Below are positions 1-64,000 of a stretch of DNA of 64,000 nucleotides, piece by piece. Source of the stretch: an uncultured Acidobacteriota bacterium (GTDB lineage: Bacteria; Acidobacteriota; Thermoanaerobaculia; Multivoradales; UBA5704). The notes below the pieces were generated by a model that worked only from the letters and a program-made list of their open reading frames with translations, did not search any database and was not told the origin of the DNA. How positions within the stretch are numbered: position 1 is the stretch's first letter; every line of letters starts with the position of its first letter. The stretch is taken from the NCBI GenBank assembly GCA_963757335.1, contig CAVWRJ010000011.1, forward strand, positions 71,700-135,699, written 5' to 3'. The position numbers were made by a program, and so were the translations under genes.

Positions 1-120
1 GCTCAAGGCGAGGAGAGCGCCGGTAAGCGTGACCGCCCAGCCCTTGAGCAAAAATGAGTTGCCGGCCATACGATTGACAGTCGCTTGGATGAATTCGAGG
101 TGCTTGAGTTTCTCTTCCAT
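1..120 (-). CDS. partial ORF (N-terminus only; gene runs off window start): MEEKLKHLEFIQATVNRMAGNSFLLKGWAVTLTGALLALS..., hydrophobic segment suggests a membrane protein
   Basis: Reverse-complement translation of 1-120 gives an ATG-initiated open frame with an amphipathic/TM-like N-terminus and no stop before the window edge. Not in the ORF track because truncated. Confidence 0.3.
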   Translation of the reverse strand, partial: MEEKLKHLEFIQATVNRMAGNSFLLKGWAVTLTGALLALS

Positions 121-154
121 GGGGGTAGGTGTTCTTTCGGGTAATACGAGTGCG

Positions 155-436
155 CTAGGCTACGGGAAGCCCTTGCCAAGCGACTCCGTTGGTTAGACTA
201 GTAAGCACGGCAAAGGATCGGCCTGTTGTGGCCGCAGCATTTGCTGCTGCCGTACGGGCGCCGTCCAGGGTCCAGTCCGCAACAGCGCAATATTCCGCCC
301 AGGGAAGATGGTATATCGGGCCATCACCGCTCGCGATGGTCCGAAAATAGCCTACTCGTGCCATGGCTGCATGGAGGTTATCGTAGTCCGCCTCGCTTGC
401 GTAGTGAAGCTCGATTCGTGTGATGAATGTGTTCAT
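155..436 (-). CDS. hypothetical protein (93 aa), last gene of the lexA-DUF2188 operon
   Basis: ORF track; tightly spaced downstream of the DUF2188 gene on the same strand; no recognisable motif. Confidence 0.45.
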   Translation of the reverse strand: MNTFITRIELHYASEADYDNLHAAMARVGYFRTIASGDGPIYHLPWAEYCAVADWTLDGARTAAANAAATTGRSFAVLTSLTNGVAWQGLPVA

Positions 437-440
437 GGCG

Positions 441-674
441 TTAGTGCTTTCCGTCCTTAGGCGGATTCGGATCGTTACCGTAGGAGTCCTTGTCGACGAT
501 CCTGTTATCGCGGCCGTGGATCACTAGTTCCGAATGGTTGGCCTTGGCGAGTGGCCGGGCTGCATCGAGCGCGGCGCCCTGGGTGCGGTGACGACTGGAG
601 GCCCGGGAATCGCCTTCCCCGATTACCGCCCAGCTACCCCCCTTCCGATGCGTGACGTGAATGTTCTTACCCAT
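441..674 (-). CDS. DUF2188 family protein
   Basis: 77-aa protein MGKNIHVTHRKGGSWAVIGEG...ELVIHGRDNRIVDKDSYGNDPNPP matches the characteristic DUF2188 pattern (NIHV..GGWAV...HGRDGRI..RDSYGNDP). Its start overlaps the lexA stop. Confidence 0.75.
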   Translation of the reverse strand: MGKNIHVTHRKGGSWAVIGEGDSRASSRHRTQGAALDAARPLAKANHSELVIHGRDNRIVDKDSYGNDPNPPKDGKH

Positions 675-1347
675 GATCGTCTCCTTTGTCGTTGAGAATT
701 TGTGCGCCTTTCTTTATGACCTTCGTCACGACGCCCTGGATCGAAAAGCCGGGGCCGACGAGGATCGGGCGGTAGTGGGACTGGGAAGATTCCGGCTTCA
801 AGACCCAATAGTCCGGGAGGCGAGCCAGCTTCTTCACGGTCGCCTCGCCATCCACATGGGCGACGACGATTGCTCCGGGATCGGCTACGGTCTGTTGGCG
901 TACTAGGACAAGATCCCCGTCCTCGATCCGCTCCCCGGCAACTACGGCCCGGTCCATAGATTGGCCGTGGACACGGAGGAGGAAGAACTGGCCCGACTTC
1001 GGGGAGAGGTCCTCTACGGGAAGTTGGAGCCAGCCGTCGTAGCGCTGTTCGGCGAGGTCGAGTCCGCCGGCGGTAACGCGACCCAGGACCGGTACCGGGC
1101 GGGTCTCTGGCCCGCCAGAGGGCCGGCGGAGCACCTGGATGCCCCGAGCGCCGGGAGCGCGGCGGATGAAGCCGCCGTCTTCGAGCTCCTGGAGGTAGCG
1201 GAGGACGGTGCGGCTCGAACCAACGCCGAGGGCCTGGCGGAACTCCTCGATGGTCGGCGCTCTGCCATGCTGGATCGCATAGCGCTCCAGGGCGGCGAGG
1301 ATCTGTTCGGGTTGGTAGGTTCGTTGTCTGCCCATACGATTAGCCAT
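667..1347 (-). CDS. lexA: LexA-type transcriptional repressor (S24 peptidase, autocleaving)
   Basis: N-terminal wHTH (ILAALERYAIQHGRAPTIEEFRQALGVGSSRTVLRYLQELEDGGFIRR), catalytic Ser in GQSM and Lys in VKKL typical of LexA/S24. ORF track frame extends to 1374; likely start is MANR (1347) or MGRQ (1335). Confidence 0.85.
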   Translation of the reverse strand: MANRMGRQRTYQPEQILAALERYAIQHGRAPTIEEFRQALGVGSSRTVLRYLQELEDGGFIRRAPGARGIQVLRRPSGGPETRPVPVLGRVTAGGLDLAEQRYDGWLQLPVEDLSPKSGQFFLLRVHGQSMDRAVVAGERIEDGDLVLVRQQTVADPGAIVVAHVDGEATVKKLARLPDYWVLKPESSQSHYRPILVGPGFSIQGVVTKVIKKGAQILNDKGDDHG

Positions 1348-1646
1348 ATGACCATGGATTTGTACCACAGGCATGGTCTATTCTAGAGCACACTTCTCCC
1401 CTCGTCAAGAGACGGGAGCCGTTGTCTGTCTTGGCTGAACCGAGGATCACCTCTCCTCAAAGCATGGAAGGAGAGTCAGAGGAAGACGGTTCTAGCTGCC
1501 GCCTTGACAGCGGGCCTTTCTCCACGAAGTTCGAACCTTTTTGGCTGATACGGAGTCAGAAGAAAAGCTAGGAAAGATACGGCAATTGATGGAGGGTAGT
1601 CAAAGGAGACCAGGAAGTCGGAATCAGGGCAAGGCGGCGTGAGCTG

Positions 1647-1874
1647 CTAGAAGAGCGCCTTGAACTCGTCCTCTGTCATCCCGCTCTGGCGGATGATGGC
1701 TCGCACGGTGCCGCGGGGCAGGTCGCCATGGTGCATGGGAACCACGGTGCGGAGCTTCCGCTCGGGATGGACGAGGAGGAGGTGGCTCGTGCGGTGCTGG
1801 CGGTGTTCGATGAAGCCAGCTTGCTTCAGCGCCTTGACTATTTGCTTCGCGGTGAGGCTCCTGAGGTGCTCCAT
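1647..1874 (-). CDS. hicA: type II toxin-antitoxin system HicA family toxin
   Basis: MEHLRSLTAKQIVKALKQAGF...RQHRTSHLLLVHPERKLRTVVPMHHGDLPRGTVRAIIRQSGM matches the HicA/YcfA signature (GSHH..HP...VP.H..L..GT...I..Q.G). The upstream extension of the ORF-track frame is non-coding-like. Confidence 0.8.
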   Translation of the reverse strand: MEHLRSLTAKQIVKALKQAGFIEHRQHRTSHLLLVHPERKLRTVVPMHHGDLPRGTVRAIIRQSGMTEDEFKALF

Positions 1875-2107
1875 GCTGCCGGGGCTTGGATTTGGACAAA
1901 AGCATCGGCAGAGAGGGTGTCCTCGGGGATGGGCAGGCCGTCGTCGGCCAGGGAAGATAGGTAGAGCTCGATGGCTTCGTGGGCCATCTGGACAGAGTGC
2001 TCGTAGTCGCGGCCCCAGGTAACGCAACCCTGGAGGGCGGGAACGGTCACGGTATATCCCCCTTCGGGCTCGGGGGTAAGATGGATACGATAGGTGAGGG
2101 TGTTCAT
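1838..2107 (-). CDS. hicB: type II toxin-antitoxin system HicB family antitoxin (UPF0150)
   Basis: MNTLTYRIHLTPEPEGGYTVTVPALQGCVTWGRDYEHSVQMAHEAIELYL is classic HicB/UPF0150 N-terminal fold; 3' end overlaps the hicA start. Confidence 0.8.
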   Translation of the reverse strand: MNTLTYRIHLTPEPEGGYTVTVPALQGCVTWGRDYEHSVQMAHEAIELYLSSLADDGLPIPEDTLSADAFVQIQAPAAWSTSGASPRSK

Positions 2108-2473
2108 TGCATTCTTATTCTACCCTTCGGAGATGAAGGGTCAAGGAAGAGACGACTCTTGACGGTTTCGATAGCTTCAGCCGTTCAAAGCGAGGTACCT
2201 GCTCGCACCGCGCCATCAGGCTCGCGGGTACTCTTCAAGGGTCGAAGCCTATCGTGCGCCTGAGACTCGCCGCCCCATCTTCCCTAACAGGCTGCTGAAG
2301 ACTCAGTGCATCTCCATTACTCGATGCCAGATTGTCTCCCCAAGCACCTGCTTGTCGGACTGGCCCGACTCGGACGTGAATGCGAGTTTTCAGCAGCCTG
2401 CGACACCAAGTGTCCGGCGTCGAAAAAAGTAACAACTTATACTCACCGGCGACGCTGGCTTGGCCACCGATTA

Positions 2474-3607
2474 TCAACCTGGCTCGCCAAGAAAGAATAT
2501 CTTCGCCACCTCGCCCAAAGTCTGGTTGCACCTCCATGCATCACTAACTGGCGATGCCCCGGTTTCGAGTCGGCTTCCCGGTGCCAATCTCATTGGAACA
2601 CCACCATAGTCGCTATGAACCTTGTCGAGGCCGAGCTTGTAGATCCCGATGTTGTTAATCGCAGCACCTACGAAGTTCGCATATACACCTGGTCGAGTGT
2701 TCGTCGTCACCTCTGATAGAGGTCGAGGTTCAGAAGCGCCTCTTGCCATATCAGGAGATGAGATCCTCCCTAAAAGCACCAAAGCCGAACGATATTGTCT
2801 TACAAAGATGGATTCTGAAGCAAGTTGCACATTCGGACCTATCAAATTCGTACCTGGATGAACAGCCTTAGAGCCAAAGTCTCCGAACGCTTCATAGGCA
2901 TCAAGGTTAGCCCGAAACTTTTCGAACCGGCTGGCACTGATTAGTTCAAGCATAGATGTAAGAGCGCTGGTAACGTCCTTGGTCGTCATCTTACCGCTAA
3001 TGGAAGCACGCAGGGGGCTTTCATTTTTGACCAACTTACTTCCTTTCACGCCAACAGGCGGTGGAAGCACCCCAAGAGGAGAGCCGAGGTCAACCAGCGA
3101 CGGATTAAGATCAGTAATGCTAGCCCCAATCGGGGAAAAGATCGGTTCTGGCTTGGTCGTGGAGCTGGCTAGCCTAAGCTCAAACCCAACCTCATAGGAC
3201 ATCTTGGATTCGAGCGGAGAGACTGTGGCTCGTACTACCGAACCGTATGAAGGGCTCAGTGGATCAAGGTCTCGCAGTCGCACGTCCCAGCTTCCATCGA
3301 TGGTCCCCTCTGGATTAAATTCCTCACGACCTTCGAGGCAGATTGGGATAGAACTCTTATTGGTATTCTCGTCTCCCAAAGCAAAGAGATAGCGGAACAC
3401 TTGGTTGCTGCGAGGCTGTAGGTGATCCTTTGCACAGATATGCTCCACTCTGCTACCAGATAGTGTCACACCGTACCCGCCAACGGGTTGGCTGGAACGA
3501 TAGACTTCGATTCGATAGTAAGGATCTCCCCTCCTGAGATCAGTTACGTCTAGCTGAGATACGTTGCCATCGTTGCAGACGCTAATACCGACTTGACCAA
3601 GTCCCAT
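2474..3607 (-). CDS. hypothetical protein (377 aa), lower-GC orphan gene inside mobile element
   Basis: Long ORF in a visibly AT-richer island (about 2.3-3.7 kb); no recognisable catalytic motifs; Ser/Gly/Pro-rich. Confidence 0.55.
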   Translation of the reverse strand: MGLGQVGISVCNDGNVSQLDVTDLRRGDPYYRIEVYRSSQPVGGYGVTLSGSRVEHICAKDHLQPRSNQVFRYLFALGDENTNKSSIPICLEGREEFNPEGTIDGSWDVRLRDLDPLSPSYGSVVRATVSPLESKMSYEVGFELRLASSTTKPEPIFSPIGASITDLNPSLVDLGSPLGVLPPPVGVKGSKLVKNESPLRASISGKMTTKDVTSALTSMLELISASRFEKFRANLDAYEAFGDFGSKAVHPGTNLIGPNVQLASESIFVRQYRSALVLLGRISSPDMARGASEPRPLSEVTTNTRPGVYANFVGAAINNIGIYKLGLDKVHSDYGGVPMRLAPGSRLETGASPVSDAWRCNQTLGEVAKIFFLGEPG

Positions 3608-3814
3608 AGTGTCCTCCTTCGCCTAAGCGTTTCTCTGGCAAGGCACGATTGCCAGCCATACGTCATCACATCATTGCAACAAGTGCAACTCTAACATTCC
3701 AATATGAGCATGTGTGCCTGTCGGTTACGCCTGGCAGATTGTCTGACGTATTGAAATAAGAGGACTATGCTCCAACAAGAAAACATAGTGTTAGCATCGC
3801 TTGTTAGTTACCTG

Positions 3815-4825
3815 CTAAGGCGAAAAATCGCGGATCGAAACTGCGAGGTGAGATGGAAGTGGCTCAGGAATAAGGCGCATCTCCTCACCCCGTCCATTCA
3901 CCCACTCGTGCGCCAGGAGGTCCCCGCGGCCAAGTCTTTCCTCGTCTGTGAAGAGAAAGAGGCGCGAGCCGACGCCGAGTGACCGGCACGCCTCGACCAG
4001 GTGCCCCACCCGCTCCTTCGTCGTCGTGACTGTCAAGATCCGGAAGTTCGGGATACCGAGGTGCGTCTTGTGGAGCCCTTGCCGCCAGGTCTCCCGGTAC
4101 GCGAGGAGCTTGCGGAGGAAAGAAGTCTGCTCAAGCCCCCTCCGCGCTACCGGCATCGTACCCCGGTCCGCTTCGAGGAAGAAGAATGCCCGATTCCTGT
4201 TCTCCGGCTGCCCATCGAATCGTAGCCCGAAGACCCGATCCGGCTCCACGCCCAAGCGGTGGGTCTTTTCGTCCCTACGCACATCGACCTGCCAGCGGAA
4301 GAGAAGCTGAAGACGTTGGGTCGTTTCCGGCACCCCGGCGAGCACTTCCTCGGCCTGGATTATCCGCACCCCCTCGCGCCTCCTGCAAGCTACCTCAAGG
4401 GCCACCATGACCTGGGCGACCGCGAGCGTGTGATGGAGGAAGACGCGGGAGAGGTTCCGGTTCTTCGTGTCCCAGCGGACGCCGCCCCGGCTCACCCGGG
4501 CCTCGGGCGCGAGAATCTCCGCGCCCCGGTTTCCGAGCGCATAGACCATGGGCTCCGAGCCCCGGGCATACCAGTCTAGCTGCATCGGCGGGCGATCGAG
4601 GTAGCCATGGTGAAAGAGGAGCTGCAAGCGGCGGAGCGTCGTTTGAGGACTCCCTCCCGCAAGAGCGACGAGATGCGTGGAGCGCAGAAGCCGATGCCGG
4701 TAGACGGCGCGAAGGATATCGATGTCGCGGAGCGTAAGGACGATGCCGCGCACCGGAGCGCGCTTGAAGCGCGGCTGGCGATTCTGGAGGTGAGCCATCG
4801 GATGAGCGTACGCGCCACCCGACAC
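3815..4825 (-). CDS. replication-relaxation family protein (Replic_Relax, N-terminal wHTH)
   Basis: LTLRDIDILRAVYRHRLLRSTHLVALAGGSPQTTLRRLQLLFHHGYLDR matches the Replic_Relax N-terminal pattern (LT.RD..IL..v..hR.l...ql..L......a.rRL..L...GlldR). Sits directly downstream of the HerA/TraD-like ATPase, as in actinomycete-type integrative elements. Confidence 0.7.
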   Translation of the reverse strand: MSGGAYAHPMAHLQNRQPRFKRAPVRGIVLTLRDIDILRAVYRHRLLRSTHLVALAGGSPQTTLRRLQLLFHHGYLDRPPMQLDWYARGSEPMVYALGNRGAEILAPEARVSRGGVRWDTKNRNLSRVFLHHTLAVAQVMVALEVACRRREGVRIIQAEEVLAGVPETTQRLQLLFRWQVDVRRDEKTHRLGVEPDRVFGLRFDGQPENRNRAFFFLEADRGTMPVARRGLEQTSFLRKLLAYRETWRQGLHKTHLGIPNFRILTVTTTKERVGHLVEACRSLGVGSRLFLFTDEERLGRGDLLAHEWVNGRGEEMRLIPEPLPSHLAVSIRDFSP

Positions 4826-4843
4826 TCCAGAAAGGCGGCGGCG

Positions 4844-6124
4844 TCAGCCGCCCATCCATCTCATGATCCTCCCTTCCACCTCCTCCCTCGGCCGGCCATA
4901 CCGCTCCCTTGATTGCCGCATCACGGCCTCCTGCCGTCCCGTACTCATACCCCGGACGGGCGCGAGTGTCGTTCCCCGGAACGGCTCCATCGCCCGGCCA
5001 TGTTCGAGGATCCGCGCATAGATCTCGTGCTTCCCCAAGGAGACAAGGTTCCCCATCTTCACGTCGCCGCCGAGCTCGTCTTCCAAGAGGCGGGCGTCGG
5101 ACTGCCCCACCCGGAAGGCGATGAGGTTGCCGACATTGCCGAATACGCTTTGCCGGATCTCGTCGGTCAGCTGATCCAGGTACTGGTGGGCGAGGACGAG
5201 GGCAAGGCCGTATTTCCGGGCCTCCGCAAGGATCGAGGTCAGGGCCTCGGTCGCGAAGCTTTGGAACTCGTCTATATATAGATAGAAGGGGGTGCGGGGT
5301 GCCGCTGTCGGATTTGCCCGTTGCATTGCCGCCCATTGAAACTGCGAGAGAAGAAGGGCTCCGAGGAGCCGCGAATGGTCTTCGCCCACGACCCCTTTCG
5401 CGAGATCGGCAATCATGATCCGGCTATGGTCCATGAGGAAGCCCGCGTCGAAGCGGTTCCTCGCCTGGCCGAAGACGTTCCGGATCGGCGCATTCGCGAG
5501 GAGCCGCCCGATCTTGTTTTGGATCGGGGCGATGGCTTCGAGGCGGAAGCGGCGCTCGTAGCGCGCGTATTCCTCCCTCCAAAAAGCGCGGACGACTGGG
5601 TCCTTGATCCTGGCCGTTACGCGCTCCCGGAAGGCGTCGTCCGCGAGAAGCCGGGGCAGGGCGAGGATCGTGAGCCCGCCGTGGTCCATGAGTGCCGCGA
5701 GGGCATGCCCCAGGATGTATTCCATCCGGGGTCCCCAGCTTCCGCCCCAGATCCCGCGGAATGCGGAGAGCACGCCGGCTACGACGAGGTGCTCGTGGTC
5801 CCGCGGCACCTTGGGCAAGAGGTTCAGGCCCACGGGATGCGCGAGATCGCCCGGATTGAAGTACAAGACCTCGTTCGTCCGCGAGCGGGGTACGAAGTCC
5901 AGGATCTCCCGGGCGAGGTCGCCGTGCGGATCGAGGAGTCCCACTCCGCGCCCGGCATAGAGGTCCTGGAGGATGAGGTTCCGGAGAAGCGTGCTCTTGC
6001 CGAGGCCGGTTTTCCCCACGATATACAAGTGCTGCGCCCGGTCCTCGGGCGCGAGGAGAACGAGCTTCTCCTCGGGAGAGACCCAGTACGTGCGGGTGCC
6101 GAGCGCAATGGGAGTGTGGTCCAT
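4844..6124 (-). CDS. HerA/FtsK-superfamily (TraD/type IV coupling protein-like) DNA-translocase ATPase
   Basis: Walker A GKTGLGKSTLL, LDPHGDL motif, Walker B FYLYIDEFQ, LALVLAHQYLDQL and NLIAFRVGQSDA motifs; paralogous to the ATPase at 23509-26496. Likely start MDHT (ORF-track frame extends to 6184). Confidence 0.75.
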   Translation of the reverse strand: MDHTPIALGTRTYWVSPEEKLVLLAPEDRAQHLYIVGKTGLGKSTLLRNLILQDLYAGRGVGLLDPHGDLAREILDFVPRSRTNEVLYFNPGDLAHPVGLNLLPKVPRDHEHLVVAGVLSAFRGIWGGSWGPRMEYILGHALAALMDHGGLTILALPRLLADDAFRERVTARIKDPVVRAFWREEYARYERRFRLEAIAPIQNKIGRLLANAPIRNVFGQARNRFDAGFLMDHSRIMIADLAKGVVGEDHSRLLGALLLSQFQWAAMQRANPTAAPRTPFYLYIDEFQSFATEALTSILAEARKYGLALVLAHQYLDQLTDEIRQSVFGNVGNLIAFRVGQSDARLLEDELGGDVKMGNLVSLGKHEIYARILEHGRAMEPFRGTTLAPVRGMSTGRQEAVMRQSRERYGRPREEVEGRIMRWMGG

Positions 6125-6667
6125 GTGAGTGGTAGTTGCGCCCTGCCTCTCTTCCCCTCCCCGTGGGGAGCCAGTCCTCCCCAAGCGGGGAGGAACCGCA
6201 GAGGCCCCTGTCCTGGCGGCCGGCGGTTACGCCCGCATCAAGGAGTTGGTGACCGAGCGGGCGCGGTAAGAGAGGTGGGCGCGGGAGAGTGTGGCGCGTT
6301 TTGACCTCACGGCAAAGGCGGAGAAGTTCGACGCCGTGGCAGTAGTGGCGCCTGCGGCGCCGACCCTTCGTTTGCCAGTCCCCACCGCTGTTGGGCAGGC
6401 CGAATTTCGGCCGGTGGGCCCGACTCGCGCGCTTTGGTCGAAGGGTCCTGCGATAGCGGAAAGACCCGAGACCCGTTAGCCGTCAGGAAAACGCGCGAGT
6501 CGGGCGCAGCCCGGCAGCGGTGGGGAGCCAGTTTATGAAGCCCCGTATGGGGATTCGGCCGTCCGCCTTTGGCGGAGCCCCTACATACCTTGTATGTACC
6601 AGGGTATGTACTTGCGTGAGTGCCGTTTCCTTGAAGGATCACAACAAAGACTTGCATTTTTGTCTTG

Positions 6668-7630
6668 CTACTTAGCGTTCTTCCGCCTTGGGTTTTTTAT
6701 GTGAGGAGTCAATGTGCGGATGTAGTCCTCGACATTAGCGGCGTTTTCCTTGAGCTTGATGGGTGGTGCAATGGGTGCCTCGCTCACCCACTTACTGAAT
6801 TCCGGTATAGAAAGGTCCACCATGGCGCGGAAGGAATCCCGGTACTCACGGTAGGCGGGCAGGCTTAGCCGGTAAAAAATTACAAAAGCTGCAATCCCGA
6901 AGAGTGCGATCTGAAAGGCAAGCTTCGCACTCTCCGCCGGAATGAGCCACACATGCTCTAAGCAGCGGCCCCTAATCACATTGAATAGGAGAACCAAGAA
7001 GGCAACGATAGCGATACCAGCGCCCGCAGCGGAGCTCAAGAGTATTGATTCAGCGATGCTAGATTTCTCATCAACTTCAGCCCGGCTTTCCTCAGAAGCC
7101 AAGAAAATCAGATGGTTCCAGAAAAAAATTGTATCAATTCCGTAGATATTTTTAGGATATAGCTCATAGCTTGCGATGAGATTTCCAAGCCGAGTTGGCC
7201 TCTCCGCCTCAAAAATATAGGTGTCGCCATCGGCTCGGTAGGGAAAATCAGCGAGATAGCTCTGAATGCGTTCTACCTCGGGACTTTTTTGCTTGCCTTG
7301 GTTGTATAGTTCGCGCATTCTCTCCTGACGCAACCTTACTTGCCGAGAGTTCCAAGCCTTAGCTGGAAGAGTAAGCCAAGATAGACGAAAGCCTTCGTAA
7401 ACATAGAAAATAGGCCTCGCTGCGCTTGAGATAAGGAAACCAAACAGGATTACCTCGATCAGGAAAACGACATTCTGATCAAGGTCTATAGGCTTAGTGA
7501 ACGCAGCGACAATAGCGAGAGGCTTGTAGGAGTGAAGACCAACGGCAGCTACTAGGCCAGGCAAGAACATACGCCGCAGTTGCGCACCGCTGAATCCGGC
7601 GGAGGTACTAACTCCTTCACTTTCGGCCAC
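6668..7630 (-). CDS. hypothetical membrane protein (about 4 TM helices: 2 TM, soluble region, 2 TM), lower GC
   Basis: Hydrophobic segments LPGLVAAVGL / VVFLIEVILFGFLISSAA / AGAGIAIVAFLVLLF / LAFQIALFGIAAFVIFY; AT-richer than surroundings; last gene of a 3-gene operon. Confidence 0.55.
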   Translation of the reverse strand: MAESEGVSTSAGFSGAQLRRMFLPGLVAAVGLHSYKPLAIVAAFTKPIDLDQNVVFLIEVILFGFLISSAARPIFYVYEGFRLSWLTLPAKAWNSRQVRLRQERMRELYNQGKQKSPEVERIQSYLADFPYRADGDTYIFEAERPTRLGNLIASYELYPKNIYGIDTIFFWNHLIFLASEESRAEVDEKSSIAESILLSSAAGAGIAIVAFLVLLFNVIRGRCLEHVWLIPAESAKLAFQIALFGIAAFVIFYRLSLPAYREYRDSFRAMVDLSIPEFSKWVSEAPIAPPIKLKENAANVEDYIRTLTPHIKNPRRKNAK

Positions 7631-7976
7631 GGGTTCCCCCCGAAGACCCGGACGTCTTTTTTCCTCTCGTAGGAGTAGATCCTCCAGAAGGCACTGGCCC
7701 CTTAGCTCCTGGAGGTTTGGAAGGAGGTTCCGAAGGTCGCTTCGGGCCTGCGGCAGCTATAGCGGGAGCCCTTAGGGTCTGTCTCTCCCCTAGAGCCTTC
7801 GAAACAGGCTTTCTGGTTCGAGCCGGTACTACGATTTTTTCCACATCGCTTTTGGAAGGAACTGGTGATCGCTTCTCGGTCGTTCTCTTTCTTTTCAATT
7901 TTTTTCTAATAGTGCTTAGGTGATCGCGTCGCTTAGGCGAAGTAGTGTCCGGCGACACTTCCGAGTCGCTAGCCAT
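7617..7976 (-). CDS. hypothetical lysine/arginine-rich low-complexity (histone H1-like, probably disordered) protein
   Basis: 119-aa ORF rich in K/R/P/S/T (KKLKRKRTTEKRSPVPSKSD...GKKTSGSSGGTRGRK); 3' end overlaps the downstream membrane-protein gene by 14 nt; could also be an out-of-frame artefact. Confidence 0.35.
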   Translation of the reverse strand: MASDSEVSPDTTSPKRRDHLSTIRKKLKRKRTTEKRSPVPSKSDVEKIVVPARTRKPVSKALGERQTLRAPAIAAAGPKRPSEPPSKPPGAKGPVPSGGSTPTRGKKTSGSSGGTRGRK

Positions 7977-8260
7977 TAAGTATGCTGAAGGGCTATCACG
8001 GGAATTCCCGTTGCCTTTGAGATCTCGCTGGGACTCCGAAATTTGAGGAGTCCGTACGGGTCGCTCTCCACCTTGCGAAAGAATTTCTCCAAGTTCTTGT
8101 GCACTTTACGCAAATGAGACAAGAGGGCTAGGAACTCGTCCGCGCTAATGGTGCCGGACTGAGTCTGGCCAACTGCTAACTGCGGTCTTCCATCTTCAGG
8201 CATGGTCAAATCCTTTCGACGCTTCGTCGAAATCATAATAATTCCTGCGGGAATGCGCAA
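7976..8260 (-). CDS. hypothetical small protein, first gene of the low-GC 3-gene operon (start may be internal Met at about 8236 or 8203)
   Basis: ORF track; AGGA-type RBS before internal ATGs; stop abuts the start of the next gene. Confidence 0.4.
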   Translation of the reverse strand: MRIPAGIIMISTKRRKDLTMPEDGRPQLAVGQTQSGTISADEFLALLSHLRKVHKNLEKFFRKVESDPYGLLKFRSPSEISKATGIPVIALQHT

Positions 8261-8397
8261 CCATATACGCCCTCTCCAACATGAGGATATTTACATTACG
8301 CACAAGGCAGCCCTCTGCACCGCCTTTTGTCGCTCCTTCTCCCCCGTACTCTGAGATCCGGTCCTTCAAAACCCATTTCAGAGAAAGGAAGAGTGCG

Positions 8398-8706
8398 ATG
8401 CAGATAGTGATACCCCGGTTCCGGGTGGGATGGCTCGTCATGACACCCGCCGCGCTTTTGGCGCTCCTTGAGGCAGAAGAAGATCCAAAGACCTTCGTCG
8501 CCCGCCACCTCGCAGGCGATTGGGGCGATGTCGGCCCCGAGGAGTGGGCGAGGAATGAGTACGCCGCGACCCACGGCGAGCGGATCGTCTCGGTCTTCCA
8601 CACCCGCCACGGCCGTGAGCTCTCCCTCGTGACTGAGGGCAACCGGTACGCCACAACGATGCTCATGCCCGAGCCTGAACCTCTGGAGCGAAAGGAGAAC
8701 CCATGA
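8398..8706 (+). CDS. hypothetical small acidic Trp/Gly-rich protein (conjugative-element leading-region type)
   Basis: MQIVIPRF...MTPAALLALLEAEEDPKTFVARHLAGDWGDVGPEEWARNEYAATHGERIVSVFHTRHGRELSLVTEGNRYATTMLMPE; stop overlaps the next ORF start (ATGA); ORF-track frame opens at 8281. Confidence 0.5.
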   Translation: MQIVIPRFRVGWLVMTPAALLALLEAEEDPKTFVARHLAGDWGDVGPEEWARNEYAATHGERIVSVFHTRHGRELSLVTEGNRYATTMLMPEPEPLERKENP

Positions 8707-8951
8707 AGCCTGCGACCCGCGAAGAAGCGAACCACGAAGCCTCGAAGCTCGACAGTCTCGCGGAGACCTGCGGCCTCTCGGTCACCTCGTTCATCGAGGA
8801 GTATGCCCTCGAAGACGTAGTACCCGGGATCTGCATGAACCCGCACTGCGACTTCACGGCCGAGTACGAGCCCGACCAGCGCGAGGGCTGGTGCGAGGAG
8901 TGCGGGACCGGAAGCGTCCGGAGCGGCATCTCCCTTGCCGGCCTCATCTAG
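8703..8951 (+). CDS. hypothetical zinc-ribbon protein (CxxxxC ... CxxC)
   Basis: 82 aa with CMNPHC and CEEC pairs; translationally coupled to the upstream ORF. Confidence 0.5.
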   Translation: MKPATREEANHEASKLDSLAETCGLSVTSFIEEYALEDVVPGICMNPHCDFTAEYEPDQREGWCEECGTGSVRSGISLAGLI

Positions 8952-9002
8952 GCCCCACCCTCTCCCCCACTTCCAACCCAAGAGACAAAAGGAGGTCCGC
9001 CT

Positions 9003-9902
9003 ATGGCGACCATAGAAGCTCGTGCCGTGGCCCGCGAGAGGGTCACCGCTATCGCCCATGACATCCTCGCCGCCTTCGAGTCCGGGGAGCTGCCCCAGGC
9101 ACTCGCAAAGCTCTTCATCCACCGGAAGATCGAAGTGCCCTCGAAGCACTGGACCTGGACGAATCGCTTGATCGGCATCCGGAAGGGCCACATCTATGCC
9201 GCCGGCTTCAGGCAGTGGCAGGAGATCGGGAGGAAGGTGCGGAAGGGCCAGCACGCCTTCCATATCCTCGCCCCGAAGATCCTGAGGGCAAAACAGGACG
9301 ACGAGGAACGCGGGGTGAAGGAGGGCGACCTCCTCTGCCTCCGGTTCCTCGCAGTCCCCGTCTTCGGCTATCTCCAGACCGAGGGTGAGCCCCTGCCCGG
9401 AGCGGAAGACGAGCCGGAGTTCGTGGGTCAGCTGCCCCTCGTCGAGGTCGCCCGCTCCTGGAACCTCGCAGTCGAGGTCTACTCCCAGCCCGATGCTCCC
9501 GACCGCCTGGGCTTCTTTGCCGCCGGCCGGGGCATAGGGCTCGGGGTCCGGAACCTCCAGACCTGGACGCACGAGCTCGTGCACGCCGCCGACCATCGGC
9601 TCGGGTGCCACCCGCGGCCGGGCCTCGACGCGGAGGTGGTCGCCGAGTTAGGCGGGGCGATCCTCCTCGAATGCCTGGGGGAGACGGTCGAGAGCGACCG
9701 CGGCGGCGCCTATGAGTATCTCCGGCGGCACTGCGAAAAGGAGAAGCGGAACCTCCTCGGGGCCTGTACCGAGCTTCTCGACCGCACCTGTGCCTGCGTC
9801 ACGCTCATCCTCCAGACCGCGGATGCCCTCACGGGAGAAGCAGTCGGGCCGGAGACACCACCTCCGGCCGCGGTGCCTGCCGTGGCCGCACTCTCTGCCT
9901 AA
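9003..9902 (+). CDS. ardC: ArdC-like anti-restriction protein (ssDNA-binding ArdC-N domain plus HExxH zincin-like metallopeptidase domain)
   Basis: N-terminal KHWTWTNRLIGIRKGHIYAAGFRQWQEIGRKVRKGQHAFHI resembles the ArdC/DUF1738 ssDNA-binding domain; C-terminal HELVHAADH is an HExxH metalloprotease motif. Confidence 0.75.
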   Translation: MATIEARAVARERVTAIAHDILAAFESGELPQALAKLFIHRKIEVPSKHWTWTNRLIGIRKGHIYAAGFRQWQEIGRKVRKGQHAFHILAPKILRAKQDDEERGVKEGDLLCLRFLAVPVFGYLQTEGEPLPGAEDEPEFVGQLPLVEVARSWNLAVEVYSQPDAPDRLGFFAAGRGIGLGVRNLQTWTHELVHAADHRLGCHPRPGLDAEVVAELGGAILLECLGETVESDRGGAYEYLRRHCEKEKRNLLGACTELLDRTCACVTLILQTADALTGEAVGPETPPPAAVPAVAALSA

Positions 9903-10045
9903 AGTACCTTTCTCGCATCTCCAGCGAATCACATCTACTCCCCCAGGATCTTTCCTGGGGGTTTTCTTTTGGGAAAGCTCGCTGCCACCTGGGAAGGAAG
10001 CCTTTGCCTCTCTCGATCGGTACCCGAAAAGTGCTCGGTCCTAGG

Positions 10046-12721
10046 CTAGAACGAGAGGCGCACGCCGACCTCGTAGCTTCGGGGCTGCGTGAAGCCAATC
10101 GCGCCGCCCCAGGGTATCTCGCCGCAACCCGAGACGTTCTCGCAGACGCTTGTGACCTGCTCGGTACCGAGTAGATTCAGGACGGTAGCGATAAGCGAGC
10201 TCTTCACCGTGCCGAGCGCGAAGCCTTTGCGAATCTCGATGTTCGCGCTGTACGTGCCACTTCCGTGGAAGCTACCGCGCGGCGCGAGGTACTCGAGGTC
10301 GCCCAACGCCGGCGTCACCTTGCTGTATGGGAAGGGCGAAGAGTAGGTGCTCTGGATGCCGAGACTCCAGTCGTGCGGCAGGCGCACGTAGCCATCGAGG
10401 CGAACGCGGTGCCTCCGGTCGTCCGAGAGGTAGCCGTAGCGGTTCACGAAGAGGGTCGGATAAACGTCGAAGTCGGGGCCAGCGTTCTGGGTGTATTCGA
10501 TGCTGCCGCGCGACGTGGAATAGACGTAGGAGGCGCGGAGGTCGAGCCAGTCCGCAGGGTGGCTCACGAGAGTGAGGAGCACGCCCTCATAGTCGCGCTT
10601 TGCGGCTGGGAGGTTCGCGACCTCGAAGATCGGGCAGTTCGTTCCGTTCGGATCGGGGGTCGGACTCGGGACGTTCTCCGCGCAGGTATCCTCGAAGATG
10701 TTGTTGGTTTTCTTGTGGATGTATGACACCTCGACCGAGGTGCGGTTCCCGAGCTCACGCTCGATGCCCACCGTGTACTCGGTCGTGGTCGTGGGCTTCA
10801 GGCCAGGCTGGATGATCTCCGGAGACGATCCCATCTCGTTATATTCAAAGTATCCCAAGGGATCGCGGTGCAGCGGGTCGCTCGCGAGGTAGCCCGCCGC
10901 GCCGAAAGGGCCACCCGCCCTGCACGCGGCCGCATTCGGGAAGAAGGCCGAGCACGGCAGGTAGGTGAAGACCGGCGCGCTGTTCGTCCGGGTGTAGAAC
11001 GGCAAGGAAAGTCCGTTCGGCGACATGAAGATGCCGTAGCTCCCCCGGAGCGCGGTCTTCGCATCGCCCGTGAGGTCGAGGGCAAAGCCGAGACGGGGCG
11101 CGAGGACATGCTGACGCGCAATCTGAACTCTGGCGTCGTTCCGGAAGCTGACTTCGTCGTAGCGCATGCCGAGCTGGAGCGTGAGGGGCGCGAGCGGCCG
11201 CCAGGCATCCTGCACATAGGCGGAGTCGAGCGTGCCTGCAAAACTCGCGAAGCCGCGCGGCTCCTGGAGCATGAGAAACGCACGTTTGTCGATCGGCCCG
11301 TTGAAATCTTGATATGTCGTGCCGCCCGCAAGGTCGTTTTCCACGCGGAAGCGCAGGTTGCTCCTTCCGGCGCCGAGCTTCCATTCATGGCTCCCGGCGA
11401 GTTCCGCAACGAAACCGCTGAGGCTTGCGTGTACCTCGTCGCGGTCGCGCTGCGAGAACTGGACGTTCGCGTAATTCACCGAGGTGACACCCGTCGCCTG
11501 GTCGGCGATCCCCGGGGTCGCAAGGTCGCCGCTCTGCGGGAATCGGTTTATCGGATCGCGCTTCGCGCCGGCGAGAAGCTCCGCGAGGAGCCCCGGCCCG
11601 AGGAGGCCCGAGACCTCGGCCTGGCGGATCGGGCCGCCCTGCTCTTGGATGGCCGCCGCGGCTGGTTCGACGAATCGGTTGGCGTTGTAGTTACGGACCT
11701 CCGCCGGGTCGGCGGCGTACTTCATGACGGCGTGCCAGCGCGGATCGATTTGCCAGTTCAACTTCGCGAGCTCGTTCCGGCCCCTCGTCGTCTTCGTAAT
11801 CACCGAGCCGGTCGGCGTCGACTTGCTGCTTGCGAGGTCAAGCGCGCCGAAAAACCATAGCCGGTCGCGCAGGATCGGACCGCCAAGAGTCGCGGTCGGC
11901 TTCAGAAACGCTGTTTCGTTCGCGTCGCGATTGAAGTGGGCGCCGTTCTCATTGAATTGGCTCGCGTTGTATCGCGTGTCAAGCGTGCCGGAGAACTCAT
12001 TGCCGCCCGACTTCGTAACGATGTTTATGACACCCCCTGAAGCGTGCCCGAACTCCGCGGCGAAGCCGGCGGTCTCAAAGGAGATCTCGGCGATGGCGTC
12101 GAAATTCACGGTGGCAGAGAAGGTTGCGGTTACGGGGTCCGTGGTCTCCATGCCGTCTATGTAGTAGGCGTTCTCGCCCGCGGTCGAACCGAAGATCCGC
12201 GGATCGCCCGTGCCGTTGTCGGCGCCCGCCGCGCGGCCTACGACCGAGAGGTAGTTACGGCTCTGGGTGCCGACCGAGGTACGGTCGAGGTATTCGCCCG
12301 AGTAGACGCTGCTCATCCCGGCACGTGTGACATCGACGACCGGCGGGCCGGTCGTAACCGTTATCGATTCGGCAAGCCGGCCGAGTGCGAGGGTCGGCAG
12401 GACTTCGGTCGCACGGTCGAGGGCAACCGCGACCGCGGTGAAGTCCTTGGTCTCGAAACCCGCGAGTTCGAAGCGCACGTCGTAGGCGCCGGGAGGGAGG
12501 TGAGGGAAGGAGAAGGTGCCATCGGGTCTTGTCCGGGTCGTCTGCGGGCCGCCAATAAGGGCAGGTGAAGCGATGGCGACGGCCACGCCGGAGAGGGCGC
12601 TTCCCTCCGCGTCCCTCACCGTGCCGATGAGGCGGCCAGTCGTGCCCTGAGCCAAGACCGGGGCTACCGTCTGGAGCGCAAGCGCGGCGGCGAGAGTACC
12701 AAGGAGCAGCCAGGCTTTCAT
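10046..12721 (-). CDS. TonB-dependent outer-membrane receptor with N-terminal carboxypeptidase-regulatory-like domain
   Basis: Signal peptide MKAWLLLGTLAAALALQTVAPVLAQG, then GRLIGTVRDAEGSALSGVAV (CarboxypepD_reg-like), plug/barrel region, C-terminal aromatic (...VRLSF). Confidence 0.85.
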   Translation of the reverse strand: MKAWLLLGTLAAALALQTVAPVLAQGTTGRLIGTVRDAEGSALSGVAVAIASPALIGGPQTTRTRPDGTFSFPHLPPGAYDVRFELAGFETKDFTAVAVALDRATEVLPTLALGRLAESITVTTGPPVVDVTRAGMSSVYSGEYLDRTSVGTQSRNYLSVVGRAAGADNGTGDPRIFGSTAGENAYYIDGMETTDPVTATFSATVNFDAIAEISFETAGFAAEFGHASGGVINIVTKSGGNEFSGTLDTRYNASQFNENGAHFNRDANETAFLKPTATLGGPILRDRLWFFGALDLASSKSTPTGSVITKTTRGRNELAKLNWQIDPRWHAVMKYAADPAEVRNYNANRFVEPAAAAIQEQGGPIRQAEVSGLLGPGLLAELLAGAKRDPINRFPQSGDLATPGIADQATGVTSVNYANVQFSQRDRDEVHASLSGFVAELAGSHEWKLGAGRSNLRFRVENDLAGGTTYQDFNGPIDKRAFLMLQEPRGFASFAGTLDSAYVQDAWRPLAPLTLQLGMRYDEVSFRNDARVQIARQHVLAPRLGFALDLTGDAKTALRGSYGIFMSPNGLSLPFYTRTNSAPVFTYLPCSAFFPNAAACRAGGPFGAAGYLASDPLHRDPLGYFEYNEMGSSPEIIQPGLKPTTTTEYTVGIERELGNRTSVEVSYIHKKTNNIFEDTCAENVPSPTPDPNGTNCPIFEVANLPAAKRDYEGVLLTLVSHPADWLDLRASYVYSTSRGSIEYTQNAGPDFDVYPTLFVNRYGYLSDDRRHRVRLDGYVRLPHDWSLGIQSTYSSPFPYSKVTPALGDLEYLAPRGSFHGSGTYSANIEIRKGFALGTVKSSLIATVLNLLGTEQVTSVCENVSGCGEIPWGGAIGFTQPRSYEVGVRLSF

Positions 12722-12937
12722 GGGCTTTGCACCTCCGAGGATTGCGCTTTGACTCGCCGGGCCGACGGTCTATGAATTCTCCTCCACATTGGCGATAGGG
12801 CACGGTGTGATCGCCCCGGCACGATGCAGGCAAGTCGTATGCGCACGATTGAAGAAGAGTCTACGGAAAGGGATCTTGCTGGTCAATTGAGGGTTCGGGC
12901 GGGCATGGGACGAGACGGCCAGTGACAACACGCTTAT

Positions 12938-15697
12938 GTGCATGATTGCCTACAACTCAGGAGGTCTTTGCCCAAGCCGATCTTCAGGGATATATACTTC
13001 TATCCTCATTCTTTGGCGTGTGGCGAGCTTCCGGTGACAGAGCCTCGTGAAACAGAGTCAGTAGGACCCCTCACTGGTCCGCCTCCCGGCGGAAGATGGT
13101 CCCCAGGGCGGCTCGTCGCGGATCGCTACGAGGTCCGGAAGTATCTCGGACGCGGCGGCTTTGCGACTGTCTACCGCGCCTATGACCGCCTCGTGAAGAT
13201 CGAGGTGGCCCTCAAAGTCGTCCACCCGGAGCGGGACCCGGAACGAGCACTCGTCCGGCTTGCCCGGGAAGTGGAGATCGCGCGGCAGAGCCTCGACCCT
13301 CATCTCGTTCGGGTCTTTGATCTCGGGAGAACAAGCGAGGACATCTTCCTCACGATGGAGTTACTCCAGGGCGGGTCACTTCGAGAACGACTCGCCCATG
13401 GGCCGCTTCCGGTTCCTGAGGCCCTCCGTATCGCGGAGGCCGTGCTCCAGGGCCTCGCCGCGCTCCACGCGAGAGGCGCAGTGCATAGGGACGTGACCCC
13501 GGGGAACATCCTATTCTCGGAGACGGGCGAGGTGAAGCTCGCTGACTTTGGGCTTGCGAGGTATCTCGCGCGCGAGGAAACCCAGCTCACCTCCCTCGGC
13601 GCCGTCCTCGGGACCGCCGGCTATCGCTCGCCGGAGCAGGCCCTCGGGCGAGACATTGACCCACGGAGCGACCTCTATGCCCTGGGGGTCGTGCTCTTTG
13701 AGATGCTCGCGGGCCGCCTGCCGCACGAGGCGACCTCCGAGTTCGGGCGGCGACTTTCAGTCCTCGAACGGGCTCCAGATGTACGGAGCTACCGGAAGGA
13801 CGTTCCTCCGTGGGCGGCGAAGATCGTGGCCCGCCTCCTTGAGGTCCGGCCCGCCGATCGCTACCGCACCGCCGAGGAGGTTCTCGGGGACCTAAGGCGA
13901 GGCAGGAGCCCGCGGCGCGTGCGCTTCCGGCGGCGTCTTTTCCGCTCGATCGCGGTCCTCCTCTTTTGCTTGCCACAGGTCGGAGTGCTCGTCACGCGAG
14001 CGCGCCATGCTGCTTTTTCTCATCTTGTCCCCGCTGGCGAGACGGGCGTGAAGGCCGTAAGCGTCTCCGGCGAGACGCTCTGGACGGTCCCCGGAGTAAA
14101 TCCGGAGATCGTGAACCGCGGAGCGCTCGCGCGGATCACGCCCGGCGGCCCCCGCCTCCTCGCGATCGTCCTTTCCCGGGCGGGCGACTGGTCGATGACG
14201 GCCGTTTCGACGCTCTCCTTCCTCGATCCGGACTCCGGCCGGGTCGTGAAGGAGGTAAAGCTTCCGAGCGGTGCGGAGTCCTTCCCGAACGACCCGCCAC
14301 GGTTTTTCGCTTCCTCGGTGAAGGCCGTCGATCTCTTCCACGATGGCGTGGACGAGGTGGTCGTAAATTGCAGCCATGTTCCGGAGGCGCCCTTCTATGC
14401 CGTCCTCTACGCGCCTCGCTACGACCTGGCCCGGATCGTCTTCTACTCCCGCGGCGGACAGGACTTCCAGGGAGCCACGGACCTCGACGGCGACGGCGTC
14501 AAAGAACTCCTCTTTGCGGGGATCAATAACGGGTGGAACTGGGTAAACATCGTCGCGGCGGTGCGGCTCGATCCGCGCTCCTTCACGGAGGGAGACCGGA
14601 TGGCGACTCCCGCCGCGCCGGACACGGTAGCCACGCCCGCGCAGGGGCGCGCGCTCCTCTGGTACGCCGTCGTTCCGCGCGGCCAACTTGAGGAATTCTC
14701 CCGGCTCAGCGTTGACGAGAAGCGGCGGGAGCTCACGGTCCACTACCTCTCGGGGAAGACCTGGGTCTTGGGGTTCGACGGCTTCCCTCCGGATGCCGCG
14801 CACCCGGACAATACCCTGCGCCAAGCCGACCGGCGGGCGGTCTACGATCATCTCTGGGAAGCGGAGCGTCTCCGGCGGGCCGGCATGCTCGACCTCGCGA
14901 TGACCGAAGCGGAAGCCGCGCTCGCATCGGCAAAGCGTGCCCGGGAGACGTGGCTCGGAGAGTACGCCGAGCGGCTCGAAGCAAAGATCCTCACAGCCCA
15001 AGGGAAGACCATAGAGGCCGAGCGCCGCTTTACCTCGCTCGTTCTCCGCGCCGAGGACGCTCCCGAGGTGGCCTATGACGCCGGTGTCGCCTTTCACCTC
15101 CAGGGCGACCTCACCCGGGCCGTCGCCTGGTACGAACGGGGCATCGGCCGCGAGTCCGCGATTGGCGCCGGGAAGAGCAAACACGAATTCCTGAAGGGCG
15201 AAGTCTTGGCACTCGTCGAGGAGAAGCGGTACGAGGAAGCGCTCGCGGCGGTGGCGCGTTTCGGGGCTACCTATCCGTCCGCCGAGGGCCGCATGTGGCT
15301 CTTCCGCGAGTATGTCCGCTGGCGAGCGGGCGAGCGGCCAGAGGCGGACCCTGCCGGAGTGCGGCAAAACTGGACGGACCTCGATCGGTATTGGGCGCTG
15401 GAGTTCGCCTTCGCCGCGGGCGCCAAACCGGAGCCCCTCTTGAAGCAAGTGGATCTCTTCATCGCCGAGCGGCCGGAGACGCAAGCGGAGGCGCTCTCGC
15501 TCCGGGCCGAACTTCTTGCCCGCCTGGGGCGCAGGACGGAGGCCGCAGGAACGGCGCAGTCTGCGTTGGAGCTGGTGCGGGTAGAAAAGCCCAGGAGTAT
15601 CATCGCGCACGGCCATGAAGAACTCCTCGGCGAGCGAGCTCGCCGCCTCCGAATCGAGGGAACAGCTATGACGCCGCGCGGTCATTCCGCCCCCTAA
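12938..15697 (+). CDS. Hanks-type serine/threonine protein kinase with C-terminal beta-propeller/FG-GAP-like and TPR-like regions
   Basis: LGRGGFATVYRA (Gly loop), ALKVVHPE (beta3 Lys), HRDVTPGNILF (catalytic loop, note T in place of Lys), KLADFGLAR (DFG), SPEQ (APE); DLDGDGVKELLFAGINNGW FG-GAP-like; C-terminal helical repeats. Alternative in-frame GTG start at 13034. Confidence 0.85.
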   Translation: MHDCLQLRRSLPKPIFRDIYFYPHSLACGELPVTEPRETESVGPLTGPPPGGRWSPGRLVADRYEVRKYLGRGGFATVYRAYDRLVKIEVALKVVHPERDPERALVRLAREVEIARQSLDPHLVRVFDLGRTSEDIFLTMELLQGGSLRERLAHGPLPVPEALRIAEAVLQGLAALHARGAVHRDVTPGNILFSETGEVKLADFGLARYLAREETQLTSLGAVLGTAGYRSPEQALGRDIDPRSDLYALGVVLFEMLAGRLPHEATSEFGRRLSVLERAPDVRSYRKDVPPWAAKIVARLLEVRPADRYRTAEEVLGDLRRGRSPRRVRFRRRLFRSIAVLLFCLPQVGVLVTRARHAAFSHLVPAGETGVKAVSVSGETLWTVPGVNPEIVNRGALARITPGGPRLLAIVLSRAGDWSMTAVSTLSFLDPDSGRVVKEVKLPSGAESFPNDPPRFFASSVKAVDLFHDGVDEVVVNCSHVPEAPFYAVLYAPRYDLARIVFYSRGGQDFQGATDLDGDGVKELLFAGINNGWNWVNIVAAVRLDPRSFTEGDRMATPAAPDTVATPAQGRALLWYAVVPRGQLEEFSRLSVDEKRRELTVHYLSGKTWVLGFDGFPPDAAHPDNTLRQADRRAVYDHLWEAERLRRAGMLDLAMTEAEAALASAKRARETWLGEYAERLEAKILTAQGKTIEAERRFTSLVLRAEDAPEVAYDAGVAFHLQGDLTRAVAWYERGIGRESAIGAGKSKHEFLKGEVLALVEEKRYEEALAAVARFGATYPSAEGRMWLFREYVRWRAGERPEADPAGVRQNWTDLDRYWALEFAFAAGAKPEPLLKQVDLFIAERPETQAEALSLRAELLARLGRRTEAAGTAQSALELVRVEKPRSIIAHGHEELLGERARRLRIEGTAMTPRGHSAP

Positions 15698-15706
15698 GGA
15701 GTCCCC

Positions 15707-16630
15707 ATGCTTCGTATTCTGATCTCTCACGGTTACGAGGAGCGGGTCTTCCCTCTTCCCGAGGGTGAAGCCTTCCTTGGGAGTGCGCCCGAAAACGATA
15801 TCGTCCTGCATGTCCGCGGCGTCTCCCGTAGCCACGCGCTTTTGCGGCGATGCCCTGAGGGAGTCGAGGTCATCGACCAGGGCTCCAAAAACAAGCTCTT
15901 TGTCGGCGCTGGTCAGGTGGAACGCGCTATCCTCACGACGGGGCTTCGGGTTCAGATCGGGACCGCTTGGCTGGAGGTCGAAGAGGTCTCCTCGTCCGAG
16001 CAAGCGCTTGCTCTCCTCGTTCAGACTTCCTCGGAAGAGACAATGCCGCGATCGCTTCGTACCGAGATGGTCGGGCCGAGGAAAGACTCGCGAGACCTTT
16101 CGCCTGCCGATGGCGCTTTGGCCCTCGCCTACCATATCGCCGAGAGAGGAGCCGGCATCCCAGGGCAGCGAAATGACCTCCTCTTGAGGATCAAGGAGGC
16201 TCTTGGAGCAGAGACTTTTGGAACCTTCGATCGGCGGCTACGCGGGGGGCTCCGCCTCTGGGAGAGCGAGGGGCAGTTTCTTCCGGAGGATGTTAGGGCC
16301 TTCGGAACGCTCGCCGCCGATATACGAGGGAGCCAAGTGGTTCTGAAGCGTGCAGAGCGCCTGCTCATCGCCGGAAGAGAATCATGGTTCCTTGGGGCAA
16401 AATTCGGAGAGGATTCTCTTGCCCATGAGGGGTGGCGGAAAGACCTCCTTCGCTTCCTCGCAAGTCAGCTCTTCAAGCCGGCGCAGAGCCTCGACGAACT
16501 CGATGCGGGGGAGGCGCAGCGCGTGCTCGCCTTAAACCGTGGGAACAAGTCGAAGACCGCAAAGCTTCTCGACCGGACTCGCGGTACGCTCGACAAGCTG
16601 CTGGCAGGCGCGAACCCGGCTAAACGCTGA
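15707..16630 (+). CDS. FHA-domain protein with C-terminal Fis-type helix-turn-helix
   Basis: N-terminal FHA pattern (LPEGEAFLGSAPENDIVLHVRGVSRSHALL...NGSKNKLFV); C-terminal AQRVLALNRGNKSKTAKLLDRTRGTLDKLL resembles HTH_8/Fis; 10 bp downstream of the kinase gene. Confidence 0.8.
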   Translation: MLRILISHGYEERVFPLPEGEAFLGSAPENDIVLHVRGVSRSHALLRRCPEGVEVIDQGSKNKLFVGAGQVERAILTTGLRVQIGTAWLEVEEVSSSEQALALLVQTSSEETMPRSLRTEMVGPRKDSRDLSPADGALALAYHIAERGAGIPGQRNDLLLRIKEALGAETFGTFDRRLRGGLRLWESEGQFLPEDVRAFGTLAADIRGSQVVLKRAERLLIAGRESWFLGAKFGEDSLAHEGWRKDLLRFLASQLFKPAQSLDELDAGEAQRVLALNRGNKSKTAKLLDRTRGTLDKLLAGANPAKR

Positions 16631-16850
16631 CTTGCCCTTTCCATAGGCCACGCTCTCCGTCCCTCCTGAACAAGTTCTTAGGACCTATTGTGTCCTTCGA
16701 CGTCGAAAGTTGCTCAAAAAATAGACTGTTTTGACAGCCCGCCGATGACGCGGCACAATAAGATTAGAGGGCTGAGTAATACGCTATTGAGTTCCTCCAT
16801 CTGAGGATGTGCGGACAAAGATGGCTATGCAAGCCTCAAGGAGAATACCT

Positions 16851-17795
16851 ATGCCCATAAAAGACAGAATCATATTTTTTCTTCGCAGCCCAGGAGTGAT
16901 CGTTGCGGCTGTAGTTCTGCTACTCGTATGCGCTTCAGCCAGCCTCTTCGCGCAGCAGAAGGCTCCCCCTATCGCTCCGCCATCTTCCCTTGAAACAGCA
17001 ACGTCTTCTGATGAGATTTCTCTGCTGCCTCTCATAAAGAAGGCTTCCGAAAACACTCCTTTGCCTTCTGGCGTAATGTTGAGAAGCGCGCCAGCAAGGC
17101 CCGGCGACCTTCCGCCGAGCCCCGATGAGTTCAAGATGCTGTACGGCTACCGAGGAAGGTATTACAACGTCTCGAATCTCGATGGCCAGGTCACCGTGAT
17201 CCAAGAGTCAATCTATGCCTGGCCGACATCTACCTGGAAAGCCTCCGGACTCGTGCGGAATCAAACGCACTCTGCGATTCATATCTCAAGCCTTACTGCA
17301 CGCCTCCTCGGAGCCGGCGGAACGGTACTCGCAACTACAACCGTGACCATCCCGGTCGCTGATTTGCGGCCCGGCGAACCCGGCCCCTTCATGATCGAGG
17401 CGCCTGTCGCGAGCAGTGAAGTGAAGGCAGTGGAGTGGCACATCGACTCTGTGCCGGCCCCGCCTCAGACTCGGCCGCTCATCGTGGAGCCCGACTATGG
17501 ACCAGTCAACGTTCCGAACGAACCGAAATACTGGCTAATTGGAGAACTCCGGAATCAAGCCACGACGACGCTCCGCGATGTGCGAGTTGTAGTGGCCTGG
17601 TTGGATGACGAAAAACGGGTGCGCTACGTCGCTGCGCCCGCCTTTCGCCCCTTTCTGGATCGCCCGGCGACCGTCCCCACCATCGACCTACCAGCCGGCG
17701 GATATGTATTCTTTACGTACGAGCCGCGAGAGCCTTGGCTCGTGTCACTTTTTGAAAATACCTACGACCTTGCAACCTGGGGGATATCCAATTGA
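16851..17795 (+). CDS. hypothetical secreted protein
   Basis: AAGGAGA RBS 7 nt before ATG at 16851; signal-peptide-like MPIKDRIIFFLRSPGVIVAAVVLLLVCASASLFAQ; stop overlaps the start of the giant gene (ATGA); ORF-track frame opens at 16809. Confidence 0.6.
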   Translation: MPIKDRIIFFLRSPGVIVAAVVLLLVCASASLFAQQKAPPIAPPSSLETATSSDEISLLPLIKKASENTPLPSGVMLRSAPARPGDLPPSPDEFKMLYGYRGRYYNVSNLDGQVTVIQESIYAWPTSTWKASGLVRNQTHSAIHISSLTARLLGAGGTVLATTTVTIPVADLRPGEPGPFMIEAPVASSEVKAVEWHIDSVPAPPQTRPLIVEPDYGPVNVPNEPKYWLIGELRNQATTTLRDVRVVVAWLDDEKRVRYVAAPAFRPFLDRPATVPTIDLPAGGYVFFTYEPREPWLVSLFENTYDLATWGISN

Positions 17796-20700
17796 GAGCA
17801 AAGCGAATTCCTCCTTTGGTACTCATTCTTCTTATCGCCCAAGAGACTGGCGCCATGGCGCAAAAATTTGGTCACCTTCCTTTTGTGGACGCTATCGAGA
17901 GTGCTGCCATGAAGAACGGCAGCCGCGACCACTGCACACTCACCCCTCGCAAGCTGATGGCATACCTGCTCGCGCCCACTTGGTCGGAAGTAGCCAACAG
18001 TGACCGCACTTTAACCCCCTCGCCAATGGCACTGGGCAGAGGCGACAAAGATCTTCATTTCTTCATGGCGGGTCAAGATCAAATTGGCGCGCCCTACCAC
18101 CGCGCCTTTTGGCATCCCGGAATCGGCCTCTGGCAGCTGGATGATGGGGGGTTTGCGATGGGTCTCGGTGTGGAGAGATTCCACGCCGTGAACGCTGCGG
18201 ATAGCGCCGCCAAAATGATTGCGGATCTCTATTGCAACTGTACCGACCCAGACTCAGCACAGTGCGCCGCGATCATTTTTGGGCCGAGCACATGGGTCAG
18301 TTGTGGCAGCGATGGCAGTATCTGCTGGCAGACCTTCCAGGCTATCTATAACCCGAACGGCCCACCTCTGATCGCTGATGACTACTCCACTGATAGCCTG
18401 GGTGGCTCGGAGTACCATGTCTGCACCATCGCCGGGGCCCCAGAGAGATTTCACTGCCTTTATGTGGATACGACGCGGGTCGAGGGATATTCTCATTGGA
18501 CAACTTTCCCTGATCCGGGTGGACTATGGCCATTAGCTCAACCGTTCTATGTATATAACTATCCGCCGCTTGGCGCTGCGACATCTGAGATCCGATACTG
18601 GATGGCCGTGGACGGACCCATTGAAACCGGCCCCTTTCCCACGGACATCAGCGCAATGCGAACGTTAGGCATTAATTCGCGAGATGGTCTTATTTGGAAG
18701 CTACCTTCGGCGCCCAACGGCGACGGCCTCTGTGATCTAACTCGTCCCCATGGGGACGCATGTCTTGGCCAATATCGATCAAATGGAACGACGCCGATCG
18801 TGGTTGGCAGCGAAACGGATGAGAGTGCAGTCAAATTTCGTGCACTCATGAGCGATCCGAACGGGCAGTCAAGCAGATTAGAGATCGAACTCCGGCAGCT
18901 TAAGGAGAATAGCGGAGCCTTCAGCGATTCGCCAACGCAGACAAGCCCCATGGTCACCGCAGGTAACGTTGCCGAGGCGACGGCGAACGGCCTTATCAAA
19001 GGCTATTACCACTGGCAGGCAAGGACAGTAAACGCTACGGGGCAGAAGAGTCCATGGCAGTCGTTTGGTGGCAATCCTGACGGTGTAACGGATTTCACTG
19101 TCGGGCATGGCGGTACGCTTCAGGTCAGGGCAACCGTAGACGGCTCTCCTTATTCAGGCTTCGTTTCATATTCGGTATCAGGTCCCACATCCTTCGTCGG
19201 TACGAGCGCGGATATTTACCGCAATCTTCCTGAGGGCAACTACACGGTTCTTTATCTCTCCGGTGGCCCAGCCAATACCAATTACCACAATATTACTCCC
19301 GGCCCGAGTCAGTACGTCTCCGCAGGAAGTCCAATTTCGTGGACTCTTGCGCTCACGACAGATCAAGGGCAGTTCTGCTCGGCAAACTCCGGCGCCGACG
19401 CGCAATCAGCTTTATACACGACTTGTGGCGGCAGGCTATCCGTAATCCTTGCCGGCACCGGCAGCGGGCGCATACTGAGCAGTCCCGTCGGCATTGACTG
19501 CCCCGGAAGCTGCTCGACAAGCTTTCCGACAGCGTCGCAGGTGACCCTTTCTCCAAGTCCCTCACCGGGATCAACATTCAGCGGTTGGACGGGCGATTCG
19601 GACTGCTTCGATGGCGTGGTCACGATAAATGGCGATCGGACATGTACCGCGACATTCACGGCCACTGCTACCGCGTATCCGCTCTCCATTGCAACCTCCG
19701 GCTCGGGCACGGTAAGCAGCATCGACGGGGGCATCAACTGCGGCGCGACCTGCACTCACACCTACGTCTCTGACACTCCGGTAACGCTCACCGCATCAGC
19801 GGCTTCAGGCTGGTCATTTTCCAGCTGGTCAGGGAACTGCTCCGGAGGGCCGTCGATCCAGGTCACGATGACGAGTAGCCGCAACTGTACGGCGACCTTC
19901 GTGCAGACCGCAGGTACCACTCCCGAAACGACGACGGGGATGGCGCCGAATCCCGGCGCGACGAGCGCAACGCTGAATGGCACGGTGAATCCTCATGGGC
20001 TCGCTACCACTGCCTTCTTCGAGTACGGCCCCGACCCATTCCTTGGCTATGCGACTCCCGGAGTGGGCTTTGGCAACGGCAACTCCCCCCTGTCGTTTAG
20101 CCAACCCGTCACGGGACTCGCATGCGCGACGACCTACCGTTTCCGCACCGTGGGAGTAAGCGCCGCTGGCGAATATCGTTCGAGCAACAACACCTTTCAG
20201 ACGGCGGCCTGTCCCCCTGCCCCCTGTAACGTCCTGACGCTCACCCAAAACGGCGACGGCGCGGTGCCGGTAGCTACGCCAGCGCAGTCTTCGGGCTGTC
20301 CTTTCAGCCAGTACCATGCGGGCGAGCACATCACCCTCACGGCCTCCGCCGGAGACGGCAACATCGTGACCGGCTGGGGCGGGACGGATAACAACGCGAG
20401 CACGGCGACCGTGAACACGATGACCATGCCTGCCTCTAACTGGACGGCGTTCGCCTCTTATGGGCATATCTGCTACCACCTGAGCCTTGGATATACCGGA
20501 CAGGGCGCGGCACCCGTCGCGACGAATCCCGTGGCATCGTGTCCCGCTGACTACTTCCCCTGGGGCTACGAAGTGCGTGTGGAGTCAAGTCCCGCAACAG
20601 GATGGAGGATCGGGGGCTGGAGCGGAACGAGCAACGATGCGACCATGAGTCCCTTCAATTTTATCGTGATGCCGATCGGGAATACCACAGCGCTTGTGCA

Positions 20701-22726
20701 ATACATCCCGCTTCAATATCTGGTGCAAATTTCCAAAGGTGGGAATGGCGAAGGAACTGTCGCGAGCGACCTGCCGGGCATCAACTGCGGCCCGACATGC
20801 ACCGCCTCTTATCCCTACGGCACGACGGTGACCTTCACGGCGACCGCAGCTACGGGATCGAGTTTCGGAGGTTGGAGCGATCAGTGCGCGGGGGGCGTGG
20901 TGACGATTGATGGCGTCGGTACGAGTAAGAACTGCACGGCAACATTCGTCACCGATCCTCTTCAGGAGTGGGCGGTTGAACGCGCGGGAGGGAAGACCCT
21001 CCTTGGTGTCTATTTCTTGGACGAGAACGAAGGATGGGCGGTCGGCGGAGGGGGCACCATCCTCCATACCACGAACGGCGGTACCACATGGGAGCAGCAA
21101 ATAAGTCCTTCGCCTTATTATCAATACAATGCAGTTTACTTCGCCGATCACGGCATGGGCTGGGCTGCCGGGCTTGGTGGGGGCGATGGTAACGGCGGGG
21201 TGATCGTCCACACGACAGACGGTGGCGCCACGTGGTCGGTTCAGTACGATGGCGGCAGCAGTACGAGCAGCAGAATCTGGTGGCTTGCCGGAGTCGATCA
21301 GAATCGGCTCTGGGCGGCAGCGAGCTCCGGCTTGCTCTGGAGCACCGATGGTGGGATGAACTGGCAGCTAAGACCTATGAGCCCACTCTGGCGAGTCAGA
21401 TTTGCCGATGTCTCGAAAGGATGGGCTACCACCCAGAGCGGTGAGATCCTGAAGTCAGGGGACGGCGGGGCGACGTGGGAAACTGCCTATACCCCTCCGA
21501 ATGGAGGAGTCGTTATCGATCTGGGACTTGCCGGATCAAAGGTGTGGGGAGTTGGCTCTCTTTCCAATTTAAAAATCGTGGATACGCTCGACGGTGTGCA
21601 GTGGCAAGAGCAGTCAAGCGGGACGACGGACATTCTCCGCAGCAGCAGTTTTCTTGATGCCTGCACCGGCTGGGCTGTCGGCGGTGGGGGCACAATCCTG
21701 AAGACGCTAGATGGGGGAACGAACTGGACGGGGAGCATTCTCTCTTCATCCTTGTACGACGTATTCTTTACCCGTCGCGGAGGATGGGCAGTCGGACAGG
21801 GTGGGGTCATCCTCAAGTACATGAAGCCTATATCCCCTGGTCCTTCGCTTGCCTTCAGAAACAACCAGTTTGGTAGTTCCGGCGGCGATGGAACCATCGA
21901 TGTCACAACGCCTGCCGGGTGTGGCTGGGGTGTAGTGAGCGAGAACCCTGATTTCATTACGATCACTTCCGGAACTACAGGAGTAGGCAATGCCCGCGTC
22001 ACCTACCACGTAGCGCCGAATAGTGGGCTCCCCCGGCATGGGACTATCGATGTGGCTGGGGTGAAATTCTCGATAGAACAGGCAGGTGCTTCGTGCAATG
22101 CAGTCCTCAGTCCAATGACACAGTCGTTCGGTATCACCGGCGGCACGGGTACGTTTTCGATTTCGACTCAATCTGGATGCTCCTGGACTGCGGCGACAGA
22201 CGCTCAGTGGATAGTCGTCACTCAGAGTTCGGGCACAGGGAGCGGTACCATGTCGTTCACCCTCCAGGGTAATCCAGATTCCAGACCTCGAAGCGCGACA
22301 ATAGGCGTAAATGGATCGGTGTTTACGGTGTATCAGGCCGGTCCCGCGGTGGCGGGTGAAGCACTGAAGTTCTTTACCATAACTCCTTGTCGCGTGTACG
22401 ACACGCGGCCGGTTTCGCAGCTGGTCTCGGGCGCAAAGCGATATGTCCAGGTCACGGGGATCTGTGGAGTTCCTTCAACCGCGAAAGCGATATCAGCGAA
22501 CGTATCCATAACAGGTCCGACGGGTGGCGGATACCTTACGATCTGGCCATCCGATCTTGGAACACCGGGAACGAGCATCATCAACTTCTCCGGAGGCCAG
22601 ACCCGGACGAATAACGCGATCCTGCCCTTGGCTACCGATGGAGTCGGAGATTTGGCAGGACTCGCAAGCGTGCTGAACTCAGGCAATGTCCACCTAATCC
22701 TCGATGTCAATGGCTATTTCCAGTAG
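17792..22726 (+). CDS. giant secreted multidomain protein (1644 aa)
   Basis: Signal peptide MRAKRIPPLVLILLIAQETGAMA, then a lysozyme-like N-terminal region, InlB-B-like repeats (GTV.S.P.GI.CG..C...Y..GT.VTLTA.P..GS.F.GWSG.C), BNR/Ycf48-like repeats (GGGGTILHTTNGGTTWE) and BACON-like domains (WIVVTQSSGTGSGTMSFTLQGN); C-terminal ~125-aa domain shared with the protein at 46744-51558; GC lower than surroundings. Confidence 0.85.
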   Translation: MRAKRIPPLVLILLIAQETGAMAQKFGHLPFVDAIESAAMKNGSRDHCTLTPRKLMAYLLAPTWSEVANSDRTLTPSPMALGRGDKDLHFFMAGQDQIGAPYHRAFWHPGIGLWQLDDGGFAMGLGVERFHAVNAADSAAKMIADLYCNCTDPDSAQCAAIIFGPSTWVSCGSDGSICWQTFQAIYNPNGPPLIADDYSTDSLGGSEYHVCTIAGAPERFHCLYVDTTRVEGYSHWTTFPDPGGLWPLAQPFYVYNYPPLGAATSEIRYWMAVDGPIETGPFPTDISAMRTLGINSRDGLIWKLPSAPNGDGLCDLTRPHGDACLGQYRSNGTTPIVVGSETDESAVKFRALMSDPNGQSSRLEIELRQLKENSGAFSDSPTQTSPMVTAGNVAEATANGLIKGYYHWQARTVNATGQKSPWQSFGGNPDGVTDFTVGHGGTLQVRATVDGSPYSGFVSYSVSGPTSFVGTSADIYRNLPEGNYTVLYLSGGPANTNYHNITPGPSQYVSAGSPISWTLALTTDQGQFCSANSGADAQSALYTTCGGRLSVILAGTGSGRILSSPVGIDCPGSCSTSFPTASQVTLSPSPSPGSTFSGWTGDSDCFDGVVTINGDRTCTATFTATATAYPLSIATSGSGTVSSIDGGINCGATCTHTYVSDTPVTLTASAASGWSFSSWSGNCSGGPSIQVTMTSSRNCTATFVQTAGTTPETTTGMAPNPGATSATLNGTVNPHGLATTAFFEYGPDPFLGYATPGVGFGNGNSPLSFSQPVTGLACATTYRFRTVGVSAAGEYRSSNNTFQTAACPPAPCNVLTLTQNGDGAVPVATPAQSSGCPFSQYHAGEHITLTASAGDGNIVTGWGGTDNNASTATVNTMTMPASNWTAFASYGHICYHLSLGYTGQGAAPVATNPVASCPADYFPWGYEVRVESSPATGWRIGGWSGTSNDATMSPFNFIVMPIGNTTALVQYIPLQYLVQISKGGNGEGTVASDLPGINCGPTCTASYPYGTTVTFTATAATGSSFGGWSDQCAGGVVTIDGVGTSKNCTATFVTDPLQEWAVERAGGKTLLGVYFLDENEGWAVGGGGTILHTTNGGTTWEQQISPSPYYQYNAVYFADHGMGWAAGLGGGDGNGGVIVHTTDGGATWSVQYDGGSSTSSRIWWLAGVDQNRLWAAASSGLLWSTDGGMNWQLRPMSPLWRVRFADVSKGWATTQSGEILKSGDGGATWETAYTPPNGGVVIDLGLAGSKVWGVGSLSNLKIVDTLDGVQWQEQSSGTTDILRSSSFLDACTGWAVGGGGTILKTLDGGTNWTGSILSSSLYDVFFTRRGGWAVGQGGVILKYMKPISPGPSLAFRNNQFGSSGGDGTIDVTTPAGCGWGVVSENPDFITITSGTTGVGNARVTYHVAPNSGLPRHGTIDVAGVKFSIEQAGASCNAVLSPMTQSFGITGGTGTFSISTQSGCSWTAATDAQWIVVTQSSGTGSGTMSFTLQGNPDSRPRSATIGVNGSVFTVYQAGPAVAGEALKFFTITPCRVYDTRPVSQLVSGAKRYVQVTGICGVPSTAKAISANVSITGPTGGGYLTIWPSDLGTPGTSIINFSGGQTRTNNAILPLATDGVGDLAGLASVLNSGNVHLILDVNGYFQ

Positions 22727-22822
22727 CTGCTCGACGAGGTGACGCCGGTCGGCGGGCGCGTCGCTTGATTCGGTCAAATACGTGGTGGATGTAAACCTCC
22801 GAACGACGATGTGGAGATATTC

Positions 22823-23491
22823 ATGCCCAAACTTCCTGAAGTCGAAGGCCACTGGCACTCTTTGATCGAGGGCTTCGCGACCTCCTCCCTCGACTTCTAT
22901 ACCCTCGTCCAGGCGAATCTCGCCCGCCGCGAGATCCCCGATCTCCTCATCTATTCAGTGAAGTGGAAAGAGAGCGGCGTGGCCTCCGGGAAGCGCATCT
23001 ACCTCCGCATAAGCCGCGAGCACTTGAACTTCGACATCTGCGCCGCGCCCTTCGGCACCGGATTCTTCTTCTCCTGGTGGCTCGCGCGAATTCGGCGGAT
23101 CTTCCTTGACTTCCTCTGCCTGCTCCTTGGCCTTCTCTGCGGAGGCTTCATCGGATACGTCATCGTAAATGAAAGCCCGAATAGCACGGGACATGGCGCA
23201 GCCTTCGGCTCCCTCATCTTCTTCGGCACGCTCTTCGGCATTGGCCTCATCGTGCGCCATGCGAACCTCGGGCTCGAACCTACGGTCATCTCCATGCCCG
23301 TCACGGGTTTCCTCTACCGGTTCGTCTTCCGGCCGACGACGTACTTCAATGAGGATACCGCCCTCATGTTCCGGGAAGCGGTCCACAAGGCGGTGGTCGA
23401 GGCGATCGATACGGTGACCTCGGCGCAGGGGGTTCGCGGCCTCTCCGAGGAGGCGCGGAGGGTCACCTTCACTCCGGGCAAAGGGACGTGA
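22823..23491 (+). CDS. hypothetical membrane protein (2-3 TM)
   Basis: Hydrophobic segments FFFSWWLARIRRIFLDFLCLLLGLLCGGFIGYVIV and AAFGSLIFFGTLFGIGLIV; immediately upstream of the HerA-like fusion gene; ORF-track frame opens at 22811. Confidence 0.5.
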   Translation: MPKLPEVEGHWHSLIEGFATSSLDFYTLVQANLARREIPDLLIYSVKWKESGVASGKRIYLRISREHLNFDICAAPFGTGFFFSWWLARIRRIFLDFLCLLLGLLCGGFIGYVIVNESPNSTGHGAAFGSLIFFGTLFGIGLIVRHANLGLEPTVISMPVTGFLYRFVFRPTTYFNEDTALMFREAVHKAVVEAIDTVTSAQGVRGLSEEARRVTFTPGKGT

Positions 23492-23508
23492 CTGTGGGCT
23501 CGTAGGAG

Positions 23509-26496
23509 ATGGGTCAACCTACCCTCCCCAAGCGCCTGACTGAGCAGTTCTACGCCTTCGAACTCCGGGGCCGGGGCTACGAGGAGTTCCCCTATCCGGT
23601 AGAACTCGAACCGCCCTTCCGGCCCTTCCCCGGATACTCGCTTCCCCGCGTCGAGGACGACGGCCACCGGCCGACCATCCTCAGCCGTCTCTTCAGGCCT
23701 TCCCGCCGGAGGGTTGAAGCGCCCGAGACCCAAGAGCCAGAGCCCACGCCCTTCGAGGTCGAGGAGCCGATCACCGAGTGCGTGGTCTCCCTCCCCGAGG
23801 ACAAGGTGGTCTCCCGGGAACTCGCAGAGCGCTTCCTGCTTTCGGTCGCGGGCGCGGAGCTGCCGCTCGCCTTCGAGATCCTGGGACTCCCCGAGCGCCT
23901 TGAAGCACGGATCGCTTCCCGGGCGCCGGACACCTCCCTTCTCGCGAACGAACTCCGCGCCTTCTTCCCCGAGGTCTCGATCGGAGAAGAAGACGGCGGG
24001 CTCCGGAGCGCGTGGACAAGGGGTAAGGGCGAGACCGTCTGCCTCCACTTCGGCCTGGCCCGCGAGTTCATGCTGCCGCTCGTCTCCTTCCGCTCCCTCG
24101 ATCCCGATCCCCTTCTCCCGCTCCTTGGGGCACTCTCCGAGCTCGATCCCGGGGAGGCGGGCCTCGTCCAGGTCCTCTTCGAGCGGGTCAGGGAGCCGTG
24201 GGCCGAGAGCGTCATGCGGGCGGTCGTGACCGGGAAGGGCGAGCCCTTCTTCGCCGACTTCCCGGAACTCACAAAGCTCGCCAAGGAGAAGATTGCGAGC
24301 CCCCTCTATGCCGTCTGCCTGCGACTTGCGGCGAAGAGCAGAACCCTCGCCGGGGCCTGGCGCATCCTTCGCGATCTCGCGGGGAGCTTGACCCACTTCG
24401 GGAACCCCGTGGGAAACGAACTTCTCCCCTTGGCCTCCGAGGAGGGCGAGGAAGCCGCTACGGAGATCTTCCGCCGCACGAGCCGCCGCCCGGGGATGCT
24501 CCTCGGGCTCGACGAACTCACGGGGCTCGTCCATCTCCCGAGCGCCTCGGTAAAGATCCCGAAGCTCGTCCGCGAGGTGCGGCGGACAAAAGCAGCGCCG
24601 ATGCTCGCGGGAGGCATCCTCCTCGGGGAGAACTTGCATCACGGAAGGACCGTCCCTGTCCGACTGCCCGAGGAGCTTCGCCTCCGGCACCTGCATGTCG
24701 TCGGGGGCTCCGGGACCGGCAAGTCCACCCTCCTCCTCGACCTTATCTCGCAGGACATCGAAGCCGGCCGGGGCGTCGCCGTCCTCGATCCGCATGGCGA
24801 TCTTGTGGACGAGGTTCTCGGCCGCATCCCCGAACAGCGACTCGCGGACGTGATCCTCTTCGACCCGGCGGATACAGAGCACCCCCTCGCCTGGAACATC
24901 CTCGAAGCCCACTCCGAACTCGAACGCACCCTCCTCGCCTCGGATCTCGTGGGGCTCTTCCGCCGCTTCTCGACCTCCTGGGGCGATCAGATGACCTCGG
25001 TCCTCGGGAATGCCGTCCTCGCCCTCCTCGACTGCCCTGGTTCCACCCTCCTTGACCTCCGCGAGTTCCTCGTAGACCGCGCGTCCCGGGAGAAGCTCCT
25101 CAAGGCCGTAGAGGACCCGTACCTGCTCTCATACTTCCGGCAGGAGTTCTCTCTTGCAGCCGGGAAGAGCGTGGGGGCGATCCTCACGAGGCTCGACGGC
25201 TTCCTCCGGAGCCGGACGGTACGCGCGATCGTGGGCGCGCGCGAAAGCCGGCTCGACCTTCGGGCAGTCATGGACCGGGGGCAGATCTTCCTCGCGCGGC
25301 TCTCAGAGGGGGCGATCGGGGAGGAGAACGCCGCACTCCTCGGGAGCCTCCTCGTCTCGAAGTTCCACCAGGTAGCCATGAGCCGCCAAGAGATCCGGCG
25401 GGAGGAGCGGCGGCCCTTCTTCCTCTACGCCGACGAGTGCCAGGAGGTCGCGACCCCCTCCATGGCTCTCCTCCTTTCGGGTGGCCGGAAGTATGGCCTC
25501 GGCCTCACCCTCGCGCACCAGGATCTCCGCCAGCTCGATACCAAAGCTCCCGAAGTCGCCTCGGCGCTTATGGCGAACGCGGGGACAGGCGTTGTCTTCC
25601 GGGTCGGTGAGCGGGACGCGAAGGCGCTCGCCGAGGGCCTCTCCTACTTCGGCGCCGCCGATCTCCTGGGGCTGCGGGTCGGTGAGGCCGTGGCCCGGAT
25701 CGAAAACGCACGGGGCGATTGCAACCTCCGAACGCGGCTTCTGTCTCCTGTTCCCTCAGACATCGCCCTCCATCGCCGGGAGGCGGTCACTCTGCACTCG
25801 CGGGAGCGCTACGCCACCCGGGTCGAGGCGGTGGAAGCGCGGAGGAGAGAGGAGATACCGCCTCGCCCGGAGACAAAGGACGTGCCGGAAGTCACCGCGC
25901 CTGCCCGGGAGCCGGAAGAGCGCTCCACGACGCCGCTGCCGCCGAAGCGGGCAGCGCGGTCCCCAGTTCCCCCTCCACCCCTCGGTCGGGGCGGGCCGGA
26001 GCATCAGTACCTTCAGGAACTCGTGAAGCGCTGGGGAGAGTCCCATGGCTACCGCGCCGTGATCGAAGAAGAGATCCCGGACGGCAAGGGCAGCGTCGAT
26101 GTGTCTCTTCGGAGCGACGATTTTTCGATCGCGTGCGAGATCTCCGTCACCTCGACCGTGGCACAGGAGGTTGGGAACGCAAAGAAGTGCCTCGAAGCCG
26201 GTTTTGATGAGGTCGCGATCCTCGCCCTCGCGCGTCCGCGCCTCGCAAAAATCGAGGCGGCTCTCAAGGCAAAGCTCACAGCTGCCGACCTCGCCCGCGT
26301 GCATGTGGTCTCCTCGGAAGAACTCTTCTCCCTGCTCTCCATGAGGCCCGTGACTACGGAGACCGTGGTCGGTGGATACAAGGTGAAAGTGCGCAGGAAG
26401 ACCGTTGAGACGAGTGAAGAGGCCATCCGCTACCGCGCCCTCACCGAGGTCATCGCAAAGAGCGTGCGCCGCCTGGAGGGCAAGGAAAAGCCATAG
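23509..26496 (+). CDS. HerA/FtsK-superfamily (TraD-like) ATPase fused to ~370-aa N-terminal unknown domain and C-terminal PD-(D/E)xK-like tail
   Basis: HLHVVGGSGTGKSTLL (Walker A), LDPHGDL, FFLYADECQ (Walker B), GLGLTLAHQDLRQL and GVVFRVGERDAKAL match the ATPase at 4844-6124; C-terminal GSVDVSL...IACEISVTS...NAKK is reminiscent of restriction-endonuclease-fold residues. Confidence 0.7.
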   Translation: MGQPTLPKRLTEQFYAFELRGRGYEEFPYPVELEPPFRPFPGYSLPRVEDDGHRPTILSRLFRPSRRRVEAPETQEPEPTPFEVEEPITECVVSLPEDKVVSRELAERFLLSVAGAELPLAFEILGLPERLEARIASRAPDTSLLANELRAFFPEVSIGEEDGGLRSAWTRGKGETVCLHFGLAREFMLPLVSFRSLDPDPLLPLLGALSELDPGEAGLVQVLFERVREPWAESVMRAVVTGKGEPFFADFPELTKLAKEKIASPLYAVCLRLAAKSRTLAGAWRILRDLAGSLTHFGNPVGNELLPLASEEGEEAATEIFRRTSRRPGMLLGLDELTGLVHLPSASVKIPKLVREVRRTKAAPMLAGGILLGENLHHGRTVPVRLPEELRLRHLHVVGGSGTGKSTLLLDLISQDIEAGRGVAVLDPHGDLVDEVLGRIPEQRLADVILFDPADTEHPLAWNILEAHSELERTLLASDLVGLFRRFSTSWGDQMTSVLGNAVLALLDCPGSTLLDLREFLVDRASREKLLKAVEDPYLLSYFRQEFSLAAGKSVGAILTRLDGFLRSRTVRAIVGARESRLDLRAVMDRGQIFLARLSEGAIGEENAALLGSLLVSKFHQVAMSRQEIRREERRPFFLYADECQEVATPSMALLLSGGRKYGLGLTLAHQDLRQLDTKAPEVASALMANAGTGVVFRVGERDAKALAEGLSYFGAADLLGLRVGEAVARIENARGDCNLRTRLLSPVPSDIALHRREAVTLHSRERYATRVEAVEARRREEIPPRPETKDVPEVTAPAREPEERSTTPLPPKRAARSPVPPPPLGRGGPEHQYLQELVKRWGESHGYRAVIEEEIPDGKGSVDVSLRSDDFSIACEISVTSTVAQEVGNAKKCLEAGFDEVAILALARPRLAKIEAALKAKLTAADLARVHVVSSEELFSLLSMRPVTTETVVGGYKVKVRRKTVETSEEAIRYRALTEVIAKSVRRLEGKEKP

Positions 26497-26600
26497 TGGC
26501 AAAGGGTGCGGATTCTGCCGCCTTCCCTCCTGCGGCCGCAGTGTCCATCATGGTCGAAGTCCCTTTAGAACTCCACCCTCAAGCACCCAAAGGAGGAAAC

Positions 26601-28355
26601 CCTATGGACCGCGCCAAAGACTCGGAGGCGAAGCCCGTCGGCATCTGGATTCGGGTTTCGACCGAAGACCAGGCCAGGGGCGAGAGTCCCAAGTACCACG
26701 AGATGCGCGCAGAGAGCTACGCCGAGTCCCGGAGATGGAAGGTGATTGAGGTCTATCACCTCGAAGGCGTGTCGGGGAAGTCGGTTATGGAGCACCCCGA
26801 GACGAAGCGGATGATGGCCGACGTGCGCAAGGAGCGCATCGCGGGCCTCATCTTTTCGAAGCTCGCCCGGCTCGCGCGGAACACGAAGGAACTCCTGGAG
26901 TTCGCCGAGTACTTCCGCGAGCACGGGGCGGATCTCGTCTCCCTTCAGGAGTCGATTGATACCTCAACCCCTCACGGTCGCCTCTTCTACACCATGATCG
27001 CTGCGATGGCCGAGTGGGAGCGCGAGGAGATCGCCTCCCGGGTGGCGGCATCGATCCCCATCCGGGCAAAGCTCGGGAAGCCGATCGGCGCCCCGCCCCT
27101 CGGGTACCGCTGGCACGAGAAGCGGATGGAGATCAATCCAGACGAGGCCCCGATCCGGCGTCTCATCTACGAACTCTTCAAGGAGCACGGACGCCTCAAA
27201 ACCGTCGCCGAACTCCTGACTGCCGCCGGCTATCGCGGCCGTAAGGGCAAGCCCTTCCGGGACATGACCGTGGAGCAGATCCTCACCGACCCCTCCGCCA
27301 AGGGCCTCCGCCGCGCGAACTATACGAAGCTCGTCAAAGGGAAGAGAGTCCTGAAGCCAGAATCGGAATGGGTCTTCGTGCCGTGCCCCTCGATCGTCTC
27401 CGAGGAACTCTGGGAGGAGTGCAACGCGCTCCTTCTGCGGCGGAAGGCGTCCCACAAGCCCGTCGCGAAGCGGGCGGTCTATGTCTTCGCGGGATTCGTA
27501 TACTGCGCCTGCGGGGAGAAGATGTACGTACGCTCGAACACCCCGAAGTACGTCTGCATGGCCTGCCGGACGAAGATCCCAATCGTAGACCTCGACCAGA
27601 TCTTCCAGAACCAACTAGAGGAGTGCACTCTCAGCCCGGATGCCATCGCGGCCTACCTGACCCAAGGGAACGAGGTCAGGACCCAGAAGGAGGAACTCTT
27701 GGCCACACTTTTTCGCGAGCGGGATCGACTCATCAAGGAAGCCGACAAGCTCTACCGTCTCTACCAGGAAGATGGCCTCACGGTCGACGGGTTCCGCAAC
27801 CGCCACCGACCCCTCGAAGCTCGCCTCGCGGGGTTGGGCACCGAGATCCCCCGCCTCCAGGGCGAGATCGACTTCCTCAAAGTCCGCACGGTCATGGAAG
27901 GCGAGATCGTCGGCCGCACCCGGGGCCTCGCCCTTGAGTGGCTCCGGATGGACCTCCCAGAGAAGCGGGCCGTCGTCGAGAGCCTCGTCGAGCGGATCAC
28001 GATCGAGAAGGACACCGTGACGATCGACCTCATGGCCCTCCCGCCTCTCTCGGAGATCATGGCAAAAGGGCCACCCAGGGAGAGAGTTGCTTGGCGCTGT
28101 CGACCCGCAGGAGCAGGTGATAGTGGTTGGACAGGAAGGCGAAGGCAAAATTTTCATCTCAAAGAGACGTTGAGCCCGGCCGAGAGTACCGACGACGATC
28201 TCGTTAAGCGCCGGGCTGGGGCAAAGAAGAAGGCGGCTTTGGACGGTGCGGGTCGAGACTTCGACCAGGGTCTGGGATTCGGGGATGAAGCGGAGAGGTC
28301 GGCTCATGGAAGGGAGAGACGTAAAAAGTCCTCCCATCTTGCAAACTTCCTTTAA
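26601..28355 (+). CDS. large serine recombinase (resolvase/invertase N-terminal domain, recombinase domain, zinc ribbon)
   Basis: VGIWIRVSTEDQ catalytic-Ser motif, IAGLIFSKLARLARN, zinc ribbon CACGEKMY...CMAC, coiled-coil region. ORF frame opens at 26496 (overlapping the upstream stop); likely start MDRAKD at 26601. C-terminal end uncertain because the tail enters the repeat-rich region. Confidence 0.8.
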   Translation, partial: PMDRAKDSEAKPVGIWIRVSTEDQARGESPKYHEMRAESYAESRRWKVIEVYHLEGVSGKSVMEHPETKRMMADVRKERIAGLIFSKLARLARNTKELLEFAEYFREHGADLVSLQESIDTSTPHGRLFYTMIAAMAEWEREEIASRVAASIPIRAKLGKPIGAPPLGYRWHEKRMEINPDEAPIRRLIYELFKEHGRLKTVAELLTAAGYRGRKGKPFRDMTVEQILTDPSAKGLRRANYTKLVKGKRVLKPESEWVFVPCPSIVSEELWEECNALLLRRKASHKPVAKRAVYVFAGFVYCACGEKMYVRSNTPKYVCMACRTKIPIVDLDQIFQNQLEECTLSPDAIAAYLTQGNEVRTQKEELLATLFRERDRLIKEADKLYRLYQEDGLTVDGFRNRHRPLEARLAGLGTEIPRLQGEIDFLKVRTVMEGEIVGRTRGLALEWLRMDLPEKRAVVESLVERITIEKDTVTIDLMALPPLSEIMAKGPPRERVAWRCRPAGAGDSGWTGRRRQNFHLKETLSPAESTDDDLVKRRAGAKKKAALDGAGRDFDQGLGFGDEAERSAHGRERRKKSSHLANFL

Positions 28356-28459
28356 CTTACTTGGAATGAAGCAGATAGACTCTGAGCCGACGCAAATGAA
28401 ACTGGACGGCTGGCGAATGAAAAACGGCTGGCACTTGGAAGGGCCGGGGAGGTGGACAA

Positions 28460-29240
28460 TGCTCTGAGTGCCGCTACCTCGGCTCTCGGCACCGAGACTC
28501 GAAGACAAAGACCGGGACACTGCCTTCAACCGCCGCCATCTCGGGTCGCGGTACCGCGACTCGAAGACAGAGTCCCCGGACAATGCTTCCGGGGACCGCT
28601 CTCTCGGCTCTCGGTACCGAAACTTGACGACAGAGACTTGGACCAAGCCTTGGCTGCCGCTATTGCGGGTCTCGGGACCGGGACTCGATGACGGAGCGCC
28701 GGGACTTGGGTTCAGGGTCCCGGGACTTCGGTCCTCCGCCAGGGAGAAAGACCGTCGTCCCGCGACTCTGGGTCGTGGTCCCCGGACTCGACGTCGCAAT
28801 CCCGGGACGAAGAATCGCCGTCCCCCGGCCGAGGGTCGCGGTCCCGGGATGGCGGTCGGGGTCGCGGGACTCGGAGTCTCCGGCCCGCTACGTTGAGTCG
28901 CGGTACCGGGACTTGAGAGCGCAGCCCCGGGACGGCGGTCTTAAACCCTGGAGGCCAACCGTGGTGACGGGACGGCGACTCGTCGTCCCCGGACTACGAC
29001 TCTCCGTCCCGAGACTTCGAGTCTCGGTCCCGGGACTCGACATCGACGGTGCGGCACCGGAGACGGAGTCCAGGCAGCGAAGACGTCGTCTCCTTACCTG
29101 GCTATCGAGTCCGGGGAACGCGGAACAGAGTCCCGGGACATTGCCACTAAGTTTTGGCAGCGGTAGTAAAACCGGGGGACATCGGAACGGAGTTTGCGGA
29201 CGGCGACTCTCGGTGCGGGGACAACAAGCGTTTCGGCGAG
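28460..29240. repeat. array of about 12 degenerate tandem repeats with about 62-bp period, each containing short palindromes (e.g. TCGCGGTACCGCGA, TCTCGGCACCGAGA, GGTCCCGGGACTCG)
   Basis: Direct reading: recurring CTCGG(T/C)ACCG(A/G)GACT(C/T)GA(A/C)GACAGAG..CCGGGACA units; fills the convergent intergenic region between the recombinase and the SDR gene; overlapping ORFs in all frames. Confidence 0.75.
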
Positions 29241-29248
29241 TCGATACC

Positions 29249-29941
29249 TCAAAACCCCGGCACCGTCACGCTCTTGCCATTGTCCGCCACCCCCAGGCCA
29301 AGGAGGAACGGCGCGGCGCGGAGCGCCCAGCGGTCGGGGCCGGGGTAGGTCTGGGCGGCGCGGCCGAAGCAGCTCTCGAGCATGGCGGTGTTGATGAGGC
29401 CGGGGTTGACCGCGACCGCCGCCAGGCCGAGCGGCAGCTCCTGGGCGAGGGATCGGGTCAGCCCCTCGATCGCCCACTTGGCGGCGCAGTAGGGGGCGAC
29501 CTCGGGGGCCGCCGAACGCCCCCAGGCGGAGCTGACGTTGACCACCACCCCGCTGCCGCGCGCCACCATCAGGGGGAGGAAGGCCCGCGACACGTGGAAG
29601 GTGCCCGCCACGCAGCTGTCGAGCACCGCCTGAAACTCCGCCACCGGCACCTCCCAGAGCGGGGCGTTGGCGTTGATCTGCCCGGCGTTGTTGATCACGA
29701 GGTCGGGCGGCAGGTGGACGGCGAGGAGCCGGACCGCCCAGGCGTGGACGGCCGCGGGGTCGGCGACATCGACCGCGGCGACATCGTGCGGCTCGCCCAA
29801 GAGCGCCGCAAGCTCGGCGACCGCTTCGGGCGAGCGGCCGCAGGCGAGGACGGTGTTCCCCAGCTCCGCCAGGCGAAGGGCGAGCGAGCGCCCGAGACCG
29901 CGGGTCGCCCCGGTGAGAACGACGATCTTGCCCTGGCTCAA
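29249..29941 (-). CDS. SDR family oxidoreductase (short-chain dehydrogenase/reductase)
   Basis: TGATRGLGRS Rossmann motif, NNAG, YCAAK catalytic Tyr/Lys. Confidence 0.8.
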   Translation of the reverse strand: MSQGKIVVLTGATRGLGRSLALRLAELGNTVLACGRSPEAVAELAALLGEPHDVAAVDVADPAAVHAWAVRLLAVHLPPDLVINNAGQINANAPLWEVPVAEFQAVLDSCVAGTFHVSRAFLPLMVARGSGVVVNVSSAWGRSAAPEVAPYCAAKWAIEGLTRSLAQELPLGLAAVAVNPGLINTAMLESCFGRAAQTYPGPDRWALRAAPFLLGLGVADNGKSVTVPGF

Positions 29942-29960
29942 CGGCGGAGTCCCATGGCGG

Positions 29961-31801
29961 TCATTCTGCGCCGAGCGGTGCCAGGAGCGGCAGCTCCTCG
30001 TCAGTCGGCTGGAAAAGGACGGCGCCGACGGTGCCGGGCCCGGCGTGGGTCCCCACCACCGGCCCCATCTCGGTGACCAGCAGCTCGCGGATGTCGAAGG
30101 CCCCGGCGAGGAGCTCGCGGAGGCGGTCGGCCCAGACCGGCGCCTTGGCGTGGGCGACCCCGGCGAGCACCGGCCGGTCCGCGGCGACCCGCTCCCGGAA
30201 GAGCTCCAGGAGGCGCGGGTGCGCCGCCCGGCCGCCCCGCACCCGGTCGACCGCTACCACCTCCCCTCCCACGACGCCGAGGATCGGTTTGATCCCCAGG
30301 AGGTTGCCGAACACCGCCCGCGCCCGGCCGATGCGGCCGCCGCGCGCCAGGTACTCCAGGGTGTCGACGACGAAGAGGACGTGCAGCCGAGGGCGGATGG
30401 TGGCGAGCCGGTCGGCGATCTCCGCCGCCGGCACCCCGCGCCGGGCGAGCCGGGCGGCGAAGAGGGCGAGAAGGCCGAGACCGAGGCTCACCGAACCGCT
30501 GTCGACCACCCGCGGCGAGGTATGCCCCACCTCGTGCCCCGCGCACCCCTCGTGCTCAGAGCCGGCACCCAGGCCGTCCGCGGCGGCCCGGGCATGGACG
30601 ACGGTCTGCGACAGCTTCTCCGAGAGGTGAACCGAGATCAGCTCGCCGCGGCCGGCGAGCCCCTGGTAGGCGGCGGCGAGCTCCTCTGGCGACGGGGGCC
30701 GGGTGCTCGGCGGCAGGGGGCCGTGCTCCAGGCGTTGGTAGAACTCGCGGGGGGTGAGGTCGATCCCGTCCCGGAGGTCCTCCTCGCCGAACAGGACGTG
30801 GATGGGCACCACCTCGATGCCGTGGGCGCGGGCCAGCTCGGCCGGCAGGTCGGCGGCCGAATCGGTGACGACGCCGACCGGCGTCCGCGGCTCCTCGAAG
30901 ACGACGAGCCCACGGTCGTGGAAAGCCAGGAGGTCGCGGAGGATCTCGCCGTCGGTGCCGGGGAGGGTGTCCAGGAGGTGGCCGACGCTCGGCCCGTCGG
31001 CGAGGACTCCCAGAAGTCGCCGCTCGGAGAGGGAGAACGGGGTGGCGAAGTAGCCGGGACCGGTCGACAGGTGGACCCGGACCGCCGGCCCCGGGGCGCC
31101 GTGGACGACGTCCTCGATGGCGAGGATGAGGAGCGCGGAGAGGTCGCTCTCGATCTCTCTCCCCATCTCCTTAGTCCCCTGGCTCACCTCGGGGCCGGCG
31201 GGGAGGAGATGGAACGGACCGGCCTCCTTCCTGGCGAGGCGGAGGAAGGCCTTCTCGCCGCGCACCCCCGCCGCCGTCGTCACCCGCGCGGCGACCACCT
31301 CGCCCGCCGCGAGGGCGACCTCCCCCCCTCCAGCACGACGGACCCGGAGACCTGGGCCCGGTTCAAGGCCCGCAGCAGCTCGAGCAGGGGGAAGAGGGCC
31401 AGGTCGCCGACCAGGGTCTCCAGGCGGGCGTCGGGCTCGACCCCGATCTCGCTCCCCAGGAGGACCAGCCGCACCCGCCGCACGAGATCGTCCCCGGCGA
31501 GCCCGCGGGCGACGAGGAAGAGGACCTCCGCTGGCAGCTCGCGAGCCTCCTCCTCGCTCCGGCCGAGGAGGAGGAGGGTGCGCGCCGACCCGGGGCCGGC
31601 GGCGAAACCCGCCCAGTCGGTGATCCCGGGGAGGTCGGCGGCCGCCACCACGACGGCGGGGCCGAGGCTGGCGGCGAAGCGCCGCCCCTCGGCGGCGTCG
31701 ACCGCCGGCACCACCTCGTAGCCGAAGCCGGACAGGCCGCGGGCGAGCTCCCGCCGGCGGGAGCTGTCCGGGTCGACCACCAGCAGGGCGGGACGGGCCA
31801 T
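29961..31801 (-). CDS. receiver (REC)-DUF4388-DegV fusion protein, interrupted by an apparent frameshift at a G7 run (about 31326-31332)
   Basis: 31801-31280 frame: MARPALLVVDPD...AADLPG (CheY-like receiver) then LVGDLALFPLLELLRALNRAQVSGSVVLEGG (DUF4388 start). It continues in another frame as EVALAAGEVVAARVTTAAGVRGEKAFLRLARKEAGPFHLLP (DUF4388 core). C-terminal DegV (VGVVTDSAADLP...GIEVVPIHV...). Adding one G to the C7/G7 homopolymer restores a single frame. Confidence 0.55.
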
Positions 31802-31979
31802 CGTGCCTCTCTCGAAGAAGCTCGCGCGTTGTACTTCGGGCAGCCAAGCATAGACCGAACCCCGCCGAAAGTCCCGAGGCGGGCGCTTCTGCTATTCTTG
31901 AGGCGGTCAGACTCAGCATAGACATCAACACGACGCCCGAGGCCGGTGGTCCGGAAGGGTGGCGCAAAGGAGGCGAACC

Positions 31980-32600
31980 TTGAGAGGAAAGGTGACGGCG
32001 ACCCTGACGGTGGCGGCATGCCTGCTGCTGCTCGGCAACCCCGTGCACGCACAGGACCGCGCGGACGACGATCGGTCCGACGCCCAGGAACACCGGGGGA
32101 AGGAGAGCTTCGCCCTGGCGGTCGGCGCCGGCTTGGCCGACGTCAACAGTGTGGCCGAGCCCTACCTGACGGCGGCTCTCCGCATCCGCATCGGCGGGCG
32201 GCGCCAGGAAGAGGAGGCCCCCGACTGGCGCGGCCGGGCGCCGGAGGGCGGGATGCGCGGCTATCTGGAGCCCGAGATCGGCTACTGGAAGGCGAGCGGC
32301 AACAACGGCAACGGCAGCGACCTCCTCCTGGGGGTCAATCTGGTGGGGGTCGTGCCCGTGGGCGCGGTCGACACCTACATCGGCGCCGGCCTCGGCGCCC
32401 ACCGCTTGGACGCCGACCTGCTGAGCGCCCCGACCAGCACCAGCAAGCAGACCAAGCTCGGGGTCAACGCCCAGTTCGGGCTCGACGTCTACGTCACCCA
32501 CTCGGTGAGCCTCTTTGGGACCGGCCGCTTCGACATCGTGCAGGATGCCAGAAAAAGCGTCCAGGCCAAGGCCTATCTGGGCCTCCGCGCCCGCTTCTGA
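31980..32600 (+). CDS. outer-membrane beta-barrel protein (OmpW/OmpA-like small barrel)
   Basis: AAGGAGG RBS 6 nt before TTG at 31980; signal peptide LRGKVTATLTVAACLLLLGNPVHAQ; alternating amphipathic beta-strands; C-terminal ...LGLRARF aromatic terminus. Confidence 0.6.
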   Translation: MRGKVTATLTVAACLLLLGNPVHAQDRADDDRSDAQEHRGKESFALAVGAGLADVNSVAEPYLTAALRIRIGGRRQEEEAPDWRGRAPEGGMRGYLEPEIGYWKASGNNGNGSDLLLGVNLVGVVPVGAVDTYIGAGLGAHRLDADLLSAPTSTSKQTKLGVNAQFGLDVYVTHSVSLFGTGRFDIVQDARKSVQAKAYLGLRARF

Positions 32601-32655
32601 TCCGCCCGCGGCTCACCCGGTGGCGCGCCGTCCCAGCGCGCCACCGGGAGGGTCG

Positions 32656-33399
32656 TCACCCCAACTGAAATTCCGCGATCACCGGCAGATGGTCGCTCGC
32701 CACCCGTGAGACCTGCAGGCGGCAGGAGCGGACGCTCGCGAGCGCCAGCGGCCCGCGGTAGTAGATCCGGTCGAGGCCGCCCTGGGGCGAGAACGAGGGA
32801 TAGGTGCGCAGAGCCCCCGCCGAGCCCTTCTTGCGGTCGGTCGCGCAGCGGAAGCCGAAGACCTCGGTGAAGATGGGGCGCAGCAGCGAGCGCCAGTCGT
32901 TGAAATCGCCCCCTACGAGGAGCGGGACGTCCGGCCCGACGCGGCGGAACTCCGCCGAGTTGACGAGCAGGCCGATCTGCTTCTCGCGCTCACGCGCCGA
33001 GAGCCCGAGGTGGAGGTTGAAGGCCTCCAGGGTGCCGCCCTCGGGGAGTGCCAGGGTGGTGTGCTGGCAGCCACGCCGGATGAGACTGCCGATCGCCGAG
33101 GAGTCGATGGTGAGATCGATGTTGGTCTCGCGGAGGATGGGGAACCGCGAGAGGGTGGCGTTGCCGTAGCGCCCCTTCCTCAGGGTGACGTTGTGGCCCA
33201 CCGCGAAGTGGGGGTAGCCGAGGGTGCGGGCGAGCTCCCTGGCGAGGTCGAGCTCGCGCGAGCGCGGAGCCCCCTCGTCCACCTCCTGGAGGAGGACCAC
33301 GTCAGCGCCGTAGTGGCCGAGGATGGTGGCGATCCGCTCCGGGCGGAAGCGGCGATCGACGCCGATCGCCCGGTGAATGTTGTAGGTGATGATTCGCAT
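32656..33399 (-). CDS. endonuclease/exonuclease/phosphatase (EEP) family protein
   Basis: MRIITYNIH...VVLLQEV...GGDFNDW...SDHLPVIAEF are classic EEP motifs. Confidence 0.8.
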   Translation of the reverse strand: MRIITYNIHRAIGVDRRFRPERIATILGHYGADVVLLQEVDEGAPRSRELDLARELARTLGYPHFAVGHNVTLRKGRYGNATLSRFPILRETNIDLTIDSSAIGSLIRRGCQHTTLALPEGGTLEAFNLHLGLSAREREKQIGLLVNSAEFRRVGPDVPLLVGGDFNDWRSLLRPIFTEVFGFRCATDRKKGSAGALRTYPSFSPQGGLDRIYYRGPLALASVRSCRLQVSRVASDHLPVIAEFQLG

Positions 33400-33606
33400 G
33401 CGCACGCTTCGAGCCGATCTCCGTTCCTTCCTGGGGTGAGCTTTAGGAGGACTATAGTAGATGGAGCATGTCTCCCGGCATCGAAAGCCTCCCCATCTAC
33501 ACCCTCGGTCACTCGACCCGCACAACCCCTGGACCGTCGCCGCCCCGGGTTGCCACCGGGCCGGCGTTTCTCTAGCATCGGGGGCTCAACTGTATCGGAG
33601 GTGAGA

Positions 33607-34113
33607 ATGAGCGTCGCCCAGATGTTGCTCCCCGAGTTCGACAACGAGATGAAGACCACCCGCCGCGTCCTGGAGCGGGTTCCCGAGGATAAGTTGGACT
33701 GGCAGCCCCATACCAAGTCGATGACCCTGGGCCGCCTGGCGAGCCACCTGGCCGAGCTGGCGGGCTGGGGGGAGTACACCCTGGCCAACGACTCCCTGAA
33801 CCTCTCTCCTCCGGGCGGCCCCCCCTTTACGCCCTTCGATTCGCGGTCGCGCCAGGAGATTCTGGAAACCTTCGACGCCAACGTCCAGAAGACCCGCGCC
33901 GCCCTCGAACAGGCGACCGACGACGCCGCCTTCGCCAAGCCCTGGACGCTCGAGTTCGGGGAGCGCGTGATCTTCACCATGCCGCGCGCCGCCGTGCTCC
34001 GCGGCACGATGTTCAGCCACATCGTCCACCACCGCGGGCAGCTTTCCGTCTATCTGAGACTCAACGACGTGCCGGTGCCGTCGATCTACGGCCCCTCCGC
34101 CGACGAGCAGTAG
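33607..34113 (+). CDS. DinB/YfiT-like (DinB_2) four-helix-bundle protein
   Basis: KLDWQPHTKSMTLGRLASHLAE...MFSHIVHHRGQLSVYLRLNDVPVPSIYGPS is the typical DinB_2 signature (His triad). Confidence 0.8.
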   Translation: MSVAQMLLPEFDNEMKTTRRVLERVPEDKLDWQPHTKSMTLGRLASHLAELAGWGEYTLANDSLNLSPPGGPPFTPFDSRSRQEILETFDANVQKTRAALEQATDDAAFAKPWTLEFGERVIFTMPRAAVLRGTMFSHIVHHRGQLSVYLRLNDVPVPSIYGPSADEQ

Positions 34114-34141
34114 GAGAAAAGAGCCCGGGCCGGCCTCGCCG

Positions 34142-35284
34142 CTACGCCTTCAGCACCTCGCGGCGCACGGCGAGGGCCGCCACCCGCTCGACGTCGACCG
34201 CCACCCCCATCCCGGGGCGGTCGAAGGGGACGGTCACGTACCCCTCGGCATCCATCGTCCACTCGGGATCGACGATGTCCCGCTCCCAGTAGCGCCGGCT
34301 GGGCGAGAGGTCGCCGGGGAGGGTGAAGTTGGGGAGTGAGGCGAGCGCCACGTTGTGCGCCCGGCCGACCCCGCTCTCGAGCATCCCCCCGCACCAGACC
34401 GGCAGGCCGTGCCGGGCGCAGACGTCGTGGACGGCCTTCGCCTGGCGGAAGCCGCCCACCCGGCCGGCCTTGATGTTGACGATCCGGCCGCTGCCGAGGG
34501 CGATGGCGTCCTCGGCGCGGTCGGCGCTGGTGATCGACTCGTCGAGGCAGATCGGGGTCTTGAGCGCCTTCTGGAGGGTGGCATGGCGGAGGAGGTCGTC
34601 CCAGGCGAGCGGCTGCTCGATCATCAGGAAGCCGAGCTCGTCCAACGCCTGGAGCTGCGGCAGGTCGGCCAGGGTGTAGGCGTTGTTGGCGTCGGCCATG
34701 AGCGGCGCGGCCGCCCCCAGCGCCTCGCGCACCGGCCGCACGTAGTCGAGATCGGCCCCCGGCTCGATCTTCATCTTGAGCTTGCGATAGCCCTCGGCAA
34801 GGCAGCGCCGCGCCTTCTCGACCAGCGCCTCCGGGCTCGCCTGGATGCCGATCGAGATCCCCACCGGGATGCGCCGCTGGGTGCCGCCCAAAAGAGACGC
34901 CAGGGAGACGCCGCGGAGACGCGCCGCAAGCTCCCAGGCGCCCATCTCGAGCGCCGCCTTGGCCATGTTGTGACCGCGGAAGTTGACGTCCAGATGGGGC
35001 TGGATCTCTTCCGGGCCGTCGAAGCGGCGGCCGAGGACCCGCGGGGCGACCCACTCGCGGAGAGCGAGCCAGGCGGTGTCGGTCGTCTCCGAGCTGTAGT
35101 TGGGGCCCTCGCCGGCCACGCATTCGCCCCACCCCTCCGCCCCCTCGGCCGAGAAGAGATGAAGGAGCAGAATGCGCCGGGTCGTCACCACCCCCGAGGA
35201 GATGCGGAACGGCTCGACCAGGGGGAGGGAGATCTCGGTAAGCTCGATGCGGTCGATTCTCAGCATGGTCTCCTCAAGACTCAT
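34142..35284 (-). CDS. menC: enolase-superfamily o-succinylbenzoate synthase / N-succinylamino-acid racemase (OSBS/NSAR)
   Basis: KLKMKIEP (KxK), DANNAY, MIEQPL, CLDESI, NIKAGRVGG metal-ligand and catalytic Lys motifs of the MR/MLE/OSBS subgroup; alternative start MLRIDRI at 35266. Confidence 0.8.
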   Translation of the reverse strand: MSLEETMLRIDRIELTEISLPLVEPFRISSGVVTTRRILLLHLFSAEGAEGWGECVAGEGPNYSSETTDTAWLALREWVAPRVLGRRFDGPEEIQPHLDVNFRGHNMAKAALEMGAWELAARLRGVSLASLLGGTQRRIPVGISIGIQASPEALVEKARRCLAEGYRKLKMKIEPGADLDYVRPVREALGAAAPLMADANNAYTLADLPQLQALDELGFLMIEQPLAWDDLLRHATLQKALKTPICLDESITSADRAEDAIALGSGRIVNIKAGRVGGFRQAKAVHDVCARHGLPVWCGGMLESGVGRAHNVALASLPNFTLPGDLSPSRRYWERDIVDPEWTMDAEGYVTVPFDRPGMGVAVDVERVAALAVRREVLKA

Positions 35285-36118
35285 CCGGCGTCTTCGCCGC
35301 CATGACCCCGTAGAAACACCGGCCGGTCTCCCGGTCGCGGTAGAACGCCGTCACTTTGTAGCCGGCGCCCAGGTAGTGCTCGAAGGCCCGGCGGGTGAGG
35401 GCGCGCCAGGCGGCCGCTTCGTCGGGGTGCTCCGCCTTCACCTCTTGAATGCTCGCCGGCACCTCGATCCGTACCCGCTCTGCCTCGGGGAGGGGGTCGG
35501 CGACGCTCTGGAGCCCCACGACCCCCCTCCCCCCACGATCGGCGCCGTCGCGAAGCCCTCCCCACCCCCACCGAGCTCCCCGGCGAGCGCCCGGCGCACC
35601 CGTTCGCCACCGATCCGCCAGTCGACGATGAAGCGGTCGGTGCCGATCCCCTCCGCGAGCTCGCTCCCCATCTCTCCGGCGTACATGTCCTCCACGTACT
35701 CGGCGACCTTCGCCCCGAGGCGGTTGAGGTTCAAATGAGCGTTCCGCGCCTCCAGGGGGTCGTAGGTCCAGAGCACCGACTCGATCCCCAGGGGGAGCAG
35801 CAGGTCGCGCTGGAAGCGCTTGAGACGGGCGCCGATGCCGAGGTCCCGCGCGCCGGGCGCCACCGCCAGCATGTGCGACCAGTGGGCGAGACGGCCGCCG
35901 CGCACCCCGGTGAGGCCGAAAACGAAGCCGAGGAGCCGCCCTTCCGGATCGAAGGCCCCGGCCGCCACCCCCCCCACCTTCTGGCAGATCTTGAGGATGC
36001 TCCCCGGCACCGCCTCGGCGAAGCCCTGCCCCCAGGTGGCGCGCTGGAGCTCGACGCAGGCGGCGTAGTCCGCCGTCGAGCTGAGCGGGCGCAGCTCGAC
36101 GGCCGGCAGGGACCCCAC
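35274..36118 (-). CDS. GNAT-fold acyltransferase (candidate N-succinyltransferase partner of NSAR), interrupted by an apparent frameshift at a G6-A-G6 run (about 35522-35536)
   Basis: 36118-35540 frame: VGSLPAVELRPLSSTADYAACVELQRATWG...LAHWSHMLAVAPGARDLGIGARLKRFQRDLL (GNAT acyl-CoA motif region). The 3' part continues in a -1 frame (VRIEVPASIQEVKAEHPDEAAAWRALTRRAFEHYLGAGYKVTAFYRDRETGRCFYGV). GTG start overlaps the stop of the upstream gene (TAGGCGTG). Confidence 0.5.
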
Positions 36119-36120
36119 GC

Positions 36121-36714
36121 CTAGCGGCCTGCCTGGCCCTGGCTCCACGGCGGCACGACGCCGTTCGAGCGGGCGTAGGCGATCGACTGCCCGAGGTGCT
36201 CGTGCATATGGTTGGCGATGACGAACATCGCCTCCCGCACCGTCCCCTCGTGGCCGAAGATCTTGATCGTCCGGTCGAGGTCGGAGTCGGGCGTCGAGTC
36301 GACCACCCGGCGGATGTGGGCGAACGACTGCTGCAGGGCCTCGGCCACTTTGGCCTTGTCGCCCCCCTGCTTCTCCAGATTGGGCACGTCGATGTCCGCC
36401 GGCGGCTTGACGCCCCAGAGCGTCGGCAGGAAGAAGTTGGCGCTCGCGAGATGCATGTAGACCTCCCCCACCGAGCGCACGCCCGGGGCCGGGCGCCAGG
36501 AGTACTTGTCGGCGGGCACCGCCGCGGCCAGGCTCAGGACCTTCTTCTGCACGTCGTCCAGCTGGTGGAGGAACTCGGCGCGGAAGCCGGTCTGCACCTG
36601 CGGCTTCTGGACCGGCGTGACGCTCTTCTGTTGCGGCGTCTGCGCGATAGCCGCGGCGGCGCAGAGGAGAGCGGCGGCGACGGTGGCGAGGGCGGTCTGC
36701 GACTTTATCCTCAT
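36121..36714 (-). CDS. secreted DinB_2-family protein
   Basis: Signal peptide MRIKSQTALATVAAALLCAAAAIAQ; MHLASANFF...NHMHEHLGQSIAYAR His-rich DinB_2 motifs. Confidence 0.75.
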   Translation of the reverse strand: MRIKSQTALATVAAALLCAAAAIAQTPQQKSVTPVQKPQVQTGFRAEFLHQLDDVQKKVLSLAAAVPADKYSWRPAPGVRSVGEVYMHLASANFFLPTLWGVKPPADIDVPNLEKQGGDKAKVAEALQQSFAHIRRVVDSTPDSDLDRTIKIFGHEGTVREAMFVIANHMHEHLGQSIAYARSNGVVPPWSQGQAGR

Positions 36715-36904
36715 GACGGATTCCTCCAATGGGTAGCGATCGGCTGCGGATTCTAGCAGCCCTGGCGGTACTGGGTTCGTTTAAATCCGAGGACGGACGA
36801 CTGGCTGCGCGGAGCGCCCGAAGGAGACCGCCCGCAGGTTCAAACGGGCCCAGGACCGCCCGGCCGTCCTGAGCGCCGCCGCACACCTGTACTAGAATCA
36901 GGAG

Positions 36905-38194
36905 GTGCATCTGACCCTGGCCCTCCTGGCGAGCCTCGGCGCCGCTGGGCTGCTGATCGCCCTCGTCCTGACGCTCGGCCGCGCCGCCTTTCTCGTCCGC
37001 CAGCTCACCTTCCCGCTCTACGTCGCGGCGGCGGCGGCCGGCGTCTACGTCTTCACCCTCTTCCCAGCGGGGCGGAGCCCGGAGGCCGGGCGCGCCCTCG
37101 CCTGGATGCTCCTCTTCCTCGCCGCGGCGGTCGTCCTCCGCCTCCTCGGTCTGTTCGTCTTCGACGTCCACCTGCAGAGCCGCAAGGGGGTGCGCCTGCC
37201 GCCGCTCCTGCCGGCGGTGTCGATGCTCGTCGTCTACCTGCTGGCGGCCCTCATCACCCTGCGGGTGAGCTTCCCGCAGCTCGACATCGCGCCGCTCCTG
37301 GCGACCAGCGCGGTCACCTCGCTCGTTCTCGGCCTCGCCCTCCAGCCGATCCTCGGCAACTTCTTCGCCGGCATCGTCATCACCCTCGAAAAGCCGTTCC
37401 GCTTGAACGACTGGATCAAGGTCGGCGACCACGAGGGGCGGGTGGTGGCGATCAACTGGCGGACCACCCACCTGCGGACGCGCGACAACGACAACATCGT
37501 CATCCCCAACGGCAGGATCGCCGACGACCGGGTCCTCAACTACTACTATCCGCACCCCATGCACCTGGAGAAGGTGCGGGTGGGGATCTCCTACGACACG
37601 CCGCCCTACCGCGCCCGGCGGGCCCTCCTCGAATGTCCCCCGGGGATCGCCGGCGTCCTCGACAAGCCGACCCCCGAGGTCTACGTCGCGAGCTTCGACG
37701 ACAGCGCCGTCCTCTACGAACTGCGGGTCTGGATCGAGGACGTCGCCCAGTCCAACCGGATCGCGAGCGACCTCCGGGCGCGGATCTGGGAGGAGCTGAC
37801 CCGGGCGGGGATCGCCATCCCCTACCCCACCCGCACCGTGAAGCTCGCCCGCCGCGAGCGGCCGGTCCAGCAGGAGCTCCCGAGCGGCGCGCCGCGGCCG
37901 GCCCGGCTCTACGTCGCCGAGGGGGCCGAGCGCGGCCGTACGGTCGAGCTCGACGGCCAAGCGATAATCGTCGGCCGCTCCCGCTCCTCCCACCTCGCCC
38001 TCGCCGACGCCAATGCCAGCAAGGAGCACCTGCGCATCGAATGGACCCCGGAAGGCTACGTCCTGACCGACCTCGGCAGCAGCTTCGGGACCCGGGTCAA
38101 CGGCCAGGCGGCGAGCCGGGTGGTTCTCCACCCCCTCGACCGGATCGCCATCGGCGATACCCTGCTCATCTTCGAAAGTGAAACCCATGCCTGA
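36905..38194 (+). CDS. mechanosensitive ion channel (MscS family) with C-terminal FHA domain
   Basis: Three N-terminal TM helices, MscS core (SLVLGLALQPILGNFFAGIVITLEKPFRLNDWIKVGDHEGRVVAINWRTTHLRT), C-terminal FHA (GRTVELDGQAIIVGRSRSSHLAL...NGTRVNGQ). Confidence 0.85.
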   Translation: MHLTLALLASLGAAGLLIALVLTLGRAAFLVRQLTFPLYVAAAAAGVYVFTLFPAGRSPEAGRALAWMLLFLAAAVVLRLLGLFVFDVHLQSRKGVRLPPLLPAVSMLVVYLLAALITLRVSFPQLDIAPLLATSAVTSLVLGLALQPILGNFFAGIVITLEKPFRLNDWIKVGDHEGRVVAINWRTTHLRTRDNDNIVIPNGRIADDRVLNYYYPHPMHLEKVRVGISYDTPPYRARRALLECPPGIAGVLDKPTPEVYVASFDDSAVLYELRVWIEDVAQSNRIASDLRARIWEELTRAGIAIPYPTRTVKLARRERPVQQELPSGAPRPARLYVAEGAERGRTVELDGQAIIVGRSRSSHLALADANASKEHLRIEWTPEGYVLTDLGSSFGTRVNGQAASRVVLHPLDRIAIGDTLLIFESETHA

Positions 38195-39158
38195 CGAGAC
38201 CTTCCCTGCCACCCTCGGTCCCTACCGCCTCGGCGGCCTCGCCGGCCGCGAGGGTCGCCGCCACTCCGCGACCGCCTATCAGGCGACCGCCCCGGACGGC
38301 CGGGCGGTGGTGGTCGAGGTGATGTCGCGCGCGCTCGCCGCCGACCCGGCGGCGGTCGAGCGCTTCAACCGCGAGGTCGAGAAGCTCGCCGCCATCGAGC
38401 ACCCCAACCTCCTCCGGGTCTTTTCGAGCAGCGAGGACGCCGGCCGGGTCTACCTGGTGCGCGAGGCCTGGGACTGCCCGGCGCTCGGCGACCTCCTCCG
38501 CGAGCGGCGCCCCACGGTCCCGGAGTCGCTCGCGGCGTTCAAGGGGATCTTGAAAGGCTTGGGCCAGCTCCATCAACGGGGGATCGTGCACCGCGACTTG
38601 AACCCCACGACCGTCTTCGTCTCCCACGACCTCTCCCAGGTCAAGCTCGCCGGCTACGGCCTCGGCAAGGCCGACGCCTTGAGTGGGACGACGGGGACCC
38701 TCTCGACCGGCGAGGTGAGCCTCGCCAACATCTACTATCTGGCGCCGGAGCAGGCCGAGGGGAAGCCCTCCGACGCCCGCTCGGACCTCTACTCGGCCGG
38801 GGTCCTCTTCCATCAGCTCTTGACCGGCCGCGCCCCGAGCGCCAAGTTCGGCCTGCCGAGCCAGCTCAACCCGGAGCTGCCGCCCGAGGTCGACAGCCTC
38901 GTCCTGAAGTGTCTGGCCCGCCGGCCGGAGGACCGCTACTCGAACGTCCCCCACCTCCTGGGCGACCTCCTCCAGCTGGAGGAGACCCTCCGCCTGCGCC
39001 TCCTCTCCCAGATCCAGGGGATCTCCCGCTCGACCTCCCGCCTGCTCGGCCAGGAGGAGGGGGGAACGACGAAAAAGAACCCCGCCCTCCTCTGGGTGGG
39101 GATCGGGGTGGTCGTCGTCCTCGTGGCGGCGGTGGCGTTCTTCCTGCTTCACCACTGA
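38178..39158 (+). CDS. membrane-anchored Hanks-type pseudokinase
   Basis: Kinase fold retained (ERFNREVEKLAAIEHPNL, YLAPEQ, DLYSAGV, RPEDRY) but beta3 Lys absent (VVVEVM), catalytic loop HRDLNPTT (Lys to Asn, Asn to Thr), DFG replaced by GYG; C-terminal TM LLWVGIGVVVVLVAAVAFFLL; start overlaps the mscS-FHA gene by 17 nt. Confidence 0.8.
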   Translation: MKPMPDETFPATLGPYRLGGLAGREGRRHSATAYQATAPDGRAVVVEVMSRALAADPAAVERFNREVEKLAAIEHPNLLRVFSSSEDAGRVYLVREAWDCPALGDLLRERRPTVPESLAAFKGILKGLGQLHQRGIVHRDLNPTTVFVSHDLSQVKLAGYGLGKADALSGTTGTLSTGEVSLANIYYLAPEQAEGKPSDARSDLYSAGVLFHQLLTGRAPSAKFGLPSQLNPELPPEVDSLVLKCLARRPEDRYSNVPHLLGDLLQLEETLRLRLLSQIQGISRSTSRLLGQEEGGTTKKNPALLWVGIGVVVVLVAAVAFFLLHH

Positions 39159-39271
39159 GGGCCTGCAAGACGCATATCCATGGGTTGCTATTCCTCTATC
39201 TTCGCGGTAAGGTCAGATTTCGCTCGGCCCGCCTCGGCGGGCTACCCACTGACTGAGAAAAGGAGTTCACC

Positions 39272-39538
39272 ATGGAGCGAGCCAATATCGCCTCAAACCG
39301 CACCTCGAAGTTCCGCCTTGCCATCGCCTTGACCGGAGTCCTCGGGGCCGGCAGTCTCGCGTTCGCCGCTACCGCCCCAGCCGCGACCCCGGCCGCCAGG
39401 TGCGTCCCCAACCCGAACCCCATCTGCTACCAGATCTACAAGCCGGTGATCTGCAGCAACGGCAAGGTGTACACCAACCAGTGCTACGCCGACGCGGATT
39501 GCGCGAAGAACTGCGTGCCCTACACTCCCCCGGCGTAG
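39272..39538 (+). CDS. small secreted Cys-rich protein with Kazal-like protease-inhibitor motif
   Basis: Signal peptide, then C..NP.C.....PVICSNGKVYTNQCYADADCAKNC matching the Kazal core (C-x-[ST]-[DN]-G-x-[TV]-Y-x-N-x-C ... C). Confidence 0.55.
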   Translation: MERANIASNRTSKFRLAIALTGVLGAGSLAFAATAPAATPAARCVPNPNPICYQIYKPVICSNGKVYTNQCYADADCAKNCVPYTPPA

Positions 39539-39613
39539 CGTCGTAGCTCGATTGTCCGGGACCCCGGGAGCCGGGGTCCCGGCCTTCCCCCACCTTCGGC
39601 TAGACTACCCCGC

Positions 39614-40435
39614 ATGGCAGACCTCAAAGGCAAGACCCTGTTCATCACCGGCGGCAGCCGCGGCATCGGCCTCGCGATCGCGCTCCGCGCCGCTGCCGAC
39701 GGCGCCAACGTCGCCATCGCCGCCAAGACCGCCGAGCCCAATCCGAAGCTCCCGGGGACGATCCACACCGCCGCCCGGGAGGTCGAGGCGGCGGGCGGCA
39801 GGGCCCTGCCACTCCAGATCGACATCCGCGACGAGGAGCAGGTGCGGGCCGGGATCGAGAAGACGGTCGAGACCTTCGGCGGGCTCGACATCCTGGTCAA
39901 CAACGCGAGCGCCATCTTCCTCGCCGGGACGCTCGAAACCCCCATGAAGCGCTTCGACCTCATGTGGTCGGTCAACGGGCGCGGCACCTTCGCCTGCTCG
40001 CAGGCCGCGATCCCCCACTTGAAGCGCTCGGCCAACCCCCACATCCTCAGCCTCTCGCCGCCGCTCAACCTGAACCCCAAGTGGTTCGCCAACCACTGCG
40101 CCTACACCATGGCGAAGTACGGCATGAGCCTCGCCGTCCTCGGAATGGCGGCGGAGTGGAAGGACGACGGCATCGCCGTCAACGCCCTCTGGCCGCGCAC
40201 CGCCATCGCCACCGCCGCCCTCGCCATGCTGGGGGGGATGGTCAAGCCCGAGAACTGCCGGAAGCCCGAGATCGTCGCCGACGCCGCGCACGTCGTCCTC
40301 ACCCGGGACAGCCGCTGCTGCACGGGGAACTTCTACATCGACGACGAGGTGCTGGCGTCGGCGGGGGTCAAAGATCTCGATCGCTACGCCGTCCAGCCGG
40401 GAACCCCGCTCTTCAACGACTTCTTCGTCGACTAG
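39614..40435 (+). CDS. SDR family NAD(P)-dependent oxidoreductase
   Basis: TGGSRGIG, NNAS, YTMAK catalytic motif. Confidence 0.85.
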   Translation: MADLKGKTLFITGGSRGIGLAIALRAAADGANVAIAAKTAEPNPKLPGTIHTAAREVEAAGGRALPLQIDIRDEEQVRAGIEKTVETFGGLDILVNNASAIFLAGTLETPMKRFDLMWSVNGRGTFACSQAAIPHLKRSANPHILSLSPPLNLNPKWFANHCAYTMAKYGMSLAVLGMAAEWKDDGIAVNALWPRTAIATAALAMLGGMVKPENCRKPEIVADAAHVVLTRDSRCCTGNFYIDDEVLASAGVKDLDRYAVQPGTPLFNDFFVD

Positions 40436-40615
40436 CGCTGACCGGCGCTTCTGGGGGGGGAGGAGCTTCCCCGGGAAGCCATAAAGATGTCGTAAAGACT
40501 CGCATAGCTCTATATCAATACGCACCCGATCGGAGCTACAGTAGGTTCCAGCCAATCCGCCGTAGTACTTAAGGATGCCCGCGGGAGATCCCGTGGGATT
40601 TTGGAGGGAGAACCT

Positions 40616-41146
40616 ATGTGGACCCGGGTGAGGGACCGCCAGCGGGGTTTCACCTTGATCGAGCTGCTGATCGTCGTCGCCATCATCGGGATCATCGCCG
40701 CCCTGCTCATTCCGAACTTCCTGGACGCGCTCCAGAAGGCGAAGCAGAAGCGGACGGTGGCCGACATGCGAAACGCCGGTACCGCCATGTTCTCCTGGCT
40801 GACCGACCAGGTCGGCGCCGCCGCCGCGGGCGCCGCCGCCACCACGGTCGACCTGACGAGCTACGGCACGGTGACGGACGGCAGCAACCTGCTCTCGGTC
40901 CTCGTCCCGCAGTATCTCCAGGCGGTGCCCGAGGTGGACGGCTGGAAGACCAACTACGACTACTACATGAAGACCGCCACCCCGCTCGATCCGCAGGTCA
41001 TGGCCATCCACAGCTACGGCCGCGACAAGAAAAAGCAGCTGACGACCGCGATCAACGTCACCTCCTTCGATCCCACCGACTACGACCAGGACATCCTCTG
41101 GGCCGACGGCTTCTTCGTCCGCTGGCCGCAGAAGGTCACCCCCTGA
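40616..41146 (+). CDS. type II secretion / type IV pilus pseudopilin (prepilin-type N-terminal cleavage/methylation domain)
   Basis: GGAGGGAG RBS; MWTRVRDRQRGFTLIELLIVVAIIGIIAALLIPNF is a class III signal peptide; ORF-track frame opens at 40601. Confidence 0.8.
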   Translation: MWTRVRDRQRGFTLIELLIVVAIIGIIAALLIPNFLDALQKAKQKRTVADMRNAGTAMFSWLTDQVGAAAAGAAATTVDLTSYGTVTDGSNLLSVLVPQYLQAVPEVDGWKTNYDYYMKTATPLDPQVMAIHSYGRDKKKQLTTAINVTSFDPTDYDQDILWADGFFVRWPQKVTP

Positions 41147-41147
41147 T

Positions 41148-41390
41148 TTAAGGCCTGAACGCCGCGACAGACAGGGCGCCCCGCGACGCCTCGACAGGCA
41201 CCTCCACAGACGCTGGCCTCGGCCGCGCTCCGTCCAGCTTCACCAGCTGGGTGGGCGGCCGCAGGCCCGCGGGCGAGACATGCCCCGGGACCACGAAGTG
41301 CCAGAGCCCGGCCACGACCAACGCCAGGATCAGAGTCCCGCAGCCGAACGGGATTCCACAGCAGCAACCACGTACCTGGACGTTCGACAT
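41148..41390 (-). CDS. hypothetical small membrane protein (Cys cluster CCCGIPFGCG)
   Basis: ORF track only; TM-like LILALVVAGLWHFVV. Confidence 0.25.
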   Translation of the reverse strand: MSNVQVRGCCCGIPFGCGTLILALVVAGLWHFVVPGHVSPAGLRPPTQLVKLDGARPRPASVEVPVEASRGALSVAAFRP

Positions 41391-41470
41391 GGCGGGAGAG
41401 CTCCTTCCTCAAAGAGGCCGTACCGCTACGGCCGCCGAGATCCGATGCAAGAGCAGCTCCACGCCCCCCC

Positions 41471-41550
41471 CGATGTCGACGATGTCGGACTCTGTCGGAC
41501 GATGTCGGGAGGTGTCGAACGGTGTCGGTTTATGTCGATTATGTCGGTCA
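41471..41550 (+). promoter_or_regulatory. eight direct repeats of NNTGTCG(G/A)NN at 9-10 bp (helical) spacing, candidate transcription-factor/enhancer binding array
   Basis: cgATGTCGac gATGTCGgac tcTGTCGgac gaTGTCGgga ggTGTCGaac ggTGTCGgtt taTGTCGatt aTGTCGgtca, followed by inverted repeat CTGCCGG-N13-CCGGCAG. Confidence 0.6.
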
Positions 41551-41598
41551 CTGCCGGTTTTTCACCGACGCCGGCAGGCGCCCCCCGCGGAGCCAGCC

Positions 41599-41614
41599 GG
41601 GCACGGCCCTTGCT
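41599..41614 (+). promoter_or_regulatory. candidate sigma-54 (-24/-12) promoter GGGCACG-N4-TTGCT
   Basis: Matches TGGCACG-N4-TTGCW with correct GG/GC spacing; about 85 bp upstream of ATG 41700 and 50-130 bp downstream of the TGTCG repeat array. Confidence 0.45.
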
Positions 41615-41699
41615 TTTTCAGCTTTTCGATTCGTTGTTCCATCTCTGTCGTAAGTGTTACTGAGAGACCATTCTCAGAATCGAAAGGAAGGGGTGCACC

Positions 41700-42929
41700 A
41701 TGAAGATTCGTTTCGCTGTGTTGGTATTGACCGTCGCGGCGAGCTCGCTCTGGCTCGCCGGGAGCGGTGGTTCGCAGCCGGTGCTCGCCGCGACCGCCGG
41801 GAGGGTCGCCGCGCCGGCCGCCTGCCAGTTTCCGCTCGGCTGGGTGGGTACGCCGGCGGAGACCGCCTGGCGGCTCTTCGTCGCGACGAACTGCCCGGCT
41901 GGCGGCACTCAGCTCGTCTGGGAGACCTGGATCGAGCAGGACGCCCTCTATCCCGCGAGCGGATCGGCAGCGCAGAAGGGCGCCAAGGCCAAGCGCCTCC
42001 ACGGGAGCCCGCTGTTCAAGGCTTTGATGGCCCGGAAGAACGGCATGACGGCCGAGCTCTCCCCGGCCACGGAGTGCAACAAGATGGGGAGCCCGCCGTC
42101 AAACGTCGTCCCCAACGCCACGGTCTGCGAGGAGGTGCGGCTCAACCCCTCGGCCCGGACGTTCGTCCAGACCAAGGGCTACCAGGTGCGCTCCGGCCAG
42201 ATCAAGGCCGCCCAGTCCGGCACCAACATCCAGTTCCCGACCGCCGGGATCGAGGTCAAGGTGGACTGGATTCCCGCCACCGACTTCGCGACGCCTTTCA
42301 CCTGCGCCAACCCGCCCCAGGGCGTGCACGTCGAGACGATCGACGGCGCCTGCTACGCCATGGCCGGCATGCACCTGATCTCGAAGATCGCGCCGAACTG
42401 GATCTGGGCGACCTTCGAGCCCCAGAGCATGGAAACCAACCCCAATCGCTGCATCACGTTCGGAGCGTGCAACGACCCCTGGGGCTCGGTCCCGCCGACG
42501 AGCAGCGGCGGCGCCGGCGGCTTCACTCAGCTGACCCCCGCTCTCCAGGCCCTCATGAAGAGCGCCAACCTCGCGCCGGAATTCCTCAACTACCGCCTGG
42601 ACGGCGTCCAGACCCAGTTCGGCACCGCCGCCAACCCGACCCTCCTCGGCAACTCGATCATCGAGGGCGAGAACGTCGGCATGACGACCGGCACGGCGTC
42701 CTGCATCACCTGCCACTCGGTCTCCACCGTCAAGACCGACGGCACGGACGGGATCACCATTCTGGGGAGCTTGCCGACGCCGCCGGTCGGGCCGGAGTAC
42801 GTCGTCCCCCAGGGCTGGATCGCGCGGGACTTCGTCTGGTCGCTGGCGCTCGCCTGCCCCGGTGGGATCCAGAACTGCTCGTCGTCCGTAGCGGCGGCGA
42901 AACCGGCGAAGAAAACGAAGACGAAGTAA
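41700..42929 (+). CDS. secreted protein with a single CxxCH heme-binding motif (putative c-type cytochrome domain), Lys-rich C-terminus
   Basis: GGAAGGGG RBS; signal peptide MKIRFAVLVLTVAASSLWLAGSGG; ASCITCHSV (CxxCH); many conserved Cys. Confidence 0.6.
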   Translation: MKIRFAVLVLTVAASSLWLAGSGGSQPVLAATAGRVAAPAACQFPLGWVGTPAETAWRLFVATNCPAGGTQLVWETWIEQDALYPASGSAAQKGAKAKRLHGSPLFKALMARKNGMTAELSPATECNKMGSPPSNVVPNATVCEEVRLNPSARTFVQTKGYQVRSGQIKAAQSGTNIQFPTAGIEVKVDWIPATDFATPFTCANPPQGVHVETIDGACYAMAGMHLISKIAPNWIWATFEPQSMETNPNRCITFGACNDPWGSVPPTSSGGAGGFTQLTPALQALMKSANLAPEFLNYRLDGVQTQFGTAANPTLLGNSIIEGENVGMTTGTASCITCHSVSTVKTDGTDGITILGSLPTPPVGPEYVVPQGWIARDFVWSLALACPGGIQNCSSSVAAAKPAKKTKTK

Positions 42930-42939
42930 CGATGGACGT

Positions 42940-43420
42940 CCGGGCGGGATCGGCGGTGCCGGTCCCGCTGCCACGGCGCGAGACACGAACGGCTCCAGCG
43001 AGACACTAGCGACCCTCCACGAGACACGAAGCGTCGACGGCGAGACACGATGTGTTGGCGGTGGGACGCGAAGTTCCGACGGTGGGACACGAAGCGTCGG
43101 CGGTGGGACACGAAGCTTCGGCGGTGGGACACGCGCGTCCTGCCGCGAGACACAGCCGGCCGGCAGCGAGACACAGCCGGCCGGCAGCGAGACACAGCCG
43201 GCCGGCAGCGAGACACAGCCGGCCGGCACGCCGTGGCCCGCGGCAGGCGCGTGGTGACTCGCAGCAGGCGCGTAGTGACTCGCGGCAGGCACGTAGTGAC
43301 TCGCGGCAGGCGCGTCGTGACTCGCGGCAGGCGCGTCGTGGCCCGCGGCAGGCGCGTGGTGGCCCGCGGCAGGCATCTGGTGTCTCGGTCCAACCGAGGG
43401 GTCTTACCTGCCGCGCTCGC
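42940..43420. repeat. about 23 tandem 21-bp repeats in three sub-families: GCGAGACACAGCCGGCCGGCA x4 (perfect), GGTGGGACACGAAGCGTCGGC-like x4, CGCGGCAGGCGCGTNGTGACT-like x7
   Basis: Direct reading; occupies the convergent intergenic region between the CxxCH-protein gene and etfA; stop-free in several frames, producing artefactual heptad-repeat ORFs. Confidence 0.8.
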
Positions 43421-43507
43421 GACAACCCTTCCTACCGTCATCCTGAGAGGAGCCCTAGCGACCGAAGGACCTGGGCGGGGGAGAAGGTGCGCCCAGGCCG
43501 CGCTGCA

Positions 43508-44494
43508 CTATCCCTTGGCTTCCTTGATCGCCGCGGTGAGCGCCGGCAGGATCTCGTGCAGGTCGCCGACGATGCCGTAGTCGGCGACGGTGAAGATCGG
43601 GGCGCCGGGGTCCTTGTTGATGGCGACGATGGTCGTCGAGCCCTTCATCCCCACCAGGTGCTGGATGGCGCCGGAGATCCCCGCCGCCAAGTAGAGCTTG
43701 GGGGCCACGGTCTGACCGGAGGAGCCGATCTGGCGGTCGCGCGGCAGCCAGCCGTTGTCGATCACCGGCCGGCTGGCGCCGATCTCGGCCCCGAGGGCCT
43801 TGGCGAGCTCCTCGATCACCCCCATCTTGTCGGCCCCGCCCACCCCGCGGCCCACGGCGACGATGATCTCCGCCTTGGTGAGGTCGATCTTCTCCCCCCC
43901 CACCTGCTCGACACCGAGGACCTCGCGATCGGGCTTGACCGCCGAGAGGTCGACCGCGAGCGGTTGAATCGGCGCTGGAGCCGCCCCTAAAGCCGCGCCC
44001 CCCTGGAAGGCGCCGGACTGGACCGAGACGAGAACCGTGCCAGGACCCTTGACCCGCACCTTCGCCTGCATCTTGCCGCCGAGGATGGGCCGACTCCAGA
44101 GCAGATCATCCGCCCCTCCGGAGAAGCCGGTCACCTCGGGGAGGAGCCCCGCCCCCACCTCCTGCGCCAGCCGGGGGACGTAGTCGACCGACTGGTAGCT
44201 GTGGGGGAAGACGACGAAATCGGGCGCCGCCGCCCGGATCGCCGGGGCGAGGGCCGCCACGTAGGCGCCAGGGGTGTAGGTGCCGAGCGCCGGGGCGTCC
44301 GCCAGGTGGACGGCGGCGAGATCGCGCTTCGCCACCTCCGCCGCGGCGCCCTCCAGACCCGCTCCGAGGAGCACCGCCTCGGCCTTCCCGCCGCCGAGCT
44401 CCGCCGCCAGCTTCTGAGCGGCGGCGATCGCCTCCCAGGACATCCGCGCGATCTGGCCCTCGCGCTGCTGCAAGACCACCCAGATCTTCGCCAT
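43508..44494 (-). CDS. etfA: electron transfer flavoprotein subunit alpha
   Basis: Full-length match to EtfA including the FAD-binding C-terminal domain ([37 protein letters not shown]). Confidence 0.9.
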
Positions 44495-45289
44495 CTAGAA
44501 AATCCTCGCTTCGGTGCGCAGTTTCTGGACGAGGGCCGCCGCCTGCTGCTTCGGGTCGCCCTCGAGCATCTGGGCCCCGGTGCCGCTGTCGGGCAGGGCC
44601 ACGGAGACGATCTCCAGCCGCGAGCCGGCCGCCCCCAGCTGACCGGGGTCGAGCCCGAGATCGCCGGGGGACACCTCGGCGATCTCCTTTTTCTTCGCCG
44701 CCATGATCCCCTTGAGCGAGGCGTAGCGCGGATGGTTGATGCCAGCCTGGATTTCGAGCACCGCCGGGAGCTGGATACGGACGATCTCGTTCATCCCGCT
44801 CTCCATCTCCCGGGTCACCCTGGCGCTCTTGCCGTCCGCTTCGAGCTCGACCCCCATGACCAGCCAGACATGGGGCCAGCCCAGCTCGCCGGCTAAAACC
44901 GAGCCGGTCCCGGCGTAGCCGACATCGTCCGACTGCGAGCCGGTGAGGACGAGGTCGAAGCTCTCCCGCTTCATGGCGGCGGCCAGGGCCCGGCCGGTCG
45001 CCAGGGCGTCGCCACCGAGGAAAGCCGGATCTTTGAGGTGGATCGCCCGCGCCGCGCCGACGGCGAGGCCCTTGCGGATCGCCTCCCGGACCCGCTCCGG
45101 ACCGAGGCTCACGAGGACCACCTCGCCGCCGGTCTTCTCGGCCAGGGCGAGCCCCTCCTCCAGGGCATACTCGTCGCTCTCGTTGATGACGAAGGGCAGG
45201 TCCTCCTCCTCCAGCCACCGCCCGTCGCGGCTGACGCGGAGCCGCGCCTCGGTGTCGGGGACCTGTTTGATGCAGACCGCGATCCTCAT
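44495..45289 (-). CDS. etfB: electron transfer flavoprotein subunit beta
   Basis: MRIAVCIKQVPDTEARLRV... canonical EtfB N-terminus; adjacent to etfA. Confidence 0.9.
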   Translation of the reverse strand: MRIAVCIKQVPDTEARLRVSRDGRWLEEEDLPFVINESDEYALEEGLALAEKTGGEVVLVSLGPERVREAIRKGLAVGAARAIHLKDPAFLGGDALATGRALAAAMKRESFDLVLTGSQSDDVGYAGTGSVLAGELGWPHVWLVMGVELEADGKSARVTREMESGMNEIVRIQLPAVLEIQAGINHPRYASLKGIMAAKKKEIAEVSPGDLGLDPGQLGAAGSRLEIVSVALPDSGTGAQMLEGDPKQQAAALVQKLRTEARIF

Positions 45290-45339
45290 GGGAACCTCTC
45301 CTCGGAACGAAAGGGAACGGCGGCAAGCCCGCCTCTAGC

Positions 45340-45846
45340 TCAGGATATCAGCGCCTGGCCGTCGAGGAGACGGCGGAGCAGCGGCGGGTCGGGGTTGAAG
45401 GCCCACAAGCGGTCGTCGAAGAGCAGGGTGGGGATCACCCGCCGGCCGCCGCTCCGTTCGAGGACCGTGGCCTCGGCCCGCGGATCGCGGTCGATATCGA
45501 CCTCGTCGTAGGAGGTGTCGGCCTCGTCGAGGACCCGCTTGGCGCGCCGGCAGTCGGGGCACCAGGCGGCGCTGTAGACCACCCGGCGCGAGGTGGGGAA
45601 TCCCGCGCCGCCGGCGAGCCGCGCCGCCTCCTCGGGGGAGAGGCGCAGGCCCACCACCCGGATCTTGCCGCCGGGCTCGCGGAGCAGCACCGCCGGCAGG
45701 TCGTGACGGGGGGAGATCCCGAGCTTGATCAGCTGATGGGCCGCCGCCGGATCGGCGGCGACGTCGACCGGCTCGCCACAGGGGACGAGGGGCGCCTCCT
45801 GCTCCGTCGAGTTGAAATAGACCTTGCAATCGAGATTCTGGTACAT
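45340..45846 (-). CDS. glutaredoxin-like (thioredoxin-fold, CPDC active site) protein with N-terminal extension
   Basis: VVYSAAWCPDCRRAKRVLDEADTSYDEVDIDRD...VIPTLLFDD glutaredoxin/NrdH-like pattern; start MYQNLD. Confidence 0.6.
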   Translation of the reverse strand: MYQNLDCKVYFNSTEQEAPLVPCGEPVDVAADPAAAHQLIKLGISPRHDLPAVLLREPGGKIRVVGLRLSPEEAARLAGGAGFPTSRRVVYSAAWCPDCRRAKRVLDEADTSYDEVDIDRDPRAEATVLERSGGRRVIPTLLFDDRLWAFNPDPPLLRRLLDGQALIS

Positions 45847-45854
45847 GGCCCTCG

Positions 45855-46553
45855 TCAGAGACCCGGACCCGGCACGCGGACGGCAGCGCCGTTGACGGCG
45901 GCCGAGGCGGGGGTCGTCAAGTAGTGGATGATCTCCGCCACGGCCGCGGTCGACACCCACTTCGCGGGGTCGGCTTCAGGCATGCCGGCGCGGTTCGCGG
46001 GGGTGTCCATGGTGCCGGGGAGGACGGCGTTGGCGCGGGCACCGAAGGGCGCGAGCTCGCGGGCGAAGGATTCGATCAGGCGGAGCATCCCGGCCTTGGT
46101 GGCGGCGTAGCCCCCCACCCCGGCCTCGCCGAGGAGGCCGGCGGGCGCCGCCACGGCAACCAGGACCCCGGCCCTGGCGCGCTCGAAGGCACGGGCGCTC
46201 TCGCGGAAGACCCGGAAGGTGGTTTCGAGGTTGACCGAGACGAGGAAGCTCCAGTCGCGGTCGCTCATCTCGGCGAGCCGGGCGTAGCGGAAGCCGCCCA
46301 CCAGATGGACGACGGCCGGAAACACCCCCGAGGCCGCCTCGGCGTCGGCGAAGAGCCGCGCCACCTCGCTGCTGTCGGTCAAGTCGACGCGGCGGAGCGA
46401 AAGGGCGTCCGACGGGGCGAGCGGCGTCAGCTCGGCGAGCGCCGCCTCGTCGGTCCCCACCGCCAGCACCCGCTCGCCCGCGGCGAGGAATCGGGCGACG
46501 ACGCTCTGCCCCAGGGCGCCCGAGGCGCCGGTGATGAGGACGCGCCCGTTCAT
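45855..46553 (-). CDS. SDR family oxidoreductase
   Basis: MNGRVLITGASGALGQSV Rossmann motif, YAATKAG catalytic pair. Confidence 0.75.
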   Translation of the reverse strand: MNGRVLITGASGALGQSVVARFLAAGERVLAVGTDEAALAELTPLAPSDALSLRRVDLTDSSEVARLFADAEAASGVFPAVVHLVGGFRYARLAEMSDRDWSFLVSVNLETTFRVFRESARAFERARAGVLVAVAAPAGLLGEAGVGGYAATKAGMLRLIESFARELAPFGARANAVLPGTMDTPANRAGMPEADPAKWVSTAAVAEIIHYLTTPASAAVNGAAVRVPGPGL

Positions 46554-46659
46554 CGAGGTTGGGCCGAACGAAGGGGATCGGGGTAGCGCATCGGAGAGGC
46601 CCGCATACCGCAACTGGTGCGGCAGCCGAGCGCGCGCGAGACTATCACGGCGGGTGGGT

Positions 46660-46694
46660 TCCCTCCCCCAGGCGGGGGCGGTTGGGGCAGGGGT
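46660..46694 (+). repeat. copy A of an about 35-bp direct repeat (ccctcccccaGGCGGgGGCGGTTGGGGCAGGGG) flanking the giant gene
   Basis: Near-identical copy at 51697-51736 in the same orientation. Confidence 0.6.
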
Positions 46695-46743
46695 TGCCCG
46701 TCGCCCCGAGCGTGAAAGGTCCGGTCTGCTCAGGCGGCACGTC

Positions 46744-49700
46744 CTAGAGCTTGAAGGAGTAGGTGCCAACGAAGTCGTTACTGGGGCTCCCCACGGTCAG
46801 GCTATAGGTGCCGCCCTTGGTGAGGGTGATGTTCCCGACGTCCCCTTCGAACGGAGCGCTGAAAACCTGCTGACCGCTGTCGTCGGTCAACGTCCAGCTG
46901 ATCCGGAAGGTGCCGCCGGCCAGGTAGTCGAAGTAGACCGTCTGCCCCGCAGCCGCGGTGAACGTGTAGACGTCCATCGTCCCCGGAGTCTCGATCCGCC
47001 CTGCCCCCGCGACCGGCACCCCGTCCGCGACCGTGTCGCCGATCGAGATCGCGAAGGTCTGCGGCGGCGGCACGTCCCAGAGCTTGAAGGAGTAGGTGCC
47101 AGAGAAGTCGTTACCGGGGCTCCCCACGGTCAGGCTATAGGTGCCGCCCTTGGTGAGGGTGATGTTCCCGACGTCGCCTTCGAACGGAGCGCTGAAGACC
47201 TGATGTCCGCTGTCGTCGGTCAAGATCCAGCTGATACGGAAGGTGCCGCCGGCCAGGTAGTCGAAGTAGACCGTCTGCCCCGGGGCGGCGGTGAACGTGT
47301 AGACGTCCATCGTCCCCGGAGTCTCGATCCGCCCCGCCCCCGCGGCCGGCACCCCGTCCGCGACCGTGTCGCCGATCGAGATCGCGAAGGTCTGCGGCGG
47401 CGGCACGTTCCAGAGCTTGAAGGAGTAGGTGCCCGTGAAGGCATTGTTAGGGCTCCCCACGATCAGGGTATAGGTGCCGCCCTTGGCGAGGGTGATGTTG
47501 CCGACATCGCCTTCGAACGGAGCGCTGAAGACCTGCTGCCCGGTATCGTCGGTCAATATCCAGGCGATCCGGAAGGTGCCGCCGGCCAGGTACTCGAAAT
47601 AGACCGTCTGCCCCGCGGCGGCGCTGAAGGTATAGGCGTCCATCGTCCCCGGAGTCTCGATCCGCCCCGCGCCCGCAGCCGGCATCCCGTCCGCGACCGT
47701 GTCGCCGATCGAGATGGCGAAGGTCCGCGGCGGCGGCACGTCCCAGAGCTTGAAGGAGTAGGTGCCCGTGAAGGCATTGTTAGGGCTCCCCACGGTCAGG
47801 GTATAGGTGCCGCCCTTGGCGAGGGTGAAATTCCCGACGTCGCCTTCGAACGGAGCGCTGAAGACCTGCTGCCCGGTATCGTCGGTCAATGTCCAGGCGA
47901 TCCGGAAGGTGCCGCCGGCCAGGTACTGGAAGTAGACCGTCTGCCCCGCGGCGGCGCTGAAGGTATAGGCGTCCATCGTCCCCGGAGTCTCGATCCGCCC
48001 CGCCCCCGCAGCCGGCATCCCGTCCGCGACGGTGTCGCCGATCGAGATGGCGAAGGTCCGCGGCGGCGGCACGTCCCAGAGCTTGAAGGAGTAGGTGCCC
48101 GTGAAGGCGTTGTTGGGGCTCCCCACGGTCAGGGTATAGGTGCCGCCCTTGGCGAGGGTGAAATTCCCGACGTCGCCTTCGAACGGAGCGCTGAAGACCT
48201 GCTGCCCGGTATCGTCGGTCAATGTCCAGGCGATCCGGAAGGTGCCGCCGGCCAGGTACTGGAAGTAGACCGTCTGCCCCGCGGCGGCGGTGAAGGTATA
48301 GGCGTCCATCGTCCCCGGAGTCTCGATCCGCCCCGCCCCCGCGGCCGGCACCCCGTCCGCGACGGTGTCGCCGATCGCGATCGCGAAGGTCTGCGGCGGC
48401 GGCACGTCCCAGAGCTTGAAGGAGTAGGTGCCGACGAAGCCGCTGCTGGAGCTCCCTACGGTCAGGGTATAGGTGCCGCCCTTCCTGAGGGTGATGTTGC
48501 CGACGTCGCCTTCGAACGGAGCGCTGAAGACCTGCTGCCCGCTGTCGTCGGTCAACGTCCAGGCGATCCGGAAGGTGCCGCCGGCCAGGTACTGGAAGTA
48601 GACCGTCTGCCCCGCGGCGGCGGTGAACGAATAGCGATCGATTTCCCCGGCGACGGCGATCGCGGCGTCGATCTCCTGGCCGATCGCGATGTTGCGGCCC
48701 AGGGGATCGGTCCCCTGGGCGACCTCGGTGCCGTCGTTCACCCCGTCGCCGTCGGTGTCGGGGTTGTGCGGGTCGGTACCCAGGATCGTCTCGGCCACGT
48801 CCGGCAGGCCGTCGCCGTCGCTGTCGAGCGGATCGGGATCGCCCAGGTGAGCCTTCGGCAGCTCCATGCTCGTGCCGTTCGCTCCGGCGAGGAAGTAGGT
48901 AGTCGCGACCTGGAGCGGCTGCGTCTGGAGGTACGAAACCCGGTAGAACGTGGTCGGCTGGAGGACCATGGTGTCGAAAACTCCGGTCCCCCCCAGCCGG
49001 CCGCGCTGCACGGTGGTGCCGTTGACCGGCGCGAGCGCGTAGTAGAAACGGGTGGGGGCGGGCATCAGAGCGGTCAGGTCGCCGATGAACTGGGGCCCCT
49101 TGATATAGCCGTCCCAGGCGCTCTGCCAACCGCGGCGCGCCAGCTCGGCGCTGGTGTCGGACAGGTTCTGACCGGCGGTCACGATGGCGTCGTAGTCGGC
49201 CTGCGGCAGCTGGCTCGCGGCGATCTGGTTCATCCGATCGACCAGGGCGGAGACGTCGGCCGACGTGAGCGTCGCCGGCAGGGGCACGGCGAGGAGGGTT
49301 GCCCGCTCGGCCGTGGTGATCTGGCGGCCCCCGGGGCTCGCGGGTGCGAGAGCCTGCCCGAGGGCAGCGACGAACGGATCGAGCTCGGGGGTCATGGCCT
49401 TCCGCCACTTCGGCGAGCCGTTGACGGTGTCGAACAGCGTGGCGAGCGCGGCATTGAGAGCGTCCTGCTCCGAGAACGGATCGGCGGCGACCGTCGCCTG
49501 CACCCGTGGCTGGAGGCGCTCGCGGACCCGGTGGATGCCGGAGCAGGACTGGTCGACGCAGCTCTGGAAGGTATTGATGGGTCCGGCGACGTCCATGGCG
49601 CAGTCCACGGCATCCATCACGCTGGTGATCGCGATCCCCAACGGGCCGGAGAGGGGGACGCATCCCAGGCCGGAACTGCCGACATTCCAAGCGATCGAGC

Positions 49701-51558
49701 CCCAGCCGCAACCCTCCGCGGACCGGCACTGCGCCGCGATGGAGCCGATTCCGTTGCCGACGCTCAGCGCACAGCCGATCCCTGGAATGCTCCTCGCGAG
49801 GCTCTTCCCCACCGCGTCCTCGACACGCGAGATGACTAGCGAGGAGGAGCAATCCCCGAAGCCCCGGAAAATATCCAGCGCTTTCGGGACACAGCCCGGG
49901 CAAGGGCCGCTGCCGTCGCCCGCCCCACCGCCGTTCGCGCTGCTGCCCGGCTGCGCGGCGTGCCAGCCCGGGGTCAGGATGCCGTAGCCCGGGTCCGAGC
50001 AGACGAGAGTGCCGTCGGCAGAGATGGTCATGGGGCCCACGACCTCCCAGCGGCCGGCCGCGTGGTTGAAGCTCCAGAGGGCGCTCTTGGCGCCGGCCGC
50101 CAGAGTCTGGCCGGTCTTGGGATCGGGTAGATTGGGGAAGCATACCGGGGCCGGGGCGTCGAAGTTCGAGGGCCCGTCGGTCTGGACGGTGATGACGAGC
50201 GGGAAGGTGAGGCCGGGCGGCAGCTTGCCGGGCAGACGGTCGGGCGGCACCGGCGCGATCCCCGCCTGGCCGCCGTGGGTGCCGTCGTTGGCGAAGAGCG
50301 AGCCTGCCGGCACGGTCAGCTGCACGCTCGCAAACTGCGGATACTGGGCGAGGATCGAGGGCGCGAAGTGGAGCACCGTGGGCGCCGTGTTGCTCACCGG
50401 CTGCAGGGTGCCGGGGACGATCAGCGGCAGGTAGGAGGTGCCGATGTTCGTCGACTGTCCGGGGACCGGGTCCCAGGCCTTGCCCACGTAGGGATAGTAG
50501 GCCCCCGGAGGCACCCCGTTGGTCGCCGTCCGGCCGTCGACGTGGACGAAGAACCGCTGGCCCGGTGCCGGGTCGAGGCAGAAGTTGCCGTCGGCACCGG
50601 TCGTGGCCCGGAGGGTCGCCTCGGCGCCGTCGACCGTGATCGTCGCGCCCTGAAGCGGGTTGTCGACCGAGTTGCCGCTGCCGTCGACCGCGAGCTCGGA
50701 GGCCACCACCCGGCCGCAGACCGAGGTGCCGGGGACGACGGTCAAGTCCAGGGTGCGGAAGGAGAGGACGCGAGTGCCCCCCGGAGCGCCGTCGGCGTCG
50801 GCGTCGACCGGGCGGCCACGGCGGTCGCGCAACTGGCTGCCATCGATCGTGACATCGACCTCCGCCGCGGTAGGGAGGAGGTCGTGGTAGAAGAGGGTGA
50901 CGCTCTTGGCGTCGGTCGAGATGTAGAGCCGGGCCGGCAGGTCGGTCCCTCCCGAGCGGGCGTGGATCGCGGCGGTGGTGACGCTCGTGGGATCGAGGGT
51001 GCCGTTGAAGTGAAGGATCGTCTCTCGCGTCATCGCCACGTCGGCCTCGGAGTCGGTCGGGCTGCTGGTGGCGAGGGTGACCAGGGGCTCGGGGGCGAAG
51101 TAGCCGTAGATGTCGAAGACGAGATGGACCGTCCCCGCCCCGGTGACGACCGGGTAGGCCTGCACGGTGCCGGAGCCATCGGCCGCGAGCGGCAGGATGG
51201 CGTTGTTGGTGCGCGTCAGGCCCCGCTTGAGGTTGATGGAGCTGGCGAGCGGACGGGTCCCGTCGCCCGGGAAAAGGGTGATGAAGCCGTCGCCGCTGGG
51301 AGAGACCACGGCGAGGTTCGCCACCACGGCGGTAGCGTCGGCGGGGACCCCGCATCGGCCGGTGACGGTGAAATTGCGCGGGATACCCGAGATCAGGGCA
51401 GGGCCACCGAAAGGCCCGTCCACGTAGCGGGTGTCGAGAAGCCGACAGGGGGAAACGGTATAGAGGGAGACACCGCCATCCGCCTTCGCCCAGTCAGCGA
51501 GCCCCATCCAGTGCAGAAAAGCCAGCGCAAAGACGACCGCCCAACGACGTCCCGCCAT
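46744..51558 (-). CDS. giant secreted repeat protein (1604 aa): N-terminal ~125-aa domain shared with the 17792-22726 protein, acidic Ca-binding (thrombospondin-type-3-like) repeats, about 7 C-terminal tandem PPC-like (pre-peptidase C-terminal) domains
   Basis: Signal peptide MAGRRWAVVFALAFLHWMGLADWAKA; DSDGDGLPD...DTDGDGVNDGTE; repeated GRIETPGTMDAYTFTAAAGQTVYFQYLAGGTFRIAWTLTDDTGQQVFSAPFEGDVGN..LAKGGTYTLTVGSPNNAFTGTYSFKLWD units. Confidence 0.85.
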   Translation of the reverse strand: MAGRRWAVVFALAFLHWMGLADWAKADGGVSLYTVSPCRLLDTRYVDGPFGGPALISGIPRNFTVTGRCGVPADATAVVANLAVVSPSGDGFITLFPGDGTRPLASSINLKRGLTRTNNAILPLAADGSGTVQAYPVVTGAGTVHLVFDIYGYFAPEPLVTLATSSPTDSEADVAMTRETILHFNGTLDPTSVTTAAIHARSGGTDLPARLYISTDAKSVTLFYHDLLPTAAEVDVTIDGSQLRDRRGRPVDADADGAPGGTRVLSFRTLDLTVVPGTSVCGRVVASELAVDGSGNSVDNPLQGATITVDGAEATLRATTGADGNFCLDPAPGQRFFVHVDGRTATNGVPPGAYYPYVGKAWDPVPGQSTNIGTSYLPLIVPGTLQPVSNTAPTVLHFAPSILAQYPQFASVQLTVPAGSLFANDGTHGGQAGIAPVPPDRLPGKLPPGLTFPLVITVQTDGPSNFDAPAPVCFPNLPDPKTGQTLAAGAKSALWSFNHAAGRWEVVGPMTISADGTLVCSDPGYGILTPGWHAAQPGSSANGGGAGDGSGPCPGCVPKALDIFRGFGDCSSSLVISRVEDAVGKSLARSIPGIGCALSVGNGIGSIAAQCRSAEGCGWGSIAWNVGSSGLGCVPLSGPLGIAITSVMDAVDCAMDVAGPINTFQSCVDQSCSGIHRVRERLQPRVQATVAADPFSEQDALNAALATLFDTVNGSPKWRKAMTPELDPFVAALGQALAPASPGGRQITTAERATLLAVPLPATLTSADVSALVDRMNQIAASQLPQADYDAIVTAGQNLSDTSAELARRGWQSAWDGYIKGPQFIGDLTALMPAPTRFYYALAPVNGTTVQRGRLGGTGVFDTMVLQPTTFYRVSYLQTQPLQVATTYFLAGANGTSMELPKAHLGDPDPLDSDGDGLPDVAETILGTDPHNPDTDGDGVNDGTEVAQGTDPLGRNIAIGQEIDAAIAVAGEIDRYSFTAAAGQTVYFQYLAGGTFRIAWTLTDDSGQQVFSAPFEGDVGNITLRKGGTYTLTVGSSSSGFVGTYSFKLWDVPPPQTFAIAIGDTVADGVPAAGAGRIETPGTMDAYTFTAAAGQTVYFQYLAGGTFRIAWTLTDDTGQQVFSAPFEGDVGNFTLAKGGTYTLTVGSPNNAFTGTYSFKLWDVPPPRTFAISIGDTVADGMPAAGAGRIETPGTMDAYTFSAAAGQTVYFQYLAGGTFRIAWTLTDDTGQQVFSAPFEGDVGNFTLAKGGTYTLTVGSPNNAFTGTYSFKLWDVPPPRTFAISIGDTVADGMPAAGAGRIETPGTMDAYTFSAAAGQTVYFEYLAGGTFRIAWILTDDTGQQVFSAPFEGDVGNITLAKGGTYTLIVGSPNNAFTGTYSFKLWNVPPPQTFAISIGDTVADGVPAAGAGRIETPGTMDVYTFTAAPGQTVYFDYLAGGTFRISWILTDDSGHQVFSAPFEGDVGNITLTKGGTYSLTVGSPGNDFSGTYSFKLWDVPPPQTFAISIGDTVADGVPVAGAGRIETPGTMDVYTFTAAAGQTVYFDYLAGGTFRISWTLTDDSGQQVFSAPFEGDVGNITLTKGGTYSLTVGSPSNDFVGTYSFKL
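47000..48650. repeat. about 5-6 near-identical (over 90%) 330-bp tandem DNA repeats within the giant gene, encoding the PPC-like domains
   Basis: Visible long exact matches, e.g. ccagagcttgaaggagtaggtgcc...gatccgccccgcccccgc recurring every about 330 bp. Confidence 0.8.
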
Positions 51559-51696
51559 TCCTTATCTCCTCTTCTTGCGTGCCTCTAGGAGAATCCATCC
51601 AGCCGGGCTTGCCCGGCGATCCAACGGTCTTCACTCAACCCAGACCTCTAACTTAGAATCCGAAAACGGACTGTAGATTAGCATCGATTTAGCCGA

Positions 51697-51736
51697 TCCC
51701 CCTCCCCCTGGGCGGAGGCGGTTGGGGCAGGGGGGA
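51697..51736 (+). repeat. copy B of the about 35-bp direct repeat (cccctccccctGGGCGGaGGCGGTTGGGGCAGGGGgg) upstream of the giant gene
   Basis: Shares the 17-nt core GGCGGTTGGGGCAGGGG plus C-rich leader with 46660-46694. Confidence 0.6.
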
Positions 51737-51782
51737 GGTTAGGAGATTTAGGAAGGGGGGTGCCTCGCTGAACCGCCGACCT

Positions 51783-52160
51783 TCAGCTGGCGCGGGCCCG
51801 GCTGGAGCGCTCCTCGGCCTGGCTGCGGGCGATGAGCGAGGAGAGGAGCTCGCGGTCCGACGGGTGGAGGCGGAGGAACTCGACCCCCACCTGATGCACC
51901 TGGTGCTCCCGCTCCTTCTTGGGGACCTCGTAGGCGACCCGGGCGTCGGCCCGGATGACCCGCCCCTCGACGGAGATCAGGAGCTCCATCAGCGAGCCGT
52001 AGCCGAGCGACTCCCGGTTGACGAACATGCAGCCGCCGAGCCCGATCACCCGGGTCTTGGCGAACCCCTCGAAGTGCGGCCCACCGAGCAGCCGGACCAT
52101 CACCGCATGCTCCGCCGGGATGCGAGGAAACCGCCGATCCTTCCGGTACCCCTGGCCCAT
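51783..52160 (-). CDS. PilZ-domain (c-di-GMP-binding) protein
   Basis: RKDRRFPRI (RxxxR) and RVIGLGGCMF (D/NxSxxG-like) PilZ motifs; ORF-track frame opens at 52178. Confidence 0.65.
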   Translation of the reverse strand: MGQGYRKDRRFPRIPAEHAVMVRLLGGPHFEGFAKTRVIGLGGCMFVNRESLGYGSLMELLISVEGRVIRADARVAYEVPKKEREHQVHQVGVEFLRLHPSDRELLSSLIARSQAEERSSRARAS

Positions 52161-52298
52161 GGGCCCCTCCGATCTCAATCTATCGACAAGAGTCTATAGC
52201 TAACTGTACACCCGCCGGGAGCCGCCGTCGAGAGGCAACGGGTACCGGCCCCACCGAGGGCGGTTGACGGCCGCGGCCCGCTGGTGTCTATTGCCGGG

Positions 52299-53504
52299 AT
52301 GGACTTCACGATTCCCCCCAGGGCCCGAGAGGCCGCCGACGCCGCCCGCGCCTTCCTCGATGCCTTCGTTCTGCCGGTCGAGCGCACCTTCCTGGAGCAC
52401 GGCTTCGCTGCCGTCCTTGGCGATTTGGATCGCCTGCGCCAGAGGGCGCGCGACCAGGGGCTCGCCGCCCTCCACATGCCGCGCGACCTCGGGGGCGCCG
52501 GGCTGCCGCTCGCCGAGTTCGCCCATGTCGGCGAGGTCCTCGGCCGGAGCCCCCTCGGACACTATGTCTTCAACTGCCAGGCGCCCGACGCCGGCAACAT
52601 GGAGCTCCTCCTCCACCACGGCTCGGCCGAACAGCGGGAGCGCTGGCTCGCCCCCCTCGTCCGCGGCGAGCTGCGGAGCTGCTTCGCCATGACCGAGCCC
52701 GAGTTCCCCGGCTCGAACCCGGTACTCCTGGCGACCACCGCCCGCGCCGAGGGCGACGACTATGTCTTAGACGGGCACAAGTGGTTCACCTCCGCGGCCG
52801 ACGGCGCCGCCTTCGCCATCGTCATGGCGGTCACCGACCCCCACGCCGCCCTCCATGCTCGGGCGAGCCAGATCCTCGTCCCCACCGACACCCCGGGCTT
52901 CACCGTCGTCCAGAACCTCTCGGTCATGGGCGAGCGCGGCTCCGGCTGGGCGAGCCACGCCGAGGTGCGCCTCGCAGGCGTGCGGGTGCCAAAGACGAAC
53001 CGCATCGGCCCCGAGGGAGCGGGCTTCGCCCTCGCCCAGGAGCGCCTCGGCCCCGGGCGTATCCACCACTGCATGCGCTGGATCGGCATCTGCGAGCGCG
53101 CTTTCGACCTCCTCTGCCAGCGCGCCGCCTCGCGCCTCCTCGCCCCCGGCGAGCTTTTGGGGAGCCGCCAGCTCGTCCAGGCCTGGATCGCCGAGAGCCG
53201 GGCCGAGATCGACGCCGCCCGGCTCCTCGTCCTTCACACCGCCTGGCGGATCGACCACGAGGGGGCGCGGGCGGCCAGGAACGACATCTCGCTGATCAAG
53301 TTTCACGTCGCCGGGGTGCTCCAGCAGGTGCTCGACCGCGCCATCCAGGCCCATGGCGCCCTCGGGATCACCGACGCCACCCCCCTGGCCTTCTGGTGGC
53401 GGCACGAGCGCGGGGCGAGGATCTACGACGGGCCGGACGAGGTCCACAAGACGAGCGTCGCCCGCCACATCCTCCAGGGCTACGGGATGGAGAAGCTGCG
53501 GTGA
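52299..53504 (+). CDS. acyl-CoA dehydrogenase
   Basis: MDFTIPPRAREAADAARAF..., conserved ACAD middle domain, catalytic Glu region IYDGPDEVHKTSVARHI; ORF-track frame opens at 52284. Confidence 0.85.
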   Translation: MDFTIPPRAREAADAARAFLDAFVLPVERTFLEHGFAAVLGDLDRLRQRARDQGLAALHMPRDLGGAGLPLAEFAHVGEVLGRSPLGHYVFNCQAPDAGNMELLLHHGSAEQRERWLAPLVRGELRSCFAMTEPEFPGSNPVLLATTARAEGDDYVLDGHKWFTSAADGAAFAIVMAVTDPHAALHARASQILVPTDTPGFTVVQNLSVMGERGSGWASHAEVRLAGVRVPKTNRIGPEGAGFALAQERLGPGRIHHCMRWIGICERAFDLLCQRAASRLLAPGELLGSRQLVQAWIAESRAEIDAARLLVLHTAWRIDHEGARAARNDISLIKFHVAGVLQQVLDRAIQAHGALGITDATPLAFWWRHERGARIYDGPDEVHKTSVARHILQGYGMEKLR

Positions 53505-54658
53505 GCGCTTCCGGGGCGTTCCAGGATCGGGCGCGGCCGGTGCGCCCGGGCGAGGAGGTGGACCCCGAACGGCTCGCCGCCTGGCTCGCCGACCACCTGT
53601 GGGACGCCGCCCCGCCGGCCGGCACCCCGCTCACCCCGCTCGCCCCTCTCTCCCCGCTAGATATCGAGCAGTTCCCCGGCGGGCACTCGAACCTCACCTA
53701 TCTGGTCCGCTGGGGCGACCGCGAGCTGGTCCTCCGCCGGCCACCGGTCGGCTCGGCGGTCAAGACCGCCCACGACATGGGCCGGGAGTACCGGGTGCTG
53801 TCGCGCCTCGGTCCTCACTACCCCCAGGCGCCACGGGCGCTCGCCGCCTGCGACGACCCGGCGGTTTTGGGGGCCCCGTTCTACGTCATGGAGCGGGTGC
53901 GCGGGGTGATCCTCCGCCACCCTGCCCTGCCGCCCGGCCTCGACCTCCCGCCGGAGCGGATGCGGCGCTTGAGCGAGGCCGCGGTCGACGGCCTGGCCGC
54001 GCTCCACGCCGTCGACTACCGGGCCGCCGGGCTCGCCGACTTCGGACATCCGGCCGGGTACGTGGAGCGCCAGGTCGGCGGCTGGAGCGAGCGCTGGCGA
54101 AAGGCGAGGACCGACGACGTCCCCGACCTCGACCGCGCCGCGGCCTGGCTCACCGAGCACCTCCCCAGCGACCCGGGAGACTCGGGCGACCGCGGAGAGG
54201 CCGGAGCGACGCTCCTCCACAACGACTACAAGTACGACAACCTGGTCTTGGCGCCCGACGACTTGACCCGCATCGTCGCCGTCCTCGACTGGGAGATGGC
54301 GACCGTCGGCGATCCCCTGATGGATCTCGGCACCAGCCTCGGCTACTGGATCGACCCCGACGATCCCCCCGCCGCTCGCCACCTTCCCACCGGCCCCACC
54401 ACCCAGCCCGGGAACCTCTCCCGCGCCGAGCTGGTCGAGCGCTACGCGCAGGTGACCGGCCGCGACGTCGCTCAAATCCTTTTCTATTATGTCTACGGTG
54501 TTTTCAAGATCGCGGTCATCGCCCAGCAGATCTACTACCGCTACCGGCAGGGCCTGACGAAAGACGAGCGTTTCGCGGCCCTCGGCGGCGCCGTCCGCCT
54601 CCTCGGCTGGACGGCGGCGCGGGCGATCGAGGTGGGACGGATCGATCGGCTGGGGTAG
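53501..54658 (+). CDS. phosphotransferase-family (APH/choline-kinase-like) protein coupled to the acyl-CoA dehydrogenase
   Basis: GTG start overlapping the ACAD stop (GTGA); HSNLTYLV, LLHNDYKYDNLVL (Brenner motif), DWEMATVGDPLMDLG; ORF-track frame opens further upstream at 52781. Confidence 0.8.
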   Translation: MSASGAFQDRARPVRPGEEVDPERLAAWLADHLWDAAPPAGTPLTPLAPLSPLDIEQFPGGHSNLTYLVRWGDRELVLRRPPVGSAVKTAHDMGREYRVLSRLGPHYPQAPRALAACDDPAVLGAPFYVMERVRGVILRHPALPPGLDLPPERMRRLSEAAVDGLAALHAVDYRAAGLADFGHPAGYVERQVGGWSERWRKARTDDVPDLDRAAAWLTEHLPSDPGDSGDRGEAGATLLHNDYKYDNLVLAPDDLTRIVAVLDWEMATVGDPLMDLGTSLGYWIDPDDPPAARHLPTGPTTQPGNLSRAELVERYAQVTGRDVAQILFYYVYGVFKIAVIAQQIYYRYRQGLTKDERFAALGGAVRLLGWTAARAIEVGRIDRLG

Positions 54659-54739
54659 GCGTTCGACTATACTTGACGTCTGCCGTGACATCGATGCCGT
54701 AATAAGCCGTCAGACGCCTATCCTCAAAAAGGAGACGGA

Positions 54740-55138
54740 ATGTTCTGTCCCAGCTGCGGGTCCGAGTACCGCGAGGGTTTCTCGCGCTGTGCCGACTGCG
54801 AGGTGTCCTTGGTCGACACTCTTCCCTCACCGGCAGAGGCCCATCCGGATCCCGGTGATGTCGAGACCGTCTTCGCCACCGGCGATCCGGTCCTTCTCAT
54901 GACGGCGACGTCCCTCCTCGACGCCGCCGGCATCCCCTACTTCACTCGCGGCGAGGGCACCCAGGACCTCCTGGGCCTGGGCCGCCTGGGCACCGGCTTC
55001 AGCATCCTTGCCGGCCCCATGGAGATCCGGGTCGGCGCCCGGCGCTCCCAGGAAGCCGCGGACCTCCTGCGCGAGGCCGAGATCGAGCCCGCGGAGGTCG
55101 ACGGGGACCAGGAATCGGATGGCCTGGAAGAAGAATAA
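54740..55138 (+). CDS. zinc-ribbon plus DUF2007-like small protein
   Basis: MFCPSCGSEYREGFSRCADCE zinc ribbon; C-terminal acidic tail. Confidence 0.55.
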   Translation: MFCPSCGSEYREGFSRCADCEVSLVDTLPSPAEAHPDPGDVETVFATGDPVLLMTATSLLDAAGIPYFTRGEGTQDLLGLGRLGTGFSILAGPMEIRVGARRSQEAADLLREAEIEPAEVDGDQESDGLEEE

Positions 55139-55163
55139 TAGAACCCGAACCGCGCCGGTCTCT

Positions 55164-56093
55164 ATGTCCGAGGAGAGCGAAGAAGGCGTGATGTTCTGTC
55201 CGGGCTGCGGCGGCGAGTACCGCGCCGGCTTCTCGCGCTGCGTCGACTGCGAGCTCGACCTCATCCCCGAGCGCCCGCTCCCACCCGAGCCGGTCGAAGC
55301 CGGTCTGGCGCCTTTTGAGCAGGGGGCTGGAGAAGAGGATTGGGACGACGAAGAAGAGCTGGAAGAGGCCGCTGTCGCTGCCGCGCCGTACCCGCACCCC
55401 GTTCCGCGGGACCTCCCCGAAAATCGGCTGCGCGCCTGGGAGCTGGCGCTGGTCCTCCTCGTCGCCTTCAGCTCCTCCCTCTTTTCCTCGACCCGGGATT
55501 GGTGGACCGGCAGGACCGGGGCCGGGGAACTGACCGTCCTCGGTGCCCTCTATGGAATTCAGAAGCAGCTGGTCTGCCTGGGCCTCCTGGCCTACGTTCT
55601 CTCGCGCCGCAAACGCGGCTTCCGGGACCTCGGCCTCGACTTTCGCCCGGCCGACATCCCGGCGGGGGTCCTGCTGACAGTGGCGGTTTTCCTCGCGCGA
55701 CTCCTCGCCTTTCGCGGGATGCACTGGGTCGCGATCGTGTTCACCGGTCATCCGGCGGTCGCGCACAGCCACCGGGCCGAGCCGATCCCGGGGCTGATGT
55801 TCGGCTCGCTCAATCTTCTCTACAGCGTGATCGATCCCATCTACGAAGAGATGATTGCCCGCGCCTTCGTCATGACCGAGGTCGAAGCTCTGACCGGCAG
55901 CACGGGCATTGCCATCCTGGCGAGCGTCGCCCTCCAAACCTCCTACCATTTGTACCAGGGAACCACGAGCGCCCTCTCCGCGGGAGCGATGTTCCTGGTC
56001 TATGCCTGTTTCTACGCGCGGTTCCGCCGCATCACGCCGGTGATTCTTTCTCACATCTGCTGGGACCTCGTGCTGACTTTGAAGCAGCTCTGA
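55164..56093 (+). CDS. zinc-ribbon-fused CPBP-family intramembrane glutamic endopeptidase (CAAX protease / Abi-like)
   Basis: N-terminal MFCPGCGGEYRAGFSRCVDCE (paralogous to the upstream gene); TM core with EEMIARAF (EExxxR), SYHLYQG (FxxxH-like) and HICWD motifs; ORF-track frame opens at 55008. Confidence 0.7.
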   Translation: MSEESEEGVMFCPGCGGEYRAGFSRCVDCELDLIPERPLPPEPVEAGLAPFEQGAGEEDWDDEEELEEAAVAAAPYPHPVPRDLPENRLRAWELALVLLVAFSSSLFSSTRDWWTGRTGAGELTVLGALYGIQKQLVCLGLLAYVLSRRKRGFRDLGLDFRPADIPAGVLLTVAVFLARLLAFRGMHWVAIVFTGHPAVAHSHRAEPIPGLMFGSLNLLYSVIDPIYEEMIARAFVMTEVEALTGSTGIAILASVALQTSYHLYQGTTSALSAGAMFLVYACFYARFRRITPVILSHICWDLVLTLKQL

Positions 56094-56113
56094 CTGGAAC
56101 CGCTTTCCTGCCC

Positions 56114-56485
56114 CTACCGCGACTGGATCAGCACGAAACCATTGCCGTCGGGGTCCTTGAACTGCGCGAGCTTCATCCCCCAGGGCTGGAGTTGGGGCGG
56201 CTGGGTGAACTCGACGCCCTTGGCGGTCAGGTCGCGGTAGGTTCCCTCGATGTCGTCGCAGTCGAAGACGAGGCCGGAAAAGGTTCCGATCTTGTCCTCG
56301 GAGCCCCGCGGGGTGAAAGGAACGAGGACCGTCTCGGCGCCCGGCGGCGCGAGCTCGATCCAGCGGCCTTCCGGTCCCATGGGCTCGTCGCGACGCTTCT
56401 CGAAGCCGAGCTTGCCGACGTAGAAGTCGACCGCCTGCTGCTGGTCGCGGACGAATAAAGTGATCGATCGGGCACAGGTAATCAT
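56114..56485 (-). CDS. VOC-family (glyoxalase/bleomycin-resistance fold) protein
   Basis: ITLFVRDQQQAVDFYVGKLGFEKR...FKDPDGNGFVLIQ. Confidence 0.8.
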   Translation of the reverse strand: MITCARSITLFVRDQQQAVDFYVGKLGFEKRRDEPMGPEGRWIELAPPGAETVLVPFTPRGSEDKIGTFSGLVFDCDDIEGTYRDLTAKGVEFTQPPQLQPWGMKLAQFKDPDGNGFVLIQSR

Positions 56486-56739
56486 GGTGATCCTCCCTCT
56501 TGAGTCATCTCAGGCCGAGGCCGCCTCGGCAGCGTCCAAGCTCCGTCAGCCGTCGATCAGGCCCGGAGCCTTCGACTCTATTGTATCGTAATTCAGGCGG
56601 AAGTCCGCGCTCCGCGAATGCCCTCGCCTGTCGGGTGCCGCCGCGTCCTAGAGGGCGACGAGGATATCGACCTCGCTCGGGATCCGTAACATCGCCACCT
56701 CTACGGCGTAGGCAAGGGAGACGTTACCGAGGAGACCCC

Positions 56740-58230
56740 ATGGCCCAGCGCCCGCTCCCCCCGATCGCGAAGCTCGCCCTCGTCGCCCTCCTCCTGCTGG
56801 CCGCCACCGTCCGGGCGCAAGCGCCCGTGGTGCCGCCCGCCGTGCCGATGCCGGCTTCTCGCTGGCAGGGCAAGCTCTCTCCCTGTCCCCTGCCGGGCGG
56901 AGCGGGAGAGGCGCTCTGCGGGACGTATGAGGTCTTCGAGAACCGGGAGGCCCGTTCCGGGCGGAAGATCCCCCTGCGGATCGTCCTCCTCCCGGCGCCG
57001 GGTCCCGACCGGGCACCCGACCCCGTCTTCTTCCTCGCCGGAGGGCCCGGCCAGGGGGAGACGCCGGAGGCGCCGGATCTCGCCCACTTCCCCCGGGGGC
57101 GGCGCGACCTCGTCCTCGTCGACACCCGCGGCACGGGCGGTTCGAATCCCCTCTCCTGCCGTCTTTGGGGCGACGGCACCCGGCTCGACCACCTTTTTCC
57201 CCTCGACGCCGTCACCGCCTGCCGGAATGAGTTGGAGAAGAAGGCCGACCTGACGCGCTACACGACCGCCGCCGCCATGGACGACCTCGACGAGGTGCGG
57301 CGCTACCTGGGGTACGGGGCGGTAAACCTGGTGGGCGTCTCCTATGGCACCTACGCCGCGCAAATTTTCCTCGTCCGGCATCCTCAGGCGGTGCGGAGCG
57401 TCGTCCTCTCCGGAGTGGTGAAGCCGGGCGATCCGTCCCCCCTCTACCACGCCCGCAACGCTCAGCACGCCCTCACGCTTCTCGCCCGCGACTGCACGGC
57501 CGAGCCGGCCTGCCATGCCGCCTTCCCCCGCTTTGAGGAAGAGGTCTCGGCCGCGCTCGGCCGGCTGGCCCGGAAACCGGTCCGGGTGAAGTTGACTCAC
57601 CCCGAGACTGGCAAGCCGGTGGAAGTCGAGCTCACCCGCTCCGCCGCGGCGGACGCCCTCCGCTGGGCCCTCTACAATCCGCAAGAAGCGAGAGCGGTAC
57701 CCCTCTTCATCCACCAGGCGGCAGAGGGGGACTATCGGGAGCTCGCCCGCGGTGCGATCCAGAGCCGGGCCGGGCTCCAGGAGGGGCTCGCGCTCGGGCT
57801 CCTCTTCTCGGTCACCTGCGCCGAGGACCTGTCGCGGATCGACCCCAAGGAGATCCCCGCCGCCACGAAAGGGACCTTCTACGGCGACGACCGGGTCCGC
57901 GATCAGCTCGCCGTCTGCGGCATCTGGCCGCACGCGCCGCTGCCGCCGGGCTCGGGCGATCTCGTCCACTCGAACGTCCCCGTCCTCCTCCTCTCCGGCG
58001 AGCGCGACCCGGTCACCCCGCCCGCAGACGCCGCCGAGGTCGCCAAGGGCTTTCCGCATGGCCTCTGGGTCCAGATCCCGCACGGATCTCATGGCGGCGG
58101 CGGCGATTGCGCGAACCGGGTGATCGCGGATTTCATCGAGCGGGGGTCGATCCAGGGACTGGACGTCGGCTGCCTCAAGACCTCGCAGGCGGTGCCGTTC
58201 GTCACCAAGGCGGCGAAAGGAGAGAACTGA
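56740..58230 (+). CDS. secreted alpha/beta-hydrolase, peptidase S33-like (TAP-type aminopeptidase)
   Basis: Signal peptide MAQRPLPPIAKLALVALLLLAATVRAQA; nucleophile elbow GVSYGT; C-terminal TAP-like region; ORF-track frame opens at 56500. Confidence 0.8.
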   Translation: MAQRPLPPIAKLALVALLLLAATVRAQAPVVPPAVPMPASRWQGKLSPCPLPGGAGEALCGTYEVFENREARSGRKIPLRIVLLPAPGPDRAPDPVFFLAGGPGQGETPEAPDLAHFPRGRRDLVLVDTRGTGGSNPLSCRLWGDGTRLDHLFPLDAVTACRNELEKKADLTRYTTAAAMDDLDEVRRYLGYGAVNLVGVSYGTYAAQIFLVRHPQAVRSVVLSGVVKPGDPSPLYHARNAQHALTLLARDCTAEPACHAAFPRFEEEVSAALGRLARKPVRVKLTHPETGKPVEVELTRSAAADALRWALYNPQEARAVPLFIHQAAEGDYRELARGAIQSRAGLQEGLALGLLFSVTCAEDLSRIDPKEIPAATKGTFYGDDRVRDQLAVCGIWPHAPLPPGSGDLVHSNVPVLLLSGERDPVTPPADAAEVAKGFPHGLWVQIPHGSHGGGGDCANRVIADFIERGSIQGLDVGCLKTSQAVPFVTKAAKGEN

Positions 58231-58329
58231 GAAGAATGGAGTCTAGATGGATCGCTGCCGGCTGGGGAATAAACCCTCAGCCGGCGCCGAAGATCCGTTC
58301 GTACACGGACCTAAAGCCGCGGAAACTCG

Positions 58330-58575
58330 TCAGGCCGGAGGAAGCTTGGCGAGCTCCTCGTCCAAGAAGGCGAGACCCAGCTCCAGGGAGGTCCTGCGAA
58401 CCGGCGACCGCGCCGCCTCGATGTCCTGGAGGACCCGTCGCCGAGATAGCTCCAAACTCTCCCGTTTGTGCCGGACCTCGCGCTCCTCGGGTGTGAGCAG
58501 CCCGCTCTGCTCCCTCCCGGCGGCTCGATCCTCGATCTGGGATTCGACCGATTTGCTCTCCCAACCACGCGCCAT
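58330..58575 (-). CDS. hypothetical small charged protein
   Basis: ORF track only; coiled-coil-like. Confidence 0.3.
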   Translation of the reverse strand: MARGWESKSVESQIEDRAAGREQSGLLTPEEREVRHKRESLELSRRRVLQDIEAARSPVRRTSLELGLAFLDEELAKLPPA

Positions 58576-58695
58576 GGTCCGACCTCCTTCTTACTTCCCA
58601 ACCCTCCACAGTCCGAGAAGATTCCTCGAAAGCCGGCCGGGAGATCTCGGGAGTATCATGGCCCGCGCACCTCCTCACCTGCTACGGAGTGAAAA

Positions 58696-59925
58696 ATGAC
58701 GAACAGATCCCGAAGCATCGTACTCGCAGCGATCCTCCTCGCCCTCCTGACCGCCGGGGCGGCTGCCGCCGTCCCCTACCAGATCACCGGCTCCCACCAG
58801 AGCCGGGAGGGCAGCCTCGTCCGCACCGACTTCGTCGTACAGGCCGGCCCGAGCCCGCTCGATCGTTTCAAGATGGTCCGGCTGACCCGGGACGTCCCCG
58901 CGTCCCACTTGCGCGGCTCGATCCTCTTTCTCCCCCCGCTGGGGACGACCTTCGCCTTCTACGAGCAGCGCGACCCGAGCGGCGCTCCCGGCTCTTCGAT
59001 CGCCGAATACTTCGCGCTCCGCGACTTCGACGTCTACGGCTATTCGCCGCGCTACGAGGCGATCCCCGCCGGCTCGTGTGAATCCCACGTTCTCGATTGC
59101 TCGGTAATGGCCGGCTGGAACCTCGCCTCGATGGTGGACGACATCACCTTCGTCCGCTCGCGAATCGCGGTCCTCCACCCCGGCGGCAAAGTCGTCACCG
59201 GCGGCAACTCCCTGGGCGGCATTCTCGCTCTCGCCGTGGCCAACGCCCATCCCACCGACTACGCCGGGATCATCCCCTGGGAGGGCATGCTCTTCAGCAA
59301 CGACTCCCAGGTGCGGAGCTTGAACCAGGGCTACTGCGCCGCCGAGGAGGCGCAGATCGCCGCCGGCGTCGTCTACGACGGTCTGATGTCGAACGTCTTC
59401 AAGGACGTCACCAAGTTCGCCAAGACCGCGCCGGACGGGCTCAACATCATCCCCCTCTTCCCGTCCACGTTGACCAGCCACCAGCTCTTCGTCACCCTGC
59501 TCTCGGTGACCGCGCCGGGGCCGATCAGCATGCCGGTGCCCAACTACATCCTGATGAACGGCAGTCCCGCCCAAGACCGGCTCTTCTTCGCCTCCGAGCG
59601 GCGGGCGTTCGAGAGCTTCCTCGCCACTTTCAACAGCTACGTTCCGACGGTGATCGAACGCGACGTGAGCTGCTCGCTCGCAGGGAGCGAGAACCGTTAC
59701 TTCAATCACGCCGGAGCCTTCAAGGGCTCGGTCCTCGCGATCGGCGGCAGTCGCGGTTTCGGCCCCTACATGTCCGATCACCTGGCCCTCCTGGGCTCGA
59801 CGGACAAGACCTTCCTCCTGGAACCCGACTTCGGGCACATCGACCACTTCATGACGCCCCATCACCGGGATTTCGTGGAACGGCCGATCTTCGAGTGGGC
59901 GCTTCGGGTGTTCGGCGAACGGTAG
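58696..59925 (+). CDS. secreted alpha/beta-hydrolase (lipase/esterase-like)
   Basis: Signal peptide MTNRSRSIVLAAILLALLTAGAAAA; GNSLGG nucleophile elbow. Confidence 0.75.
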   Translation: MTNRSRSIVLAAILLALLTAGAAAAVPYQITGSHQSREGSLVRTDFVVQAGPSPLDRFKMVRLTRDVPASHLRGSILFLPPLGTTFAFYEQRDPSGAPGSSIAEYFALRDFDVYGYSPRYEAIPAGSCESHVLDCSVMAGWNLASMVDDITFVRSRIAVLHPGGKVVTGGNSLGGILALAVANAHPTDYAGIIPWEGMLFSNDSQVRSLNQGYCAAEEAQIAAGVVYDGLMSNVFKDVTKFAKTAPDGLNIIPLFPSTLTSHQLFVTLLSVTAPGPISMPVPNYILMNGSPAQDRLFFASERRAFESFLATFNSYVPTVIERDVSCSLAGSENRYFNHAGAFKGSVLAIGGSRGFGPYMSDHLALLGSTDKTFLLEPDFGHIDHFMTPHHRDFVERPIFEWALRVFGER

Positions 59926-60047
59926 GAGGGGGATTGCCGAGAGCTGGCGGTCACCGCCGGACTGCCGGCGACGACCGCCAGGCTCCCGGCGAAGGCCGCC
60001 GGTAGCCCGGCGAAGATCCCCAGAACTGCCTTTTCTCCCTGGGACCG

Positions 60048-60077
60048 CCGGCGTCCCCGCCGGCTCTTCTGCTTTTT
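60048..60077 (+). terminator. candidate intrinsic terminator (CCGGCG-TCCC-CGCCGG hairpin followed by CTCTTCTGCTTTTTC)
   Basis: GC hairpin plus T-rich tract about 120 bp after the hydrolase gene stop. Confidence 0.4.
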
Positions 60078-60259
60078 CAGTCCGACCCCGCCGCGTCGGT
60101 CCCTACGATCAGGCTTGTTGTTGAATATTCTTTCAATTTGTTGTACATTAGATTTGATTAAGCGCCGGCTTGAGACCGGCCCGGCTCCGACAGCTGCCTC
60201 ACCAGCTGTGGCGGTAGCTGCCGAGTTGCCGATCCAAGGTAACCGACAGGAGAATCAAC

Positions 60260-60844
60260 ATGCGACAGACTCGCCTTTTCCTCCTCGTGACAGTGCTTCT
60301 TCTCGCCGCTGTTCCTAGCTTCGGTACCACCACCTGCATCTCTCGTACGAGCGGAATTTACTCCTGGTACGAATGCATCAGCAATGGCGATTTCTCCAGT
60401 GGTACGACGAGCTGGAGCGTGTCTCCGTCGGGCAACGTCGACACTACCCATAGCGGGCAGCATATGTGCGGTAGCGGTTGGACCAGCTACGCCAAGTCGA
60501 CCGGCGCTTACGGCTTCGCCGATATCTCTCAGTCGTTCACGACCGACAGCGGCGCGAAGTCGGCGTTCGACATCACTCTGACGATTGACCTGCTCCACTC
60601 TCACTCCTCCTCTGCGAACCGGCTGGGGGTGATCGTTTACAACCTCACAGACAATACCTCGGAGACCCTCGCCACGATTGACGGCTCTGGAGGCGATATC
60701 TGCAGCACCACCTATTCCTACTCCGTCTCCAGGCCGGCGTGGAAGGGGAAGAACATGAAGCTCTTGATCACCGAAGACTTCTGGGATTCCGATGCGCAGT
60801 TCAACGTCTCTGCGGTCTCGTTCATCCAAAATATCTTCCCCTGA
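60260..60844 (+). CDS. hypothetical secreted Ser/Thr-rich protein in an AT-richer islet
   Basis: Signal peptide MRQTRLFLLVTVLLLAAVPSFG; local GC clearly below neighbours. Confidence 0.55.
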   Translation: MRQTRLFLLVTVLLLAAVPSFGTTTCISRTSGIYSWYECISNGDFSSGTTSWSVSPSGNVDTTHSGQHMCGSGWTSYAKSTGAYGFADISQSFTTDSGAKSAFDITLTIDLLHSHSSSANRLGVIVYNLTDNTSETLATIDGSGGDICSTTYSYSVSRPAWKGKNMKLLITEDFWDSDAQFNVSAVSFIQNIFP

Positions 60845-60982
60845 GATCTCAGTCGGTAAGCGTGGGCTAGTGTAGCGCGTCTAACAAATGGGATCTTATC
60901 CACCCTAAGAGCTCTTTTCTCATGGATACTTCTCCAACTGCCTCGAGACGACGAAGCTGGGGAGCTAGTCGCACATCTCCGA

Positions 60983-61549
60983 TCAGCCGTCGCCGAAGAC
61001 CCGCTCGTAGACGGCGGCCAAGGATAGCTCGCAGCCGATTGAGGGCAAGGGCAGGTGGTCTTCGAGCCGCTTTGCCTCGGAGAGCAGCCAGTCGCCGTTC
61101 GGTTGGCGCGAGAAGCGTTCGACGTCGATGCGATCTTGGGAAACGAGGACCACCTCCTGGAGTGTCTCGATGGTCCGGTAATGCCCGAACTTCTTGCCGC
61201 GGTCGTAGGCCTCGGTCGAGGGGGACAAGACCTCGATGATCAGGATGGGGTTGAGCAGCGTGTCGAGCTCGGCGAACCGGCGTTCCCCGCAGGCGACGAC
61301 GATGTCCGGGTAGGTATAAAGGCCCGTCGCGGTGACCCGGAGCCGCATGTCAGCGATCGAGGCCCGGCAGGGGCGACCGCGTAGCTGGGCATGCAGGATA
61401 GCCGCGATATTCCAGACGATGTCGTTGTGCTCGGCACTGGCGCCAGACATCGCGAACATCTCACCGTCTAAAAACTCGTGCTTCTCTTCCGACTGGCGCT
61501 CCAGGGCCAGGTACTCCTCGGCGGTTATTTTGCGCTGAGGCTCTGACAT
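60983..61549 (-). CDS. Uma2-family (DUF820, PD-(D/E)xK-like) endonuclease
   Basis: ITAEEYLALERQSEEKHEFLDGEMFAMSGASAEHNDIVWNIAAILHAQLRGRPCRA... matches the Uma2 family pattern. Confidence 0.8.
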   Translation of the reverse strand: MSEPQRKITAEEYLALERQSEEKHEFLDGEMFAMSGASAEHNDIVWNIAAILHAQLRGRPCRASIADMRLRVTATGLYTYPDIVVACGERRFAELDTLLNPILIIEVLSPSTEAYDRGKKFGHYRTIETLQEVVLVSQDRIDVERFSRQPNGDWLLSEAKRLEDHLPLPSIGCELSLAAVYERVFGDG

Positions 61550-61609
61550 GGGGTCAGGGTACCACGGCTCAATCGGTGCCGTTGGTCGGACCTGGGAAGG
61601 TGCCTTTCT

Positions 61610-63481
61610 TCATTCGACCTTCTCCACCTCTACCGGTTCCGGGATCGGCCCCGAGTTGGTCAGAGGCTGAATCTCGGCCTCCTCCCCCGCCCGCAACTGC
61701 TCGAACACCTTCCTCCCCATCCCCGGACCCAGCGCCGCCTGCAGCTCTTCGAGCGGCGCTTCCTTCACTCCGGTCACGCTGCCGAAGCGCTGGAGCAACA
61801 GCTTCCGTCGCCGCGGGCCGATCCCGGCGAGCTCGTCGAGTTTGCTGTGGAGGGTCCGTACCGATCTCCGGGCCCGGTGTTTGGAGACGGCGAAGCGGTG
61901 GGACTCGTCGCGGATCTGCTGGAGGAGCCTCAAGCCCGCATCCTCCCTGGAGAGCCGCAGGGGCTCGGGGAGACCGGGGACGTAGACCTCCTCCTCCCGC
62001 TTGGCGAGCGAGATGATCGGCGTCTCCTCCACTCCCAGATTCGCCAGTGCATCCATGGCGGCATTCAGCTGGCCGCGGCCGCCGTCGATCAGGATCAGGT
62101 CGGGCATGGCTCCCAGCTCTTCGAGGCGCCTCTTGTAGCGGCGGGCGACCGCTTCGTGCATGGAGGCGAAGTCGTCCGGCATGCCCTCGGCGATCTTGAT
62201 GTTGAAGCTCCGATACTCGGACTTCCGCATCTTCCCCTCCTCCCAGACGACGAGCGAGGCCACGGTCTCGCCGCCCTGGAAGTGGGAGATGTCGAAGCCC
62301 TCGATCCGGCGCGGCGGCTCGGAGAGGTCGAGATGGCGTTCCAGGGCGATGGCGCCGGGCGACTCGACGGCGTCGGCGCGGAAACGGCGGTGGTGGGCGA
62401 GTTGGGCGTTGTGGTGGGCGAGGGCCACCCGGTCGGCCTTGTCGCCGCGCGACGGCATGCGGACGTAGACCCGCTCCCCCTTCTTCTCGCAGAGCCATTC
62501 GAGGAGCGCCTCCTCCCCCTCGATCGGCACCGGCAGGTGGATCTCCTTGGGGATGAAGGTCGTGCGGTCGTAGAGCTGGGGCAGAAGCTCGGAGAGGAGC
62601 TGCTCGGGGGTGATCTCCCCCACCGCTTCCCAGAAGAGCTCGCGCCGGTCGAGCACCTGGCCGCCCCGCATGACGAGCACCGCCACCGCGGCGTTGCCGC
62701 CGGAGACGTAGGCGCCGAAAACGTCGACGTCCTCGCCGCCGACGGAGGAGAGCTTGCGGCGCTGGCTGATCGACTCGATCTCGGCCAGAGTGTCTCTCAG
62801 CTGCGCCGCCTTCTCATAGTCGGTCGCCTCGGCGGCTTCCCACATTTGCCGCTTGAGATCTTTCACCAGCGGCTCGTTTTTCCCCGCCAGGAAGAGCTTG
62901 GCCTGGTGCACCGACCGGTCGTAGGCCTCTTTCGTCGTCAGGCGCTCGACGCAGGGGCCGAGGCAACGGTGCATGTCGTAGTAGAGGCAGGGGCGCGGCA
63001 GACTGCCGTCGATCTCGATGTGGCAGACCCGGATCCCGAAGAGCTTCTGCACCAGCTTGATCGCCTTGCGCGCCAGGCCGCCGGGGAGGAAGGGGCCGAA
63101 GTAGTCGGCGCGGTCCTCCCGGATACGGCGGGTGAAGGCGATGCGCGGGAACTCCTCGCGGGTGAGCTTTAAATACGGGTAGGTCTTATCGTCCTTCAAG
63201 AGGACGTTGTAGCGCGGCTTCTTTTTCTTGATCCAGTTGTTTTCTAGGAGGAGCGCCTCGGACTCGGTGTCGGTCGCCACGAACTCCAGATCCGCCGCCT
63301 CGGCGACCATCGCCGCCAGCCGCGGCTCGTGATCGCGCACCAGGTAGGAGGAGGCGCGCTTCTTGAGCGATTTCGACTTGCCGACGTAGAGGACCTTCCC
63401 CTCCGCATCCTTGAAGATGTAGATGCCCGGGCGGTCGGGAAGGTCGCGGATGCGCTGGACTAAGAGGTCGGCGTACGGCAT
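61610..63481 (-). CDS. uvrC: excinuclease ABC subunit C
   Basis: N-terminal GIY-YIG (PGIYIFKD...LYVGKSKSLKKR), UvrBC-interaction, RNase H-like endonuclease and C-terminal HhH domains. Confidence 0.9.
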   Translation of the reverse strand: MPYADLLVQRIRDLPDRPGIYIFKDAEGKVLYVGKSKSLKKRASSYLVRDHEPRLAAMVAEAADLEFVATDTESEALLLENNWIKKKKPRYNVLLKDDKTYPYLKLTREEFPRIAFTRRIREDRADYFGPFLPGGLARKAIKLVQKLFGIRVCHIEIDGSLPRPCLYYDMHRCLGPCVERLTTKEAYDRSVHQAKLFLAGKNEPLVKDLKRQMWEAAEATDYEKAAQLRDTLAEIESISQRRKLSSVGGEDVDVFGAYVSGGNAAVAVLVMRGGQVLDRRELFWEAVGEITPEQLLSELLPQLYDRTTFIPKEIHLPVPIEGEEALLEWLCEKKGERVYVRMPSRGDKADRVALAHHNAQLAHHRRFRADAVESPGAIALERHLDLSEPPRRIEGFDISHFQGGETVASLVVWEEGKMRKSEYRSFNIKIAEGMPDDFASMHEAVARRYKRRLEELGAMPDLILIDGGRGQLNAAMDALANLGVEETPIISLAKREEEVYVPGLPEPLRLSREDAGLRLLQQIRDESHRFAVSKHRARRSVRTLHSKLDELAGIGPRRRKLLLQRFGSVTGVKEAPLEELQAALGPGMGRKVFEQLRAGEEAEIQPLTNSGPIPEPVEVEKVE

Positions 63482-63972
63482 GGGTCAGATGATAACGGCC
63501 GGCGGTGGTGGTTGGGAGACCTTCCCGGTGCCTGAACGTGTCCTGCCGCGGTTCTCAGGTCGAGCTTCAGCCTCCCTCTCTCGACCACATGCTCGCGCGT
63601 CGAGTCGGTCACCCGGATGTTGCCACGCCCGAGACGGACGCCGATGCGCTCGAGCTCGCCCACCGGCACGCGAGCCAGGGCGGCGCCGTCCAGGTCCGTG
63701 AACCAGCCGTGTTGCTCGATGCGGTAGCGCAGCGTCGGGACTGGCTCGAGGTCGAAGTCGACGTGCGTCTCGAGCCGGCTCGTCGGCAGGCCAAACCCGT
63801 GCAGCTCGCCGGTGACCGAAAGCTCGGTTGCCGGCGCATCGACGACCACGATCTCGACGTTCGCCGTACGCGCCGTGATTTCAAAGGCTCGCGGTGCGCG
63901 CGGCAACGAGGAGAGCGGGATGTTCGCCGTGAGCTCGGTGCCGTGAGGAGTCGCGAACAGGGCGAGGAGCAC
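63460..63972 (-). CDS. hypothetical protein, possibly secreted beta-strand-repeat (DUF4097-like), may extend beyond the window
   Basis: ORF track; N-terminal hydrophobic segment; 3' end overlaps the uvrC start. Confidence 0.35.
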   Translation of the reverse strand: MLLALFATPHGTELTANIPLSSLPRAPRAFEITARTANVEIVVVDAPATELSVTGELHGFGLPTSRLETHVDFDLEPVPTLRYRIEQHGWFTDLDGAALARVPVGELERIGVRLGRGNIRVTDSTREHVVERGRLKLDLRTAAGHVQAPGRSPNHHRRPLSSDPCRTPTS

Positions 63973-64000
63973 GACCGCTCCGCCGAGCGCAGCAGCCGCC

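Follow-up and report, generated by a model that had tools for sequence, protein, structure and literature searches.

A degenerate 62-bp tandem array beside a serine-recombinase element of an uncultured Acidobacteriota bacterium: probably a decayed minisatellite of the host chromosome

The 799-bp tandem array that lies between a truncated Y1 transposase-like gene and a core-genome SDR oxidoreductase gene in the window (the whole 64-kb stretch of DNA analysed here) is probably a non-coding, decayed higher-order minisatellite in host DNA, which is specific to its lineage and situated at a synteny breakpoint. It belongs to a clade-wide class of intergenic arrays with periods of 21 x n bp. The features of the locus and of the two other arrays discussed below are collected in Table 1, where the array in question is termed array A.

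Table 1. Coordinates of array A, its parts, its neighbours and the related arrays of the window
Feature	Position	Strand	Basis
Conserved module of the element, preceding the recombinase: 226-aa ORF and 995-aa TrwB/T4CP/HerA-like ATPase	22811..26496	+	Pfam, NCBIfam, PADLOC
Large serine recombinase gene, 583 aa as called	26604..28355	+	Pfam Resolvase + Recombinase + Zn_ribbon_recom
Right end of the element (attR junction), ...ATGGCAAAAGGGCCACCCA|G, followed by Y1 antisense	28059..28082	+	L001/L003 comparison, unoccupied L004 site
HUH Y1 transposase-like N-terminal remnant, ~76-80 aa (MSRPLRF...FLSNHYHLLLRVDSAKQLS)	28083..28307	-	translations, tblastn
Y1 gene 5' region	28308..28444	-	L004 alignment blocks from 28444->28383 onward, 80-100% identity
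Array A	28445..29243	.	L004 indel, autocorrelation, PWM sites, lattice fit, no coding signal
Best-preserved 62-bp higher-order units, 3.7 copies	28470..28696	+	TRF, repeat families D1 and D2
Longest perfect palindrome of array A, GTCGCGGTACCGCGAC	28545..28560	.	palindrome search
Eight contiguous head-to-tail ~21-bp units, type GAGTCCCGGGACC	28752..28918	-	abutting PWM matches
Three contiguous 21-bp units	28980..29042	-	PWM, TRF 21-bp row
SDR oxidoreductase gene, core genome	29249..29941	-	Pfam adh_short, 144 bits
Array B, three abutting 21-bp sub-arrays, sequence unrelated to array A	42978..43374	.	TRF
Array D, 21 bp x 3.0	59953..60016	.	TRF

Architecture of the array

An earlier note on this DNA had described a degenerate 62-bp tandem array of about 0.8 kb at this place, and such an array is indeed present, far above chance expectation. 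Its boundaries, which were set by homology to the close relative L004, enclose ~12.9 units of 62.04 bp, so that the count of about 12 units given in that note holds (799/62 = 12.9), although the array is built on a shorter period of ~20.7 bp. Each 62-bp unit is composed of three sub-units of this length (21+21+20; consensus cTtcGAGTCcCGGgACCgcGA), the dyads of which are centred on CCCGGG or GGTACC. Autocorrelation of the array displays peaks at lags of 21, 41/42, 62/63, 83, 103/104 and 124/125 (z = 5-10 versus shuffles), and identity at on-lattice distances stays at 0.36-0.46 to ~20 periods, as against 0.28 off the lattice. A PWM search recovered 26 recognisable 21-nt units, with 18 on the minus strand and eight on the plus strand, and the 18 minus-strand units fall on a single lattice of 20.68 bp (= 62.04/3) with a resultant (R) of 0.99 over 745 bp, the 99.9% value of the null being 0.69. 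The array comprises ~38.6 positions of this lattice, whose phase persists through stretches where the units themselves are unrecognisable. The array consists of tandem head-to-tail non-coding units in the size range of minisatellites or VNTRs (~10-100 bp), and its direct repeats are phased with the DNA helix. A spacing of 20.68 bp is approximately that of two helical turns, as is seen in arrays of protein-binding sites.

The units are considerably decayed, with a column identity of ~71%, and TRF recovers only the best-kept part of the array (62 bp x 3.7 copies at 28470-28696, 72% matches) and a second row of 21 bp x 3.2 at 28976-29041. A search for repeat families yielded a 67-nt unit in five copies and a 29-nt core in eight, the latter with spacings of 62, 63, 61, 103, 125, 67 and 57 bp. 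In the best-kept part the core, GCyAyCTCGGGTCGCGGTACCGCGACTCG, is followed by a segment of 32-34 nt that is also homologous between units; the cores are 72-83% identical and the inter-core segments 58-71%, compared with 54 +/- 5% for shuffles. An inverted copy of the left-hand core type is found at 29013-29035, within the block of three contiguous units. The core quoted in the earlier note, TCTCGGTACCGAGACTCGAAGAC, was recovered five times at <=3 mismatches, once in inverted orientation, where no occurrence is expected.

Perfect palindromes of >=8 bp number nine in the array, as against 4.6 +/- 2.0 in shuffles; hence the proposal that each unit carries a palindrome captures a genuine enrichment, but overstates it, as some units are devoid of one. 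The predicted folding of both strands is far stronger than that of shuffled sequences (z = -7.4 and -8.3), a result that palindromic and inverted units would give anyway. The dyads display no compensatory changes, their pairing (78% and 60%) not being above that of column shuffles and double changes showing no excess. Searches against Rfam recovered no match at the gathering threshold in the whole window and, with E <= 10 on positions 27500-30000, nothing better than E = 0.1, namely sub-threshold miRNA/lncRNA noise; thus, neither a curated family nor covariation above shuffles marks the array as a structured ncRNA. A tRNA scan and scans for promoter and terminator consensus sequences were likewise negative. 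A search for flanking inverted repeats or a target-site duplication recovered a single, unconvincing 16-nt pair with 88% complementarity (28446-28461 with 29278-29293), the second arm of which lies within the SDR coding sequence.

The array is non-coding. Its GC content by codon phase is flat (0.67/0.65/0.65, versus 0.74/0.52/0.94 in the SDR gene), stops are present in all six frames, the ORFs overlapping it have no Pfam match, and the spacings of 61-63 bp are not multiples of 3 and were therefore counted toward a non-coding nature. The repeats are thus not part of a conserved coding gene; the opposite outcome is what the earlier note had named as speaking against its own reading.

The recombinase element, its target gene and related loci

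Whereas homologues of the recombinase typically have ~505-515 aa, the protein called in the window (P0001) has 583 aa; its native part stops near 28078 and the final ~90 codons run into host DNA. Homology between the window, L001 and L003 likewise stops at the element-host junction at ~28078, and the element-side 20-mer has a single occurrence in the window. The module upstream of the recombinase shows the same gene order in both of these loci. The junction lies in the Y1 gene, the remnant of which bears a 1-bp deletion at ~28149/28150 and is truncated by the insertion of the element. The intact Y1 protein of L004 (Pfam Y1_Tnp, 31 bits; NCBIfam REP_Tyr_transpos, 45 bits, under the cutoff of 80 bits) matches the window in tblastn searches with 92% over aa 1-53 and 85% over aa 55-80. 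With the L004 Y1 attB and the deduced attP, the recombinase would be expected to act at ...CAACTCTC|GGACTTCATGGGC. The element targets the Y1-transposase gene just past its HUH motif, and a second genome has it at an identical position. Neither the C-terminal half of the Y1 gene nor its AlkZ neighbour is present in the window, and therefore the left end of the element lies beyond position 1. On the other side of the remnant, the Y1 5' region is conserved with L004, lies outside the array and is the probable promoter or leader of the gene. The earlier view that the array fills the gap between the recombinase and the SDR gene accordingly needs qualification: the array is there, but the gap also accommodates the Y1 remnant and its 5' region. 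The annotation of the locus can thus be corrected, with the element ending within the Y1 gene and array A being host DNA rather than an att site.

In L004, the flanks of which are 91-99% identical to those of the window, 22 bp take the place of the 799 bp of the array, and the SDR gene is followed by 145 bp and an intact Y1 gene of 309 aa. The difference from L004 is one of presence and absence, and alleles with differing copy number were not seen. The SDR stop codon is 5 nt from the array, and the SDR orthologues are 78-94% identical; the downstream neighbour of the SDR gene is different in all five relatives examined (L004, L005, L006, L018 and L021), while the contig of L027 ends 20 nt past this gene. 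The suggestion of a recombination hotspot thus applies loosely, in that the content downstream of the SDR gene varies in every relative compared, but the site is not that of the recombinase. As the units are far more diverged from one another than are the flanks from L004 (5-9%), the array is considered to be old; L004 might have lost it, or recombination at this rearrangement-prone junction might have brought it in.

No second copy of the unit was found in the 64-kb window or in ~130 kb of relatives. Blastn searches with the array recovered no match in plasmids and phages, and in the retrieved loci only the matches selected by pattern. A strict two-box pattern had no match in viral contigs and ten in GTDB representative genomes, all single or unrelated and from other phyla; the ones inspected proved to be either coding repeats or a 21-bp repeat of unrelated sequence. 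The single-box pattern had two matches in JGI metagenomes, both within RAYT-type genes, in which the reverse complement codes for HVFESRFRD. One unit of the array reads VFESRYRD in one frame; this likeness was treated as coincidental because the similarity does not extend past 23 nt and the neighbouring units are in other frames.

The earlier note had also united array A with the array at ~43 kb in a dispersed repeat family. BLAST comparison of arrays A and B reveals no significant similarity, and the shared 11-mer (GRGACWCGAAG at <=1 mismatch) occurs five times in array A, six times in array B and seven times elsewhere, with 7.7 occurrences expected for the whole window. What survives of this claim is a real but short word and a class of arrays with 21-bp periods; no further copy of the array A sequence was found in the DNA searched. 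Array B sits in a convergent gap downstream of ETF-alpha, and the four copies of its middle sub-array (43145-43228) are 100% identical; at the equivalent position L028 has no array and L029 an unrelated 21/42-bp array. Array D is 86% identical over 35 nt to an array of L006. The strong non-coding arrays of ~200 kb of related, Thermoanaerobaculia-like DNA (those of the window, L004, L006, L028 and L029) without exception have a period of 20-22, 41-43 or 62-63; control loci taken from other phyla, by contrast, display a variety of periods. The unit sequences of these arrays are mostly unrelated, each unit usually having a short palindrome of its own; certain sub-arrays are freshly amplified, their copies being 100% identical, and several of the arrays lie at junctions of core and accessory DNA. 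Slippage alone is insufficient to explain the period shared by such unrelated arrays. If the 21 x n rule is genome-wide it needs a cause, for instance shared ancestry combined with rapid turnover, a constraint on phasing or some dedicated activity. Such arrays disrupt short-read assemblies and give rise to spurious ORF calls; for example, a spurious 81-aa gene was called across an array of L004. Literature searches on arrays of this kind in Acidobacteria/Thermoanaerobaculia, or on 21-bp intergenic repeats, yielded nothing relevant except PMC3733652.

Origin of the array and competing explanations

The array probably originated from a palindrome-bearing seed through slipped-strand mispairing or unequal recombination, processes that would also reshape it. 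A sub-unit of ~21 bp bearing a dyad core (GAGTC-CCGGG-GACTC or TCGCGG-TA-CCGCGA) is assembled in threes into the 62-bp unit, which is repeated ~13 times, probably with the period passed on in register, and later decay has probably proceeded chiefly via substitution. The serine-recombinase element entered the Y1 gene at a distance of ~370 bp, in an event independent of the array, which appears to play no role in the recombinase reaction. The array probably has no sequence-specific function, and might at most be a structured spacer between the SDR and Y1 genes.

Two readings suggested by the appearance of the locus are contradicted by the observations. CRISPR arrays combine near-identical direct repeats with unrelated spacers of similar length, and usually, if not obligatorily, have cas genes or a leader nearby. 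A degenerate array of this kind (29-nt repeat + ~33-nt spacer = 62 bp) might be seen in the partly palindromic core recurring every 61-63 bp, but the 'spacers' show mutual homology, the repeats are too dissimilar (at the identities given above), and no cas gene was detected with Pfam and PADLOC among the larger ORFs of the window that were scanned; similarly, the remains of a repeat-protein gene are contradicted by the flat codon-phase GC, the stops in six frames, the want of a Pfam match and a period indivisible by 3. The probability of either is practically negligible. It is also extremely unlikely that the array is an att site, a cluster of pseudo-att sites or a scar at the end of the element, as the earlier note had entertained. 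The recombinase gene is indeed close by and the locus is prone to rearrangement, but the array begins (28445) ~370 bp beyond the junction in the Y1 gene, with conserved host sequence in between, and the related elements in L001 and L003 are without such an array. Moreover, neither attB-side nor element-side sequence was matched in the array at <=3 mismatches, so that it resembles an att site neither in its position relative to the junction nor in relatedness to the half-sites. A clt/TRS-type site for the TrwB/FtsK-like ATPase, considered on account of words similar to GACCCGGA, was rejected since the array lies beyond the element and L001 and L003 lack it.

The remaining alternatives attribute a function or a dedicated mechanism to the units. 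The dyad cores might be operator-like sites for a dimeric DNA-binding protein arranged in a phased lattice, a reading that we consider unlikely; its elaboration, in which two-turn spacing would place the sites on one face of the DNA and ~25-38 dimers could form a cooperative nucleoprotein filament, is unlikely to the same degree. Such a filament could serve as an insulator or a nucleoid anchor, or could silence the neighbouring transposase and incoming DNA. The period itself (2 x 10.34 bp, R = 0.99), the phase maintained where units are unrecognisable, and the 21 x n periods throughout the class argue for it, as does the retention of the dyad consensus without compensatory changes, which suits half-site recognition over selection for hairpins. 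In simulations of neutral decay, the coherence of array A was reached in 33% of cases at an indel:substitution ratio of 0.02, but in only 6% at 0.05 and 1.5% at 0.1, a rarity that hints at a constraint on spacing. However, this coherence fits neutrality if indels are rare; the units are merely ~71% alike, the unrelated units of the class arrays could not all be covered by one specific protein, the array has no linked gene for DNA binding, partition or replication, and its absence from a close relative indicates that it is not essential at the locus. Quite unlikely, too, is the view of array A as one outcome of a hitherto undescribed process or constraint, specific to the clade, that works with a 21-bp ruler; this could be a chromatin-like protein lattice selecting two-turn phasing or, alternatively, an enzyme that creates arrays, or lengthens them by 21 bp at a time, where DNA has been inserted. 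An RNA element is very unlikely: as the 3' UTR of the SDR mRNA, the array would form small hairpins (e.g. GAGUC-CCGG-GACUC) that stabilise the transcript or block read-through into Y1, in the manner of enterobacterial REP/BIME elements. Its start right after the SDR stop, on a strand shared with SDR and Y1, the strong predicted folding of both strands and the enrichment in palindromes would accord with this, but compensatory changes, an Rfam family and a terminator-like site are all wanting, L004 manages without the array, and the fixed 21-nt period of unrelated arrays is left without a reason. At a marginally lower level of probability, the array might be a REP/BIME-like cluster derived from the adjacent RAYT-like Y1 transposase, with its units being hairpin substrates cut and rejoined by the HUH enzyme. 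It lies 137 bp upstream of the Y1 gene, whose best NCBIfam match is the REP-associated tyrosine transposase, its units are palindromic with one of them inverted, and many minus-strand units start with C[T/G/A]TC, recalling CGTC-tagged REPs (PMC3733652). Against this, CGTC REPs are reported to be without an associated transposase, and the RAYT-like genes of acidobacteria to have terminal inverted repeats on their flanks (PMC3733652). Furthermore, the intact L004 orthologue has units on neither side and no convincing terminal inverted repeats, the NCBIfam score falls short of the family cutoff, a second copy of the unit is absent from the 64-kb window and from ~130 kb of relatives, the other arrays of the class are not beside Y1 genes, and the units are mostly head-to-tail rather than alternating.

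Comparison with known repeat systems

The probable minisatellite shares features with several established types of bacterial repeats. With the att sites of large serine recombinases, a true example of which consists of one imperfect dyad, ~40-50 bp long, where element and host DNA join, the likeness is one of neighbourhood only, the junction here lying outside array A. REP/BIME elements associated with RAYTs occur in tens to thousands of dispersed genome copies; they lie on both sides of the RAYT gene, as a rule inverted relative to each other, and one end of their imperfect palindrome bears a conserved GTAG (or CGTC) tag. Like these, array A is a cluster of short extragenic palindromes that follows a gene and adjoins a Y1 (HUH) transposase-like gene, with RNA or ssDNA hairpins being possible. 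Unlike them, it has no dispersed copies found in the window, the relatives or the pattern scans of GTDB and JGI, is mostly in direct orientation and follows a strict 20.68-bp lattice; several units start with CTTC, CGTC, CATC or TGTC and one has GTAG, but there is no invariant tag and no conserved GTAG. Its units are on one side of the Y1 gene only, and the Y1 gene of L004 is unflanked by them.

Plasmid centromeres and iterons provide another parallel: sopC of F comprises 12 x 43 bp with a palindrome in each unit, parC of pSK41 consists of 20-bp repeats, and iterons measure 19-22 bp, while the geometry of spacing by two helical turns supports cooperative protein binding. Array A similarly has about a dozen tandem palindrome-bearing units with sub-units spaced by approximately two helical turns. 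It differs in being chromosomal and outside the mobile element, in the far greater degeneracy of its copies and in sharing its genome with several others of equal period but unrelated sequence; its neighbours include no member of the ParA, ParB, ParR or Rep families. The mycobacterial MIRUs are intergenic minisatellites/VNTRs of bacteria, and array A resembles them in its head-to-tail units of tens of bp, its intergenic location, its degeneracy and its presence or absence in close relatives, as well as, presumably, in its evolution by slippage or unequal recombination. In contrast to MIRUs, it has no small ORFs and no translational coupling, is organised at three levels (dyad core, ~21-bp sub-unit and 62-bp unit), and forms part of a clade-wide set whose members share the 21 x n period rather than their sequence.

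Architecture and coding status of the array

The 799-bp degenerate tandem repeat between the serine recombinase region and the SDR gene (array A) is detected by Tandem Repeats Finder (TRF) only in its best-kept part, as 62 bp x 3.7 copies with 72% matches (28470-28696), with a second row of 21 bp x 3.2 at 28976-29041. A repeat search recovered a 67-nt unit in 5 copies and a 29-nt core, GCyAyCTCGGGTCGCGGTACCGCGACTCG, in 8 copies spaced by 62, 63, 61, 103, 125, 67 and 57 bp. Autocorrelation over 28460-29240 peaks at lags of 21, 41/42, 62/63, 83, 103/104 and 124/125 (z = 5-10 versus shuffles), with identities of 0.36-0.46 on the lattice up to ~20 periods and 0.28 off it; as no long lag stands out, no large block has been duplicated recently. 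An iterated PWM yielded the 21-mer unit cTtcGAGTCcCGGgACCgcGA and placed it at 26 separate positions, of which 18 are minus-strand and 8 plus-strand; two contiguous runs are among them (see table). The 18 minus-strand units all fit one 20.68-bp lattice (= 62.04/3); the resultant length is 0.99, against a 99.9% null value of 0.69. Thus, the array reported in the earlier note is confirmed, and so is its estimate of about a dozen 62-bp units (12.9 by length), with each unit now resolved into three sub-units of ~20.7 bp; the core sequence quoted there recurs 5 times at ≤3 mismatches, once inverted, with 0 expected. Nine perfect palindromes reach 8 bp or more, compared to 4.6 +/- 2.0 in shuffles (~2x).

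Array A is non-coding. Its GC content by codon phase is flat (0.67/0.65/0.65, as against 0.74/0.52/0.94 for the SDR gene and 0.63/0.42/0.85 for the recombinase), stops occur in 6/6 frames, ORFs overlapping it yielded no Pfam match, and its unit spacings of 61-63 bp do not keep to multiples of three. The possibility that the repeats are part of a conserved protein-coding gene, which had been raised as what would refute the first description, was checked and is not borne out.

The SDR-Y1 locus and the right end of the integrative element

A 596-kb JGI contig (L004) carries an orthologue of the SDR gene (94% amino-acid identity); 145 bp downstream of it lies an intact 309-aa HUH Y1-transposase-like (RAYT-like) gene, hereafter Y1, whose product scores 31 bits with Pfam Y1_Tnp and 45 bits with NCBIfam REP_Tyr_transpos, under the 80-bit cutoff of the latter. 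In a global alignment with L004, window 29420->29244 shows 95% nucleotide identity and 28444->28083 shows 91-99%; between these blocks lie 799 bp in the window versus 22 bp in L004. Array A is thus an indel within the SDR-Y1 spacer, and is lineage-specific at this locus. It starts 5 nt past the SDR stop codon and stops 137 bp short of the Y1 start codon. This junction is rearrangement-prone, with a different neighbor downstream of the SDR gene in each relative, namely AlkZ (L005), glutaredoxin (L006), a small Cys-rich protein (L018), a peptidase-like gene (L021) and Y1 (L004). The divergence of the units (mean column identity 71% in an alignment of 26 units) is far above that of the flanks versus L004 (5-9%), which suggests that the array is older than the split from L004; either L004 lost it or recombination brought it in.

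The recombinase belongs to a conserved three-gene module (226-aa ORF, ~995-aa ATPase, recombinase) which also terminates related elements in two loci from other genomes, L001 and L003. Homology among the three elements ends directly after ...ATGGCAAAAGGGCCACCCA, at window ~28078. Past this point both the window and L003 contain the antisense of the N-terminal part of a Y1 gene, cut just 3' of the HUH codons, while L001 contains the 3' end of serA; the element is inserted in a Y1 gene in two independent genomes. The recombinase ORF as called (583 aa, ending at 28355) extends beyond the typical ~505-515 aa of its homologues because it reads into ~90 codons of host DNA (28078-28355), the antisense of the Y1 remnant. 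The homologues range in length from 494 to 583 aa, as expected if the att crossover falls within the gene's 3' end. Given that the window contains the element-side 20-mer a single time and lacks the C-terminal half of Y1, the left end of the element lies beyond position 1. Consistent with this and with foreign DNA on the left, GC content is ~0.50-0.67 in 1-29000 and ~0.66-0.75 in 29000-60000, shifting near array A and the SDR gene; the Replic_Relax, second TrwB-like, ArdC-like and LexA-like genes of the element in the left part of the window also agree with such a position. The element spans at least 28 kb in the window, with a TonB-dependent receptor, a Ser/Thr kinase, an FHA protein and a 1644-aa BNR/BACON protein as cargo.

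Coordinates of repeat arrays and associated features
Feature	Locus	Coordinates	Strand	Period (bp) or remarks
226-aa ORF	window	22811-23491	+	element module
TrwB/T4CP/HerA-like ATPase, 995 aa	window	23509-26496	+	element module; PADLOC mad8-like
Large serine recombinase	window		+	Resolvase, Recombinase, Zn-ribbon domains
Element-end module	window	22811-28078
Element-end module	L001	6201-11489
Element-end module	L003	6211-11489
Y1 remnant	window	28307->28083	-	MSRPLRF...FLSNHYHLLLRVDSAKQLS; 1-bp deletion
Array A	window	28445-29243		62 / 21
Longest perfect palindrome of array A	window	28545-28560		GTCGCGGTACCGCGAC
8 contiguous head-to-tail units of array A	window	28752-28918		PWM
3 contiguous units of array A	window	28980-29042		PWM
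SDR gene	window	29249-29941	-
Array B	window	42978-43374		21 / 42 / 63; three abutting sub-arrays, different units
Array B, middle sub-array	window	43145-43228		GCGAGACACAGCCGGCCGGCA; 4 copies, 100% identity
1604-aa Ig-like/TSP3/PPC surface protein	window	46744-51558	-	contains the 333-bp repeat
Coding repeat	window	46733-48634		333 x 5.7, 94% matches
Array D	window	59953-60016		21
Array	L004	19163-19552		42 / 21; spurious 81-aa gene called across it
Array	L006	58-242		43
Array	L006	540-764		62 / 22
Array	L006	15118-15582		21 / 42 / 63; five sub-arrays
Array	L028	3430-3595		20-21 / 41
Array	L029	7106-7245		21 / 42

Origin and possible functions of the array

Array A is part of the host DNA, a non-coding tandem repeat of higher order, and is probably a decaying minisatellite without demonstrated function. 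A palindrome-bearing 21-bp seed probably gave rise to it by slipped-strand mispairing or unequal recombination; next, the 62-bp triple would have been amplified, with later decay occurring chiefly by substitution. The main rival, namely a phased protein-binding lattice, is possible though rather unlikely. In its favor, the 20.68-bp spacing is close to two helical turns, the dyads are conserved as a consensus and not through compensation, and phase is held across unrecognisable stretches of the array. In simulations of neutral decay with 29% substitutions, R ≥ 0.985 was reached in 33%, 6% and 1.5% of runs at indel:substitution ratios of 0.02, 0.05 and 0.1, which is suggestive but not decisive for such a lattice. 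Against it, arrays of this period class have unrelated unit sequences, no DNA-binding gene is linked to array A, and L004 is without it.

An RNA hairpin array or 3' UTR element is improbable: array A folds much better than shuffles on both strands (z = -7.4 and -8.3), but this would be expected anyway from palindromic, partly inverted units. In the 26-unit alignment the pairing frequencies of two overlapping dyads (78% and 60% of cells) are not above those of column shuffles, and double (compensatory) changes show no excess, providing no evidence of selection maintaining hairpins. Rfam returned nothing near threshold on the array, and neither a tRNA nor a promoter or terminator consensus was found in it. 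Slightly less probable still is a REP/BIME cluster driven by Y1, since the units do not flank the Y1 gene of L004; flanking terminal inverted repeats have been reported for acidobacterial RAYT-like genes (PMC3733652), which also counts against it. The earlier proposal of an att site or element-end scar is very unlikely, and array A is unrelated to the recombinase junction: conserved host sequence stands between the two, in L003 the element interrupts a homologous Y1 gene that has no array upstream, and no attB- or attP-like sequence is present in array A. Least credible of all is a CRISPR or coding remnant, given that the 'spacers' are homologous to one another and no cas gene was found among the ORFs scanned in the window.

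Dispersal and the class of 21 x n arrays

No second copy of the array A unit was recovered in the window, ~130 kb of related loci, or plasmids or phages. A two-box pattern gave no hit in viral contigs and 10 hits in GTDB representative genomes, all unrelated, and a single-box pattern gave no second copy in JGI metagenomes. Two JGI matches (L025 28-50; L026 491-513) lie within RAYT-type transposase genes, in codons for HVFESRFRD, and one array A unit reads VFESRYRD in one frame; this similarity covers only 23 nt, and is taken as chance agreement between a common coding word and the palindromic core. The L026 gene is itself flanked by REP-like GGGTCTG(A/T)CCCC-type palindromes (216-245 / 866-920). 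Arrays A and B have a common 11-mer enriched in both, but show no significant similarity in BLAST (array B at ~43 kb). Hence, of the dispersed repeat family suggested earlier, only the shared 21 x n period stands.

The strong non-coding arrays in the window, L004, L006, L028 and L029 all have periods of 20-22, 41-43 or 62-63 bp; the other strong arrays in these five loci are exclusively coding (333 and 126 bp). In control loci from other phyla array periods extend over 9-99 bp. One exception, non-coding but weaker, comprises nine TGTCGG words with 10-bp spacing (41471-41548; TRF period 10/20, scores 60-62). Their setting resembles a divergent promoter, upstream of a 409-aa secreted-protein gene (41700-42929), and their arrangement resembles that of phased direct repeats serving as regulator sites. 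Units of the class usually contain a 6-10-bp palindrome (GGTACC, CCCGGG, GCCGGCCGGC, GGGAGCTCCC, TTCCGGAA, AAGCTT, GTCGAC). One 21-bp unit type, GGAAAG..CTTTCC / GTGGAAAGTCTTCCGGAACC, recurs at different loci of three related genomes (L004 19371-19552, L006 15118-15582, L028 3430-3640) and is a truly dispersed tandem-repeat family. At the end of the L006 contig, just past its 21-bp arrays, 31 consecutive C give way to G-rich repeats (15630-15744); assembly may have produced this artificially, or it may be another simple repeat. A 21-bp x 5.6 array, CCGTCATTGCGAGTCTCGGTT, adjoining a 'cgtcattgcgagcgaagcg'-type repeat in a betaproteobacterial MAG (L014 2278-2395) came up only through matching the search pattern.

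Several arrays of the class are situated at junctions of core and accessory DNA. Array B occupies the convergent gap downstream of ETF-alpha, and the identity of its middle copies indicates recent amplification. The L029 array directly follows ETF-alpha, in the same position, with a unit unrelated to that of array B; L028 has no array there. After the L029 array lies a C-terminal fragment of an IntI/XerD-like tyrosine recombinase (7305-7598). We found no description of such 21 x n arrays in the searchable literature, and within the array A finding only the 21-bp rule that holds across the clade merits follow-up. Array A itself is an ordinary bacterial minisatellite, but of an unusual three-level, phase-coherent form.

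Follow-up and report, generated by a model that had tools for sequence, protein, structure and literature searches.

Why would a bacterial channel of the MscS type carry an FHA domain, and why would its gene stand directly upstream of one for a membrane-anchored, kinase-like protein in which catalytic residues are missing? The question is raised by two genes on the forward strand of a 64,000-nucleotide stretch of DNA from an uncultured bacterium of the Acidobacteriota, class Thermoanaerobaculia (hereafter the window): a channel gene at 36905..38194 (429 aa) and a kinase-like gene at 38178..39158 (326 aa when read from a GTG codon), both lying where an earlier note, made from the letters alone, had placed them.

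The channel and its FHA domain

As judged from curated profiles and from sequence matches to known structures, the first protein is an MscS-type channel. Pfam places MS_channel_2nd (PF00924) at residues 149-213 (E 1.8e-22, 79.6 bits, cutoff 20.2) and MS_channel_3rd (PF21082) at residues 223-305 (E 1.3e-12, 48.4 bits, cutoff 21), and the top PDB sequence matches by phmmer are MscS structures (7dlu, E 4e-26; E. coli MscS 2vv5, E 3e-22). Five TM helices are predicted in the transmembrane region (36905..37390) from hydropathy and from the AF2 monomer (pLDDT 85.7), whose helices span residues 2-27, 35-52, 59-92, 101-122 and 129-162. The last of the five is the pore-lining TM3, with the motif LGLALQP at nt 37328-37348. 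According to the alignment, the gate positions L105 and L109 of E. coli MscS are both Leu in this channel, the second being Leu in 56/56 members of the channel family, and the G113 kink position is occupied by Pro; TM3 with its hydrophobic gate stands immediately N-terminal of the beta-domain, as seen in the alignment and from AF2 helix 129-162. The cytoplasmic beta-domain and alpha/beta domain, forming the vestibule of a presumed heptamer, follow at 37349..37819 (PF00924, PF21082).

Below the vestibule, a flexible linker of residues 308-325 (37826..37879, AF2 pLDDT <50) leads to the FHA domain; its sequence is weakly kept within the channel family, and no conserved Thr is evident there in the family alignment. 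The FHA domain itself comprises residues 333-425 (37901..38179), being recognised by Pfam (PF00498, residues 354-417, E 1.5e-13, 51.4 bits, cutoff 20.7) and by an NCBIfam FhaB/FipA-like match, and modelled by AF2 as a beta-sandwich with pLDDT of about 86-93. The description of this gene as an MscS channel with a C-terminal FHA domain is therefore upheld by the three Pfam matches.

Regarding peptide recognition, established structural work on FHA domains assigns the phosphate contacts to a Gly-Arg pair and a Ser-x-x-His motif, and a contact with the peptide backbone to the Asn of an S/T-x-N-G motif. The phosphate-contacting sites are present as G357-R358 in VGRS (nt 37970-37981) and S372..H375 in ASKEH (nt 38015-38029), and they are conserved among 56 family members (G357 56/56, R358 56/56, S372 52/56, H375 56/56) as well as in 27 distant MscS-FHA proteins (Gly, Arg and Ser 27/27, His 24/27), in pseudokinase-paired and kinase-paired channels alike. 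In the motif GSSFGTRVNG (nt 38075-38104), the Asn of VNG is invariant across the same 56 and 27 proteins. The canonical S/T-x-N-G Asn, equivalent to Rad53 N107, is absent: the position is F394 in the window protein, F/H/K/Y/S in the channel family and H/F/T/S/G/A in the distant relatives, which could weaken or alter peptide recognition. In addition, the Pfam model Yop-YscD_cpl, describing an FHA-like domain of type III secretion proteins that is regarded as phospho-independent, slightly outscores the FHA model on this C-terminal domain. A fully phospho-independent domain of the YscD/EssC type is nevertheless not the preferred reading, because the Arg, Ser and His are kept.

The kinase-like protein

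The second protein matches Pfam Pkinase over residues 30-255 (E 5e-27, 95.3 bits). PknB kinase domains lead the PDB sequence matches listed (E 5e-33), and the top Foldseek matches of its AF2 model (pLDDT 89.7) are the kinase domains of PknI, PknA, PknB and PknE, with E down to 2e-17 and target-normalised TM-scores of about 0.8 against PknI, PknA and PknB.

Within the kinase-like domain (38265..38942), delimited by the PknB alignment and a motif table of the family, the losses were read from a residue-by-residue alignment to M. tuberculosis PknB, the kind of alignment that the earlier note had asked for. The beta3 Lys is replaced (PknB K40 to E, in VVVEVM, nt 38307-38324), the catalytic loop has lost its Lys and Asn (K140 to N and N143 to T, in HRDLNPTT, nt 38589-38612) with the HRD Asp retained, the DFG Asp has become Gly (D156 to G, in AGYGLG, nt 38649-38666) and the Gly-rich GxGxxG loop is degenerate (GLAGREGRRHS). 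Meanwhile, the alphaC Glu is kept, together with APE (YYLAPEQ), the subdomain IX Asp (RSDLYSAG) and the subdomain XI Arg (RPEDRY). Both the losses and the retained landmarks named in that note, from APE to the subdomain XI Arg, are thus confirmed, and by all sequence criteria the protein is a pseudokinase, as had been claimed. Sequencing error at the key codons is ruled out, since 14 non-identical sequences, among them the independent metagenome proteins P0001-P0013, share the E/T/G substitutions.

The family to which the protein belongs extends this picture, as judged from motifs almost the whole of it consists of pseudokinases. Among 158 members, the four key catalytic positions show 25 residue combinations, which argues against any conserved active site, and the pattern indicates that selection is not acting on catalysis. 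A minority subclade (L046-L056, P0029), in which K, HxD, N and DFG are all present, might still comprise active kinases.

Selection is instead indicated on the threonines of the activation loop. The motif TGTLSTGEV (38691..38717), a candidate phospho-docking site for an FHA domain, holds T172, T174 and T177, with Leu, Thr and Val as their +3 partners, and it lies in a segment disordered in the AF2 model (pLDDT <50, residues 170-178). The first of the three is Thr in 148/158 family members, the second in 156/158 and the third in 158/158, and the residue at +3 from the first and third is always L/I/V/M/F across the 158. They share this segment with the threonines at PknB positions 171/173, and the GT threonine that active kinases have in the P+1 loop is lost in the family.

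C-terminal to the kinase fold, a long juxtamembrane helix (38946..39050, AF2 helix 257-291) bears the invariant motif LEE.LRLR, in which E268, E269 and R274 do not vary across the family. The protein ends in a single TM anchor (39084..39149, hydropathy peak 2.87), placed by hydropathy at residues 303-324 of 326, two residues short of the C-terminus, and by AF2 as helix 302-325. It is accordingly membrane-anchored, as reported before, and has no extracytoplasmic domain.

Gene junction and surroundings

The pseudokinase gene probably starts at the ATG at 38187 (38187..39158, 323 aa), because Met4 of the ORF read from GTG is nearly invariant in the family alignment; homologues begin MPxxxP, and the GTG at 38178 is the less likely start. 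The start codon then lies within the last codons of the channel gene, and the overlap is ATGCCTGA (38187..38194, 8 nt) and not the 17 nt first given. The translational coupling proposed in the note could hold for part of the family, as 41 of 60 scored junctions overlap (by 1-38 nt), but it is not universal, the other 19 being gapped by 6-40 nt.

Divergent from the pair is a DinB_2-family gene with a signal-peptide-like N-terminus (36121..36729, minus strand; Pfam DinB_2, E 7e-17), which 43 family loci, and also L081-L083, have in this position and orientation, and an SDR gene is syntenic in 30 family loci. No kinase or phosphatase conserved near the module was found in the family neighbourhoods, and the only other kinase in the window, at 12938..15697, is 23 kb away; the statement that the operon holds no active kinase is borne out. 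Scanning of 36500..39700 gave no promoter-like site and two terminator-like matches, the number expected by chance.

Conservation and descent of the pair

Wherever upstream DNA is available, in approximately 59 Thermoanaerobaculia/Acidobacteriota loci, the gene directly upstream of the kinase-like one is that of the channel, and the pair is, on this comparison, a conserved module. The association is specific to channels with FHA: in a metagenome sample of 80 MscS loci, of which 15 with FHA and 64 without could be evaluated, an adjacent kinase domain was present in 15/15 of the former and 0/64 of the latter (Fisher p = 2e-16). Furthermore, 7/8 distant MscS-FHA loci (L084, L087, L088, L090-L093) adjoin a canonical kinase with a TM segment, encoded either upstream or downstream of the channel gene and amid different flanking genes, and one locus (L103) carries a Pkinase-MscS-FHA fusion as a single ORF of 763 aa. 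MscS-FHA channels are therefore encoded beside a Hanks-type kinase in several lineages.

The partner kinases also provide the probable ancestry of the pseudokinase. Six of those in the distant loci are complete and bear a TPR ectodomain, amounting to 210-280 extra residues with TPR repeats in the active partners, and the gene of the seventh, in L088, runs off its contig. The window pseudokinase matches this L088 kinase, which also has a juxtamembrane-like segment, with 224 bits and 40% identity over 313 residues, and it matches PknB (126 bits) and the other window kinase (108 bits) more weakly. In a neighbour-joining (NJ) tree, partner kinases and pseudokinases form a common clade, with the tail-anchored family monophyletic in 100/100 replicates and nested within the partner kinases in 70-79/100. 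As read from these sequences, the Thermoanaerobaculia partner has lost the extracytoplasmic TPR sensor domain and, to varying degrees, the catalytic residues, and it keeps the fold, the membrane anchor, the juxtamembrane helix and the three-threonine motif of the activation loop. The pseudokinase is most likely a degenerate former cognate receptor kinase of the channel. Degeneration may have happened more than once, L103 and L104 suggesting at least two cases apart from the one in the Thermoanaerobaculia family. The suggestion of the earlier note that it partners the channel's FHA domain gains strong support of a comparative kind from the adjacency in about 59 loci, the 15/15 against 0/64, the fusion ORF and the common clade.

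Comparison with known systems

An organisational parallel is the PknF-Rv1747 operon of M. tuberculosis, for which docking of the FHA on the activation loop, once this is phosphorylated, has been proposed (PMC8339232). There too, a membrane transport protein with FHA is encoded beside its cognate TM-anchored Hanks kinase, and the distant MscS-FHA loci with canonical kinases follow the same logic. However, Rv1747 is an ABC exporter with two N-terminal FHA domains, whereas the window protein is an MscS-type channel with a single C-terminal one, and the kinase of the window lineage is catalytically degenerate and has lost its ectodomain. The use of the activation loop has a further precedent in PknB and GarA, where an activation-loop phosphothreonine of a Hanks kinase is the FHA docking site (PMC8339232), and the conserved pseudokinase threonines fall in the corresponding segment. 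PknB makes its own phosphosites before phosphorylating GarA, while the window protein can do neither by canonical chemistry.

Pairs of a pseudokinase with an FHA domain have also been published. The MviN pseudokinase of M. tuberculosis cannot bind ATP and, once phosphorylated in trans by PknB, recruits FhaA (PMC12599244), so that here as well a membrane-attached pseudokinase recruits an FHA domain and regulates a membrane process. In that system, the pseudokinase is fused to a MurJ-like flippase and belongs to the actinobacterial ActPs3 family, whose activation loop is often deleted, FhaA is separate and soluble and the phosphosite is outside the activation loop; in the window, by contrast, it is the effector channel that carries the FHA domain, and the pseudokinase is a separate, tail-anchored protein closest in sequence to PknB-type kinases. 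In type VIIb secretion, the FHA domains of YukB/EssC are bound by a single-pass membrane pseudokinase from their own operon, YukC/EssB, and YukC-YukB binding is phosphorylation-independent, the EssC FHA domains being without pThr-binding residues (PMC9600267). Differently from the window protein, EssB has an extracellular domain, and its machine is a secretion ATPase, not a channel.

The described bacterial pseudokinase families (ActPs1-3 including MviN, CP1, DYD, DLHK and GLW; EssB/YukC) were compared with the window protein through PDB sequence and fold matches and published descriptions. The matches listed are canonical PknB, StkP, PknA, PknE and PknI domains, and MviN and EssB are not among the 60 sequence and 50 fold matches listed. 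Neither Acidobacteria nor channels nor an MscS context figure in the published atlas of bacterial pseudokinases or in a review, and literature searches combining MscS or mechanosensitive channel with FHA or forkhead-associated gave only unrelated papers. The pairing is not undescribed in general, as had been supposed, given the MviN and YukC reports (PMC12599244, PMC9600267), and it is only with an MscS channel as the partner that it appears to be new.

Outside the FHA group, the nearest sequence relatives of the channel core are the bCNG channels, which likewise append a regulatory, ligand-reading domain at the same place below the vestibule. The appended domain is cNMP_binding in bCNG channels and FHA in the window channel, which has no cNMP_binding match in Pfam; those relatives in which cNMP_binding is found are separate proteins, about 500 aa long, and the 64 bCNG-type loci are without an adjacent kinase. 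When overexpressed, bCNG channels gave E. coli no protection from hypo-osmotic shock (PMC13591265).

Proposed mechanism and alternatives

From the sequence comparisons, we consider that the channel and its degenerate cognate kinase may well form a membrane complex in which the pseudokinase is a phosphorylation-dependent docking partner or adaptor, a reading that we favour while judging it somewhat short of probable. The FHA domains would hang by their flexible linkers beneath the presumed heptameric vestibule and dock onto the pseudokinase, most likely at phosphothreonines of its activation loop, T-x-T-L-x-T-G-E-[IV], which another Hanks kinase of the cell would write, such as the one encoded at 12938..15697. 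Once docked, the cytoplasmic cage would be tethered or clamped to its partner in the membrane, which would alter the gating threshold, inactivation or clustering of the channel; this effect on gating is purely inferred. With the pseudokinase as its phosphorylation-dependent adaptor, an osmolyte-release valve would then come under the control of Ser/Thr signalling. The activation-loop threonines might, instead, be conserved for structural reasons.

Among the alternatives, the one that survives best, although we regard it as on the unlikely side, is a constitutive complex in which the pseudokinase is a structural subunit binding the FHA ring through a non-phospho surface, similar to YukC/EssB. 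It would fit an FHA domain that is without the canonical Asn throughout the MscS-FHA group and that scores slightly better with the model of a domain regarded as phospho-independent; autophosphorylation is implausible for the window clade and the gene overlap favours stoichiometric co-synthesis. Moreover, the sole membrane pseudokinase-FHA pair tested directly, YukC-YukB, binds without phosphorylation; however, the EssC/YukB FHA domains have lost their phosphate-binding residues (PMC9600267), whereas here Gly-Arg is invariant and Ser..His nearly so. An invariant Thr triplet with hydrophobic +3 residues in a disordered loop is also hard to explain without phosphorylation.

It is distinctly improbable that the pseudokinase is a kinase-recruiting adaptor or decoy, heterodimerising with or allosterically controlling an active Hanks kinase whose target is the channel or another protein, with the FHA domain reading this other phosphosite and not the pseudokinase loop. 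The invariance of the activation-loop threonines would be left unexplained, the vestibule-FHA linker shows no evident conserved Thr and no second kinase is conserved in the neighbourhood, even though the module derives from a pair of channel and active kinase, with the channel perhaps once a substrate, pseudokinases are often allosteric partners of kinases (10.1101/2025.01.12.632604) and the conserved juxtamembrane helix could mediate dimerisation.

An atypical enzyme, modifying the channel itself by non-canonical phosphate transfer or another nucleotide-dependent reaction, is very improbable given that the catalytic positions drift freely through 25 patterns across the family; the points in its favour are the HRD Asp and alphaC Glu retained in the window protein, the K, D, N and DFG of some family members and the non-canonical ATP binding that reviews attribute to some kinases without the VAIK Lys (10.1101/2025.01.12.632604). 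Lastly, mere synteny, by which the two genes would be neighbours through descent without functional link, is strongly disfavoured and nearly discounted: other neighbours are syntenic too (DinB_2 gene in 43 loci, SDR gene in 30) and one class supplies most family loci, but the pairing persists outside that class with changed gene order and different flanking genes, is absent from the 64 related MscS loci without FHA and has even become a gene fusion in L103.

Significance

Bacterial MscS-like channels are usually regarded as tension-gated safety valves. The specialised roles of their numerous paralogues, with additional domains, are little explored according to a 2026 review, in which FHA and kinases are not mentioned (PMC13591265), and the constant neighbourhood of channel and pseudokinase suggests an unstudied link between protein-phosphorylation signalling and bacterial mechanosensitive channels. 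If a kinase or pseudokinase is indeed hard-wired to this channel family, two small proteins would suffice for a direct test of whether a mechanosensitive channel is under phospho-regulation.

The partners also form a graded series beside the same conserved channel, from the canonical receptor kinase, through ectodomain forms with altered catalytic-loop or DFG residues and tail-anchored forms keeping most catalytic residues, to the fully degenerate pseudokinase. This series is useful for seeing which kinase features persist when only a scaffolding role is selected, those kept in the family being the activation-loop threonines, the alphaF/alphaG region and the juxtamembrane helix.

More speculatively, and with rather less than even confidence, a hitherto unrecognised signalling module of MscS-FHA channels and their cognate Hanks kinases or pseudokinases, shared by several lineages, can be envisaged, in which pThr-dependent docking of an FHA ring on a kinase activation loop would gate or localise a mechanosensitive channel. 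If this is true, the Thermoanaerobaculia would have run a natural experiment, giving up catalysis and the sensor domain of the module and keeping docking, and the module would be the first direct link of Ser/Thr phospho-signalling to bacterial MscS-type channels.

The channel and its FHA domain

The upstream gene of the pair (36905..38194, + strand) encodes a 429-aa MscS-FHA channel, matching, well over the curated Pfam cut-offs, PF00924 (residues 149-213) and PF21082 (223-305), both of them MscS profiles, and FHA at residues 354-417. The closest solved structures are MscS (7dlu, E 4e-26; E. coli MscS, E 3e-22), and leucines align with the E. coli MscS gate positions L105 and L109. Five TM helices and the vestibule domains are recognized by hydropathy and in the AF2 monomer (pLDDT 85.7), where a disordered linker (308-325) precedes a confident FHA beta-sandwich (333-425).

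As established by structural work on FHA domains, the Gly-Arg and Ser-x-x-His residues bind the phosphate and the Asn of S/T-x-N-G contacts the peptide backbone. Across the 56-member channel family, G357, R358, H375 and the N399 of VNG are each present in 56/56 and S372 in 52/56; among 27 distant MscS-FHA proteins, Gly, Arg, Ser and the VNG Asn are invariant and His is kept in 24/27. The canonical S/T-x-N-G Asn is replaced by F394 in the window channel and by F/H/K/Y/S or H/F/T/S/G/A in other MscS-FHA proteins. From these alignments, the residues assigned to phosphate binding appear intact, and across the whole group, with active-kinase and pseudokinase partners alike, one backbone-contacting residue is atypical.

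The pseudokinase and its gene

The second gene (38178..39158, + strand; 326 aa from a GTG) encodes a Pkinase fold at residues 30-255 (Pfam, E 5e-27), followed by a long helix (257-291) and a single TM helix (303-324), as seen by hydropathy and AF2. As only two residues remain after this C-terminal helix, the kinase-like domain is cytoplasmic and tail-anchored, without a sensor domain. The AF2 model, from a 38-sequence alignment, is a confident kinase fold (pLDDT 89.7), whose best Foldseek matches are the mycobacterial PknI, PknA, PknB and PknE. Alignment to M. tuberculosis PknB bears out the losses read by the earlier note, at the beta3 Lys (K40 to E, VVVEVM), the catalytic-loop Lys and Asn (K140 to N and N143 to T, HRDLNPTT) and the DFG Asp (D156 to G, AGYGLG), as well as the retention of APE, the subdomain IX Asp and the subdomain XI Arg; the HRD Asp and alphaC Glu are also kept, and the Gly-rich loop is degenerate (GLAGREGRRHS). 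Sequencing error at the key codons is ruled out, because the E/T/G pattern is common to 14 non-identical sequences.

Since homologues begin MPxxxP and Met4 of the GTG-started ORF hardly varies, translation probably starts at the ATG at 38187, so that the overlap with the channel gene would be the 8 nt ATGCCTGA instead of the 17 nt first proposed. Among 60 scored channel/kinase-like junctions, 41 are overlaps (1-38 nt) and the other 19 leave 6-40 nt between the genes, which makes co-transcription very likely; translational coupling, claimed earlier for the pair, is not universal in the family.

Divergent from the channel gene lies a DinB_2-family gene (36121..36729, - strand) with a signal-peptide-like N-terminus, occupying this position in 43 family loci and missing from it in the L046-L056 subclade; it could be either a module member or merely shared synteny. 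Downstream of the pair are an 88-aa Cys-rich protein whose N-terminus is signal-like (39272..39538, + strand), without a Pfam match and matched among the family loci in L002 only, and a 181-aa protein whose N-terminus carries a prepilin-type methylation motif (40601..41146, + strand); neither gene is conserved beside the module in the family loci. Just past the ORF 41700..42929, several adjoining 21-nt tandem repeat arrays (42978..43374; periods 42 and 63 are scored too), one with four copies at 100% identity, are read by long minus-strand ORFs as repetitive peptides. The G+C content is 53-66% in 1..24000 versus 66-74% in 24000..64000, and this shift near 24 kb may mark a join in the assembly or a region of distinct composition.

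Conservation of the pair and drift of the active site

Over 1,200 relatives of the kinase-like protein in the database are 300-340 aa long, the named ones being labelled Thermoanaerobaculia. A scan with one genome per species gave 61 family loci, lying in Acidobacteriota MAGs, and in all of them except two whose contigs end there the next gene upstream, on the same strand, is an MscS-FHA gene; three further metagenome loci have the same arrangement. The channel is more conserved (60-70% identity to the window protein) than its kinase-like partner (42-56%).

As a control, MscS-core motifs were used to seed a metagenome scan, which gave 80 loci. Sixteen were MscS-FHA fusions, 15 of them with an adjacent kinase domain and the sixteenth on a contig that stops 138 nt past the gene, whereas none of the 64 MscS loci without FHA had a kinase domain within 4 kb (Fisher p = 2e-16). 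In locus L103, a single 763-aa ORF (58..2349) joins a kinase-like domain, the MscS core and FHA, as confirmed by Pfam; gene fusion is classical evidence that the joined parts work together. Its kinase-like domain has HGN for HRD and DFA for DFG, a degeneration that is independent of the Thermoanaerobaculia family in the tree.

The residues at PknB K40/D138/N143/D156 occur in 25 combinations among 158 non-identical family members, including KSND (64), EDTG (14, the window clade), QETG (11), KGND (11) and KDND (8). An eight-member subclade (loci L046-L056 and the protein P0029) retains all four, with a degenerate Gly-loop and the catalytic-loop Lys changed to Thr. By these alignments the family as a whole is catalytically degenerate, not uniformly so, and, because the catalytic residues drift, no particular active site appears to be under selection.

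Threonines are kept at three activation-loop positions in 148/158, 156/158 and 158/158 members, within the motif T-[AG]-T-[LIV]-x-T-G-E-[IVL], where the +3 residue of the first and third is always hydrophobic. They share their segment with the threonines at PknB positions 171/173, and residues 170-178 of this loop are the sole low-confidence stretch within the modelled pseudokinase domain. Active kinases have a GT threonine in the P+1 loop; in this family it is replaced by A/N/G.

Origin from a partner kinase

An exhaustive representative search found ~500-aa MscS proteins with a cNMP_binding domain (bCNG type) as the nearest channel-core relatives without FHA, and further-off MscS-FHA fusions at 34-42% identity. 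At 7/8 distant MscS-FHA loci, one labelled Myxococcota, a Pkinase gene of the same strand directly adjoins the channel gene on one side or the other. The single evaluable exception is the 507-aa protein P0132 (L085, 730..2253; L086, 687..2210), with no kinase gene within the available flanks. All seven partner kinases have Lys, H[RG]D-x-K-x-x-N, DFG and a TM segment; beyond this segment, the six complete genes encode another 210-280 residues, which are extracytoplasmic and match TPR. The L088 gene, cut by the contig end, is not among these six.

The window pseudokinase is more similar to the L088 partner (224 bits; 40% identity over 313 residues, juxtamembrane helix included) than to PknB (126 bits) or the other window kinase (108 bits). 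In an NJ tree, all 100 bootstraps recover the tail-anchored family as monophyletic, 79/100 group it with L088, L104 and L108, and 70/100 place all MscS-FHA partner kinases in one clade. Kinases adjoining metagenomic MscS-FHA genes form a series of canonical, ectodomain-bearing altered and short tail-anchored degenerate forms (the last in L096, L106 and L109). The partners in L104 (1102..3036) and L108 (5004..6923) look like intermediate stages of degeneration, keeping the TPR ectodomain and having HRDLNPRN, the Lys-to-Asn change of the window protein, with DFG also changed to QFG in L104. On these comparisons, the pseudokinase descends from a partner kinase, its ectodomain lost and its catalytic residues freed from constraint.

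A docking model and its novelty

At the level of sequence, the compared loci show across lineages a channel with a tethered FHA domain and an obligate kinase or pseudokinase neighbour, the activation-loop threonines and FHA phosphate-binding residues being retained. The conserved function would be docking of the FHA ring on this partner, most likely on phosphothreonines that another Hanks kinase would supply in trans. A candidate is encoded at 12938..15697 (+ strand; 919 aa). It has a TM segment, and its C-terminal region contains TPR; K, alphaC E, HRD, N and DFG are all present, and its catalytic-loop Lys is changed to Thr (HRDVTPGN), as in many pseudokinase family members (HRSLTPRN). Each docking step is made plausible by precedents: FHA docks on the phosphorylated PknB activation loop, PknF-Rv1747 is a kinase/FHA-transporter operon (PMC8339232), and the pseudokinase MviN, phosphorylated by PknB, recruits FhaA (PMC12599244). 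The chief competing reading, a constitutive pseudokinase-FHA complex that needs no phosphorylation, like YukC-YukB (PMC9600267), is kept alive by the atypical FHA Asn. The effect of docking on gating might be that the cage is tethered, that threshold or inactivation is altered, or that channels cluster; behind this proposal is a report in which bCNG relatives, which carry a regulatory domain at the C-terminus, failed to protect E. coli from osmotic shock (PMC13591265).

Because the principle of pseudokinase-FHA pairing is already published, the earlier description of the arrangement as undescribed was too strong. Full-text literature searches turned up no account of MscS-FHA channels or of a kinase partnership for them; FHA, kinase and phosphorylation all go unmentioned in a review of MscS-like channels from 2026, as do Acidobacteria and channels in an atlas (2025) and a review that cover bacterial pseudokinase families. 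What appears to be new here is an FHA/Hanks-kinase module that, as far as its function can be read from sequence, would act on a new effector class, together with a clear series of decay from kinase to pseudokinase.

Follow-up and report, generated by a model that had tools for sequence, protein, structure and literature searches.

A 64-kb stretch of DNA (the window) carries eight direct copies of a TGTCG half-site, spaced by about 10 bp, upstream of a sigma-54-type -24/-12 promoter, and on the evidence of sequence comparison this array is probably the enhancer (UAS) of a sigma-54-dependent promoter. The clustering of the half-sites is non-random, half-sites and promoter are conserved together with the gene downstream, selection has held the half-site cores while the spacers changed, and the number of copies differs between strains. 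At orthologous promoters the same half-site, which we write as YGTCRG, is found as a direct array, as compact dyads or in mixed orientation.

The array, the promoter and the flanking genes

The region contains the following features, given in order along the window. Positions with a minus sign take the first G of the -24 GG as their reference, and L001, L002 and L206 are related loci described in the next section.

41148..41390, minus strand: divergent small ORF of 80 aa with one predicted membrane helix and the ribosome-binding site GAGGAAGGAG
41474..41547, plus strand: array of eight direct half-sites, with cores invariant in an alignment with L001, L002 and L206
41552..41557, plus strand: degenerate ninth repeat TGCCGG, with one mismatch, in 10-bp phase with the array and within the left arm of an inverted repeat
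41565..41570, minus strand: perfect inverted half-site (CCGACG on the plus strand, CGTCGG on the minus strand) at -35
41571..41577, minus strand: right arm CCGGCAG of the inverted repeat, containing CCGGCA, a one-mismatch inverted half-site whose L001 counterpart is a perfect CCGACA
41599..41614, plus strand: sigma-54-type -24/-12 promoter GGGCACGgcccTTGCT, with GG at 41600-41601 and GC at 41612-41613
41625..41699, plus strand: predicted 5' leader of about 75 nt, with two inverted-repeat stems and a ribosome-binding site
41700..42929, plus strand: predicted regulated gene for a secreted protein of 409 aa, with CxxCH at C335-H339

TGTCG starts at 41474, 41483, 41493, 41503, 41513, 41523, 41533 and 41542 of the plus strand, that is, eight times within 41474-41546 in steps of 9, 10, 10, 10, 10, 10 and 9 bp. 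These coordinates agree with a preliminary description of this DNA, which had reported eight copies in 10-bp steps, twice shortened to 9 bp. Read as hexamers, the half-sites are in order TGTCGA, TGTCGG, TGTCGG, TGTCGG, TGTCGA, TGTCGG, TGTCGA and TGTCGG, and they lie at -126 to -58. The mean spacing of 9.71 bp corresponds, at 10.5 bp per turn, to -27° per unit and -189° overall, so that adjacent copies share a face of relaxed B-DNA while the two ends of the array lie on opposite faces. The earlier statement that all copies occupy one face of the helix thus holds for neighbours, but not for the array ends, which have drifted apart by about 190°.

Such an arrangement is not expected by chance. 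The window (65.5% G+C) contains TGTCG 81 times and CGACA 71 times, and the array is the only site in its 64 kb with even two TGTCG copies 9-11 bp apart; a three-copy pattern of TGTCG at 10-bp spacing occurred in 0 of 100 dinucleotide shuffles. TRF called a period-10 array, and Rfam at the gathering threshold gave no match in the whole window.

The putative promoter GGGCACGgcccTTGCT fits TGGCACG-N4-TTGCW at 11 of the 12 specified positions and has its GG and GC exactly 10 nt apart; only one other site on the two strands of the window scores 10/12 or better. Within it, GGCACGgcccTTGC (41600-41613) is the sole exact -24/-12 match in the 64 kb: the core GGCACG-N4-TTGC is matched exactly once when both strands of the window are counted, with 0.14 matches expected. 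The element ends 86 nt ahead of the ATG at 41700. The preliminary description of a near-consensus -24/-12 element is confirmed, correctly spaced and about 85 bp before the ATG. A sigma-70 scan detected no plus-strand sigma-70-like promoter; its sole match was GTGAAA-16-CATAAT on the minus strand (41565 to 41538), which lies over the last two repeats and whose -10 is lost in L001 (CATCAA). The IHF consensus was not found between array and promoter.

From the position of the -24/-12 element, transcription is predicted to start near 41625. The leader beginning there would contain a perfect inverted repeat with 9-bp arms (41624-41632 / 41677-41685), inside it a stem CTGAGA/TCTCAG (41660-41665 / 41672-41677), and the ribosome-binding site AAGGAAGGGG at 41684-41693, whose AAGGA is invariant in the four-way alignment. 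A plain alignment of nine leaders yielded no shared consensus RNA structure.

The N-terminus of the 409-aa protein resembles a signal peptide and its C-I-x-C-H motif is invariant, as anticipated by the preliminary description of a secreted CxxCH product. It matched no family in Pfam or NCBIfam, bears a weak resemblance to the cytochrome P460 / c'-beta-like fold, and belongs to a family of at least 711 homologues, which are hypothetical proteins. The cytochrome P460 / c'-beta family is marked by a haem-c fold of beta-sheet type and a C-terminal CxxCH. The intergenic space 41391-41699 separates its gene from the leftward small ORF, whose own promoter must sit in or near the array. L001 has the small ORF as well, but in L002 and L206-208 the array persists without it, so the ORF cannot be the reason for the array's conservation. 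On the upstream side, the window (at 40601-41146), L001 and L002 each have a prepilin-type gene as neighbour.

Half-sites and promoter at orthologous loci

We read the upstream DNA at about 95 homologue loci. Nine relatives, with 61-97% amino-acid identity to the window protein, have a -24/-12 element (L001, L002, L004, L007, L057, L204, L206, L209 and L210). Where a taxonomic name is given it is Thermoanaerobaculia, Thermoanaerobaculaceae or Acidobacteriota; the rest are metagenome contigs. In the window and in the eight relatives with a mapped start codon, the distance from the GG to the ATG is 85-138 nt; the ninth relative, L004, keeps the element too. YGTCRG half-sites are found 30-155 bp upstream of the GG in 8/9 relatives, the contig of the remaining one beginning at the promoter. 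Their arrangement is as follows, with amino-acid identity in brackets and a slash at the centre of each abutting dyad.

Window: eight direct copies, -126 to -58; inverted CCGACG at -35
L001 (97%): six direct copies, -108 to -57; inverted CCGACA at -30
L002/L003 (83%): seven direct copies in exact 10-bp steps, -107 to -47
L206-208 (64%): TGTCGG at -89, -78 and -68; one-mismatch copies at about -100 and -58 (L206 is counted as a direct array of 3-5 copies)
L004 (73%): CCGACG/CGTCGG twice, 22 bp apart
L057 (69%): CTGACG/TGTCAG and CTGACG/TGTCGG, 22 bp apart
L204 (71%): CTGACA/TGTCAG twice, 22 bp apart
L007 (61%): two abutting-dyad 12-mers, 12 bp apart
L210 (71%): mixed orientation, two forward and three reverse half-sites
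L209 (74%): contig begins at the promoter

The dyads conform to the 12-mer CYGACRYGTCRG (CYGACR/YGTCRG), which is two YGTCRG half-sites back to back. This 12-mer occurs eight times in the 925 kb searched, and all eight occurrences are the pairs at the L004, L057, L204 and L007 promoters. Five or more half-sites within 90 bp are found at the promoters listed here and at one other place, L060, the background rate being 0.29 half-sites per 90 bp. Measured from the GG, the window has its half-sites at -126 to -35 and the relatives have theirs at -30 to -154; these distances are typical of enhancers, and the clustering is far above background. The 21-bp repeats downstream of the CxxCH gene in the window were considered as related sites and rejected, as their GAGACAC/GGGACAC cores do not fit YGTCRG.

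The gene surroundings of these promoters are not the same: the window has pilin-like and ETF genes, L204 ferritin and an ECF sigma factor, and L206 hyp genes. Half-sites and -24/-12 promoter thus form a module that belongs to the gene for the 409-aa protein. Neither array nor -24/-12 promoter was found at about 75 further homologue loci (Acidobacteriaceae, Alphaproteobacteria, Dokdonella, Binataceae and others). The absence of both elements outside the clade indicates that promoter and half-sites are gained and lost together, and makes these loci uninformative on the regulator. L205, L211, L213 and L215 were likewise without a half-site cluster and without a convincing -24/-12 element; upstream of the gene in L215 there is a sigma-70-like TTGACA-N17-TATATT instead.

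When the window was aligned with L001, L002 and L206, the invariant columns were the TGTCG cores, GGCAC..CC.TTGCT and the AAGGA of the ribosome-binding site, whereas the spacers between the cores varied. The register of array to promoter is also kept in all four, with copies at -57/-58, -67/-68 and -77/-78. The closest comparison is that of the window with L001, whose coding DNA is 97.4% identical and whose 80 bp before the array are 93.8% identical. Their arrays differ by a 20-bp, two-unit indel (8 versus 6 copies), and the substitutions within the arrays spare the TGTCG cores. The number of copies therefore changes, presumably by slippage, on the timescale on which strains diverge, with no change in the cores. 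A rough neighbour-joining tree built from the proteins places dyads on three branches and direct arrays on two, which suggests an ancestral dyad form and two separate origins of arrays.

These comparisons also bear on an inverted repeat, CTGCCGG-N13-CCGGCAG, that the preliminary description had placed between the array and the promoter. Its arms are present at 41551-41557 and 41571-41577, but they are not kept as a hairpin: the corresponding arms in L001, CTGCCGA and CCGACAG, pair at 5/7 positions, and L002 has nothing comparable. The TGCCGG within the left arm begins exactly 10 bp after the eighth repeat, at 41552, where L001 has TGCCGA. Judged by sequence, the arms read better as two one-mismatch half-sites than as a conserved hairpin, and the whole stretch may be the promoter-proximal end of the putative binding region of the array.

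Proposed mechanism and alternative explanations

The preliminary description had likened the position of the array to that of a UAS for a sigma-54 promoter, a proposal that gains from the finding that half-sites and -24/-12 element travel with the gene in nine related promoters. In the mechanism we propose, whose protein binding, sigma-54 dependence, activator class and copy-number effect we infer from these comparisons, sigma-54 RNA polymerase would bind GGCACG-N4-TTGC (41600-41613) and form a closed complex. The 6-mer YGTCRG would be recognised by an activator whose gene lies in another part of the genome; an NtrC-family AAA+ bEBP is the likeliest candidate. After cooperative loading on the eight to ten copies from -126 to -35, this activator would oligomerise. 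The oligomer would then contact the polymerase from upstream and open the promoter with ATP, leading to expression of the secreted CxxCH protein, putatively a P460/c'-beta-like haem protein. The unit of recognition would be the single half-site, leaving its arrangement free to evolve: into two abutting dyads two helical turns apart in relatives, and, in the lineage of the window, into an array of uniform direction that gains and loses units in 10-bp steps. Such changes in copy number probably tune occupancy or output.

Several observations count against an enhancer. Of the perfect direct copies, the one closest to the promoter is only 58 bp away from the GG, and the intervening DNA has no IHF consensus. 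Dyad symmetry, typical of bEBP sites though not strictly defining for them, is found in L004, L057, L204 and L007 but not in the window, L001, L002 or L206, and head-to-tail repeats are not the usual form of a bEBP site. Neither a bEBP gene (searched for by GAFTGA, a sigma-54-type Walker A and ESELFGH) nor an RpoN box was found in the 64-kb window, and no bEBP gene lies beside the 409-aa-type gene in the clade's 5-13-kb loci; only L081, an unrelated locus, has one among all loci searched. The activator gene may thus be unlinked to the array.

The geometry of the dyads is a further weak point. The relatives' abutting dyad of 12 bp has its GAC and GTC triplets only 5 bp apart, and dyads of the NtrC/Fis type measure roughly 17 bp. 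This tighter arrangement suggests that the DNA-binding domain may not be a Fis-type helix-turn-helix, and each half-site may be read by one subunit of an unusual DNA-binding domain. More tentatively, and with a fairly low chance of being right, the activator could read single 6-bp half-sites regardless of orientation, the array being a copy-number-variable 'ruler' (3 to 8-10 units) that acts as a sigma-54 minisatellite rheostat. Orthologous enhancers could then change from a pair of compact dyads to a long array pointing one way, or back. The repeats would serve as a template for the activator oligomer or adjust how it assembles, with 10-bp slippage occurring between 97%-identical strains, and the DNA-binding domain might differ from the usual Fis-type dimer. 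A NorR-type, nitric-oxide-sensing activator, prompted by the P460-like fold, is speculation; the NorR motif is GT-N7-AC, and none of the half-site arrangements found resembles it.

Instead of a bEBP, the array might be bound by an OmpR/PhoB-type winged-helix or a ribbon-helix-helix protein. Such a protein would work as an activator of an unrecognised sigma-70 promoter, or as a repressor or modulator of either the sigma-54 promoter or the divergent small ORF. We consider this unlikely, although parts of the evidence fit it. OmpR/PhoB sites usually consist of direct repeats at 10-11 bp (the pho box CTGTCAT has an 11-bp period, OmpR F1-F3 a 10-bp period), and the window array resembles them in its head-to-tail short repeats at 9,10,10,10,10,10,9 bp, about one helical turn, and in a TGTC core that recalls the pho box. 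Long arrays of orientation-free short repeats are, for their part, typical of ribbon-helix-helix operators (omega, ParR). The minus-strand GTGAAA-16-CATAAT over the last two repeats and the lack of a bEBP gene nearby point the same way. OmpR/PhoB sites, however, abut a sigma-70 -35, whereas here no promoter element except the -24/-12 is conserved along with the array, and a promoter of that type cannot be driven by classical activators. The OmpR/PhoB-type binder that the preliminary description had offered as one example is disfavoured because orthologous promoters keep the half-site as dyads (L004, L057, L204, L007) or in mixed orientation (L210), and inverted dyads are not expected for winged-helix tandem dimers. 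Nor does the minus-strand promoter help, its -10 being lost in L001 and the divergent ORF being absent in L002 and L206. As for a plasmid or phage iteron, or a partition centromere of the ParR or omega kind, no partition or replication genes flank the array, and it follows the gene into other contexts.

A narrower proposal keeps a sigma-54 activator and identifies it as a PilR orthologue, so that the array would be a PilR-type site tying the gene to the type IV pilus regulon. PilR was reportedly footprinted by Jin, Ishimoto and Lory in 1994 on four tandem (C/G)TGTC repeats upstream of the sigma-54 pilA promoter of P. aeruginosa, a region that, from this account, shares with ours its tandem TGTC elements upstream of a sigma-54 promoter. 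The prepilin-type gene upstream in the window, L001 and L002 also favours such a link, and 'GTCT elements' are a hallmark of PilR sites (PMC6058289). Still, the P. aeruginosa PilR consensus is the NifA-like TGT-N11-ACA (PMC8035640), and both this motif and TGT-N10-ACA are absent from all nine promoter regions. The pilin-like gene of the window has neither a -24/-12 element nor TGTC repeats in its own upstream region, no pilin gene adjoins the gene in L204, L057 or L206, and neither pilS nor pilR is present in the window. With a haem protein gene rather than a pilin gene as the putative target, we regard a PilR site as quite improbable.

An effect at the level of RNA, or on the small ORF, is more doubtful still. 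The minus-strand sigma-70-like promoter (41565 to 41538) would put most of the array into the leader of the small ORF, as CGACA repeats that might form a platform for an RNA-binding protein, and the small ORF does have a good ribosome-binding site and recurs in L001. The persistence of the array without the small ORF in L002 and L206-208, the loss of the minus-strand -10 in L001 and the absence of an Rfam match all speak against it, as does the orientation and distance of the array, which are fixed to the downstream promoter and not to the upstream gene. We give least credence of all to the possibility that the array is a neutral minisatellite, made by slippage and lying beside the promoter by chance. 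It is favoured in part by the 8 versus 6 copies of near-identical strains, by the rather uniform units of L002 (TGTCGGTTGC/A), which look as they would after recent duplication, and by the TGTCG-containing 5- and 10-bp satellites that are common in unrelated DNA among the metagenome matches listed. A neutral origin is nevertheless hard to reconcile with exact cores between diverged spacers, with the register to the -24 element kept in the window, L001, L002 and L206, and with the same half-site standing as non-repetitive dyads at the promoters of four relatives and nowhere else in 925 kb.

Relation to known systems

Enhancers of the NtrC type usually consist of dyad pairs about 100 bp upstream of the promoter, and the NmpR sites of Myxococcus xanthus, GCGCA-N5-TGCGC, are an example of a dyad (PMC11841059). 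Like an NtrC-family UAS, the elements studied here comprise several sites roughly 50-150 bp upstream of a -24/-12 promoter, and L004, L057 and L204 have exactly two dyads, on the same side and two turns apart. The window differs in having eight head-to-tail half-sites and a putative activator that is not encoded nearby, and the abutting 12-mer of the relatives is much tighter than the 15-17-bp dyads of the NtrC type. Another parallel is Nla28, a bEBP of M. xanthus that binds clusters of three to five imperfect direct 8-bp repeats, CT(C/G)CG(C/G)AG, at sigma-54 promoters; these repeats have been read as half-sites for bEBP dimers, and Nla28 binding has been demonstrated (PMC9765219). Both systems have direct-repeat clusters upstream of sigma-54 promoters. 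The motifs are different, however, and the spacing is irregular for Nla28, in contrast to a strict 9-10-bp register of eight or nine copies here. Binding is demonstrated for Nla28, whereas the window array is known from its sequence, and strains differ in the number of its copies.

A sigma-54 promoter with an upstream enhancer is in itself a well-known kind of element. New are the YGTCRG motif, with its putative activator, in an uncultured Acidobacteriota lineage; an orthologous series in which one half-site is deployed as dyads, with its orientations mixed, or as an array in strict register with as many as eight or nine copies; and the change in copy number between 97%-identical strains. Sigma-54 enhancers are usually described as pairs of dyads for dimeric helix-turn-helix domains. 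If binding is confirmed, the series would offer a test of how site number, orientation and phasing control the assembly of the enhancer-binding oligomer, and of whether slippage within an enhancer tunes expression. YGTCRG and CYGACRYGTCRG provide a specific motif for finding the regulon and the activator in uncultured Thermoanaerobaculia. The promoter comparison also flags a widespread family of secreted CxxCH proteins (at least 711 homologues, no Pfam family) as one that may be tightly regulated in this clade.

The half-site also has look-alikes in other settings. Spo0A 0A boxes are TGTCGAA, tandem 0A boxes lie 10 bp apart, and the 7-mer TGTCGAA is present literally in unit 5 of the array. 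To our knowledge, Spo0A is confined to endospore-forming Firmicutes; the window is 65% G+C and, by its relatives, Acidobacteriota/Thermoanaerobaculia-like, and its preferred form of the half-site is TGTCGG, so we take the likeness as a resemblance only. A metagenome scan for four TGTCG copies at 10-bp spacing returned, among the matches listed, mostly unrelated 5- and 10-bp satellites on low-GC or eukaryote-like contigs, and yielded nothing on a regulon. Downstream sigma-54-like matches in L107, L165 and L197 were discarded as parts of other tandem repeats. The sole possible analogue among the matches listed is L169, where TGTCG repeats with variable spacers are followed 75 bp on by TGGCCAatgacTTGCT and by an ORF for a secreted protein.

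Leader and divergent ORF of the haem-protein gene

In the predicted 5' leader of the haem-protein gene (41700-42929, + strand), window positions 41624-41685 include an inverted repeat of 9 bp without mismatch, TTTCGATTC / GAATCGAAA, by which the 5' end of the transcript would pair with the bases immediately 5' of the ribosome-binding site, and a CTGAGA/TCTCAG inner stem is found at 41660-41677. In L001, a relative's locus whose orthologous protein is 97% identical, the outer stem carries a double change (A-T to G-C). A stem-loop of some kind lies directly 5' of the ribosome-binding site in all relatives; a plain alignment of the leaders gave no consensus RNA structure.

One small ORF is divergent from the TGTCG array:

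41148-41390, - strand: 80-aa ORF

Its ribosome-binding site is strong, it has a CCCG motif and a single hydrophobic helix, and no family match was found for it. L001 has this ORF, called there with a length of 99 aa; L002, a locus whose haem protein is 83% identical, does not.

Tandem repeats in the window

The haem-protein and ETF-alpha genes converge, and the gap separating them (42978-43374) is filled by 21-bp tandem repeats in three abutting families, in this order:

family 1: about 7 copies of (C/T)G(A/G)GACACGAAGCGTCGNCGG
family 2: 4 perfect copies of GCGAGACACAGCCGGCCGGCA
family 3: 7.4 copies of CGGCAGGCGCGTCGTGACTCG

Within these repeats there is no match to YGTCRG, the half-site common to the array and the orthologous promoters of relatives. 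Related 21-bp arrays occur in L001 (7385-7594), with copy numbers unlike those of the window. Two further tandem repeats were seen:

46733-48634: 333-bp unit, 5.7 copies, 94% identical, inside ORF 46747-51561 (- strand)
28470-28696: 62-bp unit, 3.7 copies, 72% matches, located where there is no confident ORF

The ORF at 46747-51561 is a repetitive surface protein of 1605 aa whose domains are of the Ig-like, TSP3 and PPC types. It seems to be missing from the corresponding place in L001, since the PilZ gene there directly follows the SDR gene.

Conjugative-element genes

Genes of a conjugative element are found at 4800-26500:

4847-6226, - strand: TrwB/TraG-type coupling-protein ORF
8952-9899: ArdC-like ORF
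23506-26493, + strand: second TrwB/TraG-type coupling-protein ORF

This region is probably an integrated mobile element, because its third-codon-position G+C is lower than in the remaining window.

A similar arrangement in a metagenome contig

In L169, an unrelated metagenome contig (55% G+C) from the scan for TGTCG copies at 10-bp spacing, positions 1730-2010 (reverse strand) contain five TGTCG repeats at that spacing with variable spacers. They are followed after 75 bp by TGGCCAatgacTTGCT and then by an ORF with a signal peptide. The repeats and TGGCCAatgacTTGCT may form an analogous enhancer-promoter pair of another organism.
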